Made by a program: the position numbers and the translations under genes
Part shown: positions 1 through 64,000 of the stretch, piece by piece
Layout: every line of letters starts with the position of its first letter
Numbering within the stretch: position 1 is the first letter of the stretch
The notes under the pieces: model-generated
Databases searched by the model: none
What the model saw: the letters and a program-made list of their open reading frames with translations, nothing else
What the model was told of the DNA's origin: nothing
DNA from: Candidatus Neomicrothrix parvicella RN1
GTDB lineage: Bacteria; Actinomycetota; Acidimicrobiia; Acidimicrobiales; VFJN01
Length of the DNA: 64,000 nt
Reading direction: 5' to 3'
Assembly (NCBI GenBank): GCA_945898515.1
Contig: CAMDIH010000002.1
Coordinates: 6,603-70,602, forward strand

Positions 1-16
1 CAGCCAGGGTGTCTCC

Positions 17-1231
17 TCAGGAATCGGAACCGAGCACGACGGTCACATCAAAGGCATCGGTCGGACGGGGATCATCCACCACGATGCCCGCTCCCAGCGA
101 GTCGCGAATGGCTTCGGCGGCCGCTTTCATACCAGGACCGTGGTAGCGAATCTCCGTGACGGTGTAACTGAAGCGGTCGGCGTTGCCGGCAATCACGATC
201 TCGGCGTTGGCGGGCACCACCAAGGGAGCCGAACGCACCACATGATCCGCATCAGTGCTGCCATTGAGGAGTCGCACCCGCGTGCGGGCCCCTTCCACGT
301 CGCCGGTGGGGAAGGGCACGAGGCCGGCGATCATCTCGTCCACCGCCGGCCGATCCGACCGCAGCACCGGAAACCCATAGGCATCGACGGTCTCGACGAG
401 GGGCAGGGTCACCACCCGCACCGGCCCATCGCCCAAGCCACGAGCAAACCGGCCGATGCCCCCATCAACCTCACCGGGCACGACGTCAGGACGATCTGAA
501 TCAGCAGCAATGGCGGCCGCCCACGCCTCCCAGAACAACTGCTGCCGGTACATCCGAGCGAGATCGCTTTCTCCCTCGATGCGGGCCGCCAACCACGGCC
601 CCACCTGCTCGGGGCTCAAGGACACCGGCCCGACAGGAAACCCCTCTAGGGCGTCGGGGTTCTCAAGGGTCAGCGGCGCAACGGGCCCTACCAACTCCGC
701 CCATCGGGCATCGTCCACCACCACCGCCTCGGAGATCCCGATGCCCAACAAGCCTTGCACACCAACCCGAACACCCGCCGCCGGGGCCTCCCCGTAGGCG
801 TAGCTCACCGAGAGGGGACGCTCATCGGCTCCGCTGCCTGCGAGAGTGGCTCCGGGCACCAAGATCACCGAGCCCCCCGCGTCACCGTTGTTAAGAGCCA
901 CTGCGGCGACCGAATCGAGATTGCCGTTCACCTCATGGAGCACCGCCAGCGTTGGCGTGGGGGTCACAAAGGCCTCGAACCCTGGTGCGGTTGGATCCGT
1001 CACGGTAGACACGATCCGACCTGCTTTACTCGTGCGCACGGTTTGTAGGCCCACATAGGTGAGCACCAAAGACGCCCCCACGGCCACCACCATGCACGAC
1101 GAGAACACCGCCATCCAACGGCGCGACGGTCCCCGTGACGCTCGGCGCGCCGAGCGCACCCCGGTGCCGTGCTCGGGCAGTTCGAGCGCCGCCACCAAAT
1201 CCGAAAGAGGATCGTCTGAAGGACTCGTCAT
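17..1231 (-). CDS. membrane-anchored cell-envelope protein with LytR_C-like C-terminal domain
   Basis: ORF 17..1267. One TM segment (WMAVFSSCMVVAVGASLVLTYVGL). The C-terminus 'TRVRLLNGS...VIAGNADRF...TEIRYHG' resembles LytR_C. Start placed at ATG 1231, which overlaps the nadD stop as ATGA. Confidence 0.55.
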   Translation of the reverse strand: MTSPSDDPLSDLVAALELPEHGTGVRSARRASRGPSRRWMAVFSSCMVVAVGASLVLTYVGLQTVRTSKAGRIVSTVTDPTAPGFEAFVTPTPTLAVLHEVNGNLDSVAAVALNNGDAGGSVILVPGATLAGSGADERPLSVSYAYGEAPAAGVRVGVQGLLGIGISEAVVVDDARWAELVGPVAPLTLENPDALEGFPVGPVSLSPEQVGPWLAARIEGESDLARMYRQQLFWEAWAAAIAADSDRPDVVPGEVDGGIGRFARGLGDGPVRVVTLPLVETVDAYGFPVLRSDRPAVDEMIAGLVPFPTGDVEGARTRVRLLNGSTDADHVVRSAPLVVPANAEIVIAGNADRFSYTVTEIRYHGPGMKAAAEAIRDSLGAGIVVDDPRPTDAFDVTVVLGSDS

Positions 1232-1833
1232 AGCGGATCCTGATACAGATTGTGGGCGAATATCCACTCCACCACTTCCCGGGTGACGAGGTAGTCGAGT
1301 GGCCGCCCATCGCTAACACGAGCCCGAAGGTCGGTACTGGAAACTTGGAGTCCAGGAACCTCCACACTCTCCCACCGGAAACCCTCGAGCGGGGTCACCG
1401 CATCGGCCCCGGGACGCTCCACCACCACGATGGTGGCCTGCTCGCGCACCTCATCGAGACGCTCCCAGGTGGGCAGGCCAGCCGCCGCGTCAGCCCCGAG
1501 CACCACGAAGAAGTCGTCGCTGGGGCTGTCGGCCCTCAACCTGGCCAGGGTGTCGGCCGTGTACGACAGTCCGCCGGCGTCGATCTCAATGCGGCTGGCC
1601 TCCAAGCCCTCCACGTCAGCCACGGCCGCTTCCACCATGCCCAGTCGCTGAGCGGCTGGACTGATGGGCCGAGTGCCGATCTTTTGCCACGGAAGGTCGT
1701 TCACCACGAGCAGAACCCGGTCGAGGCGCAGGCGAAAGCGAACATTGACGGCGCACACGAGATGCCCGACATGCGGAGGGTCAAAGGTGCCTCCGAAGAT
1801 CCCGAGTCGCTCACCCAAACAGCACCGGTTCAT
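1228..1833 (-). CDS. nadD: nicotinate-nucleotide adenylyltransferase
   Basis: 'GIFGGTFDPPHVGHL' nucleotidyltransferase (H/T)xGH motif and NadD-like length. Start uncertain (the ORF extends to 1878). Confidence 0.85.
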   Translation of the reverse strand: MNRCCLGERLGIFGGTFDPPHVGHLVCAVNVRFRLRLDRVLLVVNDLPWQKIGTRPISPAAQRLGMVEAAVADVEGLEASRIEIDAGGLSYTADTLARLRADSPSDDFFVVLGADAAAGLPTWERLDEVREQATIVVVERPGADAVTPLEGFRWESVEVPGLQVSSTDLRARVSDGRPLDYLVTREVVEWIFAHNLYQDPL

Positions 1834-1878
1834 ACATCGCCATCCCCGCAACCTATTCGCTCCGACGGCCGGCGCCAT

Positions 1879-1909
1879 GGCGGCTCACTGAGTGACCAAG
1901 GTCACCGCC
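1879..1909. promoter_or_regulatory. palindrome in the nadD / sigma-factor divergent region
   Basis: 'ggcgg ctcactga gtgacc aa ggtcac cgcc'. GTGACC/GGTCAC is a perfect inverted repeat with a 2-nt spacer, flanked by ggcgg/ccgcc, directly upstream of the longest nadD ORF start. Confidence 0.25.
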
Positions 1910-2020
1910 TAGTCAGGAATCCTCATCTCACCTCCGGTGTTGTTACGAATACTCCTACGAAGGCAGTGGAAATCATTTGTCTCCGGAAGAGTCCATACGA
2001 TACGAATCGTTAGGAACGCT

Positions 2021-2851
2021 ATGACAGATTCAGTAGGTCAATACCTCAACGAAATCGGCCTGGTTCCGCTCCTCACGGCCACCGAGGAACGAGAACTCTC
2101 CCAGGTCGTGGAGGCTGGTACCGCCGCCCGAGAGGCCATCGCACAGGGCGATGACAGCGTCGAAAACCGGCGCATCGCCCGCAAGGGGGCGGCCGCCAAA
2201 GACCGTTTCATCCGGGCCAACCTTCGGCTCGTGGTGTCGGTGGCACGCCGATACCCCCTCCCCCCGGCCATGGAACTCCTAGATCTCGTGCAGGAGGGCA
2301 ATCTGGGGCTTGAGCACGCCGTGGACAAGTTCGATTGGCGTAAGGGGTTCAAGTTCTCCACCTACGCCACGTTCTGGATCCGCCAGGCCATCGGGCGAGC
2401 GCTGGACCAAAAAGCGTCTCTCGTGCGTCTCCCGGGGGATCGATCGGCCGGTCTGCGGGCTGCCCTTCGTCAGGTATCCGGCGACGGCGATGAACTCGAC
2501 GATGACAACGCTCGCCTCTACCGGCTCACCACCCCCACCAGCCTCGATCGCACCGTGGGCGACGACGACGGTAGCGAACTGATGGATCTCATCGCCGACG
2601 AGAAACCTGGTCCCGAAGCGCTCGTGGTGTACGCCGAGGACCAAGCGCTCGTAGGGGACCTCCTCAACGTGCTCGACGATCGGGCCCGCAGCGCCGTAGA
2701 GCAGCGCTTTGGCCTGACCGACGGCCGCAAACGCAGTTATCGGGAGGTGGGCGAAGACCTCGGGGTCACCGCCGAAGCCGCCCGTCGGCTCGTGAAGCGT
2801 GCCGTCACCCTTGTGCGCGAAGAAGCCCTCGCCCGCAGCACCGCCGCCTGA
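2021..2851 (+). CDS. RNA polymerase sigma-70 family factor (RpoD-like, non-ECF)
   Basis: Region 1.2 'VGQYLNEIGLVPLLTATEEREL', region 2 'LRLVVSVARRY...DLVQEGNLGLEHAVDKFDWRKGFKFSTYATFWIRQAI', region 4.2 'SYREVGEDLGVTAEAARRLVKRA'. ATG at 2021. Confidence 0.85.
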   Translation: MTDSVGQYLNEIGLVPLLTATEERELSQVVEAGTAAREAIAQGDDSVENRRIARKGAAAKDRFIRANLRLVVSVARRYPLPPAMELLDLVQEGNLGLEHAVDKFDWRKGFKFSTYATFWIRQAIGRALDQKASLVRLPGDRSAGLRAALRQVSGDGDELDDDNARLYRLTTPTSLDRTVGDDDGSELMDLIADEKPGPEALVVYAEDQALVGDLLNVLDDRARSAVEQRFGLTDGRKRSYREVGEDLGVTAEAARRLVKRAVTLVREEALARSTAA

Positions 2852-2912
2852 GCACCGACCCCGCCAAAGAACTGGCTTTGCCTGTCCGGTCCCCACAGGG
2901 GAGGCTGGAGGC

Positions 2913-4256
2913 GTGACCACTACCTGGGCTCCCTCATCGTGGCGTGCCTACCCTGCCGCCCAGCAGCCGCTCTGGCCCGACGACGCCGCCCTAGCCGGTG
3001 TCCTCAAGCACCTCGGCACCCTTCCCCCCCTCGTGTTCGCCGGAGAAGCACGATCCCTGACCAGCGCCCTCGCTCAGGTGGCGGATGGCCGAGCCTTCCT
3101 CCTGCAGGCTGGCGATTGCGCCGAATCCTTCGATGCCTTCTCCGCCGACGGCATCCGCGATCGCCTCAAGGTCATCCTGCAGATGGCCATCGTCTTGAGT
3201 TACTCCTCCGGTGTGCCCATCGTGAAGGTGGGCCGGATCGCCGGCCAGTTCGCCAAACCTCGGTCCTCCGACACCGAGATGATCGACGGGGTCGAGTACC
3301 CCTCCTTCCGGGGTCACATCGTCAACGACATCCCCCCCACCGCTGCTGCCCGCCTGCCCGACCCTGCCCGACTCCTCCAGGCGTACCACCAATCGGCTTC
3401 CACGCTGAACCTCCTGCGCGCCTTCGTCAAGGGCGGCTTTGCCGACCTCTCGCAGGTACACCAGTGGAACCAGGAGTTCGTGGGCTCCAGCCGCGAGGGC
3501 CAACGTTACGAGCAGCTTGCCGACGAGATCGACCGGGCCTTGCGCTTCATGCGCTCCTGCGGGATCGCGTCGGAAACACAACCCTCGCTACACGAAGTGG
3601 ACTTCTTCACCAGTCACGAGGCCCTGCTGCTCGGCTACGAAGAAGCCCTCACCCGCCAAGACTCCCTCACGGGCCACTGGTATGACTGTTCGGCCCACAT
3701 GGTCTGGATCGGGGAACGCACCCGTCAACTCGACGGTGCTCACGTGGAGTTCTTCCGGGGGATCCACAACCCCATCGGCTGCAAAATCGGCCCCACCGCC
3801 ACTGCCGAAGAGGTCCTCGATCTCTGTGAGGCCCTCGACCCCCATCGGATCCCCGGCCGCCTCACGCTCATTACCCGTATGGGCGCCGATCACATCGAAG
3901 ACGGGCTCCGCCCGCTCCTGGCGGCGGTTCGCGATGCTGGTCGCAGCGTCGTGTGGGCCTGTGATCCCATGCACGGCAACACCTTCACCGCCGCGGGGGG
4001 CCGCAAGACCCGCCACCTCGATGCGGTGCTGGCCGAGATCGGTGGCTTCTTCGCGGCCCATCAGGCCGAGGGCACCTGGCCCGGTGGGGTGCACGTCGAA
4101 CTGACCGGCGACAACGTGACGGAATGCCTCGGCGGTGCCGAAGAAATCGTGGATGCCGACCTCGAGGCCCGGTACGAGACCATCTGTGATCCCCGGCTGA
4201 ACGGTCGGCAGTCCGTCGACCTGGCCTTTCGGGTGAGCGAGTTGCTGAAACGATAA
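2913..4256 (+). CDS. aroG: 3-deoxy-7-phosphoheptulonate (DAHP) synthase, class II
   Basis: About 448 aa with the class II signature N-terminus 'WRAYPAAQQPLWPD', 'QAGDCAESF' and 'WIGERTRQLDGAHVEF'. GTG at 2913 is preceded by GGAGG (2906-2910). Confidence 0.85.
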   Translation: MTTTWAPSSWRAYPAAQQPLWPDDAALAGVLKHLGTLPPLVFAGEARSLTSALAQVADGRAFLLQAGDCAESFDAFSADGIRDRLKVILQMAIVLSYSSGVPIVKVGRIAGQFAKPRSSDTEMIDGVEYPSFRGHIVNDIPPTAAARLPDPARLLQAYHQSASTLNLLRAFVKGGFADLSQVHQWNQEFVGSSREGQRYEQLADEIDRALRFMRSCGIASETQPSLHEVDFFTSHEALLLGYEEALTRQDSLTGHWYDCSAHMVWIGERTRQLDGAHVEFFRGIHNPIGCKIGPTATAEEVLDLCEALDPHRIPGRLTLITRMGADHIEDGLRPLLAAVRDAGRSVVWACDPMHGNTFTAAGGRKTRHLDAVLAEIGGFFAAHQAEGTWPGGVHVELTGDNVTECLGGAEEIVDADLEARYETICDPRLNGRQSVDLAFRVSELLKR

Positions 4257-4359
4257 TTTTCGCAGGATCGGGAATGTTGACCGATCAAGTCAGGTTTGGG
4301 ATGATTGTTGAGCGATCCACTCAAGATTAGACCGCTACACCCAACCCTGAGAGCCACCC

Positions 4360-6129
4360 ATGTTGCAGCGTGAGATCGACCCGGAAGCCCAGGTCGACAT
4401 CGAGAAGTTTGAGACACAGTTGGCCCGGTACCTCGCCGGGGAGCTCGAAGAAGACGCCTTCCGGGTGTTTCGTCTGAACAACGGAATTTACGGCCAACGC
4501 CAGGGCGGCCACCACCAAATGGTTCGGGTCAAGGTTCCTTTCGGGTCGATCACCCCTGAGCAACTCGACATGTTCGCCCATCTCGCCGAGACCTACAGCC
4601 GCGGCTGGGGCCACCTCACCACACGCCAGAACATCCAGTTCCACTTCGTCGATCTCGAGCAGGTTCCTGCCCTGATGCGAGACATGGCGTCGGTGGGCCT
4701 CACCTCTCGCGAAGCCTGCGGCGACACGGTGCGCAACGTGATGGGTTGCCACCTCGCCGGCGCCTGCCCCCACGAGGCCCTCGACATCAGTCCGTGGGCC
4801 GAGGCGGCGCACCAACACTTCCTCCACAACCCGCTCAGCCAGCGTCTTCCCCGCAAGTTCAAGATCAACTTCTCCGGGTGCGAAACCGACTGTGGCCAGG
4901 CGATGTTCAACGACGTCGGAGTGATCGCCACCACCCGCACCCTCCCCGATGGCCGCCGCGAAGCCGGCTTCCGGGTGTTCATCGCCGGGGGCCTTGGGGC
5001 CAACCCGCACCCGGCGCTCGCCCTCGAAGAGTTCACCGCCCGCGAAGACCTGCTGATCACCCTCGAGTCCGTCCTACGGGTGTTCTCGAATCACGGAAAC
5101 CGCGACAACAAACTTCGCGCCCGTATGAAGTGGCTGGTGGACACCATGGGTTGGGAAGACCTGCAGGCCCGTGTCCTGAAGGAACGCAAACTCCTCGTCG
5201 CATCCTCCTCCTGGCCCGGCGGCCTCCCCGAAAGCGTCCAGCAACACGGCGATGCCCCCGCTGGTCTCGGCCAGGGCGTCACCCCCACCCCCGTCGGACA
5301 GGGCACGCCGGTCACCCTCAGTCGCCGCGATCCTTACCAGGCCTGGGACGATGCCAACGTGGTGCGCGGCGTGGCCAAGGGCACGGTTTCGGCGGTGGCC
5401 TACGCCCGCCTTGGCGATGTGACCACCGACCAACTGCGGGCTCTCGCTTCCATCCAGCGGGAACTCCGGGCCGACGTGCGCATCACCAATCGGCAGAACC
5501 TGGTGTTCCGCGACCTCACGGAGGCCCAACTCCCCCTCTTGCACCAGCGCCTCGCCTCCATTGGCATGGACAAACCCGGGGCCGAGTTGGCCCGGGATGT
5601 GGTGGCCTGCCCCGGTGCCGACACCTGCAACCTTGCCGTCACCCAGAGCCGCGGGTTGGCTGACGCCATCGGGGTGGCCCTGGATGCCGCCGGACTCGCC
5701 GAGGTGGATGGGATCCGCACGAACATTTCGGGCTGCACCAATAGTTGCGGTCAGCACCACATCTCCGACATCGGCTTCTTCGGGGCCGAACGCCGAGCCC
5801 ACGGACAGTCGGCGCCGGGTTACCAGTTGCTGCTCGGCGGCTATGTGGGCCAAGAAAAAATTCACTTCGGGCAAAAGGCCTTGCGGCTGCCGGCGAAAAA
5901 CGCGCCGGAAGCCGTGGTGCGAGTGGTGCAGCGCTTCAACGATGAGCGCAACGCGGGTGAGGTATTCCGCTCCTGGGTCGACCGCGTCGGTGGCGTTACC
6001 GCCATCGCCGACGGGCTCCGCGACCTTGATGAGTTCCCCACCCCCGAGGACGGCCCGGAGTACTACGTGGACTATGACGAGACGGGCCCCTACGTCGCCG
6101 AGGTGGGCGACTCGGAGTGTGCGACATGA
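4360..6129 (+). CDS. sirA: ferredoxin-dependent sulfite reductase (nitrite/sulfite reductase family)
   Basis: Siroheme/4Fe-4S cysteine clusters 'CPGADTCNLA' and 'SGCTNSCGQHH'. Sits directly upstream of cysH with an ATGA overlap. Confidence 0.85.
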   Translation: MLQREIDPEAQVDIEKFETQLARYLAGELEEDAFRVFRLNNGIYGQRQGGHHQMVRVKVPFGSITPEQLDMFAHLAETYSRGWGHLTTRQNIQFHFVDLEQVPALMRDMASVGLTSREACGDTVRNVMGCHLAGACPHEALDISPWAEAAHQHFLHNPLSQRLPRKFKINFSGCETDCGQAMFNDVGVIATTRTLPDGRREAGFRVFIAGGLGANPHPALALEEFTAREDLLITLESVLRVFSNHGNRDNKLRARMKWLVDTMGWEDLQARVLKERKLLVASSSWPGGLPESVQQHGDAPAGLGQGVTPTPVGQGTPVTLSRRDPYQAWDDANVVRGVAKGTVSAVAYARLGDVTTDQLRALASIQRELRADVRITNRQNLVFRDLTEAQLPLLHQRLASIGMDKPGAELARDVVACPGADTCNLAVTQSRGLADAIGVALDAAGLAEVDGIRTNISGCTNSCGQHHISDIGFFGAERRAHGQSAPGYQLLLGGYVGQEKIHFGQKALRLPAKNAPEAVVRVVQRFNDERNAGEVFRSWVDRVGGVTAIADGLRDLDEFPTPEDGPEYYVDYDETGPYVAEVGDSECAT

Positions 6130-6803
6130 GCACGATGCTCGAGGTGAACCACTTCAGCGATGGGGAGTTGGCCGAACTCAATCGCCGATTCGAGCACCTG
6201 CCGGCCGACCAAATTATCCAGTGGGCCGTCGATAGCTTCGCCCCCCACCTGAGCCTGAGCACCTCCATGAACGATGCCGTGCTGATTGATCTGGCCACCA
6301 AGGTGCACCCGGGCATTGAGGTCGTGTTCATCGACACCGGCTACCACTTCGCCGAGACACTCGAAACAGTTGAGACGGTGCGCCGGCGCTACGGCCTAAA
6401 CCTGCGCATCATGACCGTCCCCCACCACGACGAAGAACTCTGGCGGGTGGACCCGGAGAACTGCTGCTCGGCGGTGAAAGTGGGTCAACTCGACCGAGCC
6501 CTCGAAGGAAAAGCGGCGTGGATGAGCGGCCTGCGACGAGAAGAAGCACCCACTCGGGGAGAGGCCCCGATCGTCGTGCGCGACCTGCGTGGTCTCGTGA
6601 AGGTGAACCCACTTGCGACCTGGACCTCGACGGATGTGGACAACTACATCGCTGAGCACGATGTGCCGGTGAACGCCCTGAAGGCGCAGGGCTACCTGTC
6701 CATCGGCTGCCAACCCTGCACCTCAATACCCAGCGACCCCGAGGATCCTCGCTCCGGGCGATGGGCCGGGGCCGGCAAGACGGAGTGCGGCCTGCACGAC
6801 TGA
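6126..6803 (+). CDS. cysH: adenylylsulfate/phosphoadenylylsulfate reductase (thioredoxin-dependent)
   Basis: C-terminal 'ECGLH' catalytic motif, plus 'CC' (ENCCSAVKV) and 'CQPC' cysteines typical of Fe-S-containing APS reductases. The ATG at 6126 overlaps the sirA stop. Confidence 0.9.
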   Translation: MSTMLEVNHFSDGELAELNRRFEHLPADQIIQWAVDSFAPHLSLSTSMNDAVLIDLATKVHPGIEVVFIDTGYHFAETLETVETVRRRYGLNLRIMTVPHHDEELWRVDPENCCSAVKVGQLDRALEGKAAWMSGLRREEAPTRGEAPIVVRDLRGLVKVNPLATWTSTDVDNYIAEHDVPVNALKAQGYLSIGCQPCTSIPSDPEDPRSGRWAGAGKTECGLHD

Positions 6804-6820
6804 TCGCCGCCGTACCCCGC

Positions 6821-8302
6821 TCAGGCGAGGTAGTCGACGAACTTCTCGAGTTGCCGAAGGTTGCGGCACTCGAACGTGCCGTCACAATGGTTGGCGTACT
6901 CCCCCACGATGGAGTCGCCGGTGTCCCAGTAGGACTTCGGCTCCGGGTTCAGCCAGTAGAGGTGCCGCGCCCTCTTTTCGATCTCCTTCAGCACCCAGGC
7001 CTGCGACGCGTGGTAATTGTTCCGGGCATCGCCAAGGATCATCACCGTGGTCTTCGAACTGATTTCCTTGCCGTAGCGCTGCCAGAACACCTCGAAGGCA
7101 TGGCCGTAGTCGGAGTGGCCGTCCACCCACACCACATCGGCCTCGGTGTTCACGCGATGGACGGCCTCGGCGATGTCGTCGATGCCCTCGAACAGACGGG
7201 TCACTTCGTCGAGACCATCGATGAATACGAACGCCCGCACCTTCGAGAACTGCCCCGAAATGGCATAGACGAGATGAAGGGTAAACCGGGCGAACGAAGC
7301 CACCGACCCGGAGATGTCGGCGATCACAAAAATCTCAGGCTTCGTCGGTCGCGGATACTTGAACTTCGGCTCGGCCGGTACGCCCCCGTAGGACAGGGAG
7401 TGGCGCACCGTATTGCGGAAGTCGAGCGGTCCCTTGCGTCCGTGGCGGCGCTTCCGGGCCAGCCGCACCGCCAACTTGCGGGTGAGGGGGTAGATGGCCT
7501 TACGAAGCGACGCCATCTCCTCCCGCGATGCGTGCATGAAATCCACATCCTCGGGCAGGGGCTTGCGCAGCGTACGCGCCATGGCCTCTACGCCCCGATC
7601 CGCCACCAGGGCCCGGCGAATCTCGCCTTCAATCTCCTTCTTCAACTGATCGATGCGGCTCTGGTATTCGTCGTGCTCGAGACGCTCCTCAAGGGGACTG
7701 AGCGCCTCCGGCGAATCTTGCCGGGCCTGGTTCATCAACTTTTCCAGCACTGCGTCGAGATCCAGGTTCCGCAGCGTGCGGTAGAGGTAGTAGGTGCCGC
7801 CCACCGGGCGGCCCGGCTCCATGCCCGCAAAACGTCGCACGGCCTGACGAGCAACCGCTCGCATGAGGGCATCATCGCCCCGCTGAAGTGCCTTGTAGAG
7901 CATCTCGGCGATCTCCTCGGGGGTCAGGCTCTCGCCCCCTCCCGAGCCGTTACGCGGCCCATCACCCTGCATCTCCTCTTGCTGTTCCAGCTCCTCGAGA
8001 AGTTGGGCCAACGCGTCGTCGCCCCCGTCGCCCATGCGGAACTGCGATCCCCGCAGCGAAAAATACACCTCGAACACGGTCTCAAAGGCCCGCCAGTGGG
8101 TGTTGTTCTTCACCAGCGTGGCTGCCAAGGCGTACTTGAACGCCTCCCGATCCTCCAGCGGGATGTGTTTCACCGCTTCCATGGCATCGAGGTTCTCGGT
8201 GAGGCTCACCGGCAATCCCGCTTGGCGGAGCTCTTGGATGAAGCCAGCCAACAACTCCGTCATCGCCTCGCCGGCGGCCCGCTCAGGGTGGAGGTCGGTC
8301 AC
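6821..8302 (-). CDS. vWA domain protein, CoxE-like
   Basis: C-terminal vWA domain with MIDAS 'DISGS' (IFVIADISGSVASF). Lies immediately downstream of a MoxR-type ATPase. Confidence 0.8.
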   Translation of the reverse strand: MTDLHPERAAGEAMTELLAGFIQELRQAGLPVSLTENLDAMEAVKHIPLEDREAFKYALAATLVKNNTHWRAFETVFEVYFSLRGSQFRMGDGGDDALAQLLEELEQQEEMQGDGPRNGSGGGESLTPEEIAEMLYKALQRGDDALMRAVARQAVRRFAGMEPGRPVGGTYYLYRTLRNLDLDAVLEKLMNQARQDSPEALSPLEERLEHDEYQSRIDQLKKEIEGEIRRALVADRGVEAMARTLRKPLPEDVDFMHASREEMASLRKAIYPLTRKLAVRLARKRRHGRKGPLDFRNTVRHSLSYGGVPAEPKFKYPRPTKPEIFVIADISGSVASFARFTLHLVYAISGQFSKVRAFVFIDGLDEVTRLFEGIDDIAEAVHRVNTEADVVWVDGHSDYGHAFEVFWQRYGKEISSKTTVMILGDARNNYHASQAWVLKEIEKRARHLYWLNPEPKSYWDTGDSIVGEYANHCDGTFECRNLRQLEKFVDYLA

Positions 8303-8310
8303 GAACGCTC

Positions 8311-9219
8311 CTACTTGCCTGCGCTGGCCTTTTGAATGGTGCCGTGCTCTTGGTCGAGCTCGCGCACCGCTTTGGTGATGTCGCTTTGATACTTGAGGAG
8401 AATGTTGATCGTAGCCTTGGCTGTCTCGGCATCCACATGCTCGATTCCGAGGAGCAGCAGCGTGCGCGCCCAGTCGATCGTCTCGGAAACCGACGGGGCC
8501 TTCTTCAACTCCAACTGCCGGATCGACCGCACGATGCGAGCCACCTGATCGGCGAGGGAGTCGGTAATATCGGGAACCTTGGTGAGGACGATCTCCTTTT
8601 CCCGTTCCAGATCCGGGTAGTCCACGTGGAGGAACAAGCAGCGACGCTTGAGGGCCTCGGAAAGTTCGCGGGTGTTGTTCGAGGTAAGGAAGACCAGCGG
8701 AATCTGCTTGGCCACGATGGTTCCCAGTTCGGGGATCGACACCTGGTAGTCCGAGAGAATCTCCAACAGCAGGGCCTCGGTCTCCACCTCGACGCGGTCA
8801 ACTTCGTCGATCAACAAGACCACCGGATCGTCGGCGGTGATGGCCTCCAGAAGGGGACGGGTGAGCAGGAATTCATCGGAGAAAATGTCGTCTTCGATCT
8901 GCTCCCAGGCGTTTCCCTCGCCCCGCTCGGCCTGGATCCGCAGCAACTGCTTCTTGTAATTCCACTCGAACAGTGCCTTGGACTCGTCGAGCCCCTCGTA
9001 GCACTGCAGGCGGATCAAGCGCGCCCCAGACATCTCCGCCACGGACTTCGCCAACTGGGTCTTGCCGGTTCCTGCGGGGCCTTCCACCAGGATCGGTTTC
9101 CCTAGCCGATCGGCTAGGTACACGATGCCGGCGATCCCCTCATCCGACAGGTAATCCACATTGCGGAGGCCTTCACGAACCTCGGCGACGGACTCGAAAC
9201 GGTACGTCTGATCAGGCAT
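8311..9219 (-). CDS. MoxR-family AAA+ ATPase (CoxD-like)
   Basis: Walker A 'GPAGTGKT' and Walker B 'VLLIDEVDR'. About 300 aa, typical of MoxR. Confidence 0.85.
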   Translation of the reverse strand: MPDQTYRFESVAEVREGLRNVDYLSDEGIAGIVYLADRLGKPILVEGPAGTGKTQLAKSVAEMSGARLIRLQCYEGLDESKALFEWNYKKQLLRIQAERGEGNAWEQIEDDIFSDEFLLTRPLLEAITADDPVVLLIDEVDRVEVETEALLLEILSDYQVSIPELGTIVAKQIPLVFLTSNNTRELSEALKRRCLFLHVDYPDLEREKEIVLTKVPDITDSLADQVARIVRSIRQLELKKAPSVSETIDWARTLLLLGIEHVDAETAKATINILLKYQSDITKAVRELDQEHGTIQKASAGK

Positions 9220-9273
9220 AGGAGCAGCCTACGGTCTCACTTGACCGGTCGGTCAATCTCATGATTCTGACGC

Positions 9274-10527
9274 TTAGGAGCGGGTCTGGCCCTGACCGTG
9301 GATCACGAACTTTAGGGTGGTCAATTCGCGTAAGCCCATGGGCCCGCGGGCGTGAAGCTTCTGGGTGGAGATGCCGATCTCGGCGCCGAAGCCCAGTTCC
9401 TCCCCATCGACAAACCGGGTGGAAGCATTGACCAGCACGGCGGCAGCATCCACCTCAAGACAGAAGCGTTCTGCCGCTCGCAGATCAGTGGTGACGATGG
9501 CCTCGCTGTGGCCTGTGCTGTATCGGGTGATATGGGTAATGGCGGCGTCAAGGGTATCCACTACCCGGATGGCCAACTTCATATCCAAGAACTCGGTGGC
9601 GTAGTCGTTCTCGGTGGCCAGGCTCGTCACCCGCTCCCCGAGGATCTCGCCGGTGGCGGCATCCCCCACGAACTCCACCCCCTCGAGACGAGGGGCTAGG
9701 TCGGTAAGGAAGGTGGCCGCCACGTTGCGATGCACGAGCAAGGTCTCGGCCGCGTTGCACACCGAAGGCCGCTGCGTTTTGGCGTTCTCCACAATGGCCG
9801 CGGCCATGGCCAGGTCGGCTGAGGCATCGACGTACACATGACAGTTGCCATCTCCATCGATCACGTAGGGAACGGTGGCGTTATCGAGCACCGTACGAAT
9901 GAGAGACGGGCCCCCCCGAGGGATGAGCACATCGATGATGCCGCGTAGGCGCATGAACTCCACGGCGGCCTCTCGCGCCGTGTCCTCCACCAGCACGAGA
10001 GAGTCGTGCGGAAGCCCGGCCTTGGCCAGGCCCTCGCGCAGGGCCGAGGCGATAGCGATGTTGGAGCGGATCGCGCCGGAGGACCCCCGTAGGAACGCCG
10101 CATTGCCCGACTTCAAGCAGAGACCAAATGCATCGCTGGTCACGTTGGGCCGATTTTCGTAGATGATGGCCACGACGCCCAAGGGGACCCGCACCCGCTG
10201 CACCTTCAGTCCGTTGGGACGGATCCAGCCGTCGGCCACCTCGCCCACCGGATCCGCCAGACCCGCCACCGACCGAAGACCGTTCGCCATGGACTGCAGC
10301 CGGGCATCGTTGAGACGAAGTCGATCGACCACCAACGCGCCTTGCCCAGCGGCCTCCGCCGCCGCTACATCCTCGGCGTTGGCGCCCAAAATCTCAGCAT
10401 GCCGGTGGAGGAGGACGTCGGCCGCCGCCTGAAGGGCGGCGTCCTTTGTCGCCGTGGACGCGGTAGCCAGAACCCGGCTCGCCGCCTTGGCCCGTGCTCC
10501 GAGTTCGGCAATGGGATCGTTAGCCAC
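9274..10527 (-). CDS. proA: glutamate-5-semialdehyde dehydrogenase
   Basis: ProA-like along the whole length (e.g. 'IYENRPNVTSDA', 'NAKTQRPSVCNAAETLLVH'). The ORF extends to 10584; the GTG at 10527 gives a typical ~417 aa and leaves room for the divergent GNAT promoter. Confidence 0.88.
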   Translation of the reverse strand: MANDPIAELGARAKAASRVLATASTATKDAALQAAADVLLHRHAEILGANAEDVAAAEAAGQGALVVDRLRLNDARLQSMANGLRSVAGLADPVGEVADGWIRPNGLKVQRVRVPLGVVAIIYENRPNVTSDAFGLCLKSGNAAFLRGSSGAIRSNIAIASALREGLAKAGLPHDSLVLVEDTAREAAVEFMRLRGIIDVLIPRGGPSLIRTVLDNATVPYVIDGDGNCHVYVDASADLAMAAAIVENAKTQRPSVCNAAETLLVHRNVAATFLTDLAPRLEGVEFVGDAATGEILGERVTSLATENDYATEFLDMKLAIRVVDTLDAAITHITRYSTGHSEAIVTTDLRAAERFCLEVDAAAVLVNASTRFVDGEELGFGAEIGISTQKLHARGPMGLRELTTLKFVIHGQGQTRS

Positions 10528-10586
10528 CGTCGGAGTGTAGAAGGACAGAACGCCCGATGCCCTACTGAATCTGGCAGGCTTCACCT

Positions 10587-11195
10587 ATGGCGCATTCGGC
10601 ACGGGCGGCGACGGCCGAAGACCTCGGCGACATCGCCGAGGCGCTCGCCTTGGCGTTCCTCGACGACCCCCTCCTGTCCTGGCTTTTTGGCCAAGACCCA
10701 ACCCGCGCCATCCGCTACACCCGGCGCTATTTTCGCAGCGAAAGCGCACGCCATCTCAAGCATCGGCATGTGTACACGACACACGTTCTCTCGGGAGCCG
10801 CCTGCTGGGACCCACCCGGGCACTGGCGCACCAAGACCACCGACATTGTCAAGATCGCCCCCCTCATCCTCCGCGGCACCGGTTGGCGAATGACCCACGC
10901 GCTCGGCGGCCTGGCCCGGGCCGAGCGGATCCACGCCACCTTCCCCGAGCACTATTACCTCGCCATCTTGGGGGTCCGTCCCGACCATCAACGCCAAGGG
11001 GCCGGAACCGCCATGCTGGCCCCGATCCTCCAGCGCTGCGATCGAGAGGGCCTCGGCGCGTACCTGGAGAGTTCGAAGGAATCCAACATCTCCTTCTATG
11101 GCCAGCATGGGTTCCAATTGAAGGGCGAAGTGGACTTTCCCCACGGCCCGAAGATTTGGCCGATGTGGCGCGAACCGCGGCCCCACAATGACTGA
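10587..11195 (+). CDS. GNAT family N-acetyltransferase
   Basis: 'HQRQGAGTAMLAPILQRCDREG' acetyl-CoA binding Q/RxxGxG/A motif; about 200 aa. Confidence 0.7.
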   Translation: MAHSARAATAEDLGDIAEALALAFLDDPLLSWLFGQDPTRAIRYTRRYFRSESARHLKHRHVYTTHVLSGAACWDPPGHWRTKTTDIVKIAPLILRGTGWRMTHALGGLARAERIHATFPEHYYLAILGVRPDHQRQGAGTAMLAPILQRCDREGLGAYLESSKESNISFYGQHGFQLKGEVDFPHGPKIWPMWREPRPHND

Positions 11196-12630
11196 ATCAC
11201 TCGTAGGGCCTTCACGCGAGTTCATCGAGACAACCGCCGCCACCCTGCAGTTGCTCAGCGGTGGCGTCGCCGGAGTGGGGTCGGGCACGTGGCGGCAGGA
11301 TGCGGCCCTGGAGGCGTTCAATCTCGCCTGTGGCCTCGTGGCGATCGATCACCGCATTAGCGACGACGAACTATGGGCCATCATGGGCGCCTTCGGTCCG
11401 TTCCTGCAGACTCGCCTCGCCGGCACTACCCCCGCCGACCTGCGCGACTCAGGCCTGGTGGAGGCCCAACGCCTGTTCATCGCCGCGCCGTCGAACATGT
11501 TCGAGCTGTTCGTGGCGGCCGATGCCGCCGGGGCGAGCAACCACGCCCGGTCCTACTACTCCGCCGCGGTGGAAATCGCCTTCGCCATAGCCGCTATCGA
11601 CCGGCACACTTCCGAAACTGAACTGACCGCCATCGAGCAATTCCGGGGGATGCTCCTGCGGGCGATCGAGACCATGGAACGCGATCGCAGGATGGGGACC
11701 AAGGCCGCGCTAAGCGACCCCCGGGCCGAGACCCCCGCCCTCGTCCACCCACTCCCCGCCACCCCTGTCGCTCCCCGGCCCCTCGATGACCTCCTGAGCG
11801 AACTCGACGATCTCATCGGCCTCGACGCGGTGAAGCACGAGGTGAAACTCGTCACCAATCTGCTGCGGGTGCAGAACATCCGGCGCGAACGCGGCCTTCC
11901 GGTATCGGACCAGAGCCGCCACCTCATTTTCACGGGTAACCCCGGCACTGGGAAAACCACCGTGGCCCGGTTACTGGCGCAGATTTACCACAGCCTCGGT
12001 GTGGTGGATCGCGGTCAGCTCGTGGAAACCGACCGCGCCGGCCTGGTAGCGGGCTACGTCGGGCAGACGGCCCCACTGGTGGTGGCCCGATTTGATGAGG
12101 CCGACCAGGGTCTCCTGCTGATCGACGAGGCCTATTCACTGGTGCGGGGCGGGGAACGTGACTTTGGGCGAGAAGCGATCGACACCATCGTGAAATTGAT
12201 CGAAGACCGCCGGGATCGTCTCGTCGTGGTGATGGCTGGCTATCCCGACGAGATGGAAGCCCTGATCGAATCCAACCCCGGCCTGCGGTCGCGCTTCCCG
12301 AAGTCGATCCATTTCCCGGACTACACCACCGACGAACTCCTGCGGATTGTCAGCCAACTGGGCGGGGCGGCTGGCTACCAACTCAATGCGGGGGCCACCG
12401 CCGCGGCCCGCCGGTGGTTCGATGCCATCGAGCGCGAGCAGGGATTCGGTAACGGACGCACCGCCCGCAACCTGTTCGAATATGCCGTCTCCGCCCAGGC
12501 CACCCGCCTCGCCCCCGTCGAACATCCCACCGATGCCCAACTCACCACCGTGCTGGCCGAAGACATCCCCCGGCCCGGCACTGGCCCGCTGACCGCCGGA
12601 AGGCCCCCCGCTAGTAGTCTTTCCCCGTGA
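11188..12630 (+). CDS. TerB-like N-terminal domain fused to CbbX/SpoVK-type AAA+ ATPase
   Basis: Two TerB-like repeats, 'AIDHRISDDELWAIMGAF' and 'AIDRHTSETELTAIEQF'. Then Walker A 'GNPGTGKTTVARLLA', Walker B 'LLLIDEAYSL' and 'VVMAGYPDEM'. Confidence 0.75.
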   Translation: MTESLVGPSREFIETTAATLQLLSGGVAGVGSGTWRQDAALEAFNLACGLVAIDHRISDDELWAIMGAFGPFLQTRLAGTTPADLRDSGLVEAQRLFIAAPSNMFELFVAADAAGASNHARSYYSAAVEIAFAIAAIDRHTSETELTAIEQFRGMLLRAIETMERDRRMGTKAALSDPRAETPALVHPLPATPVAPRPLDDLLSELDDLIGLDAVKHEVKLVTNLLRVQNIRRERGLPVSDQSRHLIFTGNPGTGKTTVARLLAQIYHSLGVVDRGQLVETDRAGLVAGYVGQTAPLVVARFDEADQGLLLIDEAYSLVRGGERDFGREAIDTIVKLIEDRRDRLVVVMAGYPDEMEALIESNPGLRSRFPKSIHFPDYTTDELLRIVSQLGGAAGYQLNAGATAAARRWFDAIEREQGFGNGRTARNLFEYAVSAQATRLAPVEHPTDAQLTTVLAEDIPRPGTGPLTAGRPPASSLSP

Positions 12631-13550
12631 TACAGCGGCTGCTGGCGGGACTTGGGGCGGTGGTGATGATCGGCGGGTCACTTATGATGCGCGAAACCCT
12701 CGATAGCCGTGACGGCGGGTCCCCGGCCGACGATCGCGTCGTGATCGTCTGCGCCAGTGATCTGGAGACCTACTGCGATGCCTTCGGCAACGAGGTGGAG
12801 ATTCGTTTGGCCACTGCCGCCGATACCGCCGAGGCAATCCGCACCGGGTCGTTGCCGAGCGACATCGACGGCTGGATTACCTCGAGTGCGTGGCTGGAGG
12901 TGCTCGGTGACACCCCCGCTCTGGGCCGGTCAGAGCCGCTGGCCACGTCCCCCATCGTGGTGGCCGGCCTGGCCGACCGGGCTGATGCCCTCTCCACGCT
13001 GTGTGATGGAACACCGATCTGGGGCTGTCTGACCGAATCGGCGGGCCTGTCGGGAACCGAGTTGAACGTGCCGCTCCCCGGGGTACTCAAGGTGGGGGTG
13101 CCCAGCGCCAACTCGGCCCTCGGCCTCCCGGTACTCGCCTCCGTGGCGGCCGGTTCCCTCGGCGGCGTCGACTTCGCCTCCAACGACTTCGACGCGCCAT
13201 TCCGTGCCAACCTGGCCGCCTTGGTCGGCTCAGGGGCGGGCAACGACCGCCGTCCGGTCATCACCATGGTGACCCAGCGGGGCCGGTACGCCGCCGCTGG
13301 CACACCACAGGCCGTCATCACTGAATTGCCGCCTGCGGAAGTAGTGGTCTTCGCCACCACTCCGGCAGTGGCTGCCACCGTGGTGCTGGTGGCCTTCCCC
13401 GATGGCGACGATCTTCCTTCCACGAAATCCGTCCGTGAGGCACTGTTCGCCGCCGGATGGGCCCCGGCGGCCGGGCCTGCCGTGGAACCAACGCTCGGGC
13501 GTGGTGTGATGTCTGCGCTGCACAACCTCTGGCTGGAGGCCATCCGATGA
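12627..13550 (+). CDS. membrane-anchored/exported protein, solute-binding-protein-like
   Basis: N-terminal hydrophobic segment (LLAGLGAVVMIGGSLMM). GTGA overlap with the upstream gene and ATGA overlap with the downstream gene. No catalytic motif recognised. Confidence 0.5.
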   Translation: MIQRLLAGLGAVVMIGGSLMMRETLDSRDGGSPADDRVVIVCASDLETYCDAFGNEVEIRLATAADTAEAIRTGSLPSDIDGWITSSAWLEVLGDTPALGRSEPLATSPIVVAGLADRADALSTLCDGTPIWGCLTESAGLSGTELNVPLPGVLKVGVPSANSALGLPVLASVAAGSLGGVDFASNDFDAPFRANLAALVGSGAGNDRRPVITMVTQRGRYAAAGTPQAVITELPPAEVVVFATTPAVAATVVLVAFPDGDDLPSTKSVREALFAAGWAPAAGPAVEPTLGRGVMSALHNLWLEAIR

Positions 13551-15364
13551 ACCGTTCCCGTGTCGTGCTACTCACCTTGACACTGACCTTGGTGGCGAGC
13601 GCCTGCTCGACATCAAAGGAACCGAGCGCCAACGGCCTGGAGGACCCCGGTAACTGCACCGTCATTGACCTGGCCGTGTCGCCGGAGAAACGCGACTTGC
13701 TCACCGAACTGGCCCAGGACTTCAACGCGAGCGACCAGGCGCTCGACGGTGATCGCTGTTTCTTTGCCCGCGTGCAGGCCAAGTCATCCGGGGCGGCCGC
13801 GCAATTGTTGTCCAGCGAGTGGGACGAAGCCGCTGAGGGTCCCCGTCCGGTTATCTGGTCTCCTTCGGCCTCCACCTGGGGTGCGATTGTGAACCAACGC
13901 CTCGAGGCGCAGGCCGAGCCTCCCCTCACCGGCGAGTTCACCTCGTTCCAACTCACGCCGCTGGTCATCGCCATGCCCAAGCCCATGGCGGAGGCGCTCG
14001 GCTGGCCCAAAGAGCCGCTGGGCTTTGCCGACATCCTGGCGCTTTCCCAGGACCCCGCTGGCTGGGCCGCCTACGGCCACCCCGAGTGGGGCCCGTTTCG
14101 CTTAGGCAAGACCAACCCCAACTTCTCTACCAGTGGCCTCTCGGCACTTCTGGCCCAGGCCTACGCCGCCAATGGGAAGACCGCCGGCTTGTCGATCGAA
14201 GACCTCCAGAAGCCCAGCACCTCCGTCTTCGCCAGCACCATCGAGTCGTCGGTGGTGCATTACGGCGACACCACCCTCACGTTCTTGAACAACTGGTACC
14301 GAGCGGACCAGCGTGGCAACCCCTACGGCTACGTGTCGGCGGTGGCGGTCGAGGAAAAGTCGGTGATCGACTACAACCGGGGCAACCCCGACGGCGTGCT
14401 GCAAGACGGCGAGCAGGCCCGGCCTCCTCGCGTGCCGCTGGTGGCGATCTACCCCGAGGAAGGCACGGTGTATTCCGACAATCCCCTCTACGTACTCGAT
14501 GCCTCCTGGGTCGATAGTGCGCAGAAAAAGGGGGCCGACCGCTTCGTGGACTTCCTGGACCGCACCGACAACCAGAAGAAGGTCCTCGAGTTTGGTTTCC
14601 GCCCGGGAAACCCGAAGGTGGAAGTGTCTAGCCCCATCGACGCTCGCAACGGGTTAGACCCGAATCAGCCCCAAACGCTGCTCGAGATCCCCGAGCCAGA
14701 GGTTCTGGTGCAACTCCTCGCCGACTGGCAGGACCAACGCAAACCGGCCCGAGTGCTCCTTCTCGTCGATGTCTCCGGCTCCATGGGAGAGGTAGCCGAC
14801 CCCGAAACCGGAGCCACGAAACTCGATCTGGCCAAGAGCGCGGCGATCACCGCCCTCGATGAGTTCAATGACGACGACGAAGTGGGCCTCTGGGTGTTCA
14901 CGACCGGCCTGTCAGGGGTCGACGGGCAACCCCCCGATCACCTCGAACTAGTACCCCCCGGTCGGGTGGGCGACGTGGGTGAGAAACTCAAAACCAAGTT
15001 GCGTAGCCTCGTCCCGCTCGAAGCTACGCCCCTCTACGCCGCCACCCAAACGGCCTACGAGAACCAGGTGGCGTCGTACGATCCAACTCGGATCAATGCC
15101 GTGGTACTGCTGTCTGATGGCATCAACGACGACGGCGACCCCGATGATGACCGCAAGCAGTTGCAGTCGCTCCTCGCCGCCCTGAGTGAGGGATCAGAGG
15201 GACAGGCGAGCCAAAAGGTTCGCGTCTTCACGATCGCCTACGGCGCCGGCGCTGATCTCTCCACCCTTCGTAGCATCGCCGAGACCAGCCAGGCCGCTCT
15301 CTACGACTCCAGCGACCCCCGCAGTATCAACAAAGTCTTTGTGGCGGTGGTATCCAACTTCTAG
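13547..15364 (+). CDS. lipoprotein with solute-binding-like N-domain and C-terminal vWA domain
   Basis: Signal peptide plus lipobox 'LTLVASAC'. vWA MIDAS 'LLLVDVSGSMGE'. Confidence 0.8.
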   Translation: MNRSRVVLLTLTLTLVASACSTSKEPSANGLEDPGNCTVIDLAVSPEKRDLLTELAQDFNASDQALDGDRCFFARVQAKSSGAAAQLLSSEWDEAAEGPRPVIWSPSASTWGAIVNQRLEAQAEPPLTGEFTSFQLTPLVIAMPKPMAEALGWPKEPLGFADILALSQDPAGWAAYGHPEWGPFRLGKTNPNFSTSGLSALLAQAYAANGKTAGLSIEDLQKPSTSVFASTIESSVVHYGDTTLTFLNNWYRADQRGNPYGYVSAVAVEEKSVIDYNRGNPDGVLQDGEQARPPRVPLVAIYPEEGTVYSDNPLYVLDASWVDSAQKKGADRFVDFLDRTDNQKKVLEFGFRPGNPKVEVSSPIDARNGLDPNQPQTLLEIPEPEVLVQLLADWQDQRKPARVLLLVDVSGSMGEVADPETGATKLDLAKSAAITALDEFNDDDEVGLWVFTTGLSGVDGQPPDHLELVPPGRVGDVGEKLKTKLRSLVPLEATPLYAATQTAYENQVASYDPTRINAVVLLSDGINDDGDPDDDRKQLQSLLAALSEGSEGQASQKVRVFTIAYGAGADLSTLRSIAETSQAALYDSSDPRSINKVFVAVVSNF

Positions 15365-15406
15365 GCCCACCCCAGTTCACCCCGCCGCCTGTCGTAGCCT
15401 GCGGGG

Positions 15407-16168
15407 ATGGCTGGGCTGTCGCTGCGGGATCGTTTCTTCACTCCCCCGGTAGCCCGGGCCGTCACCTCGCCCTCGGGAATCCTGTTGCTCGGAGCGGGCG
15501 TCAGCCTGGGGATCCTGGTCGGTGGCGGTGTGATCGGCGCGGTCGTCCTCGGCGCCTTGGCCTGGGGCGGTCGGGTGGCGGTCGCCATTCCGCGGCCCAA
15601 CGCCAGGGAGCAGATCGACCCCTTCGCTCTCGCAGACCCCTGGCGGAGGTACGTGGCCGACGCCCTCGGGGCCAAGGCCCGCTTTCACACCGCGGTCAAT
15701 AGTGCCCGGACCGGTCCGCTCCAGGACCGCCTGCGCGAGATTGAAGACCGCGTCGACACCGGGGTACGCGAGGTGTGGGCTATCGCCCGCCGTGGCCACG
15801 AACTCGTGGATGCCCTGCACCGCGTCGATCCCGCGTCGATCCGTGCCGAAGTGGCCCTCTGTACGGACAAGGCCCTGGCGTCAGGCTCGGGCACCGATCA
15901 GCGCACCCTCGAGTCCCTGCGGGCCCAGTTGGCGATCGGTGAGCGTCTCGAAGCGGTCATCGACGACACCGACAGCCAACTCCGTCTGCTCAATGCCCGG
16001 CTCGATGAGGCCGCCGTGCGCACGATCGAACTTTCCGTCCAGGCCGAGGACGTCGCCGACCTCGGCGGTCTTCGGCACGACGTCGATCAGGTGGTGGAGG
16101 AGATGGAAGCCCTCCGCCAAGCCATCGACGAGACCGGCGGCGAGCCCACCCCCTCTACCGCCACATGA
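15407..16168 (+). CDS. membrane protein with cytoplasmic coiled-coil region, unknown function
   Basis: Two hydrophobic segments (ILLLGAGVSLGILVGGGVIGAVVLGALAWGG) followed by heptad-like, Leu/Arg/Asp/Glu-rich sequence. The stop overlaps the murJ ATG. Confidence 0.5.
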   Translation: MAGLSLRDRFFTPPVARAVTSPSGILLLGAGVSLGILVGGGVIGAVVLGALAWGGRVAVAIPRPNAREQIDPFALADPWRRYVADALGAKARFHTAVNSARTGPLQDRLREIEDRVDTGVREVWAIARRGHELVDALHRVDPASIRAEVALCTDKALASGSGTDQRTLESLRAQLAIGERLEAVIDDTDSQLRLLNARLDEAAVRTIELSVQAEDVADLGGLRHDVDQVVEEMEALRQAIDETGGEPTPSTAT

Positions 16169-17889
16169 GTGACATCGCCGGGGAGTTGAACGGACCGCTC
16201 GACAACGTAGAGGCGCCTACCGGTAGCGGATCCATCCCCCACGACGGACGACGCGGCTCCTTCCTGGTGGGCGCGGGCATCCTGCTGTCACGCATGGCGG
16301 GTCTGGTGCGGGAGATGACCATCGCCGGATTTCTCGGCGTCGGCGGCACCGCCGATGTGTTCAAGGCGGCCCTGCGGATCCCAAACCTTCTTCAGAATCT
16401 TCTCGGTGAGGGCGTGCTGTCGGCCTCGTTCATCCCCGTGTACTCGCGACTCTTGGAGAAAGACGAACGGGAAGCCAATCAACTAGCGGGAACGATTCTT
16501 GGGCTCCTGTTGATCGTGATGACCGCGGTGGTGTCGATCGGGGTGATCTTTGCCGGCACGCTGGCCCGGGTGATCACCCCCGGCTTCTCCGGCCAACGCC
16601 TGGAGTTGGCCACCACGTTGCTGCGGATCATGTTTCCGGCCATCGCCTTCCTGGTGCTGTCGGCGTTTTGCACCGGCGTCCTCAACAGCCACCGGCGGTT
16701 CTTTCTCTCGTACGCCTCACCGGTGATGTGGAATGCCACCCAGATTGCCTTCCTGGTCACCGCTGGCATCATGGGTGCCACCAACGTGGGCCTCGCCCAC
16801 GCGCTGGCGTGGGGTGTACTCGTTGGCTCCGTACTGGAAGTAGCCATTCAGGTGCCCGCCGTACGTCGCCTCACCGCGGGGGCCCGACTCTCAGCGGATT
16901 ATCGCTCGCCCAATGCGCGTGACGTACTCAAGCGTTTCGCACCCGTGGCCCTCGGGCGGGGGGTCATTCAGATCCTCCTCTACGTCGAACTGTTCCTGGC
17001 CAGTTTGCTGGCCGCCGGTGGCATCTCGGCGCTCACCTACGGACAGGTGCTCTACCTCTTACCCATCAGCCTGTTCGGCATGGCCGTGGCCGCCGCCGAG
17101 CTCCCCGAACTGGCTCGCCTGGGCCAGTCAGGGCATGCCGCCATCAAGCAACGACTCCACTTGGGTATCGAACGCATCGTGTTCTACGTGGCCTTCACCG
17201 CCGCCATGTACATCTTCGCCGGCGACATCATCGTGGCGGCACTGCTGCAACGAGGCCGCTTCAGTGCTTCCGACACCATGCTGGTGTGGTTCGTGGTGGC
17301 CACCTTTGCTCTCGGTCTGCTCGGCACGACGCAATCCCGACTCCTACAGAACGCTCTCTATGCCCTGAACCAACCCACGACAGTGGCGCGTATCGCCGTG
17401 GCCCGGGTGGCCCTCGCTGCGGGCCTCGGGGCGCTATTCATGTTCCCCCTGGATCGCTTCGTCATCGTGAACTCCCAGATCAAACAAATTGCCCCCATCG
17501 CCTTTCGCCCCCTTCCGGACTACCTGCGCAACCTCCCCGACGGGCCTCCCCATCTGGGGATCGTGGGCTTGGCCCTCGGTGCCGCGCTGTCGTCCTGGAT
17601 CGAATACCGCCTGTTGAAGGCGGCTCTCGAGCGCCACATCGGTACCCTCCCCACCTTCAGTCGCGGTGCTCGCTGGTCTCTGGTGGCGGCCCTAGTGGCG
17701 GGCGTAGCGAGCATGGGTCTGCGGATCGCCGCCACCGGCCTCCCCCCGCTGGTTACGGCGGTGCTGGTGGGAGTGCCTACCGTGCTCATCTACCTCGCCA
17801 TCACCGGGGTGGCGGCCGTGCCTGAATCTATGGCGTTGCTTCGCCGCTTGGACCGATTCCTGCCTGCTCGCGACTCCTCGAGGCGATAG
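16165..17889 (+). CDS. murJ: lipid II flippase MurJ (MviN family)
   Basis: Polytopic membrane protein with the MurJ N-terminus 'SRMAGLVREMTIAGFLGVGGTADVFKAALRIPNLLQNLLGEGVLSASFIPV'. Confidence 0.85.
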   Translation: MSDIAGELNGPLDNVEAPTGSGSIPHDGRRGSFLVGAGILLSRMAGLVREMTIAGFLGVGGTADVFKAALRIPNLLQNLLGEGVLSASFIPVYSRLLEKDEREANQLAGTILGLLLIVMTAVVSIGVIFAGTLARVITPGFSGQRLELATTLLRIMFPAIAFLVLSAFCTGVLNSHRRFFLSYASPVMWNATQIAFLVTAGIMGATNVGLAHALAWGVLVGSVLEVAIQVPAVRRLTAGARLSADYRSPNARDVLKRFAPVALGRGVIQILLYVELFLASLLAAGGISALTYGQVLYLLPISLFGMAVAAAELPELARLGQSGHAAIKQRLHLGIERIVFYVAFTAAMYIFAGDIIVAALLQRGRFSASDTMLVWFVVATFALGLLGTTQSRLLQNALYALNQPTTVARIAVARVALAAGLGALFMFPLDRFVIVNSQIKQIAPIAFRPLPDYLRNLPDGPPHLGIVGLALGAALSSWIEYRLLKAALERHIGTLPTFSRGARWSLVAALVAGVASMGLRIAATGLPPLVTAVLVGVPTVLIYLAITGVAAVPESMALLRRLDRFLPARDSSRR

Positions 17890-17899
17890 GGTCCGCCCT

Positions 17900-18679
17900 A
17901 TGGTCAAATCTCTGAAGCGGTGGTGGAAGTATTTCGTTGCCAAAATCAACTCGTCCTTCAATGCCAAAGCCGACCCCAAGATCCAACTGGAACAGGCCAT
18001 CACCGAGGCGCAGGAGCAACACCGTCGCCTGCGGGAGCAGGCGGCGAACGTCATCGCTAACCAAAAGCAGACCGAAATGCGCCTGGAGCGGGCGCTCGAG
18101 GACCTGGAAAAGGTCAACGGGAACACCAAACAGGCTGTGCTCATGGCCGACGAGGCCACCAAGAAAGGCGAGACCGCCAAGGTCGCCGAGTACACCTCCG
18201 CCGCCGAGTCCTTCGCCACTCGTCTCATTGTGATCGAGGGTGAGGTGGAAGGCCTGAAGCAACTCGTCTTGCAGTCCGCCCAAGCCTCTGATCAGGCCAA
18301 GGCGGCTGTGCAGCAAAATGCCACGCTGCTCCAACGGAAGTTGTCGGAACGCCAGAAACTCCTCTCGCAACTCGACCAGGCCAAGATGCAGGAGCAGGTC
18401 AACGTCGCGATGGCGTCGCTGCAGGAGACCGTCGGCCAAGATGTGCCCACCTTGGCCGAGGTTCGCGAGAAGATCGAAGCCCGCTACGCCAAGGCTCGAG
18501 GGATGGCCGAGCTCACCGGGTCGTCCGTTGAGTCGCGGATGCTGGAAGTGGAGCAAGCCGCCGCTAACAGCGAAGCCCAGACACGGCTGGCCCAGATTCG
18601 TGCACAACTCGGTCTTGAGCCGGGCCTCGAAACGGCCACCGAGCCTGCGGCCGAGCCCGGCGAGGCCGGCACCAACTGA
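17900..18679 (+). CDS. pspA: PspA/IM30 family membrane-stress protein
   Basis: 'DPKIQLEQAITEAQEQHRRLREQAANVIANQKQTEMRLERA' is a typical PspA/Vipp1 coiled-coil N-terminus. Confidence 0.85.
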   Translation: MVKSLKRWWKYFVAKINSSFNAKADPKIQLEQAITEAQEQHRRLREQAANVIANQKQTEMRLERALEDLEKVNGNTKQAVLMADEATKKGETAKVAEYTSAAESFATRLIVIEGEVEGLKQLVLQSAQASDQAKAAVQQNATLLQRKLSERQKLLSQLDQAKMQEQVNVAMASLQETVGQDVPTLAEVREKIEARYAKARGMAELTGSSVESRMLEVEQAAANSEAQTRLAQIRAQLGLEPGLETATEPAAEPGEAGTN

Positions 18680-18693
18680 ACGACGAGATCGGC

Positions 18694-19281
18694 GTGGGAC
18701 CTCACCCCACGCCCTGGCCCAACGATCCCCGCCTCGATGCCCGGTTATTGGCCGACGGCGACCGCCGCAACGTGGTGGATCGGTACCGCTACTGGACCGT
18801 GGAGGCCATCGTGGCCGACCTCGATCGTCGTCGCCATTCGTTCCACATTGCGATCGAAAACTGGACCCACGACCTCAATATCGGCACGGTAGTTCGCAAC
18901 GCCAATGCCTTCGGGGCGGCCGCCGTGCACATCGTGGGACGCCGCCGCTGGAACCGGCGTGGGGCGATGGTGACGGATCGCTACCAACACCTGTTGCACC
19001 ATCCCACCATTGATGATCTGGTGATCTGGGCCGCGGGCGAGGCCACCGAATTGGTAGGAATCGACAACCTCCCCGGTGCCGTCCCCATCGAGACCACGTC
19101 TCTCCCAGTCCGATGCGTGCTCCTCTTCGGCCAGGAGGGCCCGGGCCTCTCCCCCGCCGCCCACGCCGGGTGTTCGCTGGTGTGTTCTATCACCCAGTAT
19201 GGATCCACCCGGTCCATCAACGCCGGCGTTGCGTCGGGGATTGCCATGTACACCTGGCTGCGCCAGCATCCGCCCGCCTGA
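18694..19281 (+). CDS. TrmH/SpoU family RNA 2'-O-methyltransferase
   Basis: SpoU motifs 'NIGTVVRNANAFGA', 'LLFGQEGPGLS' and 'SINAGVASGIAMY'. Confidence 0.8.
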   Translation: MGPHPTPWPNDPRLDARLLADGDRRNVVDRYRYWTVEAIVADLDRRRHSFHIAIENWTHDLNIGTVVRNANAFGAAAVHIVGRRRWNRRGAMVTDRYQHLLHHPTIDDLVIWAAGEATELVGIDNLPGAVPIETTSLPVRCVLLFGQEGPGLSPAAHAGCSLVCSITQYGSTRSINAGVASGIAMYTWLRQHPPA

Positions 19282-19304
19282 TCCGAACCACGGCCCCTCC
19301 TCGC

Positions 19305-20399
19305 TTAAGGCAACACAACCAGATCGTCGCGGTGCACCACCTCATGCGGCATGGCCTCGGGTAGGTCGGCGGTTCGTTTTCCCGCCACCGTGGCCAGGTC
19401 GAGGGAACTCATCCGGGTAAGCCCCTTGGCAAACACCCGTCCGTCGGGACCGGCGATCTCCACGGCATCGTCAACCTCGAAACGCCCCGTCACAGTGTGC
19501 ACCCCGGCGGCAAGCAAGGAGACGCCGCGGTCCACCAAGGCGCCGCGAGCGCCCTCATCCACCACGATCGTGCCACTGGACCCCACCGCAAAGGCGATCC
19601 ACAACTTGCGGGCCGGGAGCCGACTGCTCTTGGGCAGCACCACCGTCCCCGCCCCCGCCGCCCCTTGCACTGCCGCTTCCAGCACTCCATCGCGCGAAGC
19701 CTGGGCGATGACGGCTCGCACCCCAGACCAGGCGGCGATCTTAGCGGCAGCCAACTTGGAGGCCATCCCGCCGCTCCCGCGCTCCGATCCGGTTCCGCCG
19801 GCCATCGCTTCCATGGATTGATCCACTTCCACGATCTCCTCGATCAGCGAGGCGTTGGAGTCCAGACGCGGGTCAGCCGTGAGTAGACCAGGAGTGTCGG
19901 TGAGCAAGACGAGAAGGTCGGCGGCCACCAGATGGGCGACCAGCGCCGCCAGACGATCGTTGTCGCCAAAGCGAATCTCGTCGTCGGCGATGGCATCGTT
20001 CTCGTTCACGACCGGCACCACGCCGATTTCCAGCAGACGGCCAAGGGTGGCCCGGGCATGGAGGTATTGCTGACGCACCATAAAATCCAGGGGAGCGAGG
20101 AGGATTTGGCCGGCCACGAGGCCGTGGTCGGCGAGGGCGCTTTCGTAGACCCGCATCAGTCGTGTCTGTCCCACCGCCGACGCCGCCTGGAGCGTCACGG
20201 CATCACGAGGCCGGTCCCCGCTGGTGTAGCCGAGGGCGGGAAGGCCCGACGCAATCGCCCCAGAGGTCACGATGACCACAAGATGACCGTTGGTGCGCAG
20301 GGCGGCCACCTCGCCGCAAAACTTCGTAATGGCGGCGGCGTTGATCTCGCCCCCGGCCGCAGTGATCGACGACGTACCTATTTTGGCGACAACGATCAT
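19305..20399 (-). CDS. proB: glutamate 5-kinase
   Basis: 'VVAKIGTSSIT' and 'NENDAIADDEIRFGDNDRLAALVA', with a C-terminal PUA-like region. Confidence 0.9.
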   Translation of the reverse strand: MIVVAKIGTSSITAAGGEINAAAITKFCGEVAALRTNGHLVVIVTSGAIASGLPALGYTSGDRPRDAVTLQAASAVGQTRLMRVYESALADHGLVAGQILLAPLDFMVRQQYLHARATLGRLLEIGVVPVVNENDAIADDEIRFGDNDRLAALVAHLVAADLLVLLTDTPGLLTADPRLDSNASLIEEIVEVDQSMEAMAGGTGSERGSGGMASKLAAAKIAAWSGVRAVIAQASRDGVLEAAVQGAAGAGTVVLPKSSRLPARKLWIAFAVGSSGTIVVDEGARGALVDRGVSLLAAGVHTVTGRFEVDDAVEIAGPDGRVFAKGLTRMSSLDLATVAGKRTADLPEAMPHEVVHRDDLVVLP

Positions 20400-20453
20400 G
20401 GGAGCAGGTTACGTGGCGGCGGCTCTCTCCTCGCGCCGGAGTTGCCTTCAGCC

Positions 20454-21695
20454 TTAGGAGTCGTCTTCGTAATCGAAGGCCAAGCGGCCGATGTGCACCG
20501 TCTCGCCATGCTTCGCGCCGGCCCGCGCCAGGGCCTTGTCGATACCGATTGCCTTGAGGCGACGGTGGGCCTCATCGAGGGCTTCCACGTTGGTGAGGTC
20601 CGACAGGGCCACGGCCCGTTCAGCCTGCCGACCAATCACTTCCCAATCGCCGCTAATGTCGCGCTGCACTCGATAGCCCTCGGCGGCGGGACGATGCACC
20701 ACGAAGGCATCCGGCTCGGGCAACTGCTGCCGTGCTTGCTGCACCTGCTGGGCCATCGCCAACACCAGGGGGCGTATCCCCCGACCGGTCACGGCGGCGA
20801 TGCGTTCCCCGGAAAATTCCAGGGCCGGATCAGCGAGGTCGGCCCGTGAGCCCAGCACGATTCGGGGGCGGTCGAGCAGGTCGGGTTGGTACTGGCCCAG
20901 TTCGTTCAAAAGGATGCGTTCCTGCTCGGCGGGTGGGTGTTCGGCAACGGAGGCGAGATCGAGCATCACCACGAGCACACGGGCGCGTTCTACGTGGCGC
21001 AGGAACTGATGTCCAAGACCGCGTCCTTCGCTAGCCCCCTCGATCAGACCGGGGAGGTCGGCCACCACGAACTCGCTGTCCTCCCCTACCCGAACCACCC
21101 CGAGGTTTGGCTCGAGGGTGGTGAAGGGGTAGTCGGCGATCTTAGGTTTCGCCGCCGAGATGGTGGCGATGAGGGTGGATTTGCCGACGCTCGGGAACCC
21201 CACGAGGGCCACGTCGGCCATCAATTTCAGTTCGAGCCGTAGCCAGTGCTCCTCGCCGATCTCGCCCTGCTCGGCAAAGGCCGGGGCGCGCCGCCGGTTC
21301 GACAGGAACCGTGCGTTGCCACGTCCGCCCCGGCCACCATCAGCGGCGAGCCAGCGGTCGCCCGGTTGCACCAAGTCCGCCAGCACCACCCCGGCTTGGT
21401 CTTTCACCACGGTGCCTTCGGGTACCGGCACCAGGAGGTCACCGCCGCCTTTCCCGTGCTTTCGTTGGCCCTGGCCATGCGTGCCGCCTTTGGCCGCCCG
21501 GTGGGGGTGATCCTTGAACGCAATCAGCGACGAGACGTTGCGGTCCACCACGAGCCACACTCCGCCGCCGAGGCCGCCGTCGCCACCATCGGGCCCGCCG
21601 AAGGGGACATGTGCCTCTCTCCGGAAACTTACCGACCCCGCGCCCCCATCCCCGGCCTTCACATGGAGCCCACATTCGTCTACGAATTGCGACAC
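20454..21695 (-). CDS. obgE: GTPase Obg/CgtA
   Basis: Obg fold 'FVDECGLHVKAGDGGAGSVSFRRE...GGPDGGDGG'. G1 'GFPSVGKST' and G3 'DLPGLIEGA'. Confidence 0.92.
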   Translation of the reverse strand: MSQFVDECGLHVKAGDGGAGSVSFRREAHVPFGGPDGGDGGLGGGVWLVVDRNVSSLIAFKDHPHRAAKGGTHGQGQRKHGKGGGDLLVPVPEGTVVKDQAGVVLADLVQPGDRWLAADGGRGGRGNARFLSNRRRAPAFAEQGEIGEEHWLRLELKLMADVALVGFPSVGKSTLIATISAAKPKIADYPFTTLEPNLGVVRVGEDSEFVVADLPGLIEGASEGRGLGHQFLRHVERARVLVVMLDLASVAEHPPAEQERILLNELGQYQPDLLDRPRIVLGSRADLADPALEFSGERIAAVTGRGIRPLVLAMAQQVQQARQQLPEPDAFVVHRPAAEGYRVQRDISGDWEVIGRQAERAVALSDLTNVEALDEAHRRLKAIGIDKALARAGAKHGETVHIGRLAFDYEDDS

Positions 21696-21822
21696 GCCTG
21701 CAGGTTAGGGGAGCGGTCTCCGGGTGGGAGAACCCACAGGGCACATCTCCGGTACCGCGTTCCTCCCGCCGCGACGATCGCAGCGGCGTTCAAGCATAAG
21801 CCCAGGGGCCAACAAACCCCTC

Positions 21823-23190
21823 CTACAGCTCAAGACCGATATCGAGTTCCGGTTCGGTGGTCGGGCCAGTGGGCGACGTGTTGACCGTCGTGGTGCTGTT
21901 GCCCTGGAACTCGTACGATCCGGCCACGACGATTCCGTCGATGACACGGTCTGAGGTTCCGGTCATCGTGATCCTCGCCCCCAACGCGTAGATGCTACCC
22001 ATTCCGCTGCCTGCGGTGCCGCCGAGGCTCATCACAGTGCCGTTGCTCCGCCGTTGGTAGATCGACAGTCCGGCATAGGTGGAGCCGGCTGTCTGTCCGG
22101 CCTGGTAGGGAAGCAACTGCACGGTGCCGTTACCAGTGTGCGACAACGACCCGTTGTAGAAGTACATCAGCACCCCGCCCGCTGCGGCGCTGCACGTCGG
22201 GCATCTCACGTTGTTATTTCTCGGGTTGAAACTGCCATTGAACCAATACACCCCTGGCGCCATGTTGACTGTGTTGTTGCCGTTGGGCGAGGAGCAACCG
22301 GAGCCGAAGTAGCCCGGGCTCATGGCCAGACCACAGACCCCCACTGCCGTGGGCACCGACGGGGTGGCACCGTTACAAGCAGTGGCCGCGAGAGGATCAC
22401 ACACGGTGTCGGGTAGAGCTGCGAACGGGTCGGGGAAGGAATCGGCGCCCTCGACCACGCTGCCAACGTTCTGAGCATCCACGCAATCGGTAATGGTGCC
22501 CCCGGCGGCTACCAACTCCGCGGTGAGCGTGAAATTGGCACAACCACCACCAGCCATGCAGATAGCAGGGTTCGACGTACTGTTCGAAAGCAGGGCGCCG
22601 CCCTGGATCACGACCTCAGTGTTGCCGTTGAACTGCACCGTACAGGTGGTTGGGTTCATTGCCATCATGCCAATTTCGGTCCCGGGAGCGGCCTGTATCC
22701 TCCGGGCTACTGACTCCCGGCACACGGTGATCGGGTCCGCCGACCATACCTTCGAAAACAGGGCCGGGTTGGCCTCACAGATCTCCACGCGTACCAGGTT
22801 GTAGGAGGGGACCGTCGAATCATTTAGCGCGTAGGGCGTGGTGGCGGTCACGGTGGCGGCCCCCACGGTGAAGGTGCAGGTGTCTCCTTGGGAGGCGCAG
22901 GCCGGGCCTACGGCGTTGTCGTCCAACGAGGACGCCGCGTAGGTCCGGGCCGTATTGCGCGCGGTGAGAGCCATGGCGGGATCTAGTGCCGCCAACGGAA
23001 GGTCCTGAGAGCCCGCCAGGGCGGCGGCATCGGCTGCCCCTTGCACGTTGCGGGCGGTCTGACGGGCATTGCCGAGGTCGACGACGAACGCCGTCACCCC
23101 GAGCAAACTGGTCATCAGCAGGACTGAGAGGATCAACACGGCCCCCCGTTCCCCACGGACGGCGGCGGTTTTTGGGTTCGTTAGCACCAT
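21823..23190 (-). CDS. TadG-like Flp-pilus assembly pseudopilin
   Basis: N-terminus 'ERGAVLILSVLLMTSLLGVTAFVVDLGNARQTARNVQGAADAAALAGSQDL' (TadG/Tad_N pattern). C-terminal 'GVYWFNGS...GSIYALGARITMTG' is typical of the TadG C-domain. The ORF extends to 23226. Confidence 0.7.
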   Translation of the reverse strand: MVLTNPKTAAVRGERGAVLILSVLLMTSLLGVTAFVVDLGNARQTARNVQGAADAAALAGSQDLPLAALDPAMALTARNTARTYAASSLDDNAVGPACASQGDTCTFTVGAATVTATTPYALNDSTVPSYNLVRVEICEANPALFSKVWSADPITVCRESVARRIQAAPGTEIGMMAMNPTTCTVQFNGNTEVVIQGGALLSNSTSNPAICMAGGGCANFTLTAELVAAGGTITDCVDAQNVGSVVEGADSFPDPFAALPDTVCDPLAATACNGATPSVPTAVGVCGLAMSPGYFGSGCSSPNGNNTVNMAPGVYWFNGSFNPRNNNVRCPTCSAAAGGVLMYFYNGSLSHTGNGTVQLLPYQAGQTAGSTYAGLSIYQRRSNGTVMSLGGTAGSGMGSIYALGARITMTGTSDRVIDGIVVAGSYEFQGNSTTTVNTSPTGPTTEPELDIGLEL

Positions 23191-23777
23191 GACCAGTTGT
23201 CTCCTGACGGGTCGGTTTCGTCCCACGTTGTGGTATTTCCGGGATCAATGGAGGCGCCCATCGATTTTTCGGCGCGCATCGTGATCTGCGTACGCAGCGG
23301 CAGGCCACCGACCAGCGGGGTAAACAGCCCGGTGATCGAATTCACTAGGCGCGTCTCACAGATCTGCACTGAATTGTCCTTCCACGTTGAAGCGTTGGGA
23401 TCCGCCACAACCCTCACCGCCACCCGCACGGAGTTGCCCAGGCCCGTTCGGGCCTTGGTTTGGCAGATGATTCTTTGCACATCGGCGGTGGCGGCGGCGG
23501 CATCGCCATTGATCCCGCAACTCGTCACCGTTCCGTAATTCTTGACAACCGCCTCCCGGGCGCCTTCTCGGGCACCCTGCCGAATGGACTGATAGTCGTT
23601 GAAGGTCAGCCCAAATTCGATAATCCCGAATAACAGGAGAAGCAGAAGTGGGGCGATTATCGCGAACTCCACCAAGGAGGCGCCTCGTTCGCCAGCGCCG
23701 CGCCGTGAGGCGGTGGACGCCGTTGCGCTCATTGAACTTTGGGCTCCGGATCGGCGATCCCGCCGTTGAGTAGTCAT
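23181..23777 (-). CDS. TadE-like pseudopilin
   Basis: 'ERGASLVEFAIIAPLLLLLLFGIIEFGLTFNDYQSI' is the TadE N-terminal motif. Confidence 0.75.
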   Translation of the reverse strand: MTTQRRDRRSGAQSSMSATASTASRRGAGERGASLVEFAIIAPLLLLLLFGIIEFGLTFNDYQSIRQGAREGAREAVVKNYGTVTSCGINGDAAAATADVQRIICQTKARTGLGNSVRVAVRVVADPNASTWKDNSVQICETRLVNSITGLFTPLVGGLPLRTQITMRAEKSMGASIDPGNTTTWDETDPSGDNWSWC

Positions 23778-23802
23778 TCGGTTCCTCGTGTTTGGGTTGA
23801 TG

Positions 23803-24789
23803 TCATGCCGCCTGCGCCGCCGCTTCGACCACGTTCACGTAGGGCATCTGGAGGGCGTCGGCCAAGCGGACCAGGTTGCGGGGCACCGGACGGCTCCGGC
23901 CGTGCACCCAACGGCTCACGGTTGCCTCGGTGGTGCCCACCAGATCGGCCAGGTCCGCAGAACACAGCCCCAGTTCGCGCTGGCGAGACAGGATGAGATC
24001 GCCCAGGGTCGTGGTGACTACCCGCCGGGGCAGGGCGGCGACCAGCGAGGCCATCTCCACCGACAATACGGCGGCCAAGCGGGTGAGTTGTTTCGGACCC
24101 GGGACCCGGTAGCCAAGTTCCCACGACACCACGCTGCGGACCGACACGCCCAGGGCCTCGGCCATGTCCGCTCGGTTGAGCCGGAGTTCCTGGCGGCGGG
24201 CGCCGACGAACTGGCCGAAAGCGGGCCATTTGGCAAAGTCCACGACGAAGGGAACGGCACACAAGGTGGCCACTGCGACCTCGCTGATGCCCAGGAACGT
24301 TCCGATCTTGGCGAACCATTGAATCCCGGGGGCTGATCGGCCGGTCTCCCACCCGGCGTAGGTGGCATGGGGCACGTCCATAGCCTTCACAACCGCCGCC
24401 TGTGTCGTGCCTCGCTCTTTCCGCTCGGCGACAAGTCGACGAGCGATGGCGGGCAGTTCGGGAACAGGATCGGCCGTCGCCGGCCAGTCAGCGGCGCCCA
24501 GGGAGACGAGGGCGATCAACCGCACCAACCGTGCTTCGGAGGGCTGCACCGAGCCGTTCTCCCATAACCGGATGGTCTCCTCGCTCACCCCCAATTGGGC
24601 GGCCAGCTCGGTACGACGCATGCCCGCTGCCCGTCTGGCTGCCTCCAGGTGGCCCCCGAGACGGGGAGACCACAGCAGCGGCGTTTCATCAGTGCCCACG
24701 AACGCTCCCCTTCGGTCTTCCCGGCGGCGGGACGAGGGCGATTCCTGGCCCGCCACCGACCCCGACACTACGCATGATTTGGGTAACAT
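23803..24789 (-). CDS. transcriptional regulator with four tandem XRE-type helix-turn-helix domains
   Basis: Four repeats of about 60 aa, each with an HTH_XRE-like core: 'LAAQLGVSEETIRLWENGSVQP', 'VVKAMDVPHATYAGWETGRSAP', 'MAEALGVSVRSVVSWELGYRVP', 'LADLVGTTEATVSRWVHGRSRP'. Start uncertain. Confidence 0.7.
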   Translation of the reverse strand: MLPKSCVVSGSVAGQESPSSRRREDRRGAFVGTDETPLLWSPRLGGHLEAARRAAGMRRTELAAQLGVSEETIRLWENGSVQPSEARLVRLIALVSLGAADWPATADPVPELPAIARRLVAERKERGTTQAAVVKAMDVPHATYAGWETGRSAPGIQWFAKIGTFLGISEVAVATLCAVPFVVDFAKWPAFGQFVGARRQELRLNRADMAEALGVSVRSVVSWELGYRVPGPKQLTRLAAVLSVEMASLVAALPRRVVTTTLGDLILSRQRELGLCSADLADLVGTTEATVSRWVHGRSRPVPRNLVRLADALQMPYVNVVEAAAQAA

Positions 24790-25052
24790 TCACCATTATT
24801 CCAAAGAGTATGACCAGGCCGGATCAGCCTGTCAACACCTGATTCCAGAGCCAGGGACCACCTGCGCTGATAATCCGTGTAGCAATACTGCCAGAAGGCC
24901 TAGCGGGGTGGAAACGCGCTACGCCACCTCATGGGGCCATACGGGAGGAACATCCCGCTCTCTGGAAACGGCGGCAACGGCGGACGCGCCCGAAACCTCC
25001 GCCGTCGGAACCAAGGGTGGGGCACGCACTATCGAAGACGGATCCGATCCGA

Positions 25053-27383
25053 CTACTTCGTGAGCCGCAGGGGATTGCCTTCGATCCGGGTCGTCCACGT
25101 GGTGACATCGGTCGCCGTGTCCTCAAAGTCGTATTTGATCCCCCACCAGCAGGAGTTGGCGGTCGTCTCTGGGTCTACCCCCATGGTGCAGGTGTAGGTG
25201 GTTGGGATCGTGATGCGGATCTGCAACCATTCGCCGTTGTATTTCTGGTCGTCGGTGCGCACCATGCACGTTGAGTTGTTGTCGGAAGCATGCGGGGTCA
25301 ACACCTGGGTGCCGGTCCCTCCACCAGCCGAATTGTTCTGCGCAGGGTTTGGGAAGGGCGATGCGGTGTATTTGCAGGTTGCGGCAGGCACGTGGACGGT
25401 GGGTTTGGGCGCCGAGGGCGAGGGCTTCATCACAAAGAGATCGGCGTCACCGTTTACATCACCAGCATCGTAAAGATTGACCACGAGGACTCGACCGTTG
25501 TACTGCGGGCCCACCTCAGCAAGGTAGAAGGTGGCATCGCCCTCCGTAACGTTGTTAAAGATGGTCATGTCAGAGTGTGCGGCCAGCCTTGGCTGCAATG
25601 TCGCGCCACAGTTGCCCTGTGCACAAGCCTGCACGGCGTAACCGTTCAGACCGGAACCGGTAGTACCATTGGTGCGAACGTTGAGGAGATACGTCTCTCC
25701 CGACGAAACCCCATTGAGCGTGCACAAGGTCTTCCACTGCCCCCTGAAGTCCGACTGCGAGCCGAGTTTCCAGTGGCAACTACCCTCGGTTGTGTCGCCC
25801 GGGCTCGACCCCACCAGGCTGCGCACTGCAAAATCAAGAGCGTTGTTCTGCTGATACACCGTGTATTCCGTCTCGAAGGCCCCGTTGACAGCCCCATTCG
25901 AAACATTGATCGCTGCATCCCCCGCCAGTGTGGAGGTGCTTCCCGACGGGTTGCTGCTCGCATCAAACACCGACACAACAATCGCGCCGCTCAAGCCGGC
26001 AGGAATTTTGATCGTGTACCAATAACCCCTGTTTGCATCGGTCGAAGGGCGATACATCAGATTGTCTCCACTGGTGCAGTTGGCGGTGATGTAGCAGCGA
26101 ACTGAGTAGGGATCCCCATTTGGGGCCACGGTGCCCGGACCATTGATGAGCGCCCAGAAACCAGGGCTGCGGGTGGAAGCGATCGGATTCGTACCGGGTA
26201 TGGGCGGATGTGTGGTGGTGACGATGGTGGCCACGGCGGGGTTAGTGGTGACGATGGTGGGCGTCACCAACCAATTACACAACCGGTTACCGTCACTGTC
26301 TTTCCCAGCGACGGCCTTATCGGCGTTGCCGCCTCCGTCTTTGAGGAGTTGATAGTCATTCTGACCATTGCCCTTCCACCATCCCGACCCAGCCGTCACG
26401 CCACTCCCCCTCAGGTGGGTGTCGTTCGGCTCGTAACCAGTGCGGCACTTTGTAGTCGTCGGGACTTTGGTGGCATATGCCGGGGGTAGCGACGAAAGGA
26501 TGGTGGTCCATTTCGTCCAACTACATTTCGTGCTCGGTGCGCCGCTGGTCGAACTGCTGTAAGTGGGGACATTCGCGGTCAGTACCCACTGGCCCTGTGT
26601 GGCGTTCCCGCCGTCTGTCTTCACGGCGCAGGGGGACGAGAGCGGCGGTCGGGTCGTATAGTCCGGCGGGGGAAACGAGTTAGATCCAGCGGCGGAGCCG
26701 TCGGTGGGCGATCCGACGGGCAGAACGTTCCATTTGCACTGCGTGTTCCCCGACCAGCCGGTGCCGTTGAAGGACCCACTGGTCGGCCATGCGCCGAGAC
26801 CCTGGCTGGAGCTTGTCCCAATGTTGCACGGACGATTCGAGGGGGCCACCGTGGTGTAGGTGGTCGGGGTCGACACGGAGTACGTGTCGGGTTGAGGGAT
26901 ATCAGGCTGTACCGTCTTTCTGGCATCACCTCCGAAGTAGTGCAGGGGACTCCCCATCGGTGTCGGGAGGTGGAATACGGCTTCGGAGGTACGGACGATC
27001 GTCTGCTTGCCTCGAAAAACCTGCGAGAAATATCGATCCACGTCGGTATCAGTCAATGTGACGATAAGCGAGTTCTCGTCGTCCCCCTGCGCGGTGGCCA
27101 CCAACAGGCTGTCGATTCCGGCCTCCAGACCGTTCTGCTTCAGATTGGCGCGGGCCACTGTGTTGGCCGTGGCGACGTCGGGCATATACGGCGCGCCCGC
27201 CAAGGCGGCTGCGTCGGCGGCGGTTTGAAGGTTATTAGCCCTCGTATACCAACTAGCGAGATCCACCCCAAAGGCTGCGAAAATCATCATCGGGACCAGC
27301 AGCAATGACGTCAAGATCAGGGCAACCCCCATCTCACCCACACCCCATTGGCGTTTCGGTTTGGTCATCGAACGGTCGTCCAT
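25053..27383 (-). CDS. large TadG-like pseudopilin / secreted protein
   Basis: N-terminus 'MGVALILTSLLLVPMMIFAAFGVDLASWYTRANNLQTAADAAALAGAPYMPD' (TadG pattern), followed by about 650 aa that are Thr/Ser/Gly/Asn-rich with scattered Cys and no recognised domain. The ORF extends to 27566; start chosen just downstream of the upstream gene's stop. Confidence 0.65.
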   Translation of the reverse strand: MDDRSMTKPKRQWGVGEMGVALILTSLLLVPMMIFAAFGVDLASWYTRANNLQTAADAAALAGAPYMPDVATANTVARANLKQNGLEAGIDSLLVATAQGDDENSLIVTLTDTDVDRYFSQVFRGKQTIVRTSEAVFHLPTPMGSPLHYFGGDARKTVQPDIPQPDTYSVSTPTTYTTVAPSNRPCNIGTSSSQGLGAWPTSGSFNGTGWSGNTQCKWNVLPVGSPTDGSAAGSNSFPPPDYTTRPPLSSPCAVKTDGGNATQGQWVLTANVPTYSSSTSGAPSTKCSWTKWTTILSSLPPAYATKVPTTTKCRTGYEPNDTHLRGSGVTAGSGWWKGNGQNDYQLLKDGGGNADKAVAGKDSDGNRLCNWLVTPTIVTTNPAVATIVTTTHPPIPGTNPIASTRSPGFWALINGPGTVAPNGDPYSVRCYITANCTSGDNLMYRPSTDANRGYWYTIKIPAGLSGAIVVSVFDASSNPSGSTSTLAGDAAINVSNGAVNGAFETEYTVYQQNNALDFAVRSLVGSSPGDTTEGSCHWKLGSQSDFRGQWKTLCTLNGVSSGETYLLNVRTNGTTGSGLNGYAVQACAQGNCGATLQPRLAAHSDMTIFNNVTEGDATFYLAEVGPQYNGRVLVVNLYDAGDVNGDADLFVMKPSPSAPKPTVHVPAATCKYTASPFPNPAQNNSAGGGTGTQVLTPHASDNNSTCMVRTDDQKYNGEWLQIRITIPTTYTCTMGVDPETTANSCWWGIKYDFEDTATDVTTWTTRIEGNPLRLTK

Positions 27384-27387
27384 CGCC

Positions 27388-27984
27388 CTATCCATCCAGA
27401 TCCGGTTGAAGGCGGAACACGCTCTGGCGTGTAAGGGTAAGGCTGTCGAAAAACGCCCCCGTCTTGGCCGTGTAGGTGGTTCTGAGGTAGATCCCAATCG
27501 AGTCGGGCGTGCCCGCCAGGCTGTCAACTCGGGTGGTTCCCAACCAGTAGTCGTCGGCACTACCAAGGGACGTGCTACTGGTCACGCTTCGCACGGTGTC
27601 GCCCCTGTAGGTGTTGCAGGAGTTGGACACACCGGCCTGACTGGTGGAGCCAACCACCGGAAGGCAGCCGGATGGCACCGTGCCGCTGGCGTTGGTGGAC
27701 TTATAGATCACCACCCGGTCAAGGTTGGCGAGGGCCTCACTGGACAGGGATGCTCGCAACGCTACGAGAATGGTGCGGTCGGCGTTGGCGTCGGCCCCCA
27801 CGCTGGCACCCACTCGACTAGCCGTCGCCACGGCTGATCCAACCCGGCTCTGGGCGGTCCACGCCAAACCCATCTCAACCGTCCCAAACACCATGAGACA
27901 AAGAAAAGGCACAACAATGGCGAACTCAACCAGCACAGCACCGCCGTCGCTGCGTCGGCGGGCTCGGCGGGCGGTCCTGCCCAT
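27388..27984 (-). CDS. TadE-like pseudopilin
   Basis: 'DGGAVLVEFAIVVPFLCLMVFGTVEMGLAWTAQS' is the TadE N-terminal motif. Confidence 0.75.
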   Translation of the reverse strand: MGRTARRARRRSDGGAVLVEFAIVVPFLCLMVFGTVEMGLAWTAQSRVGSAVATASRVGASVGADANADRTILVALRASLSSEALANLDRVVIYKSTNASGTVPSGCLPVVGSTSQAGVSNSCNTYRGDTVRSVTSSTSLGSADDYWLGTTRVDSLAGTPDSIGIYLRTTYTAKTGAFFDSLTLTRQSVFRLQPDLDG

Positions 27985-28781
27985 CAGTTGCTGTCCTCTA
28001 CGGAATAGATCCGAGGCTCAAGCAGTACAACGGCGCGGCCAGTGATCGTCTTGGTGCTGCCGAAAAACCCGGTGTAATAGCGGTGAGTGGACCCGATGGC
28101 CACCCCGAGGTGATCGGCGTATATCGAGTTGCCGGCCGCTCCGCGCGGGGAGATCGCCACCTTACGATTGGTGGCCGCCCATTTGCAGTCCACTTTGACT
28201 GCCGCCGCTGTGTCGGATGGGCCGCTGCATCCGAAGTAGTAGGCGGCGGGCTGCGCGGCGGCTCCCGTCGCCATGTCCAACGCTCCACCGGGTTGACCGG
28301 GCTTCACGTACACATTGCACGCCCCGGCCGAACTCACACCGCCGTCGTACACGCCTAGTGAAGAAGTGTTGACTACGCCTCCCGTAACCGCGTTCGCACA
28401 AGCGGCCGGAACGGCCTCACCCGTAGCGAGGGCCCTCCAGATAATGACGTACTCAATGTCGCCCATGGGAATCCCACTGGTCTCTTCGGACATGCTCGCC
28501 AAGATGGACTGATCGGCCAAGGCGTCATTGCCGGCGATACCCGCAACACGGGCCCCCATCGCCACGGAGTGGGACGCCGAGGAATGCGACTTCATCAGCC
28601 CACCCATCTCGATCACCCCGAAGAGCAGAGCCATCAACAGCGGACCGACCAGTGCCATCTCAACCACCGACGCCCCGCGATCGGGTGTCAGCCCCGACCG
28701 GTTGCCCGCCCAACGGAGCCCACGAGGCCTCCATGCGCTCCAACGTGATAGCGGGTTCGGCACCCTCGGCCTCCTCAACAT
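27984..28781 (-). CDS. TadE-like pseudopilin
   Basis: 'DRGASVVEMALVGPLLMALLFGVIEMGGLMKSH' is the TadE N-terminal motif. Its stop overlaps the start of the next TadE gene. Confidence 0.7.
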   Translation of the reverse strand: MLRRPRVPNPLSRWSAWRPRGLRWAGNRSGLTPDRGASVVEMALVGPLLMALLFGVIEMGGLMKSHSSASHSVAMGARVAGIAGNDALADQSILASMSEETSGIPMGDIEYVIIWRALATGEAVPAACANAVTGGVVNTSSLGVYDGGVSSAGACNVYVKPGQPGGALDMATGAAAQPAAYYFGCSGPSDTAAAVKVDCKWAATNRKVAISPRGAAGNSIYADHLGVAIGSTHRYYTGFFGSTKTITGRAVVLLEPRIYSVEDSN

Positions 28782-28968
28782 GGCACGGGCCCAAAGCGGC
28801 AGGCCATCGAATATGTCCTCTGGAACTACAGAAAACCGTACCGAGGGCCATCGGGCCCGACATGAGTCAAAATGCCTTATTTCCGGGCAAATCCCTCGGG
28901 AATAGGGCGCGCCGAAGAGACGGGGCGAGCCCTCAGGCCGAAGTGGCTAAGACAATGCGCCCCGGGAG

Positions 28969-29223
28969 TTACTCGACGAGAAGAATGTCGACGAGTTTGC
29001 GGCCCTTCCGGCGGCCGAACTTCACCTTGCCATCAGCCATGGCAAACAGGGTGTCGTCGCCACCCTTACCCACGTTCTCGCCGGGGTGAAACTTCGTTCC
29101 ACGCTGGCGCACGATGATCGTGCCCGCGGTTACCGCAGTGCCGTCGTAACACTTGACGCCGAGGCGCTGTGCGTTCGAATCGCGCCCGTTCCGGGTGGAA
29201 CCGCCGCCTTTGGTCTTAGACAT
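28969..29223 (-). CDS. rpmA: 50S ribosomal protein L27
   Basis: '[52 protein letters not shown]'. ATG at 29223 inside the longer ORF 28969..29523. Confidence 0.96.
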
Positions 29224-29233
29224 CTGGTGCTCC

Positions 29234-29545
29234 TCAGCCCGTAGAGATGCCGGTGATCTCGACGGCGTCGTAGTGCTGGCGATGACCCCAACGCTTGCGC
29301 TGGTTGCTCTTGTTCTTGTACTTGAATCCCGTGATCTTGGGACCCTTAGCTTCGCCCACCACCCTGGCGGTGACCGATGCACCGGCCAACTCACTGGGCG
29401 TGGCGAGAACCGTGTCGCCGTCGACGACCAACACGGGAGTGAGAATGAGGTCGTCGCCCACTTCCTTGCCCAGTTTCTCGACATTGAGGACTTGGCCAGC
29501 CTCGACCCTCTCCTGCTTGCCACCGGTCTTGATCACTGCGTACAT
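29234..29545 (-). CDS. rplU: 50S ribosomal protein L21
   Basis: '[25 protein letters not shown]'. Confidence 0.96.
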
Positions 29546-29599
29546 GCGACTTCTTCCTTGCGTGGGACCCTGGAGCCTACCGCGGGAGCCACCAAACGC

Positions 29600-31516
29600 T
29601 CAATCCGGGGGAAGAAGTTGGGGGTCGATCACCAAACCGCGCCCATCGCAGTGCGGGCAGTGACCCGCAAATGACTCCAGCAGACCCTCCCCGATCCGCT
29701 TTCTCGTCATCTCGCAGAGCCCCAGGTCCGAGATTTCAAACACCTGGGTGCGGGTCTTATCCCGCGCCAACGCCTCCCGGAACACCCGGATCACTTGGCT
29801 GCGGTTGGGGCGGATCTCCATGTCGATGAAATCCACCACGATGATTCCTCCCACGTCCCGCAGCCGCAACTGACGGGCGATCTCCTCGGCCGCCTCGAGG
29901 TTGTTGCGGAACACCGTTTCCTCAAGATTCGAGGTGCCCACATTCTTTCCTGTATTTACATCGATCACGGTGAGGGCCTCGGTGTGCTCGATGATCAGTG
30001 ACCCTCCCGACGGAAGCCACACCTTGCGATCCAGAGCCTTGTGTAACTGTTCATGAATCTGAAAACGCTCGTACAGCGGAAGCGCCTCCACCTCCGTATC
30101 GAAATACTCAACCCGGTCAGCCACCTCGGGACTGATCGATCCCACGTAGTCACGTACAGACTCGTAGAGCGCCCTGTCATCGATCACCACCCCGCGGTAA
30201 TCATTGGTGAATTCCTCCCGAATAACCCGCAAGGCCATATCGGGTTCGCGGTACAGCAAGGCCGGGGCCTGGCTTCGTTTCGCCAGCGCGGCGATCTGGT
30301 TCCACTGGTCAACCAGCCGAAGAACGTCCTGTTCAACCTCCTGATCGGTCACACCCTCTGCGGCCGTTCGCACAATCACTCCGTGCTCCGCCGGCTTTAC
30401 CCGGTCCAGGATCGCACGCAAACGCTTGCGCTCGTTATCCGACACTCGCTTCGAAATGCCGTAGGTGGAACTGTTGGGGATCAGCACCACGAAGCGGCCG
30501 GGAAGGGAAACCTCCTGGGTGAGACGCGCCCCCTTTGCTCCAATCGGGTTCTTCGTGACCTGGCAAATGATCGTCTGCTTGGCCTTCAGCATCTGCTCGA
30601 TGCGCATGTTGTTGCTCTTCCGCGCTTTGCCGCCCTCTACCTCGTCGGCATCAACCTGCACGTCGCCTCGATACAACACCGCGTTTTTGGGCGTGGCGAT
30701 ATCTACGAAGGCTGCCTCCATGCCTGGGAGCACAGTCTGCACTTTGCCCAGATAAATGTTCCCGTGTATCTGGCCAATGTCATCGGCCGGACGAGACACG
30801 TAGTGCTCGATGAGGTTCCGTCCCTCCAGCACCGAGATCTGCGTAGCTGCCTCAGCTACATGCACACACATGAGGTACCGCCCGACCGGACGACCATTAC
30901 GCTCTCGGCCGCGGCGAGCTTCAAGGATGTCATCGCCGAGGTGGATGCCGCCGGTGGGCAGCACCGCCTCGATCGGTGAACCACCCCGCCCACCGCCGCG
31001 GTTACCGCCGCCGCCCTGGCCTGAGCGGGCCCGGTTGGCCTCTCCCCCGCTTGGCCGACCACCACCGGCAGCACCGCCAGCACCACGGCCACGACCCCCA
31101 CGACGACGCTTCCGCTTCGGGGTATCCGCCCCAGCAGGAGCCGGAGCGGGGGCCCCCGGCAACGGTCGCGAATCACCGATCTGCGGTTTACGCACCTCGG
31201 CGGAGTCGCCCTCCTGACGGCGCACCAACGAGGCGTCAGCCGCTTCCGGGGAACTGGGACGTCCCTCGTGAGGCAAATCAGGTAGTTCGGGGTTCAGATG
31301 ATCATCGCTGGCTACCGCATCATCAGGGCTCGACCGCGTGCGGCTGCGTCCCCCCCGCGAGCCACGGCGTCGCGGGCTGCCCGGCGAGGATGTATCCCCA
31401 CCACTCGCTCGAACATCTCCCGACGAGGAGCGATCAGGCGGAGGAGAGACGGCGGGCGGGCGACCAGGATCCGACGGCGTAGTGCCGCCGGAGTTGCCGG
31501 TGGGGAGATCGGTCAT
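29600..31516 (-). CDS. rne: ribonuclease E/G family endoribonuclease
   Basis: Arg/Gly/Pro-rich disordered N-terminus of about 200 aa, then an S1 domain plus catalytic core ('IVVDFIDM', 'CPHCDGRG' Zn-link). Confidence 0.9.
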   Translation of the reverse strand: MTDLPTGNSGGTTPSDPGRPPAVSPPPDRSSSGDVRASGGDTSSPGSPRRRGSRGGRSRTRSSPDDAVASDDHLNPELPDLPHEGRPSSPEAADASLVRRQEGDSAEVRKPQIGDSRPLPGAPAPAPAGADTPKRKRRRGGRGRGAGGAAGGGRPSGGEANRARSGQGGGGNRGGGRGGSPIEAVLPTGGIHLGDDILEARRGRERNGRPVGRYLMCVHVAEAATQISVLEGRNLIEHYVSRPADDIGQIHGNIYLGKVQTVLPGMEAAFVDIATPKNAVLYRGDVQVDADEVEGGKARKSNNMRIEQMLKAKQTIICQVTKNPIGAKGARLTQEVSLPGRFVVLIPNSSTYGISKRVSDNERKRLRAILDRVKPAEHGVIVRTAAEGVTDQEVEQDVLRLVDQWNQIAALAKRSQAPALLYREPDMALRVIREEFTNDYRGVVIDDRALYESVRDYVGSISPEVADRVEYFDTEVEALPLYERFQIHEQLHKALDRKVWLPSGGSLIIEHTEALTVIDVNTGKNVGTSNLEETVFRNNLEAAEEIARQLRLRDVGGIIVVDFIDMEIRPNRSQVIRVFREALARDKTRTQVFEISDLGLCEMTRKRIGEGLLESFAGHCPHCDGRGLVIDPQLLPPD

Positions 31517-31534
31517 CGGGGGAATCCCTTCTTG

Positions 31535-32245
31535 TCACGCACGCGCTCCCGCGTGCGGGGTCGGCGTCGCGCCGCGCGAACTGAGGTCCCCGAGGGGGAT
31601 CGGTTCGCGGCGGGCGCCGTCGACCAGCGTCCATTGGTGAGTACGTAACACTCGGCCATCGCCCCAGTTGGGATCGATAGCTCGAAGAAGTTCGGCGGGG
31701 CGAAGGCTGCGCGGCTGGGAAGCCAACTCCGCCTCCAGCACCACATCATCTTGGGTGAGAGCCAGAATGGCGGGCCGCGCGTCCAGGGTAATTTTGTTGC
31801 CCTTCCGCTCCACCACAATCGGCAACTCGTCGGCCCCCAGTACCCTCTCGAGGCCTTCGGTCAGCTCATCGACCGGGACATCGGCAAGGGTGATACGCCA
31901 GGTCGAACTGATAACGGCCTGCTGGAGGGAAGGGATGCCCGGCTCGATGGCACAAGCGATCTGGGCCACCATGCCGTCAGGTAGGGACGGATTCACGATC
32001 CCCGGCAGTTCCAGCGGATCAACATCCCGCGCAAGGTCGATGTCGAGGTACTCCCCCAGGCTCTCGTGCCCGGTCGACAACGCCAGTCCGAAACTCAGCC
32101 GCGGCCGGGGGGAGAATCCCTCGCTATAGGCCACCTGCACCCCTGATCGGCGCAGACTCCGCTCCCAGATGCGGGCCAAGTCGCGATGGGACAGGAAGCG
32201 GATTTTTCCAAGTTTCGTGAACCGAACCCGCTGTTGGATCTTCAC
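31535..32245 (-). CDS. radical-SAM-associated protein (TIGR03936/DUF2344-like)
   Basis: 'RVRFTKLGKIRFLSHRDLARIWERSLRRSGVQVAYSEGFSPRPRLSFGLALSTGHES'. The GTG at 32245 forms a GTGA overlap with the upstream radical SAM gene. Confidence 0.72.
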   Translation of the reverse strand: MKIQQRVRFTKLGKIRFLSHRDLARIWERSLRRSGVQVAYSEGFSPRPRLSFGLALSTGHESLGEYLDIDLARDVDPLELPGIVNPSLPDGMVAQIACAIEPGIPSLQQAVISSTWRITLADVPVDELTEGLERVLGADELPIVVERKGNKITLDARPAILALTQDDVVLEAELASQPRSLRPAELLRAIDPNWGDGRVLRTHQWTLVDGARREPIPLGDLSSRGATPTPHAGARA

Positions 32246-34197
32246 ACCGGAACCTGACTCGATTTTCGGGCTCCCAAGACCACGGGAACCTCGGTACCCC
32301 ACAACAGGTTCTGGCCGGTGCCCTGGCTTCCCCCGGCGGGCGGGACCGCGGAGGCCACCACGTGCTCAATGCTGTAACCGGTACAGGCACCGCAGTCGTA
32401 GCAAGGTGTCCAGCGGCAGTCCTCCAGCCCCAGTTCATCCAGGGAATCACGCCAGTCCTGCCACAGGAAATCCTTGTGCAATCCCGCTGAAAGGTGATCC
32501 CACGGGAGCACCTCGTGCTCGGTGCGATGGCGATGGCAATACCAATCCATGTCGAGGCCATGGGCCTCCATGGCGGCTTCCCACAGATCCAGTCGGAAGT
32601 GCTCGCTCCACTCCTGGAACGTTCCCCCTGCCCTCCACACGTGCTCGATCACCGGGCCCAAACGCCGATCCCCGCGACTCATCAAGCCCTCCACAAGGCT
32701 GGCTCGAGTGTCGTGCCACTTCAACTGCACACCCTTGGCATGGCGGGCCGCATCTCGCAGAAGGTTGACCTTGCGGCGCAATTCCTCCTCGGTGTTCATA
32801 CCGAACCATTGGAACGGGGTGAACGCCTTCGGCACGAACCCACCGACGCTCACCGTAACGGAGCCGTTGTGCCCCTTCTCCTTAGCCAACTGCAGGCAAC
32901 GGCTCGCCAACTCGACGATGCCCAGCGTGTCCTCGTCGGTCTCGGTGGGCAGGCCCACAAGGAAGTAGAGCTTCACCCGGCGCCAACCCTGACTAAAGGC
33001 TGAATCCACGGCGGCGTAGAGGTCTTCCTCCGTAATCAACTTGTTGATCACCTGCCGCATCCGCCATGAACCCGCCTCGGGGGCAAAAGTGAGGCCAGTG
33101 CGGCGCGCCTTTTGGATCTGGGCCGCCACCCCTACGGTGAAGGCATCCACCCGCAGACTCGGCAGGCTCACCGAAACGTTCCCGCAGCCCACCGAATCAT
33201 CCATGGCCGACATCACTACATCTTCGATACCAGAGAAATCGGCAGTGGAAAGGCTGGTAAGGGCCACCTCGTCGTAGCCCGTGCGACGAATGCCCTGCTG
33301 CACCATCTCACGCACCTGATCGGCGGGGCGCTCCCGGACGGGGCGCGTAATCATCCCGGCCTGACAGAACCGGCAACCCCGGGTGCACCCCCGGAAGACC
33401 TCCACGTTGAGGCGGTCGTGCACTACCTCGGTGAGGGGCACGATCTGTTGCTTCGGATACGGCCACTCGCCGAGATCGGCAATCGTGCGCTTCTCCACCA
33501 CGGCCGGAGCCGCCGCATCGATCGGGGCCGTGACCTCCAGGCATCCGTCGGGCAGGTAGCGCGGCTCATACAGGGCCGGGACGTACACACCCTCAATCCC
33601 AGCGAGCGCACGGAGCACATCAATACGGGCCGTCCGGCCACCGCTGATCCATGCCGCCACGGCGGCGTTGATCTCGCCCACCACCTCCTCACCATCACCC
33701 AACACCACAAAATCGAGGAAATCGGCCAGCGGCTCAGGGTTATAGGTGGCGTGGCCACCGGCCCCGATGAGCGGATGCACAGCCCGTCGTTCCCGCGACC
33801 GCACCGGTACCCCGGCCAGGTCGATGCAGTTGAGTACGTTCGTATACACCAATTCGGCCGACAAATTGAAGGCAAGCACGTCGAACTCGTCGGCGCTGCG
33901 GTGGGTATCCACCGAAAACAGGGGAATGTTCTCCCGCCGTAACACCTCCTCGAGATCGGTCCAGGGGGCATAGGTCCGCTCGGCACGGGCATCGGGACGC
34001 TCGTTGAGAATCTCGTAGAGGATCTGCAGGCCTTGGTTGGGCAGCCCGATCTCGTAGGTGTCGGGGTACACCAGCAGCCACCCGACCCGGTGCGGGGAGG
34101 GGGGTGGAACCTCAGCACAGAGCTCGCAGCCGATGTAACGCGCCGGCTTCTGGACCGAGGCGAGGTGCGGCTCAAGACGAGCCCAGACGTCGACCAT
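32242..34197 (-). CDS. B12-binding-domain radical SAM protein (TIGR03960-like)
   Basis: 'FRGCTRGCRFCQAG' CxxxCxxC radical SAM cluster motif; N-terminus 'LEPHLASVQKPARYIGCE'. ATG at 34197 (the ORF extends to 34344). Confidence 0.8.
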   Translation of the reverse strand: MVDVWARLEPHLASVQKPARYIGCELCAEVPPPSPHRVGWLLVYPDTYEIGLPNQGLQILYEILNERPDARAERTYAPWTDLEEVLRRENIPLFSVDTHRSADEFDVLAFNLSAELVYTNVLNCIDLAGVPVRSRERRAVHPLIGAGGHATYNPEPLADFLDFVVLGDGEEVVGEINAAVAAWISGGRTARIDVLRALAGIEGVYVPALYEPRYLPDGCLEVTAPIDAAAPAVVEKRTIADLGEWPYPKQQIVPLTEVVHDRLNVEVFRGCTRGCRFCQAGMITRPVRERPADQVREMVQQGIRRTGYDEVALTSLSTADFSGIEDVVMSAMDDSVGCGNVSVSLPSLRVDAFTVGVAAQIQKARRTGLTFAPEAGSWRMRQVINKLITEEDLYAAVDSAFSQGWRRVKLYFLVGLPTETDEDTLGIVELASRCLQLAKEKGHNGSVTVSVGGFVPKAFTPFQWFGMNTEEELRRKVNLLRDAARHAKGVQLKWHDTRASLVEGLMSRGDRRLGPVIEHVWRAGGTFQEWSEHFRLDLWEAAMEAHGLDMDWYCHRHRTEHEVLPWDHLSAGLHKDFLWQDWRDSLDELGLEDCRWTPCYDCGACTGYSIEHVVASAVPPAGGSQGTGQNLLWGTEVPVVLGARKSSQVPV

Positions 34198-34344
34198 GGT
34201 GCGCCCGAGGCTACCGGACCACCCCCGCCGAGCCGACATCCAGCCCCAGGATGTTCGAAGCACCCGCCGTCGCCCCCCAACGGCCCCTGCCCCAGCCCCG
34301 CCACCACCCAGGGTCAGCGCCCCAAACCCGGCGGGCGGAGGCAA

Positions 34345-35523
34345 TCAGTTGAAGCGCCGCATGTGCACGTTCATGACGAGACCCATCGCGATGAAGGCGG
34401 TGAGGGTGCTCGATCCGCCGTAGCTCATGAACGGCAGCGGGATACCGGTGACGGGCATGATCCCCATCGTCATCCCCACGTTCTCGAACACCTGGAAGAC
34501 GAACATCGAGAGCACACCGACGCAGATCAGGGTGCCGAGGGGATCACGCGCCAACTGGGCCGACCGCCAGATGCGCCAGGCCATCACCCCAAGCAGGGCC
34601 AGCAGGGTGCCCGAGCCGGCAAAACCCAACTCCTCCCCCACCGCTGTGAAGATGAAGTCGGTGTGCTGTTCGGGCACAATGCCCAAACGCGTCTGGGTTC
34701 CCTGGCCGAGACCGGCGCCCAGCCAGCCGCCCGACCCGATCGCCACTTCGGCTTGGTCCTGGTTGTACGACGCGTCGCGCTCGGCACACACCCGGCTCTC
34801 TGTCTCCAGAAACGAAGTGAAACGGCACTTCTGATACTCCTGGAGCATCCCCGAGTTCAGCACGACGGCCACGCCTGCGATGCCCAACAGCGTGAGCGCA
34901 GCAATGTGCCGGGTCTGCACACCGCCAATCAGGAGCATCCCCATCGTGATGGCCACAAATACCAGGGCCGTTCCGAGGTCGGGTTGCAACATGATCAAGG
35001 CCATTGGCAGGCCCGGGACCGCCAACACCATGACCAATCGTTGAACATTCAACTCATGTTTGAACTGCTCCAGCAGCGAAGCCAGCATCACGATCACGAC
35101 GATCTTGGCCGGCTCGGAGGGTTGCAACTGGAACGGCCCGAGTTGGAACCATGCCTGCGTGCCCTTGCTCTCGCTTCCCAAACCCGAGACGACCAGCAAC
35201 AACAACAGCGACACCACGCCATAGGCCACCGGCGCCCATTCCCGATAGCGGCGGTAGTCCACCGAGGCCACCACCGCCATCAGCACAATCCCGATGCCTA
35301 TGAACAGCACCTGCTTCGCCACGAACGCGGTGTCGAAGGCGGCAGGGTCGCTTCCCCGCGTGGAACTGAACACCATGAGACAACCCAGAACACACACGGC
35401 CAGCACACAACCCAGCAGCAATAAGTCGATGTGGCGCCAAGGAGCCGACGGGTTACGAGAGAGCCGACCGGCCGCCCCCGGGGCGACCTGATTGCGGGAC
35501 GAGAAGTTGGTGGGGGCGACCAT
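34345..35523 (-). CDS. rodA: rod shape-determining protein RodA (SEDS family)
   Basis: FtsW/RodA/SpoVE polytopic protein, e.g. 'HTDFIFTAVGEELGFAG' and 'PVTGIPLPFMSYGGSS'. Adjacent to mrdA. Confidence 0.9.
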   Translation of the reverse strand: MVAPTNFSSRNQVAPGAAGRLSRNPSAPWRHIDLLLLGCVLAVCVLGCLMVFSSTRGSDPAAFDTAFVAKQVLFIGIGIVLMAVVASVDYRRYREWAPVAYGVVSLLLLLVVSGLGSESKGTQAWFQLGPFQLQPSEPAKIVVIVMLASLLEQFKHELNVQRLVMVLAVPGLPMALIMLQPDLGTALVFVAITMGMLLIGGVQTRHIAALTLLGIAGVAVVLNSGMLQEYQKCRFTSFLETESRVCAERDASYNQDQAEVAIGSGGWLGAGLGQGTQTRLGIVPEQHTDFIFTAVGEELGFAGSGTLLALLGVMAWRIWRSAQLARDPLGTLICVGVLSMFVFQVFENVGMTMGIMPVTGIPLPFMSYGGSSTLTAFIAMGLVMNVHMRRFN

Positions 35524-37523
35524 CAGTCGCGCACGTCACCCGGTTCGGGAGCCAGCGTCGCCAGATCATCGAGTTTGCCGCCCGGGGGAGCTGGAACCAG
35601 CGGAATGGCGCCGGACAGCACGTCGTAGAGCCGACGCGCAATGGGCGCAGCGGTGGTGCCGCCATAGCCCGCCTCCTGGAGGAGCACCGACATTGCGTAC
35701 TGCGGATTGCCGGCGGGGGCGAAGGAACCGAACACCGCAGTGGGTGCTTTCTTGGTCCCCACCTGGGCCGTTCCCGTCTTCGCCGCCACCGGGTAGGCCG
35801 CCGAATCGAAGCCGCTGAAGGCGCCGCTGGCGGTGCCACCCTCACTGGTTGTCACTCCCAGCAGGCCATCAACGATGGCGGCGCGCCACTCAGGGAGCAG
35901 ATCCACCCGGCTCAACTCTTTCGGCTCAATCGTCTCGATGACTTCACCAGTGACGCCGTCCAGGATCTGCTTCACAACGTGCGGAGTCCACACGATCCCG
36001 CCGTTCCCGATGGCGGCGTAGGAATTGGCGATCTGCAGGGGGGTGAGCAGGACCGACCCCTGCCCCACCGCCATGTTCACGTTGTCACCCGTGCGCCAGG
36101 TGTCCTCGAGGCAGTCCACTTCCTCACAGAACTTGGTGAGCCACTGCGGGGAGGGAATCCGACCCGACTGTTCATAGGGCAGATCGATGCCGGTGTCTTT
36201 GTAGAAACCCCAGCGCTCCAGCAGGCTCCGGAACATTTCTGGGCCTCCCAGGACATCCTGTTCCCGCCAGAATCGCGCCCCCAGGCCGTAGTAGAAAACG
36301 TCGGAGGACACCGTGAGGGAACGACTCAGATTCACCGTGCCATAGGCCTTGCCGTTGTCGTTCCGGAAGGTGCAGGAGTCGCCGGAACAACCGGGCACAT
36401 CAAACGACCCGGTGTCGTTGATGGTGGTTTCGGGGGTGAGAATCCCTGCCGACAACCCAGCCGCCGCGGTGAAGGGTTTCAGGGTAGAACCCGGCGCATA
36501 CTGACCTTGGATGGCGTAGTTGTTCTGGGGCGCGAAGTTGGCCGGGTCGTCGAGGTAGGCAAACTCTGAGTCGCTGACCCCGTCGATGAAATCGGCTGGG
36601 TTGTACGTGGGATAGGAAGCCATCGCCACCACCCCGCCGGTGCGCGCATCGAGCACCACGGTCGAACCCACCTGGGCCACTACGGCACCCTTACATCCGG
36701 CACAGGAGCGGCCCTGGGCGAAGGCCAGGCCCGTCTTGAGCGCCTGCTCGGCCTGGGCCTGCACGTCGATGTTCAGGTTGAGGACCACATCGTCGCCAGG
36801 AATCGGTGCCTCGCCACCGATGTCACGAATCGGCTCGTTTTGGGCATCCACTTCGATCTCGCGAGTTCCCGGGGTTCCGCGCAGATACGCCTCGTACTGC
36901 AGTTCCAGGCCGGACTTCCCGATTTCGTCGTTCAGCGTGTAAGGCTTCTCGGAGTTCGCCATGCTCTCGAACTCGGTGTCGTTGATCTGGCCGGTGTAGC
37001 CGAGGACATGGGAAGCGAGGCTCCCGTAGGGGTATTGACGCACTGCGACACGCACCGCCGATACCCCCGGAAGTTCGGCGGCACGTTCATCCAACCAGAT
37101 CTTCAAATCCTCGGGTACGTCCCTCGCTACCGGCACCGGCACATAGGGGCTGTAGCGCTCGTTGGCCAGGTCGGTCTCGATGTCGGCCACCGTCTTCGCC
37201 TTCGAGGCACGAGAGAGCGCCTCGGCGAGAGCGGTGAGGACCCGCGCCCGTTGGTCCTCCTCCAGTTTGGCGAGCACGGTGCGGTCAATGGTGACCTGCA
37301 CCGAGATGGCATTGTCGACGAGTACTTTGCCCGTTACGTCGAGGATGCGGCCGCGTGGCGCCCCCACCGGCACCACCCGCACCCGGTTGGCCTGGGCCAC
37401 CACCTGGAACTCGTCGGTGACCATAACCTGGAGGTACCAGAGCCTGGCAAACAGCGATGCGAACAGAGCCACCACCACGATGCCCAGAAGCGACAGGCGC
37501 ATACCCGGAGTGTCTTTTTTCAT
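35523..37523 (-). CDS. mrdA: penicillin-binding protein 2 (class B transpeptidase)
   Basis: Transpeptidase motifs 'SxxK' (PGSTLKP) and 'KTGTA'. Position between mreD and rodA. Confidence 0.9.
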   Translation of the reverse strand: MKKDTPGMRLSLLGIVVVALFASLFARLWYLQVMVTDEFQVVAQANRVRVVPVGAPRGRILDVTGKVLVDNAISVQVTIDRTVLAKLEEDQRARVLTALAEALSRASKAKTVADIETDLANERYSPYVPVPVARDVPEDLKIWLDERAAELPGVSAVRVAVRQYPYGSLASHVLGYTGQINDTEFESMANSEKPYTLNDEIGKSGLELQYEAYLRGTPGTREIEVDAQNEPIRDIGGEAPIPGDDVVLNLNIDVQAQAEQALKTGLAFAQGRSCAGCKGAVVAQVGSTVVLDARTGGVVAMASYPTYNPADFIDGVSDSEFAYLDDPANFAPQNNYAIQGQYAPGSTLKPFTAAAGLSAGILTPETTINDTGSFDVPGCSGDSCTFRNDNGKAYGTVNLSRSLTVSSDVFYYGLGARFWREQDVLGGPEMFRSLLERWGFYKDTGIDLPYEQSGRIPSPQWLTKFCEEVDCLEDTWRTGDNVNMAVGQGSVLLTPLQIANSYAAIGNGGIVWTPHVVKQILDGVTGEVIETIEPKELSRVDLLPEWRAAIVDGLLGVTTSEGGTASGAFSGFDSAAYPVAAKTGTAQVGTKKAPTAVFGSFAPAGNPQYAMSVLLQEAGYGGTTAAPIARRLYDVLSGAIPLVPAPPGGKLDDLATLAPEPGDVRD

Positions 37524-38047
37524 CGGTACACCGACCGAACCCGCAGGCCCTCAGCCGGAGCGGTGGCCCATCGCATCACGGGCACCACGATCGGCGCAGC
37601 GATGGCATTCCAGAAGGCCACCACAAGGGCTACCTTCAGCAGCGAGAGCGACACAAGATCCTGCCCCACCATGGTGTCGAACACGCCATACACAATGACA
37701 CCGATCGCGCTCGCCGCGGCCGCGGTCACCACCGGGATCCACCAGGCCGCTCTGATGACCAAGGGCTGGAGGTGCCCCACGGCGTAGGCCATCAGGGCAA
37801 ATGTGAGGGCCGACAGGCCCAGAGGCGTCGACAAGCCCAGGTCGTAGATCAGACCCACCACAAAGCCGATGGTGGCCCCGCGCTGCGGACCGGCGGCCAT
37901 ACCCGCGGCAATCGCAATAAGCAGCATCAAATCGCCATGCACACCGAAGAGTTCGACACGAGGGGCGATGGCCAACTGGAACGTAAGGGCGATGACCATG
38001 ACCAGCGACAGGCGCGCCGCCACCAGAAAGGAATCGGAGGGTGTCAT
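37520..38047 (-). CDS. mreD: rod shape-determining protein MreD
   Basis: Small polytopic membrane protein between mreC and mrdA, with overlapping stops and starts. Confidence 0.72.
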   Translation of the reverse strand: MTPSDSFLVAARLSLVMVIALTFQLAIAPRVELFGVHGDLMLLIAIAAGMAAGPQRGATIGFVVGLIYDLGLSTPLGLSALTFALMAYAVGHLQPLVIRAAWWIPVVTAAAASAIGVIVYGVFDTMVGQDLVSLSLLKVALVVAFWNAIAAPIVVPVMRWATAPAEGLRVRSVYR

Positions 38048-38883
38048 GAGCCGCCCGTCCAGAGCAACACCGTTACGAAGGCCAACTTCTCGGTATCGGC
38101 TAGGGGGCGGACCACCAGGTTGAGGGTGAGGCCACCACCGACCTCCTTGGTCTCCTTCAACCTGGCCACCGGGATGTTCTCCGGGAACACACTCTCGTCG
38201 ATGCCGCTGGTGGTCATGGCGGCGCCAACTTCGGGGATATCCGCTCCGCCGGGAGCCAGACGGGTGTCCACGATGAGGTCCTTGCCCCGGCCCTGGCCGC
38301 GGGCGGTACCGGTAACCCCATTCAGGAAGCGGACACCCACGGCAAACTCGGGGTCGGTGATGAGTTGCACCGTGGCCCGATTGGCGTTGACCTGTACCAC
38401 CTTGCCCACTAGCCCTGCGCCGTTCACCACGGGCATCCCCACCTTGATGCCATCACGCGAGCCCTTGCTGATGTCGATCGTTTCAGCGAAGTTCGAGACC
38501 GGCCCGGCCACCACGCGCGCCCTTACCGACTCGATGGCGCCGATCCACTCGAGATCCAGTTGCGCCGTGAGTTCGAGCATCTGCTGGGCGGCGGCGGCGT
38601 TGAGTACGTCCTGCCCCTCCAGCTGCGCCACGCGCTCACGGAGGCGGTCGTTCTCACTCTTGACCTCCCCAAAGTCGGTGATGCCCCGCCAGGCGTTGGC
38701 GAAGGGCGCGCCCACGCTCTCCCCCACCCCCTTGAGTGGAGAAAACACCGATCCGGCGGCATCGCGAGCAGTGCGAACGAAGACGGAATCACGAAAGTCG
38801 AGCGTGAGCAACGTCAGGGAGGTGAGCACGAGCAGAGCCAGGATGAAGCGGGAACGAACCCCGCGGCGCCGGGAAACAGCCAC
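38044..38883 (-). CDS. mreC: rod shape-determining protein MreC
   Basis: N-terminal anchor, coiled coil 'ENDRLRERVAQLE', and beta-rich C-domain 'GMPVVNGAGLVGKVVQV'. Confidence 0.85.
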   Translation of the reverse strand: MAVSRRRGVRSRFILALLVLTSLTLLTLDFRDSVFVRTARDAAGSVFSPLKGVGESVGAPFANAWRGITDFGEVKSENDRLRERVAQLEGQDVLNAAAAQQMLELTAQLDLEWIGAIESVRARVVAGPVSNFAETIDISKGSRDGIKVGMPVVNGAGLVGKVVQVNANRATVQLITDPEFAVGVRFLNGVTGTARGQGRGKDLIVDTRLAPGGADIPEVGAAMTTSGIDESVFPENIPVARLKETKEVGGGLTLNLVVRPLADTEKLAFVTVLLWTGGS

Positions 38884-38897
38884 GAGCTAGGCGGAGG

Positions 38898-39935
38898 TCA
38901 GTGGTTGGCGGACGAGAAGAGCACGCCCTTGAGGGCCTCGAACTCTTCCAGGGACTGGCCGGATCCGATAGCCACCGCGTGGAGTGGATCGGGGGCGATC
39001 AGGATCGGCATGCCCGTCTCGTGGTGAAGTCGGGCCTGGAGGCCGTGCAAGAGTGCTCCACCGCCGGCCAGGGTGATGCCCTTTTCCATGATGTCGGCGG
39101 CGAGTTCCGGGGGCGTTTTGTCGAGGGTGAACTTCACTGCGTCGACGATGGCCGAGACCGGCTCCCCCATGGCTTCACGAATCTCCTCGGTGGTAGTAAC
39201 AACCGTCTTGGGCAAACCGGTGACGAGATCACGACCACGGATCTCAGCGTGGAGTTCCTCCTCAAGAGGCCAGGCCGATCCGAGGGCGATCTTCACTTCC
39301 TCCGCGGTGCGCTCACCCACCGCGAGGCTGTATTCCTTCTTGATGAACTGGATGATCGAGTCGTCGAGTTCGTCGCCTCCCACGCGCACGGACTGGCTGG
39401 CCACGATGCCACCCAGTGAGATCACCGCCACCTCAGTGGTGCCACCGCCGATGTCGACGATCATGTTGCCGGTGGGTTCCTGCACCGGAAGGCCCGCGCC
39501 GATCGCGGCCGCCATGGGCTCTTCGATGATGTAGGCGGGCTTGCGGGCACCGGCGTACTCGGCGGCTTCCATGACCGCCCGTTGCTCCACTCCGGTGATA
39601 CCCGAGGGCACGCAGATCACCATGCGGGGCTTGCTCCAGCGCCGATTGTTGACCTTCTGGATGAAATACCGGAGCATCTTTTCGCACATCTCAAAGTCGG
39701 CGATCACGCCGTCTTTCAGCGGTCGAATGGCCTGGATGTGTGCCGGGGTGCGGCCGATCATCCGCTTGGCTTCAACCCCTACCGCAAGCGGTTGGCCGTT
39801 GCGGACATTGATGGCCACCACCGACGGCTCGTTCAGCACGATGCCGCGCCCTCGCACGTACACGACGGTGTTTGCCGTGCCGAGATCGACCGCCATGTCG
39901 CGGCCCAAAATGGAGGAAAGAAGGTTCTCGGACAT
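38898..39935 (-). CDS. mreB: rod shape-determining protein MreB
   Basis: '[28 protein letters not shown]' and '[18 protein letters not shown]'. ATG at 39935 (the ORF extends to 40013). Confidence 0.95.
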
Positions 39936-40075
39936 CGGGGCGGGACCCTCTCCGCTAGCTACCACGGGCGTTGTGTGCATCGTACTCGCACAAGATTGCA
40001 GCCGGAAGGTCACCCTTTAGTAGACCCTTTGCCTGCTGATCTCACAGTCTAGGGCCTGCAACCGAAGCGTAACAA

Positions 40076-40489
40076 TCAGTGGCCCTGGGGGAACCACAGG
40101 GCGATTTCCCGGACGGCACTGTCGTGGCCGTCGGAGGCGTGAACAAGGTTCTCACTGGTGATGGTGGCAAAGTCGCCTCGAATGGTGCCCGGCTCAGCGT
40201 CGTCCACCTTGGTGGCCCCCACGATCTTGCGGACGAGGGAGAAGGTGTTGTCGGCGGGACCCTCCAGGATCATGGCCAACACCGGCGAGCGAGTGAGGAA
40301 ACTCACGAGCTCTCCGTAGAACGGCTTATCGGCATGCTCGGCGTAGTGCGCCTCGGCCAAAGCCACACTGGCGGTGCGCAACTCGGCGGCCCGCACGGTA
40401 AAACCCTTGCGCTCGAAGCGGGCGATGATTTCCCCCACGAGAGAGCGCTCAACGGCATCGGGCTTACACATAACAAAGGTCTGGTTCAT
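40076..40489 (-). CDS. ndk: nucleoside-diphosphate kinase
   Basis: 'TFVMCKPDAVERSLVGEIIARFERKGF' and 'NLVHASD' with the catalytic His. Confidence 0.95.
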   Translation of the reverse strand: MNQTFVMCKPDAVERSLVGEIIARFERKGFTVRAAELRTASVALAEAHYAEHADKPFYGELVSFLTRSPVLAMILEGPADNTFSLVRKIVGATKVDDAEPGTIRGDFATITSENLVHASDGHDSAVREIALWFPQGH

Positions 40490-40510
40490 GGCGACCGAGC
40501 GTAGGAGGGC

Positions 40511-41809
40511 TTAGGCGTCCAAGACCAACCCGTGCACCCGGGCGGCCCGGCGGGCCGCGCCCACCGTGTAGAGCGACCCGGTGATGAGGACCACATCGGA
40601 TACCGCCGCCGTCGCCAGAGCCAACGCGACGGCTTCCCCCACATCGGGAACCACCCGCGCCCGCCCTCCGAGACGCGTCACCACCGCCGCTAGGTCCGCC
40701 GCCGGAAGGGCCCGGGGCGAATCCGGGGTACAGCAGACCACCTCAACCGCGTCCTCCGCCCCCAATATCTCTAGCAATTCGCGGGGGTCGCGCCCGTCGA
40801 GCACCCCCACCACGAGGTATCGATCGCCGCGCACCGCAAACCCACTGACCAGCGCCTCCGCTACCGCCTGCGCGCCGCCGGGATTGTGGGCGCCGTCGAG
40901 GATCACCAGCGGGTCGCGCTGTAGCACCTCGAACCGACCCGGGTTGCGAACCGACGCAAAGGCTTCGGCCACCAGATCCCCGTCGAGGGGCCGGCCGAAA
41001 AATGCCTCGGTAGCGGCCAGAGCAAGGGACGCGTTGTCGCCTTGGTGGGCACCATGCAGGGCGAGAAACACCTCGTCATACCGCCCCCCCGGCGTGCGCA
41101 GATCGAGCACGCGCCCGCCCATCGCTAATGCGTTCCCGGTGCAGGCAAAGTCCACGTCGCGGTACCAGGTGGCCTCCGCAGGGGTAGCAGCAAACACCGC
41201 TGCAAGAGCTGGATCGGTTTCGCCCACCACAAAGGTGGACCCGGTCTTCACGATCCCCGCCTTCTCCTCGGCGATCCGACCCCGCCAATCACCCCGACCA
41301 TCGGTGTGATCGCGGTCGATGTTCGTGAGGACCGCCACCGCTGCGTCCACCACGTTGGTGGCATCCCAGCGGCCGAGTAATCCCACCTCCACCACCGCCG
41401 CTGCTACCGCTTCATCGGAGAACCACCGCAACGCCGCCGCGGTGAGCAGTTCGAAGTACGACGGGCGATGCTGAAGGAGCGACTCGACACGGGACAGATC
41501 GGTCAGCACCTCCGCCAGGGCGCTATCGGGGATCGCCACGCCATTGCGAGAGATGCGTTCGTTGATCGTCTCGAGATGTGGGCTCGTATAGGTGCCCACC
41601 GTGAGATCGTGGGCACCGAGCAGGGCGGTGACGAGTCGGGCCACCGAGCCTTTCCCATTGGTGCCGGTGATGTGGATGGTGGGCTGCTGGTGCTGGGGGT
41701 CACCGAGAACCGCGCACAGCTCCCGCATCTGGTCGAGCTTCAGACCCTCAACGCGACCGGCTACGGCTGGGCTTGTCTCGAGATTGATGTGCTGGCCCAA
41801 CCAGGCCAA
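40511..41809 (-). CDS. folC: bifunctional folylpolyglutamate synthase/dihydrofolate synthase
   Basis: Mur-ligase P-loop 'HITGTNGKGS'; FolC-like length. Confidence 0.85.
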   Translation of the reverse strand: MAWLGQHINLETSPAVAGRVEGLKLDQMRELCAVLGDPQHQQPTIHITGTNGKGSVARLVTALLGAHDLTVGTYTSPHLETINERISRNGVAIPDSALAEVLTDLSRVESLLQHRPSYFELLTAAALRWFSDEAVAAAVVEVGLLGRWDATNVVDAAVAVLTNIDRDHTDGRGDWRGRIAEEKAGIVKTGSTFVVGETDPALAAVFAATPAEATWYRDVDFACTGNALAMGGRVLDLRTPGGRYDEVFLALHGAHQGDNASLALAATEAFFGRPLDGDLVAEAFASVRNPGRFEVLQRDPLVILDGAHNPGGAQAVAEALVSGFAVRGDRYLVVGVLDGRDPRELLEILGAEDAVEVVCCTPDSPRALPAADLAAVVTRLGGRARVVPDVGEAVALALATAAVSDVVLITGSLYTVGAARRAARVHGLVLDA

Positions 41810-41823
41810 CGCCTCGGGGAGGT

Positions 41824-43098
41824 TCAGGACGCTGCTCGCCGCGGGCGCTGCTGGGCCGGCGCGTCCTTGCGCTTCACCAGAGTGGGGTTGACCTTATCCA
41901 GCACGACATCGCGATCGATGACGCACTTCTGCACATCGGTGCGGGAGGGGAGGTCGTACATCACATTGAGGAGCACCTCTTCGAGGATGGCCCGAAGGCC
42001 ACGAGCACCCGTGCCGCGCAACAGGGCCTGATCGGCTACCGCGTCGAGGGCGTCGTCGGAGAACTCCAATTCGACGTCTTCCAACTCGAAGAACTTCTGG
42101 TACTGCTTCACCAGGGCGTTCTTGGGCTCCACCAGGATCCGGACCAAGGCCTCCCGGTCGAGTGGCGCCACCGCGCTGAGTACCGGCAGGCGGCCGATGA
42201 ACTCGGGGATGAGACCGAACTTGATGAGGTCCTCGGGAAGCACACTGGCCAGCGCTGCCCCCGGGTGCTTCTCCTCATGCTTGCGGATGTCGGAGGTGAA
42301 GCCGATGCCTTTGGAACCAAGACGACCCTCAATGATCTTTTCGATCCCGGCAAACGCTCCGCCGCAGATAAAGAGCACATTGGTGGTGTCGATCTGGATG
42401 AACTCTTGGTGGGGGTGCTTGCGTCCCCCTTGCGGCGGAACCGACGCGGTGGTCCCCTCCAAGATCTTGAGGAGGGCCTGCTGCACACCTTCGCCTGAGA
42501 CATCGCGGGTGATCGACGGGTTCTCGCTCTTGCGGGCGACCTTGTCGATTTCGTCGATGTAGATAATCCCTGTCTCAGCCTTCTTCACGTCGTAGTCGGC
42601 GGCTTGAATGAGCTTGAGGAGGATGTTCTCCACGTCTTCACCGACGTACCCCGCCTCGGTAAGAGCGGTGGCATCGGCGATGGCGAAGGGCACGTTCAGC
42701 ATGCGAGCGAGCGTCTGCGCCAGGAGGGTCTTTCCACAACCGGTGGGACCGAGCAAGAGAATGTTCGACTTCGCCAGTTCCACCTCGTCGTGGTGGCTGG
42801 CACCGAACTGAACTCGCTTGTAGTGGTTGTAGACCGCCACGGCAAGGATCTTCTTGGCGTGGTCCTGACCGATGATGTAGTCGTTCAGGAACTCGTAGAT
42901 CTCCTGGGGCTTAGGGAGTTCGTCGAAGCGCATCTCCGATGTCTCGGAAAGCTCCTCCTCGATGATTTCGTTGCACAGATCGATGCACTCATCACAGATG
43001 TAGACCCCCGGGCCGGCGATCAACTTCTTCACCTGCTTCTGAGACTTACCGCAGAACGAGCACTTGAGAAGCTCGCCCCCATCCCCGAATTTGGCCAT
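41824..43098 (-). CDS. clpX: ATP-dependent Clp protease ATP-binding subunit ClpX
   Basis: Zn-finger '[26 protein letters not shown]', Walker A 'GPTGCGKT' and 'IIYIDEIDK'. Confidence 0.97.
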
Positions 43099-43133
43099 GT
43101 TGCTGACCCCCGTTTGCCTCTCGTACCTGCTGG

Positions 43134-43790
43134 TTAGCTAGCCCGAGTGATCGGGCCAGCATTATCGGCCAAGGTTCGGGCCGTGATGACTTCGTCGATG
43201 ATGCCGTACGCGAGCGCCTCATCGGCGGACATCACGAAATCTCGCTCCGTGTCCCGGTGGATCTTCTCGGAGTCTTGGCCGGTGTGGTCGGCCAGTAATT
43301 CGTCGAGTTGGATGCGCATCCGGAGAATCTCACGGGCCGCCAGTTCCACATCGGTGGCCTGCCCACCGGCTTGGCCCCACGGTTGGTGGAGTAGCACCCG
43401 GGAATGAGGAAGGGCCAGCCGCTTGCCCTTGGTGCCGGCGGCGAGGAGTACGGCGGCCGCACTAGCAGCCTGCCCGAAACAAATCGTGCTGATATCGGGC
43501 TTCACGAAACTCATCGTGTCGTAGATGGCAAACAACGCGGTGATGTCGCCGCCGGGGCTATTGATGTAGATGTTGATGTCGCGGTCGGGGTTCTCCGACT
43601 CGAGGTGAAGCAACTGAGCGCAGACCAAGTTGGCGATCGTGTCGTCGATGGGCGTGCCCAAAAAAATGATGCCGTCTTTGAGGAGTCGGCTGTAGAGGTC
43701 ATAGGCCCGCTCGCCTCGGTTGGTCGACTCGACGACCGTGGGAACGAGGTAGTTCCGGATCACCGTTTCGTGCTGCCCGATGATGTCCAT
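43134..43790 (-). CDS. clpP: ATP-dependent Clp protease proteolytic subunit
   Basis: '[18 protein letters not shown]', '[14 protein letters not shown]' (catalytic Ser) and 'LLHQP' (His). Confidence 0.95.
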
Positions 43791-45181
43791 CAGTCTTGGT
43801 CGTCCGTTTCGTCGGCGACCTCGTCGGTCGCGGTGGGGGGGATTTCGTTGGTATCGGCTTCTTCGGGTGGGATCTCAAGCTCACTGCGCTCGATTTTGAC
43901 ACCCTCGGGGTCGAGAAGTTCAACCTTTTCGAGTAGCCACTCCAGCGCTTTGCGCTTCTTGATGTCTGAGCGTACCGCCGAGATCTGCCCCACGCTCTCG
44001 AATCGCTCACGCACCTCATCAACACTCTGGCCTACCCGCTCAGCCACCTCTTCGAGTTCGGTGAGGAGGTCCTCGTCGGTGCAGTCGATTCCCTCGGCGA
44101 CCGCTACCGCTCGCAGCGCCAGGTCCACTTTTACCCCGGAGGTGGCGGTGTCGCGAAGTTCCTGACTGAACTGCTCCGGGTCGGTGCCGGTCATCTGCAA
44201 GTACTGGTCGAGTTGCATGCCCTGGGCTTGTAGGCGCATGGCGAGGTCTTGAAAACGCTCCTGCATTTCGTGGTTCACCATTGCTTCGGGGAGGTCGTCG
44301 GTGACCAGCGCCGCAAGGGCTTCGCCGGTCTTTTCGCGCAGAGCCATCTGGGCTTGGGCGGTCCGGACCCGCGTCATGCGGTCGATGAGGCTGGCCCGGA
44401 GTTCGTCGAGCGTTTCGAACTCGGATGCCGTGGCAGCCCAGGCATCGTCGAGGTCGGGAAGGACCTTCTCCCGCACGTCCTTGAGAGCAAGTTCGAAGAG
44501 CAGTTCGCGCCCTTCGTCGGGATCGGGGTGGGTGGCCGCGAAGGCGAGCGCCGCTCCGGCGGTGGCCCCGAGGAGGTTCTCGTCAACCTCCGGGCTGATC
44601 GCTCCCGAGCCCACCGTGTAACTGTAATCATCGGCGGTAAGCCCCGATTGAGCCTCGCCATCCAGGGTGCCAGCGATGTCGATGGTGACGGTGTCGCCGT
44701 TTTGTACCGGCCGATCAACCGACTCGAGGGTGCTGTTGCTCTCACGCATACGACCGAGTTGGGCATTGATGGCGTCGTCGTCGGGGGCGGGACGTTCCAA
44801 CGTGACCGACAGCCCGCCATACCCGGGCACCTCAATGGAGGGCCGCACCTCCACGACGGCATCGAAGGCCACGTTGCCACCCTCGTGCCCGCCCGTCACA
44901 TCAATCTCAGGAGGAGCGATGACATCGACGTCGTGCTCGATGACGGCGGCGCTGTAGTACTCCGGAAGGGAATCCTGCATCGCCTGCTCCCGGCCCACCA
45001 GCGGACCAAGGCGGGCTTCGAGGACCTTGCGAGGGGCTTTACCGGGCCGGAAACCGGGGAGGCGCACCTCCTTGGCGATCTTTCTGAAGGCGACGGTGAT
45101 GGCCTCTTCGAACTCGGCCGCCTCCACCTCAACGGACAACTTGACCTTGTTCCCCTCGAGGGGTGCGACGGTGCTCTTCAT
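43790..45181 (-). CDS. tig: trigger factor
   Basis: '[27 protein letters not shown]...[15 protein letters not shown]'. ATG at 45181; the longer ORF to 45286 would run into tRNA-Pro. Confidence 0.9.
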
Positions 45182-45260
45182 GCGGACACCTACTGTATCG
45201 GCCGACGCGAGGGTCCCCGACATGCATCTGCCCTCCGAGGGCCTATCGTGCACCCGGTCA

Positions 45261-45335
45261 CGGGGAGTAGCGCAGTGGTAGCGCACCTGCTTTGGGAGCA
45301 GGAGGTCGGGGGTTCAAATCCCCCCTCCCCGACCA
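45261..45335 (+). tRNA. tRNA-Pro (anticodon TGG), CCA encoded
   Basis: Hand-folded cloverleaf: acceptor CGGGGAG/CTCCCCG, anticodon arm CCTGC-TTTGGGA-GCAGG, T-arm GGGGG-TTCAAAT-CCCCC. Confidence 0.9.
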
Positions 45336-45362
45336 GCTCCGCTACCGTCAGCCACGGAATCT

Positions 45363-45437
45363 GCGGGTGTAGCTCAACGGCTAGAGCCCCAGCCTTCCAA
45401 GCTGGTGGTGCGGGTTCGATTCCCGTCACCCGCTCCA
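45363..45437 (+). tRNA. tRNA-Gly (anticodon TCC), CCA encoded
   Basis: Acceptor GCGGGTG/CACCCGC, anticodon arm CCAGC-CTTCCAA-GCTGG, T-loop TTCGATT. Confidence 0.9.
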
Positions 45438-45464
45438 CGGTAGACCTGCGCACTCGCAGTCAGA

Positions 45465-45513
45465 GCCCACGCCACCCGGGTAAGGGTTCGTCAGTCGGGT
45501 GACCCGCGTGGGC
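45465..45513 (+). terminator. GC-rich hairpin downstream of tRNA-Gly
   Basis: 'gcccacgccacccg' pairs with 'cgggtgacccgcgtgggc' (14 bp with a 4-nt bulge). There is no clear U-tract, so its function is uncertain. Confidence 0.35.
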
Positions 45514-45604
45514 CCAGCGCCCGCCGTGCCTCGATCCTCCTCCAAGTCACCGAGTGTGCCTACGCTGCTGACGTGACTGCGGCCACCGGACCGGGCGGCG
45601 TCCG

Positions 45605-46319
45605 GTGAGCGATCCCCAAGGCGACCGGCTGCTCGAACCGAGCCCGTTGAGGCGCCGGTTGGTGTCGATCGAGGCCGCGGCCATCGCCGGGATCATCTGC
45701 GCAGTCGGGTGGTCCCTCTCACTGCGGGGCCTGCTCGCCGCCCCCGACATCGGCGCGCCCGACGCCGAGATCGTCCGGTTCTACGCCGATCCCGCGACCG
45801 GAACGGCCGCGGTGGCCTGGCTGCAGGTGCTGGTGTTCTCGACGATCGCGTTCCTGTGGTTCGTCGGGGTGGGTGCGGGGGCGGATCGGCGACAAGGAGC
45901 CGAAGCTGTTCGGCACCGTGTTCCTCGGCGCCAGCATCCTCCTGGCCGGGCTCCTGTTCCTGGGGGCCTCGCTCCTGGCGGCACCGTCGCTGCTCGTCGC
46001 CGTCGGCGACAAGGCGCCCGCGCCAGGCGCCGCGTCCCTCACCCGAGCCGCCGCCGCGGTGCTGTCGGTGTTCGCCCCCCGGATCGCCACGCTGGTGATG
46101 TTCTCGACGGCGAGCCTCGGCCGGGCCACCGGCGCCCTCCCCCGCTGGCTGGTGTGGCTCACCTTCGCGGTGGGCGCCGTCGAGCTCGTGAACTTCTCCA
46201 TCGCCATCCCGACGATCTACCTCGTGCCCGCCTGGATCGCCCTGGTCAGCATCGTGCTGCTCGTCCGTCACCCTTCGCATGCCTTCGAGCTCGACCAGCA
46301 ACCGGCTGGGGAACCCTGA
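45605..46319 (+). pseudogene. polytopic membrane protein interrupted by a +1 frameshift near 45870
   Basis: Hydrophobic TM-like sequence runs in frame 45605 up to '...FSTIAFLWFVGV'. It then continues in the frame of ORF 45873..46319 ('RGRIGDKEPKLFGTVFLGASILLAGLLFLG...'). The switch falls in the G-run 'tcggggtgggtgcggggg'. Confidence 0.5.
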
Positions 46320-46340
46320 CAGCCGCCAGCCGAGTACCGA

Positions 46341-48011
46341 TCAGCGGTGCGCCTCGACCCACGCCAGCGCGTCCGCGTAGGCGCGCTTGACCGTCGCGCC
46401 GACGCGCTCGTCACCCGGGTACACGCTGTCGGCGCCGATCACCTCGGTGATCCCGGTAACGGCCAGCTGCTCGATGAGCCGCTCGTTGGCCGACACGATC
46501 ATCAGCCGGCTGTCGACGGCTTCCAATGCCTTCGCATAGCGGTGCAGGACGTCCATGAAGGTGGTCCCCAGGTCGCTGCGGCCCCGCATCCGGAGGATGA
46601 CCACCGAGTTGGTCGACCCCGGCCCGACGGTCGGAAGCGTCGCCTCGAAGACGGGCGCCGCCGCGAAGAACAGGCTCCCGTACGGCTGCAGCACCACCAC
46701 CTCGTGGGCGGGCAGCTCCGCCGGCGGGTCCACCTCGACCAGGTGGCCATCTGGGTCGAGGATCCGACGGCGGGCCGTCACCTGGTTGGACTGGCGCGTG
46801 ACGTGAAGGATCACCGATAGGCCCACTCCCAAGAACACCGCGTACTGGAGCGGCATCACCAAGGTCAGCAGGAACGTGACGCTCAGGACCGCCTTCTGCA
46901 CCGAGCCTGTCCTCCACACCGACTGCAGATCGGCCGCGCTGATCGTCCGGTAGCCGATGAGCATCAACAGCCCCGCCAATGCCGCCATCGCGATGTGGCC
47001 GACGGCCTCGCCGAACAGGAGGATCACCAGCGCCATCACGACCGCCGCGACCAGCAGCGACTGACGAGACCGGGCGCCGGCCTCCTTGTTGATCGCCGAC
47101 CCCGACACCGACCCTCCCACCGGCATGCCCTGCAGGACGCCGGACGCCACGTTGGCGGCGCCCTGACCGATGAAGTCGCGGGAGGCGTCCGGATAGCTGC
47201 CGTCTGGATTCGGGTAGTTCGCCGAGATGCCCGAGCCCTGCACCAGTCCGACGAAGGCCAGCGAGACGGCCGGCAGGACCAACAACGGCACCAGCCGCAG
47301 GAGCGGCAGCTCCGGGCTGGGCAACGAGTCGGCGACGATGCCCAGATCACTGAGCGTGGCGACGCTGCTCCAACCGGCCAGCGCCGCCGCCGCCGCGGAG
47401 GTCGCGAGGACGGCGACGACCAGGCCGAGTGAACCCAGGCGAGTCCGCTCGAGCAGCACGATCAGGGCGATGGTCGCCAGACCGATGAACAGGGTGCGGG
47501 CGTCCCACTCGCCCGGGTGGATGAGGGTGTTGAGGGCACGGGTTAGCCGGTTGGCTCCCTCCGCGCTGTAGCCGGTCAGGTTGACAAGCTGGCCGAGCAC
47601 GATGTTCACGCCGACCGCGTTGATGAAACCGACCATCACGGCATTCGAGACGAACCGCAGGACCGTCCCGAGTCGCAGCAAGCCCGCCGCGAGCATCGCC
47701 ACCCCCGTGAGCACCGACAGGGTCACCAACGCCCGCGTCGGGTCGTCCGCATCACGGATGGCAGGCACATCGGCGATCACCATCGCCATCGCTCCCGTGC
47801 CCTGCACCGCCATGAACGACGAGCTCGTGAACAGTGCCCCCGTCGCCGTCCCCACCATGTAGCCGTAGAGCCCGGCCAGCGGGTTCACCCCGGCTAGCAG
47901 ACCGGTCGCGAGACCGTCAGGAACCGACTGCACCCCCAGCACCAGGCCGGCCACTCCGTCCTCTTTCAGAGTCCGCCTCTGGAACGGCCCCCGCCGCCTC
48001 GCCGCCTCCAT
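46341..48011 (-). CDS. SulP family inorganic anion transporter with C-terminal STAS domain
   Basis: 'AGLVLGVQSVPDGLATGLLAGVNPLAGLYGYM' is the SulP N-terminal signature. It has many TM segments and a C-terminal STAS-like domain ('VVVLQPYGSLFFAAA...VILRMRG'). The ORF extends to 48077. Confidence 0.85.
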   Translation of the reverse strand: MEAARRRGPFQRRTLKEDGVAGLVLGVQSVPDGLATGLLAGVNPLAGLYGYMVGTATGALFTSSSFMAVQGTGAMAMVIADVPAIRDADDPTRALVTLSVLTGVAMLAAGLLRLGTVLRFVSNAVMVGFINAVGVNIVLGQLVNLTGYSAEGANRLTRALNTLIHPGEWDARTLFIGLATIALIVLLERTRLGSLGLVVAVLATSAAAAALAGWSSVATLSDLGIVADSLPSPELPLLRLVPLLVLPAVSLAFVGLVQGSGISANYPNPDGSYPDASRDFIGQGAANVASGVLQGMPVGGSVSGSAINKEAGARSRQSLLVAAVVMALVILLFGEAVGHIAMAALAGLLMLIGYRTISAADLQSVWRTGSVQKAVLSVTFLLTLVMPLQYAVFLGVGLSVILHVTRQSNQVTARRRILDPDGHLVEVDPPAELPAHEVVVLQPYGSLFFAAAPVFEATLPTVGPGSTNSVVILRMRGRSDLGTTFMDVLHRYAKALEAVDSRLMIVSANERLIEQLAVTGITEVIGADSVYPGDERVGATVKRAYADALAWVEAHR

Positions 48012-48196
48012 CCCGTTGCTCACACCCCCGGATCCTATTGGGTGAGCGCCCGTCTGCGTTTCGCCCCGGCGGTCCACCGATGCTCCACCTTCTGCCCACG
48101 CGTGTCGCGCCGGTCCTCGTTGGTCGGCGGGGTCACCCTCCCCTGCGCCGCGCGAGGCATGGCCACCTCCGACTGACGCTCTTAGCCGGTCGGGTT

Positions 48197-48243
48197 GGCG
48201 CCTCCGGCAGGATTCGAACCTGCGACCGTCGGATTAGAAGTCC
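48197..48243 (-). repeat. 3'-half fragment of a tRNA-Arg(TCT)-like gene
   Basis: The first 27 nt ('gcgcctccggcaggattcgaacctgcg') are identical to the 3' part of the full tRNA-Arg at 51052-51125, and about 15 of the next 19 nt match. The upstream sequence has no D-arm or acceptor 5' strand. Confidence 0.8.
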
Positions 48244-48408
48244 CACAAGACGGGTGTTTGCTCGTCGCCCCTAGTTGGCTCTGGTCCACGTTTACCCTGC
48301 TTAGAGCCCCTATTCACGGGACTGGTTAGAACAGGCCGGCACCGGCACAACGGGAGTTGGTCACGCTCTCGTGACCATTCTGTGACCACCGGCCGGGCTA
48401 GGCGGATC

Positions 48409-48801
48409 TCACCCGGTCGCTGCGGAGATGATGCTGACGAGGATAATTGCACCGAAGATGCCGACGCCGATCCATCCGAGAACAATTCCAACGGTCGCCA
48501 TTCCTCCGCCCTGCTGTGTGCCCCGCATTTCGTCGATTTGTTTCCGGGCCATGTAGCCGAACACCAGAGCCAGAACCGACCCGATCCAATAGATCCACAC
48601 GATCCCGAGGACCATCGACGCGACGGCCATCCCGTTGGTGGTCCGCTGGACATAGCCAAACTGGATCGGCGCAGCGAGTTGGCCGGGTGGCGGGGGTAGC
48701 GCTGCCGTCTCCGGCGGGTACAACTTGCCGTCGCTCGCGGCCCACCACCCCGGACCCTGGCTCTGCTCGCTCACTGAACCCCCGGCCTCCACCCACGCCA
48801 C
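48409..48801 (-). CDS. DUF4190-like small membrane protein with N-terminal 'GWW..DGKLYPP' motif
   Basis: Pro-rich linker, then two TM segments 'MAVASMVLGIVWIYWIGSVLALVFGYMARKQI' and 'ATVGIVLGWIGVGIFGAIILV'. Confidence 0.6.
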   Translation of the reverse strand: MAWVEAGGSVSEQSQGPGWWAASDGKLYPPETAALPPPPGQLAAPIQFGYVQRTTNGMAVASMVLGIVWIYWIGSVLALVFGYMARKQIDEMRGTQQGGGMATVGIVLGWIGVGIFGAIILVSIISAATG

Positions 48802-48904
48802 TTGTGGTCGAGACCCTAAGCGTCAACTAGCCGAGGGCGGCGAGGAAGCGGCGGCACGCGTCGTTAAGGCGGGAATCGACCAGCCTGGCGGGGGCGGTAG
48901 TGGG

Positions 48905-49114
48905 TCAGTCTGGAGCCCGCCTCCAGGGTCTTGGAACGACCTCCGGGCCCTTGGCCCCTGCGTCGGTGCGTGAGCCTGGTCCGATCCGCACGAGGGGCCC
49001 GGGGCAACGATGCACGGGGCAGGCGGTCACGGGGCCGCTCGCGTGGATCAGGTGCCCTCTGGCGCATTGGTACTGGTACGGCGGGACGTACTTCGCATCG
49101 GCTCGCGTGGCCAT
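48905..49114 (-). CDS. small Cys/His-containing protein (possible zinc-binding), unknown function
   Basis: 69-aa ORF with 'YQCARGHLIHASGPVTACPVHRCPG'. The ATG is preceded by 'AGAGGA' at about 5 nt. Confidence 0.3.
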   Translation of the reverse strand: MATRADAKYVPPYQYQCARGHLIHASGPVTACPVHRCPGPLVRIGPGSRTDAGAKGPEVVPRPWRRAPD

Positions 49115-49264
49115 GGCGATCCTCTAGGCCGTGGTGCCGTTGGCATCACTGTTGGCATCACCGGGACAGCCGAGACCGGCCGACACCAGCCGACAGAGCC
49201 ATCGGGTGATGCCCGGAACTCCAGGTAGAGCCGACAAAGGCCGACACCAGCCAACGACCGGAGG

Positions 49265-49309
49265 TGCTTTGGGAGCAGGAGGTCGGGGTTCAAATCCCCC
49301 ATCCCCGAC
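49265..49309 (+). repeat. 3'-half fragment of tRNA-Pro(TGG)
   Basis: 'tgctttgggagcaggaggtcggggttcaaatcccccatccccgac' compared with the full gene's 'tgctttgggagcaggaggtcgggggttcaaatcccccctccccgac'. There is no 5' half upstream. Confidence 0.85.
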
Positions 49310-49359
49310 GGGTTCTCCCGCTCACGGAAGGTGGTTCCACTCGCGATAGCCTGCCGGTG

Positions 49360-50091
49360 ATGAAGCCCGTCGATGCTGTGGTGGAGCGTCCCGTGGTGTT
49401 CTTCCACGTGATGAAGTGCGCGGGATCCTCGGTGCGGGAGGGCCTCACCATGGGCCTGGCCGGATATCGAGACGGCCCTGAGGTCTTCGAGCTCGACGGA
49501 AACGCGGCCAAGACCGCGGCGGGCGGCACCGTGAGCGGTGATCTGGCGTTTCGAGATGTGCTCCTTCCCTACGTGGTGGCGACCCAACATCCGGCAGTGG
49601 TCCTCGGCCACTTTCGCTACCGGGATTACCACGCGCCCCTCATGGAAGCCGCGCACCTAACCACCGTCCTGCGCGATCCGGTTGAGCGCCTTGTCTCGCT
49701 CCACGCCTATCGGCGTCACCAGCCCGGTGTGGTACTTCCGGTCTCACGTGATCTGAGGGAGCAGATCGCTTCCAAACAGTGGAACCACGAGGGCCATCGA
49801 TACGTCTCCACCTTCTGCGGGCGTGATGACCTTGACCCATACTCAGAGGAGGCGATCGCCACCGCCGTGGCGAACCTCCGACGGTTCGCTGTCGTCGGTT
49901 CGGTTGAACGACTCGACGACTTCGCGGCACGAGTCTCAGCGCTAGTGGGCGCGCCGATCGCGTTTCCCGTGCTCAACACCCGGCCCGCCCTTGCGGTCAC
50001 CGAGACCGACCCTGAGTTTATGGCCGTGATGCGTGATCTGTGTGCGGCCGACATCGCGGTCTACGAGCAGGTCACCGGCTTCGCCAGCTAG
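49360..50091 (+). CDS. sulfotransferase family protein
   Basis: 5'-PSB-like 'FFHVMKCAGSSV' and 3'-PB-like 'RDPVERLVSLHAY' PAPS-binding motifs. ATG at 49360; the longer ORF from 49264 would begin inside the tRNA-Pro fragment. Confidence 0.72.
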   Translation: MKPVDAVVERPVVFFHVMKCAGSSVREGLTMGLAGYRDGPEVFELDGNAAKTAAGGTVSGDLAFRDVLLPYVVATQHPAVVLGHFRYRDYHAPLMEAAHLTTVLRDPVERLVSLHAYRRHQPGVVLPVSRDLREQIASKQWNHEGHRYVSTFCGRDDLDPYSEEAIATAVANLRRFAVVGSVERLDDFAARVSALVGAPIAFPVLNTRPALAVTETDPEFMAVMRDLCAADIAVYEQVTGFAS

Positions 50092-50136
50092 GGCTGGAGC
50101 CATCTGGAAGCGCCGGACTACCCTCTCCGGAACCCT

Positions 50137-50208
50137 GCGGGTGTAGCTCAACGGCTAGAGCCCCAGCCTTCCAAGCTGGTGGTGCGGGTTCGATTCCCGT
50201 CACCCGCT
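50137..50208 (+). tRNA. tRNA-Gly (anticodon TCC), second identical copy, no encoded CCA
   Basis: Identical by eye to 45363-45434. Followed by 'ccg' instead of 'cca'. Confidence 0.9.
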
Positions 50209-50448
50209 CCGCGCAGACCCACCGCCGCTCGTTGGCTGGCCCCCTAACCCCACTGGGGCTGGCTGGGCAACCGCCAGAGCCACCCAGTCGGCTGGACGCA
50301 ATGCACCGGCGCGCTCAAGTAATCCCTGGCTCCCGCCGACAACTTGAGGGCGCACCCCGGCGCACCACATCCAGGAGCTGACATTGTTCAACGCCCGCCC
50401 CACCACCAAGACCGCTGGTCTGGCATCGACGCAGGACCCGATGCCCTC

Positions 50449-51012
50449 ATGATGGCCACCACCCAACTCACCGCCTCTGGGCATCCCATCGAGATGCGCC
50501 ACGTCATCGGCTGGTACGCCGGTCGAGGAGTCCGGATCGTGGTGGCAGCCGCCGCCGCCCTCGCCGTCATCGCCACGATTTCGCTCCTGGTGCTGGCGGT
50601 CAGCAGCTACCGCCCGATGATTGTGCGGGGCGAAGGCATGGAGCCAATCTTCTCTACCGGTGACGTCGTCGTCAGTCAGGTCGTGGCGGCCTCGTCCATC
50701 AAAGCCGGTGACGTCGTGACCTACGTCGATGGAATGCGCGGAGGCGCGCTGGTCACCGAGCGAGTGCTGGAGGTGACGGCGAGCGACTCCGAGTACTCCT
50801 TCACCACGATGGGTGCCGGCAGGACCTCCGTTGAGCATCTCGCCGTTGCCATCGACGGCGAAATCGGCCGGATCGCCTACCAGCCCCCCGGGCTTGGTCG
50901 GATCCTCGACCTGACCACCTCCGCCACCGCCCGACTCGCTGCCATGGCGCTCGTCGCACTCCTGTTGATCCGTCCGGTGGTACAACGAGCCCGCCTCGAA
51001 CTGAGCCTCTAG
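50449..51012 (+). CDS. SipW/ER-type signal peptidase I homolog lacking catalytic residues
   Basis: N- and C-terminal TM anchors. 'VRGEGMEPIFSTGDVVV' aligns to 'SGSMEP..TGD', 'GDVVTYV...LVTERV' aligns to 'GDVITF...VTHRI', and 'TTMGAGRT' aligns to 'TKGDNN'. The ORF begins at 50344. Confidence 0.62.
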   Translation: MMATTQLTASGHPIEMRHVIGWYAGRGVRIVVAAAAALAVIATISLLVLAVSSYRPMIVRGEGMEPIFSTGDVVVSQVVAASSIKAGDVVTYVDGMRGGALVTERVLEVTASDSEYSFTTMGAGRTSVEHLAVAIDGEIGRIAYQPPGLGRILDLTTSATARLAAMALVALLLIRPVVQRARLELSL

Positions 51013-51051
51013 ACGGCGGCGGCGCCACCTGGCCCTCATCGGGGCTCGGGG

Positions 51052-51125
51052 CGCCTCCGGCAGGATTCGAACCTGCGGCCATCGGAATAGAAATCCGCTG
51101 CTCTGTCCAGCTGAGCTACGGAGGC
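51052..51125 (-). tRNA. tRNA-Arg (anticodon TCT)
   Basis: Reverse complement: acceptor GCCTCCG/CGGAGGC, D-arm GCTCAGCTGGACAGAGC, anticodon loop TTTCTAT, T-arm GCAGG-TTCGAAT-CCTGC. Confidence 0.88.
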
Positions 51126-51209
51126 AGAGCCGAGCGTAGGCCGCGAGGTGAGCCGGTCAATCACGGTTGAGGCGGGCCCTTCCCCCTAGCCTATGCTGGC
51201 ACCTCCCGT

Positions 51210-51287
51210 GGTGGCCGTAGCTCAGTTGGTTAGAGCGCCAGGTTGTGATCCTGGATGTCGGGGGTTCGAATCCCCTCGGTCACCCCA
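51210..51287 (+). tRNA. tRNA-His (anticodon GTG) with G-1, CCA encoded
   Basis: Extra 5' G opposite C73. Anticodon arm CCAGG-TTGTGAT-CCTGG, T-arm GGGGG-TTCGAAT-CCCCT. Confidence 0.9.
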
Positions 51288-51358
51288 TGCCACTGGTAAA
51301 CCAACCAACAGTGGGCTTCGTAGCCTGGGCCAACAGCGCCTAGGCTGCCAGCCCACTT

Positions 51359-51432
51359 GCCCCTCTAGCTCAACTGGTCAGAGCGTCGGACTCTTAATCC
51401 GTAGGTTCTGGGTTCGAGTCCCAGGGGGGGTA
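51359..51432 (+). tRNA. tRNA-Lys (anticodon CTT)
   Basis: D-arm GCTCAACTGGTCAGAGC, anticodon loop CTCTTAA, T-arm CTGGG-TTCGAGT-CCCAG. The acceptor stem has G-U pairs. Confidence 0.85.
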
Positions 51433-51437
51433 CGCCG

Positions 51438-51478
51438 CACCTACCAGGGCTTTCCAGAGCGAAGGCCCTGGTAGGGCC
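51438..51478. repeat. 41-nt hairpin-containing repeat, copy 1 (just 3' of tRNA-Lys)
   Basis: 'cacctaccagggctttccagagcgaaggccctggtagggcc'. It has an internal 11-bp stem, cctaccagggc/gccctggtagg. Confidence 0.7.
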
Positions 51479-51645
51479 AGGGTGCGGCCGGTTCGGCGGG
51501 TAGTAGATGCCCCCACGATCGAGCGGCGATCAGCTACAGGGGCGCGAACAGGGGCGCAACTACTACGGGGCCCGGATCCTGCGGCTCACGAGCGTCGCAC
51601 GTCGCGACTGGGCCACTCGGCGACCACCCGATACCATCAGCGTCG

Positions 51646-52026
51646 ATGTCTCTGCGCCTGTCCCGTTGGACCGCTGTGTTGGTCCTTCCGCTGTTGGCGG
51701 GCGCCCTCCTCCTGATGCACGGCCTCGACGCCGGGGCGAGCGAGGCGGCTCCGCACGCCTCTGTCTCCGGGTCAGCGCCTCACGAGCACCACTCCGCCCC
51801 GGTGCACGACGAGGACCACGGCTGCGACGACTGCGCCGGTCACCTAATGGCAGCCTGTCTCGCCGTAGTTGCGAGCATCGCGACCTTCTCGCTAGCTCGA
51901 CGGATGATCCGGGGCCGATGGACTACGAGCACACCGTCCATTTTGTCGCATCTGATCCGGAGGGCACGAGAGCTACTGCCACCGCCAGACCCCGTGTGGG
52001 TTCGGCTCGCGGTCATTCAACGTTGA
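51646..52026 (+). CDS. small membrane protein with His/Cys-rich segment (possible metal-binding)
   Basis: Signal/TM 'WTAVLVLPLLAGALLLMHGL', then 'HEHHSAPVHDEDHGCDDCAGH', then a second TM segment. Lies upstream of the cupredoxin gene. Confidence 0.45.
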   Translation: MSLRLSRWTAVLVLPLLAGALLLMHGLDAGASEAAPHASVSGSAPHEHHSAPVHDEDHGCDDCAGHLMAACLAVVASIATFSLARRMIRGRWTTSTPSILSHLIRRARELLPPPDPVWVRLAVIQR

Positions 52027-52106
52027 AGCAGCACTCCTTCATCTGAACCCGCGACGTCTATCGCGTCGCGTCCACCCATTCCGGTTCTCTCGAAAGGAGC
52101 GCTCTC

Positions 52107-52559
52107 ATGCGCCGCACCCTCACCTTCGCTCTACCCCTGTTTGCCCTCGCCCTCGCTCTCGGCGCCTGCGGCGATACCAACGACACCGACGACTCCGCCA
52201 CCGGAGGCACCACCCCTCGGACAATCGAGATCGAGATGCGCGACAACACCTACTCCCCTGACGCCGTGAGCGTAGAAGCTGGTGAGGAAGTGCGGTTCGT
52301 GTTCACCAACTCCGGCAAGGCCACCCACGATGCCTTCATCGGCGACGAGGCAGCCCAGGGCGACCACGAGATGGAGATGAACGGCGACATGGGCGGCGAG
52401 GACCACACGATGGGAGAAGCCGACGCGCTCACGGTCGCACCCGGCGACAGCGGTGAGCTCGTTCACACCTTCGAGTCCGGGGACGACGGACTGCTCATCG
52501 GCTGCCACGAGCCCGGCCACTACGAGGGCGGCATGCGCCTCAGCATCGAGGTCTCCTGA
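52107..52559 (+). CDS. cupredoxin-domain (type 1 copper) lipoprotein
   Basis: Lipobox 'LALGAC'. Copper ligands are 'H' in 'ATHDAFIG' and 'CHEPGHYEGGM' (C-x3-H-x4-M). Confidence 0.8.
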   Translation: MRRTLTFALPLFALALALGACGDTNDTDDSATGGTTPRTIEIEMRDNTYSPDAVSVEAGEEVRFVFTNSGKATHDAFIGDEAAQGDHEMEMNGDMGGEDHTMGEADALTVAPGDSGELVHTFESGDDGLLIGCHEPGHYEGGMRLSIEVS

Positions 52560-52566
52560 GGACGCC

Positions 52567-52720
52567 ATGAATGTCGTGGCCGTCCTCGCCTCGATCCCTA
52601 GCCCCAGCAGCAACGCCATCCACTTTGGACCGTTCCAGCTCCGCGCCTACGGCCTCGCCATTGCCGTTGGCGTCATCGTGGCCGTGCTCTTCGCACAGCG
52701 ACGATGGGCCGCTCGCCCCA
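52567..52720 (+). pseudogene. lgt: N-terminal fragment (~50 aa) of prolipoprotein diacylglyceryl transferase
   Basis: 'MNVVAVLASIPSPSSNAIHFGPFQLRAYGLAIAVGVIVAVLFAQRRWAAR' matches the conserved Lgt N-terminus (IPSP...GP..R.Y). Lgt-like hydrophobic sequence stops after this point in all frames. Confidence 0.6.
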
Positions 52721-53076
52721 GGCCATCGAGATCGCTATGCAGCGCCCGAGGTTCCTCGACACGATCGAGGGTGCGATCCCGATCATCTCCACCGACACCG
52801 ACCCGGACGACGACGAGCACATCATCGATGTAGAGGCCATCGAGGGTTAGGCCCGTACAAGCATCTAGCCGGGCCGTACGTCGGCTCCAAGTGTGGCGAG
52901 GTATCTCCGGACCCTTCACACCGTTGGCACGGCTAGAGGTTGAGCCGAGCTCGCCCTCGACCGCGGCGGGGTTCTGGGACCGTGGCCGAGCCCACGAGTC
53001 CACGCCCACCGCGTTCCGCATGGGAATGACCTCAACCCGCAGATCAGGGGCTTACAACCGAACGCAGCGCCAGCAC

Positions 53077-53409
53077 CTACCTCGCAGAGAGCGCGGCACG
53101 AAGTTCCTCGACGCGCCTGGGTACGGCGCTCCACCAGACCCATCGACCCTGCTTCTCGCCCACAATCAGTCCAGCTTCGGCAAGGGCCTTCGTGTGGTGG
53201 CTGATCGTTGGTTGCGACTTCGATAGCGGCTCCAGGAGGTCGCACGAGCAGACCGGTCCGCTCGAGGCGATCAGGCTAAACAAGCGGAGGCGAACGGGGT
53301 CGCCCAACGCTGCGAACGCTCGGGCGAGAGGTTCGGCGTCGGCAGTATCGATGGGCTGAACGAGGACCGAACAGCAGCCCTCCGTTGTCGTGCCGGTCTT
53401 GGTCTCCAT
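53077..53409 (-). CDS. arsR: ArsR/SmtB family metalloregulator
   Basis: 'LGDPVRLRLFSLIASSGPVCSCDLLEPLSKSQPTISHHTKALAEAGLI' (winged HTH with a CxC site), plus an N-terminal 'CC' pair. Confidence 0.85.
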   Translation of the reverse strand: METKTGTTTEGCCSVLVQPIDTADAEPLARAFAALGDPVRLRLFSLIASSGPVCSCDLLEPLSKSQPTISHHTKALAEAGLIVGEKQGRWVWWSAVPRRVEELRAALSAR

Positions 53410-53426
53410 ACGTCCTCACTGTCGTA

Positions 53427-53473
53427 TTGACATCTGTCGATCTATTGCTACGGTGTCAATCGACAAGAGTCAA
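53427..53473. promoter_or_regulatory. imperfect inverted repeat in the arsR/arsI divergent region (candidate ArsR operator)
   Basis: 'ttgacatctgtcgat' (53427-53441) against 'atcgacaagagtcaa' (53459-53473); 12 of 15 complementary by hand. The region is visibly AT-richer than its surroundings. Confidence 0.35.
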
Positions 53474-53489
53474 TCTAAAAAAGGTCACC

Positions 53490-53939
53490 ATGTCTCGCCT
53501 ACAACTCGCTCTCAACGTCCCGAGCCTGGACGATGCCATCAGCTTCTACTCGAAGCTCTTCGCAACGGAGCCCCACAAGATCAAACCGGGCTACGCCAAC
53601 TTCGTCATTGCGGATCCGCCTCTGAAGCTCGTGCTCTTCGAACAGGCGGGCGCGGAGGCCCGGCTGAACCACCTCGGGATCGAAGTCCCGTCCAGCGAAG
53701 ACGTCAGCGCCCACCAGGCTCGGCTTGCCGACGACGGTCTTGCCCCGGTCGAGGAGAACGGCACCTGTTGCTTTGCTCAGCAGGACAAGGTGTGGGTAGA
53801 CGGACCCGACGGCCCATGGGAGATCTACACCGTGCTGGCCGATGCCGAGGACTTCGGCGCGTCGTCCACTCACACCGACGACTCCACCGATGCGTTGTGC
53901 TGCGGGTCAATGCCCGAAGCTCAAGTTCGCTGCTGCTGA
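53490..53939 (+). CDS. ArsI/CadI family VOC (glyoxalase-fold) metalloenzyme
   Basis: VOC fold 'LQLALNVPSLDDAISFY...LNHLGIEV', with vicinal cysteines 'GTCCFAQQDKVWV' as in ArsI C-As lyase, and a Cys-rich tail 'CCGSMPEAQVRCC'. Confidence 0.72.
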   Translation: MSRLQLALNVPSLDDAISFYSKLFATEPHKIKPGYANFVIADPPLKLVLFEQAGAEARLNHLGIEVPSSEDVSAHQARLADDGLAPVEENGTCCFAQQDKVWVDGPDGPWEIYTVLADAEDFGASSTHTDDSTDALCCGSMPEAQVRCC

Positions 53940-53943
53940 CTCA

Positions 53944-54645
53944 GTGGACCATCCCCTCTCCCGGCGCATCGCCGCCGAGGCCATCGGTACCGGGTTTCTC
54001 GTCGCCGCCGTAGTCGGCTCAGGGATCGCCGCCGAACGACTCTCGCCGGGAGAGGTCGGTCTCCAGTTGCTGGAGAACTCGACCGCGACGGTATTTGCGC
54101 TCACCGCTCTCATCCTCACGTTCGGATCGGTATCCGGAGCTCATTTCAATCCGGCGGTCACCCTCTCCGAACTCGCCGGAGGGCGGCTTCAACGACGTGC
54201 TGTACTCCCCTACATGGGCGCACAGGTCGCTGGAGCCTGCCTCGGCGCCATCCTGGCCAATCTGATGTTCGACCTGCAGGCCGTGACGGTCTCGACCAAC
54301 GATCGACTCACCCCGGCGACTTTCCTCTCGGAGATTGTCGCAACCTTCGGGCTCCTTACCGTGATCCTCGGCGTGGTGCGGTCCGGACGGTTTGCCGCTG
54401 TCCCGATCGCAGTGGCGGGCTACATCGGAGCCGCGTACTGGTTCACATCGTCTACGAGCTTCGCCAACCCCGCAGTCACGATCGCTCGAACCCTTTCCAA
54501 CACCTTCGCCGGGATCAGTCCTGGCTCTGCGCCCGCCTTCATCGCCGCTCAACTCATCGGTGCCGCGCTCGCCGTTCTGCTCGCTCGATTCCTATTCCCA
54601 GAACCAGAGCCCTCACTGCAGGAGGTCCTCAATGCCCGACGTTGA
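53944..54645 (+). CDS. MIP/aquaporin family channel (AqpS-like, probable arsenite channel)
   Basis: Two NPA boxes, 'HFNPAVTL' and 'FANPAVTIA'. GTG at 53944, directly after the arsI stop. Confidence 0.85.
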   Translation: MDHPLSRRIAAEAIGTGFLVAAVVGSGIAAERLSPGEVGLQLLENSTATVFALTALILTFGSVSGAHFNPAVTLSELAGGRLQRRAVLPYMGAQVAGACLGAILANLMFDLQAVTVSTNDRLTPATFLSEIVATFGLLTVILGVVRSGRFAAVPIAVAGYIGAAYWFTSSTSFANPAVTIARTLSNTFAGISPGSAPAFIAAQLIGAALAVLLARFLFPEPEPSLQEVLNARR

Positions 54646-54805
54646 CCCACCCGGCAACGACCAGCAACTCGCCATCAAGACCACGGCGAAAAACCGCCGC
54701 CACGACTTCGACAGCATCTTCGGAACAGGAACGCTCGAACTACTCTTGCCGGCGGGTTTGGAGCAGTTCGCGCACCGAACCAAGTTCACCAGATTCTTCC
54801 ATTGA
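54632..54805 (+). CDS. 57-aa ORF translationally coupled between the aquaporin and arsC, unknown function
   Basis: The ATG at 54632 is preceded by GGAGG (54621-54625) and lies inside the aquaporin 3' end. Its TGA overlaps the arsC ATG (TGATG at 54803-54807). Third codon positions are mostly G/C. Confidence 0.4.
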   Translation: MPDVDPPGNDQQLAIKTTAKNRRHDFDSIFGTGTLELLLPAGLEQFAHRTKFTRFFH

Positions 54806-55278
54806 TGGCGGAACGGTCCGCCCGGCAACGTCTCGACGCACCGGCGAAGGTCGAGGGCGAAAGCCATTCCGGCCTTCCGACCGTCCTGTTCCTATGCGTC
54901 CACAACGCCGGGCGATCGCAGATGGCACTCGGTTGGTTCAAACGTCTCGCCGGTGATCGAGCGGTCGCGTGGTCCGGCGGTTCCGAGCCCGGCAACGAAG
55001 TGAACCCCACGGCGATCACAGCAATGGCCGACGTCGGTATCGACATCACCGCCGAATTCCCCAAGCCATGGACTGACGAGATCGTTCAGGCGGCCGACGT
55101 GGTCGTCACCATGGGATGCGGAGACGCCTGCCCGTTTTTCCCAGGCAAGCGCTACGAGGACTGGGTGCTCGCTGATCCGGCCGGGCAGGGCATCGAAGCC
55201 GTCCGGCCCATCCGTGACGAGATCGAGCAACGGGTGCGCGATCTCCTTGCGTCGCTTGGAGTGGCGTCCCGGGACTAA
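54805..55278 (+). CDS. arsC: arsenate reductase, LMW-PTP type
   Basis: P-loop 'CVHNAGRS' (CX5R), and the downstream 'GCGDACP' cysteines typical of thioredoxin-coupled ArsC. Confidence 0.85.
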   Translation: MAERSARQRLDAPAKVEGESHSGLPTVLFLCVHNAGRSQMALGWFKRLAGDRAVAWSGGSEPGNEVNPTAITAMADVGIDITAEFPKPWTDEIVQAADVVVTMGCGDACPFFPGKRYEDWVLADPAGQGIEAVRPIRDEIEQRVRDLLASLGVASRD

Positions 55279-55286
55279 CGCCGGAG

Positions 55287-55820
55287 TCAGCGAGCAGGAA
55301 CGGGGAGGACTCTGCGAGCTCGTCCACCGCCTCCAGGACACCAACCGGCGGGCCCAAGCCCCGCTAGTGCCGAGTCGACATCACGAAGCTTGATCTCGCA
55401 GACCCCCATCGTCCGAGGGTCGCCAGGATCCAGGAACACCGACGATCCCGCGCCGCTGACCGACATCGACTCCTTCCTGTCGCGGCCGGCCAGTCCGTAG
55501 GGGTGCAGGGCGACATTGGGATCGTCTGCACACTCTGCCTGAAAGTCATCGATCGCCCCTGGCGCGGGTTCGAAGGCGTGAATGTGCAGGGTCGCAGGAC
55601 CCCGCTCGACCGCTCGCTTGAGAATCCGCCGGGCCCACTCCCCGCGGAACGCCCCGATGTCCAGGACCACGGCGGCCTCCGGGAGGTCGACGTCGATCAA
55701 GAGATCGGGGTCCGCGCCCGCGGCACGAAGGAACCCACGCATCGACCGCCGGTAGTCAACCGACTCCATCATGCTGAGTACCGCGGGGCTCAAACGCCCG
55801 CCCGTCGATGCCTCCGCCAT
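55287..55820 (-). pseudogene. FkbM-type SAM-dependent methyltransferase, apparently 3'-truncated
   Basis: 'VVLDIGAFRGEW' SAM motif and 'IHAFEPAPGA'. Homology-like sequence ends at '...EIKLRDVDSALAGLG', before the expected 'KIDxEG' block, and runs into a Gly/Arg/Pro-rich tail ending 9 nt from the arsC stop. Confidence 0.5.
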
Positions 55821-56093
55821 GCGGTTATCGGCTGCCGAAGTTTCCGCGGCACCTCATAGAGGTCTATCTGCTTTAAATCTTTACCCAACGGCGGCCCTCG
55901 GTGCAACCGTCGGCGGCGCGTGACCGGTTGAGGGCGAGCCATCGGTCTTGGTCACCTCGGAACCCTGGGGAAAGAGGCAGCGCAGCAACGCCGTCGGACT
56001 TGGTCGCCCGAGATCAATCCAGCCCTCCACTCCCCGAACCCAAGACGCTTCCCAGTGCCCAACCCAAGTTCGCTTGCGGACGGACCTAACCCA

Positions 56094-56134
56094 CACCCAC
56101 CAGGGCTCTTCACAGCGGCGACCCTGGTAGGGCC
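56094..56134. repeat. 41-nt repeat, copy 2
   Basis: 'cacccaccagggctcttcacagcggcgaccctggtagggcc'. About 34 of 41 positions are identical to copy 1 by ungapped hand alignment. Lies 15 nt from the anti-sigma stop. Confidence 0.7.
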
Positions 56135-56149
56135 GCGGCTCGGCCCCAC

Positions 56150-56878
56150 TCAGTCGAAGTTGCCCTTCACCACGGCAGTGTTTGTGGACTTCGCCACGCC
56201 ACCCGCCGTCTCTTGGGTGACCGCCAGACCGGTGACGTGATCTCCCGCCTGGAACACCACCGCCCGGTCGGGGTCCGCTCCCAGCAGACCCAGCGAAATC
56301 ACCCCAGTATCGGTTACCCCCCACAACTGATACGTCTCCTCGGTCGTGAGGGCCGGGAGGGCCTCGGCGAGGAGATAGCCCGTCCCGTTCGACAGCAGTA
56401 CCGCATCCATGGTCATCGTTCCATCGGCGGAGGACAACGCCGCGACATTCGTGGGCATAATGGCCATATCAGACTGCGCCGACTCCAAGTCCTGGATACG
56501 GGTGTCCTGTTGCACCACTACCGCCCCCATAACCCCGATCAGCACGGCCGCCGCGATGCCCAGCACCGACAGCGCCACTCGGCTCGGTCGACCCCGCGAC
56601 ATCCGATCAGCGGCCCCCGCCGTCGGCAGCACACCCAGGCGCAGGGGCGGGGGTGATTCCTCTAGTTCGCCCACAATGCGTTCCCACAAACCCGCCGGGG
56701 CATCCTCGCCCGAATGGCCCAACAGGGCGGTGACCTCACGATGGCCGAGCACCTCCTGCGCGCAACGCGGGCAGACACCGAGGTGGTCATCGACCAGTTG
56801 GCGTTCAGTCTCGTCAAGGGCATGCAGGGCATATGCGCCCAGAAGCTCTTCAATGTCGTCATGCTGGTAGATGCTCAC
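56150..56878 (-). CDS. anti-sigma factor (zf-HC2 N-domain, TM, RskA-like extracytoplasmic domain)
   Basis: 'LVDDHLGVCPRCAQEV' HxxxCxxC motif and a central TM 'VALSVLGIAAAVLIGVMGAVVV'. GTGA overlap with the ECF sigma gene. Confidence 0.75.
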   Translation of the reverse strand: MSIYQHDDIEELLGAYALHALDETERQLVDDHLGVCPRCAQEVLGHREVTALLGHSGEDAPAGLWERIVGELEESPPPLRLGVLPTAGAADRMSRGRPSRVALSVLGIAAAVLIGVMGAVVVQQDTRIQDLESAQSDMAIMPTNVAALSSADGTMTMDAVLLSNGTGYLLAEALPALTTEETYQLWGVTDTGVISLGLLGADPDRAVVFQAGDHVTGLAVTQETAGGVAKSTNTAVVKGNFD

Positions 56879-57510
56879 CGGTCGGCTCCTTCCAGCCCCG
56901 CCGTAAGAAGGTCGCCGCGCAGTCGCTTCAACCCAGAGCGAATCCGGCTCTTCACGGTGCCTTCCGGCTGGTTGAGCAGGTCGGCTACTTCCCGGTAGGT
57001 GTGCCCACTGAAGTAAGCCAGGGAGATGGCTTGGCGTTCCATTTCCGGCAACCCGGCGAGGGCGGCCTGCACCTGGTCGGCCACCAGCAGGTCAACCACT
57101 TCGTGCTCGAGGTCGTAACCCGACTCCGCGGTGCGACGGGCGTCGCGCTCCTCACGCAATCGGCGAGACGACTCCGCCCGCAGTAGATCAACCGACCGAC
57201 CGTGGCTTTGCGCCAGCAGGAACGATCGCAGTGAACCTCGATCCGGATCGAACTTGTCGGGCTGGTTCCAGAGCCTCAGGAACACCTCCTGCACGACCTC
57301 CTCCGCCAAGTTGATATCGACCAGCAGGCGACGGGCCAGCGCAAAGACCGCCCCGGCATGACGGCGATACGCCTCGGCTAACGCGTCTTGGCGGTAGCGC
57401 GAGATACCCACCACGAGGACGGCATCGCCGCTGACGCTCAGATCATCCAGAAAACTCACACCCGAAGATTCGGCGCCGATGCCACCCTCGGATGAATCAG
57501 GCTCAGACAT
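56875..57510 (-). CDS. ECF-type RNA polymerase sigma factor
   Basis: Region 2 'EEVVQEVFLRLW' and region 4 'LAYFSGHTYREVADLLNQPEGTVKSRIRSGLKRL'. The ORF extends to 57537. Confidence 0.85.
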   Translation of the reverse strand: MSEPDSSEGGIGAESSGVSFLDDLSVSGDAVLVVGISRYRQDALAEAYRRHAGAVFALARRLLVDINLAEEVVQEVFLRLWNQPDKFDPDRGSLRSFLLAQSHGRSVDLLRAESSRRLREERDARRTAESGYDLEHEVVDLLVADQVQAALAGLPEMERQAISLAYFSGHTYREVADLLNQPEGTVKSRIRSGLKRLRGDLLTAGLEGADR

Positions 57511-58684
57511 GATCAAAGCGCGACACAATCTCGACATGGGACGTATGGGGGAAAAGGTCGATCAATTCGGCGTGACGCAGCTCGTACCCTGCCTCGGCCA
57601 GCAAGCGCACATCCCGGCCGAACGACGCCGAATCGCAGCTAATCAGGGCCAGTCGACCGGCCCGGGTCGCCGCCACCCGGGCCACCCCACTTGCCCCCAG
57701 CCCGGCCCGGGGCGGGTCGGCCACCACCACCTCGGCGCGGGCGGCGCCCCAGTGATCCACGTCGGTTTTCACGATCCTCACTCCCTTATCAGCGAGATTC
57801 ACCCGGGCGTCGGCCACCGATGATGCCCCAATCTCCACCAGGGTGACTGGCCCCGTGGTGGGCAGCGCGCCCGCCAAGAGTCCCACCCCGCCGTACAGGT
57901 CAACGAGGTGACCCCCCTCGGCCACGCCCGCCATGGCCGCGCTCACCGCTGCCACTAGCGCCTCAGCCCCGTCAGGCCGGGATTGAAAAAACGAGCGGGC
58001 CGAGATCCGCCAACGCCGTCCGGCCAACTCCTCGAAATACCAAGCCCGTCGCCCCGCCTTCAGTTCCCCATCGGTCACCACCCGCACGCCGTCGGGCACG
58101 GAAGTGCGGTCGTCGTCGTGACTTACCACCACCAGTCGCTCGCCGGTGCCCGCTCCGGCCCGCAACACAACCTCGCCATCGGGGAAGCGACCGTGGGCGA
58201 TGAGTTCCGCCAGCAGCGGGTGCACCACCAGGCAGGGATCCACCGGGACCACCTGGTGAGATGACCGCGGTCGAAATCCGAAACGCCCGTCCACGGCGAC
58301 CCCCCGAACCGAGGTGCGGTACCCCGTGGCGGGAAGATCGGGACCGAGACCGATCTCTAGCTCCTGGTGCGCCTGCCGCCGCAGGGCATCGGCCACCATG
58401 GCCGCCTTGAAACGACGCTGAGCGGTGGCATCGATGTGTTGCCAGTCGCAGCCCCCACAGCCCGCCGCCACAAAGCGGCAGGGCTCGGCCACGCGATCGG
58501 CCGAGGGCTCGATCACCTGGGTCACCGTGCCCCGGGCGAAGTCCTTTTTGGTTTGATGGATGCCCACCTCAACGCGCTCACCGGGCAACCCGCCGGTGAC
58601 AAAGGTGACCCGGCCAGAGTCGTCGCGGGCCAGGCCATCGCCCCCGGCCACCATCCTTGTAATCTCCAGCGTGACATTGTGCAC
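57503..58684 (-). CDS. TRAM-domain class I SAM-dependent RNA (uracil-5-)-methyltransferase (RumA/TrmA family)
   Basis: N-terminal TRAM domain, Fe-S cysteines 'CRFVAAGCGGCDWQH', SAM motif 'VDLYGGVG' and 'VVADPPRAG'. Confidence 0.8.
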   Translation of the reverse strand: MHNVTLEITRMVAGGDGLARDDSGRVTFVTGGLPGERVEVGIHQTKKDFARGTVTQVIEPSADRVAEPCRFVAAGCGGCDWQHIDATAQRRFKAAMVADALRRQAHQELEIGLGPDLPATGYRTSVRGVAVDGRFGFRPRSSHQVVPVDPCLVVHPLLAELIAHGRFPDGEVVLRAGAGTGERLVVVSHDDDRTSVPDGVRVVTDGELKAGRRAWYFEELAGRRWRISARSFFQSRPDGAEALVAAVSAAMAGVAEGGHLVDLYGGVGLLAGALPTTGPVTLVEIGASSVADARVNLADKGVRIVKTDVDHWGAARAEVVVADPPRAGLGASGVARVAATRAGRLALISCDSASFGRDVRLLAEAGYELRHAELIDLFPHTSHVEIVSRFDHV

Positions 58685-58710
58685 CCGCGAACCCTAGGCG
58701 GCGCGCGAGG

Positions 58711-59415
58711 ATGGAGCCGATGAGCGACCATCCTGGAACCGACCGGACCATCGAGATAGCCCCCAGTGTGCTCCCCGCCGACTTCGCCAAACTCGGCGAG
58801 GAGGTGGCGGCCCTGGAAGCGGCGGGCGTGGACCGCATCCAGTGGGACGTGATGGATGGGCGTTTCGTGCCGAACCTCACCTTCGGGCCCGACGTGATTG
58901 CCGCCTGCCGTCCCCATGCCTCGGTTCTCTTCGAGGCCCACCTGATGGTGGAGCAACCCGACGACCTAGCCAGCCGCTACGTGGACGCCGGATGTGGCTT
59001 GATCATCGTCCATGCCGAAGCCTGTGTGCACCTGCATCGAACCCTGGACCGCATCGCCGAACTGGGCGCCCGGGCGGCGGTGGCGCTCAATCCGGCCACG
59101 CCGGCGGTGGCCCTCACCGACGTGCTGGACCTCGTGGACCTCGTGCTGGTGATGACGGTGAATCCCGGCTTCGGGGGGCAGGCGTACATCCCCAGCATGG
59201 AGCCGAAGATCGCCGAGGTGCGGCGGATGGTGCTGGAGGGCGGCCACGACGTGGACATTGAGGTGGACGGGGGCATCGGCCCGAACACCATCGAGGCGGC
59301 AGCGGCGGCGGGCGCCAATGTTTTGGTGGCCGGATCGGCTCTCTACCGCGACCCCGAGGGTCTGACCCACGCCGTGAGCCAACTGCGCCAGATCGCTGAA
59401 TCCACTCGTCGATGA
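58711..59415 (+). CDS. rpe: ribulose-phosphate 3-epimerase
   Basis: 'IAPSVLPADFAKLGEEV', 'IQWDVMDGRFVPNLTFG' and 'VMTVNPGFGGQ'. Confidence 0.92.
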   Translation: MEPMSDHPGTDRTIEIAPSVLPADFAKLGEEVAALEAAGVDRIQWDVMDGRFVPNLTFGPDVIAACRPHASVLFEAHLMVEQPDDLASRYVDAGCGLIIVHAEACVHLHRTLDRIAELGARAAVALNPATPAVALTDVLDLVDLVLVMTVNPGFGGQAYIPSMEPKIAEVRRMVLEGGHDVDIEVDGGIGPNTIEAAAAAGANVLVAGSALYRDPEGLTHAVSQLRQIAESTRR

Positions 59416-59822
59416 TCAGGCCGACCGGCGTGGTGTCGCTCCTACTGCTGGCAGGGGCCCTCGCCTCCTGCACCAGCGACGAGGGGAATACTGAGGCGTT
59501 CTGCAACACGCTGGCGGATGGTCAGCAGTACCCCAGCGTGTTCGAGGGCTTCAACCCCACCGACGCCAACAACGCCCTCGAACGGCTCCGCATCGCCCGC
59601 GGGGACTTGGAGGAACTCGAGATCGAGGTACCTCGCGAGATCCGCGAGGACCTCCAGGTGGAAATCGACTATGTAGAGGCCCTCATCGACGGCATCGCCG
59701 CCCTCGGCGTGGGGGCCGATCCGGACGACCTCACGGCCACCTTCCAAGCCGTGACCACCGATCACCCCAAGGTGCCGGCGGCAGCGGCCGCCTTGGCGAA
59801 ATTCACCACGACGGACTGCTAG
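59412..59822 (+). CDS. lipoprotein, unknown function
   Basis: Signal peptide plus lipobox 'LLAGALASC'. ATGA overlap with the rpe stop. Confidence 0.55.
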
Positions 59823-59827
59823 GCGGA

Positions 59828-60403
59828 CTAGAAGGACTCGCCGCGTTTCGTGGAGACATGATCGATGATCCCGTACTCCTTGGCCTGCGGTGCAGTGAAC
59901 CAACGATCCCGCTCGGAGTCGGCCTCGATCTGCTCCACCGGCTGACCGGTGTGAAAGGCGATCCGTTCGGCCATGAGGCCCTTGATGTAGATCAGTTGCT
60001 CGGCCTGGATGGCAATGTCGCTGGCCTGACCCCGCACCCCGCCGGAGGGTTGGTGCATCATGATACGGGCGTGGGGCAACGCGAAGCGCTTGCCCTCGGC
60101 ACCAGCGCACAGCAAGAACTGGCCCATCGACGCCGCCAATCCCATGCAGATCGTGGCCACGTCGGGCTTGATGAACTGCATGGTGTCGTAGATCGCCATG
60201 CCGGCGGTGACCGAGCCGCCCGGGCTGTTCACGTAGAGCCAGATGTCTTTGTCGTCCTCGCCTTCGAGGTACAGCATCTGGGCGCAGATGATATTGGCGA
60301 TGTCGTCGTTCACATCGGTCCCCAGGATGATGATCCGGTCTTTCAGGAGACGGTTGTAAATCTCGGAGGTGGGGCTGCCCATCGCAGTTTGAGCGGCGGG
60401 CAT
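59828..60403 (-). CDS. clpP: ATP-dependent Clp protease proteolytic subunit (second paralog)
   Basis: '[18 protein letters not shown]', '[14 protein letters not shown]' and 'MMHQPSGG'. ATG at 60403; the longer ORF to 60793 crosses tRNA-Leu in antisense. Confidence 0.9.
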
Positions 60404-60487
60404 CGGGGGGAAGGATTGGTCGTGGCTCACCGTGATGAGGTTAGCGGTACGAGGCGGTACCCCCACGCCCTCTAGCATTGGCTGGTC

Positions 60488-60572
60488 GCACCAGTGGCGT
60501 AATCTGGCAGCCGCGCAAGGTTTAGGTCCTTGTGAGCTAACGCTCGTGTGGGTTCGAATCCCACCTGGTGCA
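60488..60572 (+). tRNA. tRNA-Leu (anticodon TAG), type II with long variable arm
   Basis: Acceptor GCACCAG/CTGGTGC, anticodon arm CAAGG-TTTAGGT-CCTTG, variable arm TGAGCTAACGCTCGT, T-arm GTGGG-TTCGAAT-CCCAC. Confidence 0.85.
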
Positions 60573-60662
60573 CCCCGCCATCGCTGGGGGGCGCTGATGC
60601 TCACCGACGGAGTATCACCGCCCCCCACCGAGCGCGCAGGGCGATGGCATAACGTTGGGCCC

Positions 60663-61667
60663 ATGCAGGTGCGCGACCTCCCCACCCCCGCGTTGCTCGT
60701 GGACATCGGGGCTTTTGACCGCAATGTGGCCACCATGGCGGCCCGGTGGCCGGGGACCACGCTGCGACCCCACGTGAAGGCCTTCAAGTCCACGGCGCTG
60801 GCCGCTCGCCTCGCCGCCCAGGGTCACACGGCGTTTTGCTGCGCCACGGTGCGAGAAATGGTGGGGATGGCCAACGCCGGCTTGGGCGAGGACCTGCTGC
60901 TGGCCAACGAAAGCCTCGACTTGCACCGACTCACCCCTGCCCTTCGCCGCGGCGCGGCGCGCATCACCGTGGCGGTGGACTCCGAGGCCACCATCGCCGC
61001 CGCCGTGGCCGCCGGGGTGACGGAGGTGCTCATCGACGTGGAAGTGGGTCTACCCCGCGGCGGTTGCCACCCGAACGACGCCGGCCGCCTCGCCGATCGG
61101 GCCCGCGCTCAGGGTCTCACCGTGCGCGGTGTGATGGGCTACGAAGGACACCTGATGCGAGAGCCCGACGACAGCAAAGCCCAACTGGTGGAGCGCTCCA
61201 TGGCCGTGCTGCTCGCGGCCCACGCAGTGGTAGGCGGCGAGGTGGTGTCGGGCGGCGGCACCGGCACCTGGGACACCAATACCTGGGTGAGTGAACTGCA
61301 GGCAGGCTCCTACTGCCTCATGGACACCGAATACGCGCCCCACGCGCCGGCATTCGCACAGGCGCTGTTCGTGAACACCACCGTGATCTCGATGTCGGCT
61401 AAGGGATGGGGTGTCCTCGATGCCGGGCTCAAAGCCTTTGGTATGGACCACGGCGATCCCACCGCCGTGGAGGTGGGGCCGATCTGGTTCGTGTCCGACG
61501 AGCACATCACTGTGGGGATCCCCGAGGGTTCCCCGGTGCGGGTCGGCGACCGTGTGCGGGTGATCCCCGCCCACGTGGACCCCACCGTCTCGCAACACGA
61601 GCGCCTCCACCTGATCGACGGCGACGAGGTGCTCGAGGTGTGGGACGTGGACCTGCGGGGCTGGTAG
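60663..61667 (+). CDS. PLP-dependent D-threonine aldolase / D-serine dehydratase-like enzyme (alanine racemase N-domain fold)
   Basis: '[17 protein letters not shown]...[10 protein letters not shown]' with a candidate PLP lysine. C-terminal '[15 protein letters not shown]'. An alternative ATG lies at 60597. Confidence 0.68.
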
Positions 61668-61692
61668 CACCCGGCGGGGCAAGCGCGTGGGT

Positions 61693-62244
61693 CTAGAGCA
61701 GCCGGGCCAGTTTCCCGAAGGCCCGCGACCGGTGGCTGATGGCGTGCTTTTCTGGGGCGGTCATCTCGGCGAAGGTGCGGCCGTCGCCCTCAAGGGGGGC
61801 CACAATCGGGTCGTAGCCGAAGCCGCCCGCGCCCCGGGGGGCTGGCACGATCCGCCCCGCCACCTCGCCGCGCACCACCACCTCCTGGCCATCCGGCCAG
61901 ACCGCCGCCGCCGCACACACATAGCGACAACCCCGCGCCTCGCGGGGCACCCCGTCGAGTTCACGAAGGACGCGGGGGATCCAGTCCCCCTCGGCGGTCC
62001 AGCGGGCCGAGTGGATGCCCGGCCCGCCTTGCAGATGATCGATCTCGATCCCCGAATCGTCGCCCAGGGCCACCTCGCCGGTGAGGGCGACCAACGCACG
62101 GGCCTTGAGCAAGGCATTGGCCTCGAAGGTGACCCCGCTTTCCTCTACCCCGGTGTCGGAGGCCACCACCACGTAGCGGCCGCCCAGGATCTCCTGTACC
62201 TCGGCCACTTTGTGGGCGTTGCCGGTGGCCAGCCAGAGACGCAT
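61693..62244 (-). CDS. rdgB: dITP/XTP pyrophosphatase (RdgB/HAM1 family)
   Basis: 'LATGNAHKVAEV', 'DDSGIEIDHLQGGPGIHSARW' and 'GFGYDPIV'. Its ATG overlaps the rph stop (TGATG). Confidence 0.9.
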   Translation of the reverse strand: MRLWLATGNAHKVAEVQEILGGRYVVVASDTGVEESGVTFEANALLKARALVALTGEVALGDDSGIEIDHLQGGPGIHSARWTAEGDWIPRVLRELDGVPREARGCRYVCAAAAVWPDGQEVVVRGEVAGRIVPAPRGAGGFGYDPIVAPLEGDGRTFAEMTAPEKHAISHRSRAFGKLARLL

Positions 62245-62984
62245 CAGCGAGGGGCGGGGGGCACGCTCAGCAGCTCGCGCTGCAAGGCAAAGATCTCCTC
62301 GATGCCGGCGGTGGCTAGGCCCAGCAGCGCGTCGAGTTCGGCCCGCGAGAAGGGGGCACCCTCGGCAGTTCCCTGCACCTCTACGAACCCGCCGAGCGAT
62401 GTCATCACCACGTTCATGTCCGTGTCGGCGGTGGAGTCCTCGATGTAGGGGAGATCTAATACCGCCACACCTTGCACGACGCCCACCGAAATAGCGGCGC
62501 AGAAGGCTTGGAGCGGGTTGGCGGGCAGGCTGCCGGCCAACACAAGGCGCTCGAGCGCGTCGTGCAGGGCGATGTAGCCGCCGCAAATGGATGCCGTACG
62601 GGTGCCACCGTCGGCTTGGAGCACATCGCAGTCCACGATGACCTGCCGCTCCCCCAGTGCCGCCATGTCGCACACCGAACGCAGCGCCCGGCCGATCAGG
62701 CGCTGGATCTCCTGGGTGCGCCCGGAGGGCTTGCCGTCTTTCACCTCTCGACGGATTCGCTCCGGCGACGCCCCCGGGAGCATCGAATACTCGGCCGTGA
62801 CCCAGCCCTTGCCCTTGCCTCGCATCCAACGAGGCACGTCATCGTCCACCGAGGCCGTGCACAGCACCCGGGTGTTGCCGAAACTGACGAGACAGGACCC
62901 CGCCGCCATGGCGGTGAAATCCCGTTCGAAGGTGATGGGACGCAGTTCATCGACGGCACGGCCGTCGGGGCGGGAAGCAGACAT
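62244..62984 (-). CDS. rph: ribonuclease PH
   Basis: '[19 protein letters not shown]...[18 protein letters not shown]' and '[14 protein letters not shown]'. Confidence 0.93.
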
Positions 62985-63010
62985 GATCGCATCCTCGCAG
63001 GCGCAGGGCG

Positions 63011-63817
63011 TTAGTCCCAGGTGACGGGGTGAACCTCGTCGAGTTCGGGGCCCAGCAGCGTTCGGCCCAACTCCTGGAACCAGGCCACATCGCCGCTCGA
63101 ACACCAGTAGTGGCGGCCCGGCCCCGCCGAGGGCGGACGGGCCAAGGCCGTCCCCTGGAGGCGGCGACGGACCGCGAAGGCGGTTTCGTCGGCGGAGGAC
63201 ACCAGCACGACATTGCGTCCCATCACATCGCTCAACACGCGGGCCAGAAATGGGTAGTGGGTGCAGCCGAGCAGCAGCGCATCCACCTCCGCCTCCCGCA
63301 ACGGGGCCAGCAGTTGCTGCGCCAACCGCACCACCTCGTCGCTTTGGGTCTCGCCGCGCTCCACAAACTCCACCAACCCCGGACAGGCGACGCTGGTGAG
63401 TTTGAGGTCGCCCGCCAGGGTGGCCACGGCGTCCTGATAGGCCCCGGAGGCCACCGTGCCGACCGTGCCGATCACGCCTACCCGGCCGCTCTGGGTGGCC
63501 AAGGCCAGCGACCGCACCCCGGGCTCAATCACGCCGATCAGCGGCACGTCGACATCCTCTTGCAGTTCGGCCAGACCGGTGGCGGCGGCGGTATTGCAGG
63601 CCACGATCACCAGTTTCACGCCGTGGTGGTGCACGAGGTACTCGATGATCTGACGGGCGAAGCCCCGCACCTCGGCCTGGGGGCGAGGACCGTAGGGGTA
63701 GCGACCCGTGTCGCCCAGATACACGAGGTGTTCGGCGGGGAGCAGATCAATGAGGGCTCGGGCCACCGTGAGGCCACCGAATCCGCTGTCGAACATCCCG
63801 ATCGGTCGATCGTCCAC
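63011..63817 (-). CDS. murI: glutamate racemase
   Basis: '[17 protein letters not shown]', '[10 protein letters not shown]' and '[11 protein letters not shown]'. Confidence 0.92.
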
Positions 63818-63826
63818 CGCCCGAGG

Positions 63827-64000
63827 CTAGGGGGCGCGGGCCGCCCACTCGGGTTCCGTGGTCACCCAGATCTGCATGGAACTCCCCGCGGTGGGACCGG
63901 TGGTGGGAACGACCAGACCACCAAAGGTGTAGCCAAGTTTTTCCGGTACCCGGGCGCTGCGATGATTGTGTTCCTCGCAGCGGATCTCGAGGCGCGCCAC
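63827..64000 (-). CDS. C-terminal part of a GNAT (RimJ/RimL-like) acetyltransferase, truncated by the window edge
   Basis: Reverse translation '...IRCEEHNHRSARVPEKLGYTFGG...' ending at TAG 63827-63829. 'N..S..v.eKlGf' is typical of the GNAT C-terminus. Confidence 0.45.
   Translation of the reverse strand: MARLEIRCEEHNHRSARVPEKLGYTFGGLVVPTTGPTAGSSMQIWVTTEPEWAARAP

Follow-up and report, generated by a model that had tools for sequence, protein, structure and literature searches.

Interleaved tRNA genes and tRNA 3' halves read as two tandem Pro-to-Arg intervals in an uncultured Microthrixaceae bacterium

The window (the whole stretch of DNA analysed, 64 kb) comes from an uncultured Microthrixaceae (Acidimicrobiales) bacterium and contains full tRNA genes interleaved with tRNA 3' halves (marked by a prime) in the order Pro, Gly, Arg', Pro', Gly, Arg, as a first-pass annotation of the sequence had described. 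The locus reads best as two tandem, non-identical Pro-to-Arg intervals joined by a 1-kb linker, with the layout Pro 5' part + (Pro 3'-Gly1-X-Arg 3') + Y + (Pro 3'-Z-Gly2-W-Arg 3') + Arg 5' part, where X is a pseudogene and a SulP gene, Y is the linker, Z is a sulfotransferase-like gene and W is a SipW-like gene. The Pro-to-Arg interval is present in two copies; in copy 1, both the alleles and the gene order are those of another Microthrixaceae clade (L003/L038/L039), and the Gly2-W-Arg section of copy 2 is native. On balance, we favor the view that the locus is a decayed composite islet, lacking its own recombinase, in a conserved tRNA cluster, that is, a scar resembling a CIME.

The tRNA genes were called by ARAGORN and Rfam, both of which recover Pro, both Gly, Arg, His and Lys. 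The cluster is flanked on its left by the conserved tig gene (trigger factor; 43790–45223, minus strand; Pfam Trigger_N/Trigger_C and gene calls on L062), followed by the resident tRNA-Pro(TGG) (45261–45335, plus strand). The two tRNA-Gly(TCC) genes (45363–45437 and 50137–50210, both plus strand), which had been noted as identical with related flanks, are indeed identical over 74 nt, within a 79-nt repeat with one mismatch. The resident tRNA-Arg(TCT) (51049–51126, minus strand) has the same allele as L001 and L067, and tRNA-His (51211–51287) and tRNA-Lys (51359–51433) form the conserved right end of the cluster (51211–51433, plus strand).

Both 3' halves proposed earlier from inspection align to their tRNAs. 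The Pro half (49265–49309, plus strand) corresponds to tRNA positions 28–73 and matches the full gene in 44 of 46 alignment columns (E = 1.5e-14 against the window). It lacks the CCA and is decaying, with a 1-nt deletion in the T stem and one substitution in the acceptor stem. The 47-nt Arg half (48197–48243, minus strand), which extends from the anticodon stem to the 3' end, matches at 43/47 bases, the first 28 being identical (E = 1e-12 for a 43-nt core). Each fragment breaks in the anticodon stem (tRNA position 28–29; Pro' at 28, and Arg' at about 29 as read from the sequence), reaches the 3' end and lies in direct orientation with its full gene. In integrase-mediated tRNA islands, the fragment begins at an anticodon-arm or T-arm sublocation. 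The Pro and Arg fragments are real integration-type scars; one of each is present, and no further tRNA fragments were found in the 64 kb.

Empty sites occur in L001, L002, L003, L036, L012, L015, L067 and L068. Of the species-representative genomes scanned, L001 is the most closely related (tig 94% identical at the amino acid level), and L067 and L068 represent a co-occurring strain. In these three, the order is Pro-Gly-W-Arg-His-Lys, without an insert. Since relatives and the co-occurring strain have an empty tig-Pro-Gly-SipW-like-Arg-His-Lys arrangement, the insert is delimited as ∼4.8 kb at the Pro/Gly boundary, bounded by the Pro anticodon stem on the left and the promoter of the native tRNA-Gly on the right, and it is strain-specific. 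The suggestion that relatives might have Gly directly followed by Arg, His and Lys held for the absence of the insert, but the SipW-like gene stays between Gly and Arg there. Independent assemblies of other samples (L062 and L066) contain the same arrangement at 99.98% identity, and at least 13 contigs with an identical SulP gene display it; therefore, it is not a one-off misassembly.

The origin of copy 1 is indicated by its two ends. At the left end, the 27-nt Pro-Gly spacer (45336–45362, plus strand) is of an imported 'short-spacer' type, assigned from flank scores (+1 per match, with penalties for mismatches and gaps) and from alignment to L038. The 40 nt upstream of Gly1 score 27, 27 and 21 against L039, L038 and L003, respectively, but 4 against L001, and the nearest relatives L001, L002 and L036 have long Pro-Gly spacers. 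The stretch 45291–45439 is 96% identical to the Pro'-spacer-Gly region of L038. At the right end, the stretch from 48124 to 48196 (plus strand) contains a remnant of a bestrophin-like gene (PF14023, identified by Pfam on the L003 reading frame), namely its last 17 codons; in L003, this gene is located between tRNA-Gly and tRNA-Arg. The remnant and Arg fragment together (48124–48243) align to L003 8940–8838, and the flank alone (48124–48169) matches the 3' end of the bestrophin-like gene abutting L003 tRNA-Arg at 37 of 46 bases (80%, E = 9e-6). Arg' differs from the resident tRNA-Arg at four positions, all of which carry the allele of L003, L042, L012, L015 and L008. Because of this foreign allele at 4/4 positions and the L003-type flank, Arg' is considered to have arrived on the same imported DNA as Gly1 with its short-spacer flank.

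The interior of copy 1 is occupied by X. A membrane-protein pseudogene (45605–46319, plus strand; tblastn) is regarded as frameshifted because its halves abut in a single frame in L072, L112 and L099 and are split between frames here; gene calls on other assemblies recover just the second half, of 148 aa. Other genomes have an intact homologue of the pseudogene, paired with SulP. The adjacent SulP-family permease with a STAS domain (46341–48011, minus strand; PF00916, E = 7e-52, and PF01740) has a G+C content of 68–73%, compared to about 59–65% in the tig-clpX flank, and homologues of 70–81% identity in several phyla, in unrelated contexts. No donor genome with Gly-X-Arg was found.

At each end, linker Y (48244–49264) meets a tRNA half at its truncated, anticodon-side end. 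The linker contains a DUF4190 gene (48409–48801, minus strand; Pfam E = 3e-18) whose product shares at most 66% amino acid identity with homologues, the coding part alone being alignable. About 460 nt of the linker match no family, and its non-coding parts have no homologue in any of the collections searched. A 17-nt direct repeat, GGCCGACACCAGCCRAC (family D6 in the repeat search of the window), is present at 49178–49194 and 49239–49255 on the plus strand, the second copy ending 9 nt before the Pro fragment. These are the two matches in the window, compared to 0.06 expected, and 1 of 100 shuffles reached two. The repeats may be putative arm-type binding sites of a recombinase.

Copy 2 joins the displaced Pro half to native DNA. 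Collinearity of the window with L001 and L067 starts at position 50131, and 50131–51531 forms a single ∼1.4-kb alignment with L001 at 86% identity. In the flank comparison, the sequence upstream of Gly2 shows no specific likeness to L001, and it evolves too fast for confident assignment to the native lineage. W (50449–51012, plus strand) is a homologue of SipW/archaeal-type signal peptidase I (TIGR02228, 59.7 bits compared to a cut-off of 51.85) in which glycine replaces the catalytic serine. Its protein is 78% identical to that of L001 and 45% identical to that of L002. As judged from these comparisons, W is an ancestral gene between Gly and Arg, rather than cargo. Z (49360–50091, plus strand; 243 aa) has only sub-threshold Pfam matches to sulfotransferases (E = 0.039 and 0.086). 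It is absent from the locus in all relatives examined, and its homologues elsewhere (49–59% identity) are not near tRNAs. Thus, the cargo labels of the first-pass annotation stand for SulP (with STAS), DUF4190, the frameshift and the serine-less signal peptidase homologue; the sulfotransferase label has sub-threshold support, and the signal peptidase homologue is not cargo.

The resident tRNA-Pro is a hybrid. Its 5' part is native-type (A at position 9, as in L001 and L002), and its 3' end, with an encoded CCA and the short-spacer flank, is typical of L003/L038/L039. Because the resident tRNA-Pro is hybrid and the resident tRNA-Arg is not, the last event is placed at tRNA-Pro. We propose the following history. 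In a donor of the L003/L038/L039 clade, where SulP and its partner gene would earlier have replaced most of the bestrophin-like gene, a site-specific element may have entered tRNA-Arg, creating the junction of the Arg 3' half with Y. A circular DNA consisting of Y and the donor Pro-to-Arg interval would then have formed and recombined with the recipient tRNA-Pro inside the 46-nt segment from the anticodon stem to the 3' end, in the way that a tyrosine integrase joins attP to a tRNA attB. The outcome would be a hybrid full tRNA-Pro and a native Pro 3' half displaced 4 kb downstream. The recombinase presumably worked in trans or was later deleted, and the remaining state would be CIME-like, with att-like repeats and cargo but without mobility genes. 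Z, between the displaced Pro half and native Gly2, could have been inserted earlier at the same site or could be DNA specific to this lineage.

Searches for the machinery are consistent with the earlier remark that the region lacks an integrase: no recombinase was found there, nor among the longer reading frames that were scanned in other parts of the window. Within 48234–49656, which takes in the linker and Pro fragment, ten reading frames of 67 aa or more gave no Pfam match at E up to 1, and the cargo reading frames match no recombinase family in Pfam. For frames of at least 200 aa within 1–19800 and 51400–64000, 25 of 36 Pfam families were listed, and none of these 25 is an integrase, recombinase or transposase family. 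The gene calls on identical contigs, which cover about 19 to 56 kb, consist of housekeeping and cargo genes only. No integrase, excised circle or parent element was found, the last sought in genome, metagenome and viral collections, and no viral contig carries an exact Pro or Arg 3' half.

Homologous recombination within tRNA-Gly, or a double crossover between two genomes bearing Y-like DNA, would also yield the same final order. In the former case, a circle of Y and foreign Pro'-Z-Gly-X-Arg' would have entered by RecA-type recombination in the 74–79 nt of identical tRNA-Gly instead of tRNA-Pro. The full-length Gly repeat is unusual for an integrase att site and expected for a Campbell-type crossover, and the Gly2 flank noted above points the same way. 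However, this would require a short Pro-Gly spacer in the native lineage, whose relatives L001, L002 and L036 have long ones, and it divides the L003-like features between native DNA (the spacer) and foreign DNA (the bestrophin remnant and Arg'), whereas integration at Pro places all of them on one imported piece. It also leaves the hybrid tRNA-Pro unexplained, and we regard a crossover in tRNA-Gly as unlikely.

Equally doubtful is an import of the whole block by homologous recombination anchored in tRNA and core genes, with the tRNA-half junctions made in other genomes and no site-specific event here. Such recombination has a counterpart in the co-occurring strain, which shares 99.4% identity with the window over 33134–45336, the tig flank included up to the final base of tRNA-Pro. 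Beyond that gene, the strain is 84–89% identical to the window and 96–98% identical to L001, with the switch exactly at the tRNA-Pro 3' end. This mosaic shows that, in this population, homologous exchange does take place with tRNA-Pro as a breakpoint. In addition, the variable intervals of 17 relatives contain no strong integrase or recombinase among the matches listed, but only one IS3-type rve domain. However, a double crossover replaces DNA without duplicating it. The Pro segment is duplicated from position 28, and classical Pro-island-Pro' islets are present at the same tRNA-Pro site in four relatives (L024, L038, L010 and L042), likewise lacking an integrase, with fragments starting at positions 28 (L024), 31 (L038), 49 and 51; the comparison with L024 and L038 points to a circle carrying just that segment. 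A displaced Pro' without CCA beside a full gene with CCA is likewise the pattern predicted by integration at Pro. A Gly 3' fragment is present in L029 and in L124.

The first-pass annotation had explained the pattern by at least two independent, nested site-specific insertions into the resident tRNA-Pro and tRNA-Arg, followed by loss of the mobility genes or mobilization in trans. Its premises have held: the scars are real, with direct orientation and anticodon-stem breaks, empty sites exist and no integrase is present. The explanation itself is contradicted by the topology and the allele pattern. Two convergent tRNAs hit independently would give Pro, Pro', Arg', Arg or a nested order, rather than an interleaved one. 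The resident Arg has the allele of the insert-free L001 and L067, and the imported Arg' bears the allele and native flank of the other clade. W beside Arg is ancestral, and therefore an 'Arg element' spanning 48244–51050 would have to hold native DNA. We consider such insertions very improbable. Least credible of all is a local duplication whose tandem Pro-to-Arg intervals later diverged, an event to which the element order formally corresponds, or a chimera of the source metagenome assembly, since the copies share only their tRNA parts and carry unrelated cargo (repeat search of the window), the Arg' differences are the allele of another clade rather than random decay, the arrangement recurs in independent assemblies of several samples, and a final k-mer of 141, as suggested by the contig names (k141_...), would make a 79-nt repeat too short for a false join.

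The composite islet favored here is an unusual case within a type of genomic island that is itself ordinary. A regenerated tRNA gene and a displaced fragment are the marks of integrase-mediated islands (Islander, PMC4383910). As in these tyrosine-integrase islands, the ends are marked by an intact tRNA and a displaced direct 3' fragment that begins in the anticodon stem, close relatives lack the insert and the cargo has atypical G+C. Unlike them, the locus has no integrase gene inside, the insert holds a second tRNA-Gly and half of another tRNA, and one end of the import is the chromosomal sequence of a related species, not of an element. CIMEs and accretion, as defined in a review (PMC5704250) and exemplified by ICESt1/ICESt3 of Streptococcus thermophilus, offer a second parallel: att-like repeats are kept when integration and transfer genes are lost, composites grow by repeated use of one tRNA site, and capture of neighboring DNA is described for such tandems. 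In contrast to accretion arrays with at least three att copies of the same tRNA, each att-like sequence is present here in two copies, and the captured DNA is, unlike in CIMEs, a whole inter-tRNA interval from another species. The likeness to CIMEs lies in the retained repeats and absent mobility genes; descent from an ICE or IME by deletion, and mobilization in cis after accretion with a related incoming element, would be hypothetical here.

The locus also recalls specialized transduction. Aberrant excision, as for lambda gal/bio, takes flanking host DNA along on the circle, and att-adjacent chromosomal DNA would similarly have been delivered here to the same site in a new host; unlike lambda gal/bio, no phage genes, recombinase or circle are observed at the locus. 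As in recombinase-mediated cassette exchange, the transferred interval lies between two different att sites, Pro and Arg. A broader idea, to which we give little credence, is that intervals bounded by two convergent tRNA genes move between species of Acidimicrobiia as units by such dual-site exchange, with two recombinases encoded in other parts of the genome, one acting on the anticodon arm of tRNA-Pro and one on that of tRNA-Arg; if true, this would account for the constant lack of an integrase in the islets of this locus. We know of no helper element in Acidimicrobiia.

Genomic islands are routinely mapped by tRNA-fragment scars, on the assumption that each tRNA-fragment pair marks a single island containing an integrase. 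At this locus, that assumption can mislead, the fragments being interleaved because one was imported with a foreign allele of the whole neighboring interval. The comparisons also document a recombination hot spot in the poorly studied, uncultured Microthrixaceae, where islets recurrently lack integrases and homologous exchange between ∼90% identical lineages breaks exactly at a tRNA gene. The practical effects are small: an extra tRNA-Gly copy and, possibly, genes for sulfate uptake or sulfation.

The tRNA cluster next to the trigger-factor gene (tig) consists of two tandem, non-identical copies of the entire interval from tRNA-Pro to tRNA-Arg, connected by a 1-kb linker (48244–49264). ARAGORN and Rfam identify tRNA-Pro(TGG) (45261–45335, + strand), two copies of tRNA-Gly(TCC), Gly1 (45363–45437, +) and Gly2 (50137–50210, +), tRNA-Arg(TCT) (51049–51126, − strand), tRNA-His (51211–51287, +) and tRNA-Lys (51359–51433, +). 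A blastn search of the whole window with these genes detected exactly two partial copies. Pro' (49265–49309) corresponds to positions 28–73 of tRNA-Pro, with a 1-nt deletion and one substitution relative to the full gene (E=1.5e-14), while Arg' (48197–48243) is the 3' half of tRNA-Arg, with 43 of 47 bases matching and the first 28 identical. The tRNA-Gly genes, described as identical by eye in the first-pass annotation, are indeed identical and lie within a 79-nt repeat with one mismatch. Both 3'-half copies, and the interleaved order Pro, Gly1, Arg', Pro', Gly2, Arg, are likewise as first described. Elsewhere, a 95-nt 'tRNA-Ala(GGC)' called by ARAGORN (10204–10298) is probably a false positive, since neither its length nor its sequence is tRNA-like.

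The interleaved arrangement recurs at 99.98% identity in contigs from other samples (L062, ERZ27280328; L066, ERZ27280224), which rules out a one-off assembly error, and the same neighbourhood is present in at least 13 contigs encoding an identical SulP. No intermediate forms were observed in the population, as every contig with the exact SulP or SipW-like protein has the same arrangement.

The trigger factor is most similar to that of L001 (94% amino acid identity), which places the window among uncultured Acidimicrobiales/Microthrixaceae. The first-pass annotation had suggested looking for empty sites in relatives, and L001, L002, L003, L036, L012 and L015 all have tig followed by tRNA-Pro, tRNA-Gly, a gap of 0.4–1 kb, and tRNA-Arg, tRNA-His and tRNA-Lys, without the 4.8-kb insert. 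L001 is collinear with the window over 45151–45336 (tig to tRNA-Pro) and, in one alignment at 86% identity, over 50131–51531 (Gly2 to tRNA-Lys). In 43 related loci, nothing at this position corresponds to 45440–50115 except the tRNA pieces and a single short flank. The gene between Gly2 and tRNA-Arg (50449–51012) encodes a SipW/archaeal-type signal peptidase homolog (TIGR02228, 59.7 bits against a cut-off of 51.85), which had been listed as catalytically dead cargo. The loss of catalysis stands, as the catalytic serine position is occupied by glycine in the window and L001, and by threonine in L002. However, it is an ancestral gene rather than cargo, because counterparts occur at the same locus in L001 (8890–9450, 78% protein identity) and L002 (8868–9425, 45%). 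Its conservation between tRNA-Gly and tRNA-Arg in three species indicates a maintained non-catalytic homolog.

Two further features of this cluster were observed. A motif pair, (g)ttggagc and gctaccgtc separated by ∼17 nt, is conserved ∼10–45 nt upstream of tRNA-Gly in the window (50100–50136), L002, L036, L012, L015, L010 and L042, and looks like the tRNA-Gly promoter; genomes with a short Pro-Gly spacer have only the second box, directly after tRNA-Pro. Among the tig loci, L004, L009, L010, L032 and L040 have tRNA-Arg in the opposite orientation to that in other relatives, and L016 shows inversion of tRNA-Pro and of the Arg-His-Lys block; the cluster is thus also prone to inversions.

The first copy of the interval contains, in order, the 3' end of tRNA-Pro, a 27-nt spacer, Gly1, a frameshifted membrane-protein gene with SulP, a bestrophin-like remnant and Arg'. 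It bears the hallmarks of another clade of Microthrixaceae, represented by L003, L038 and L039. In the full tRNA-Pro, the CCA is encoded and a short spacer comes next, as in these three loci, while the nearest relatives L001, L002 and L036 have a tRNA-Pro without CCA and long spacers. Window 45291–45439 is 96% identical to the Pro'-spacer-Gly segment of L038, and against L039, L038 and L003 the 40 nt preceding Gly1 score 27, 27 and 21, compared to 4 against L001 (+1 per match, with penalties for mismatches and gaps). At all four positions where Arg' differs from the resident tRNA-Arg, it carries the allele of L003, L042, L012, L015 and L008. The 46 nt beside the 3' end of Arg' correspond at 80% identity (E=9e-6) to the final codons of a bestrophin-like gene (PF14023, 259 residues), which in L003 lies between tRNA-Gly and tRNA-Arg and abuts the latter. 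The frameshift noted in the first-pass annotation is confirmed, with the membrane-protein gene and SulP forming an intact convergent pair in L072, L099, L112, L131 and L088. In the window, these two genes are placed between Gly1 and the bestrophin-like remnant, and their G+C content is 68–73%, versus about 59–65% in the tig-clpX flank. A long imperfect hairpin (45465–45513, GCCCACGC...GCGTGGGC, with an inner CACCCG/CGGGTG stem) just 3' of the imported Gly1 could represent a terminator or what is left of a recombination site. A 165-nt low-G+C stretch next to Arg' folds no better than shuffled sequence (z=−0.8).

The second copy contains Pro', a 243-residue gene, Gly2, the SipW-like gene and tRNA-Arg, of which the part from Gly2 to tRNA-Arg is the native interval. 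Pro' has no CCA, as in the closest relatives, and is in decay. The 243-residue gene was present as annotated; its sulfotransferase label does not hold beyond sub-threshold similarity. Five homologues were found elsewhere, none near a tRNA.

The alleles of the two resident tRNA genes indicate which site recombined last. Position 9 of tRNA-Pro is A, as in L001 and L002, where the short-spacer clade has G, while its 3' flank matches the short-spacer type. Along its whole length, the resident tRNA-Arg carries the same allele as L001 and L067, which have no insert. On these alleles, tRNA-Pro is a hybrid gene, and since tRNA-Arg is unchanged, this lineage has undergone a crossover inside tRNA-Pro but not at tRNA-Arg. 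Arg' was carried in at the distal end of the imported DNA, which, with the crossover at tRNA-Pro, explains the interleaved order.

The data are still best explained by a site-specific origin of the insert. The duplicated Pro segment begins in the anticodon stem, at position 28. Classical Pro-island-Pro' islets with other cargo are present in L024 and L038, with fragments starting at 28 and 31; the Pro fragments of L010 and L042 begin within the T arm (positions 49 and 51), and tRNA-Gly 3' fragments are also found in L029 and L124. The locus shares with integrase-mediated islands their recognised mark, a regenerated tRNA gene and a displaced fragment (PMC4383910). Two 17-nt direct repeats, 61 nt apart, occur just before Pro' (0.06 expected by chance) and could be putative arm-type binding sites. 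A 20-nt inverted repeat (49247–49266/50220–50239) was set aside, as by a rough estimate chance alone would give ∼0.3 such pairs in this region. We propose that an element resided in the tRNA-Arg of an L003-clade donor, with the linker as its distal end. A circle holding the linker and the donor's Pro-to-Arg interval would then have formed and used the 46-nt Pro segment to integrate into tRNA-Pro of the recipient, with a recombinase that acted in trans or was lost later.

The same order of elements would also result from Campbell-type homologous integration at the identical tRNA-Gly, which we consider unlikely, or from import of the entire block through homologous recombination, an equally doubtful route. 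Homologous exchange between lineages of ∼90% identity does break exactly at a conserved tRNA here, in a co-occurring insert-free strain (L067 and L068, samples ERZ27280196 and ERZ27280197; the latter also has an insert-bearing contig and thus both variants). This strain is 99.4% identical to window 33134–45336, up to the 3' end of tRNA-Pro, and continues as Pro-86 nt-Gly-SipW-like gene-Arg-His-Lys, without the insert. To the right of tRNA-Pro (window 45337–59421), it is 84–89% identical to the window and 96–98% identical to L001. Since identity shifts from window-like to L001-like at this point, the strain is a mosaic in which homologous recombination has left a sharp breakpoint precisely at the 3' end of tRNA-Pro. 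The two or more successive nested insertions into resident tRNA genes, proposed in the first-pass annotation, are very improbable, as independent insertions into the resident tRNA-Pro and tRNA-Arg cannot yield the interleaved order, and the allele pattern, with the L001/L067 allele kept throughout tRNA-Arg and the other-clade allele at four positions of Arg', contradicts the resident tRNA-Arg as a target.

Consistent with the earlier remark that no integrase or transposase lies near the fragments, none of the linker's reading frames of 67 residues or more matches Pfam (E up to 1), and the cargo ORFs match no recombinase family. In 1–19800 and 51400–64000 (frames of at least 200 residues), no integrase, recombinase or transposase is among the 25 of 36 Pfam families listed, and gene calls on identical contigs, over ∼19 to 56 kb, contain nothing but housekeeping and cargo genes. 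In 17 relatives, the 150 ORFs of the variable intervals are ordinary cargo, for example oxidoreductases, transporters, two-component systems, LigD and a prokaryotic RING protein, and one IS3-type rve domain is the only mobility-related match among the best 25 of 39 families. Islets without an integrase are thus the norm at this hot spot, and match the definition of cis-mobilizable elements (CIMEs), which retain att sites and have lost integration and transfer genes (PMC5704250).

Searches for a parent of the linker with its DUF4190 protein gave at best 66% amino acid identity in species-representative genomes and 55% in JGI metagenomes; these homologues align with the linker over the coding part only and thus provide no context information. 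No exact copies of either 3' half were found in viral contigs. None of 62 SulP loci examined has SulP between tRNA-Gly and tRNA-Arg. In one of them, L124, SulP is next to tRNA-Gly with a Gly 3'-half repeat and no integrase. This ∼10-kb islet (L124 5–10232, an Acidimicrobiaceae MAG) has tRNA-Gly(TCC) at one end and a 43-nt Gly 3' half at the other, and also carries a sulfatase and a virginiamycin-B-lyase-repeat protein; one ORF translation near 4130–4180 resembles another tRNA fragment. The classical 3-kb islet of L038 (6797–9848), between tRNA-Pro and a Pro 3' half, also lacks an integrase and encodes a prokaryotic RING-finger protein (PF14447, 413 residues) and a 491-residue protein without Pfam match, which might be a defence-type gene pair.

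The components of this locus (tRNA att sites, decay to CIMEs, accretion, gene capture) are all known. What is unusual is the entire inter-tRNA interval of another species in tandem with the native one, resulting in interleaved scars and a duplicated tRNA-Gly. To our knowledge, no integrative elements have been characterised in the host lineage.

A second variable region (51531–56150) directly follows tRNA-Lys; no tRNA-Lys fragment was found there. It carries arsenic/copper-type cargo: DUF6153, a cupredoxin, an ArsR-type regulator, a glyoxalase-family gene, a MIP channel and a low-molecular-weight phosphatase. The corresponding position holds 2.1 kb of different DNA in L001, and a Big_1-domain protein and a 543-residue protein without Pfam match in L067. 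The insert-bearing contig L062 has ∼476 nt extra (15995–16472) at window 55354, followed by sequence of 94% identity, and is otherwise identical; this strain-level indel lies near a Methyltransf_21 gene.
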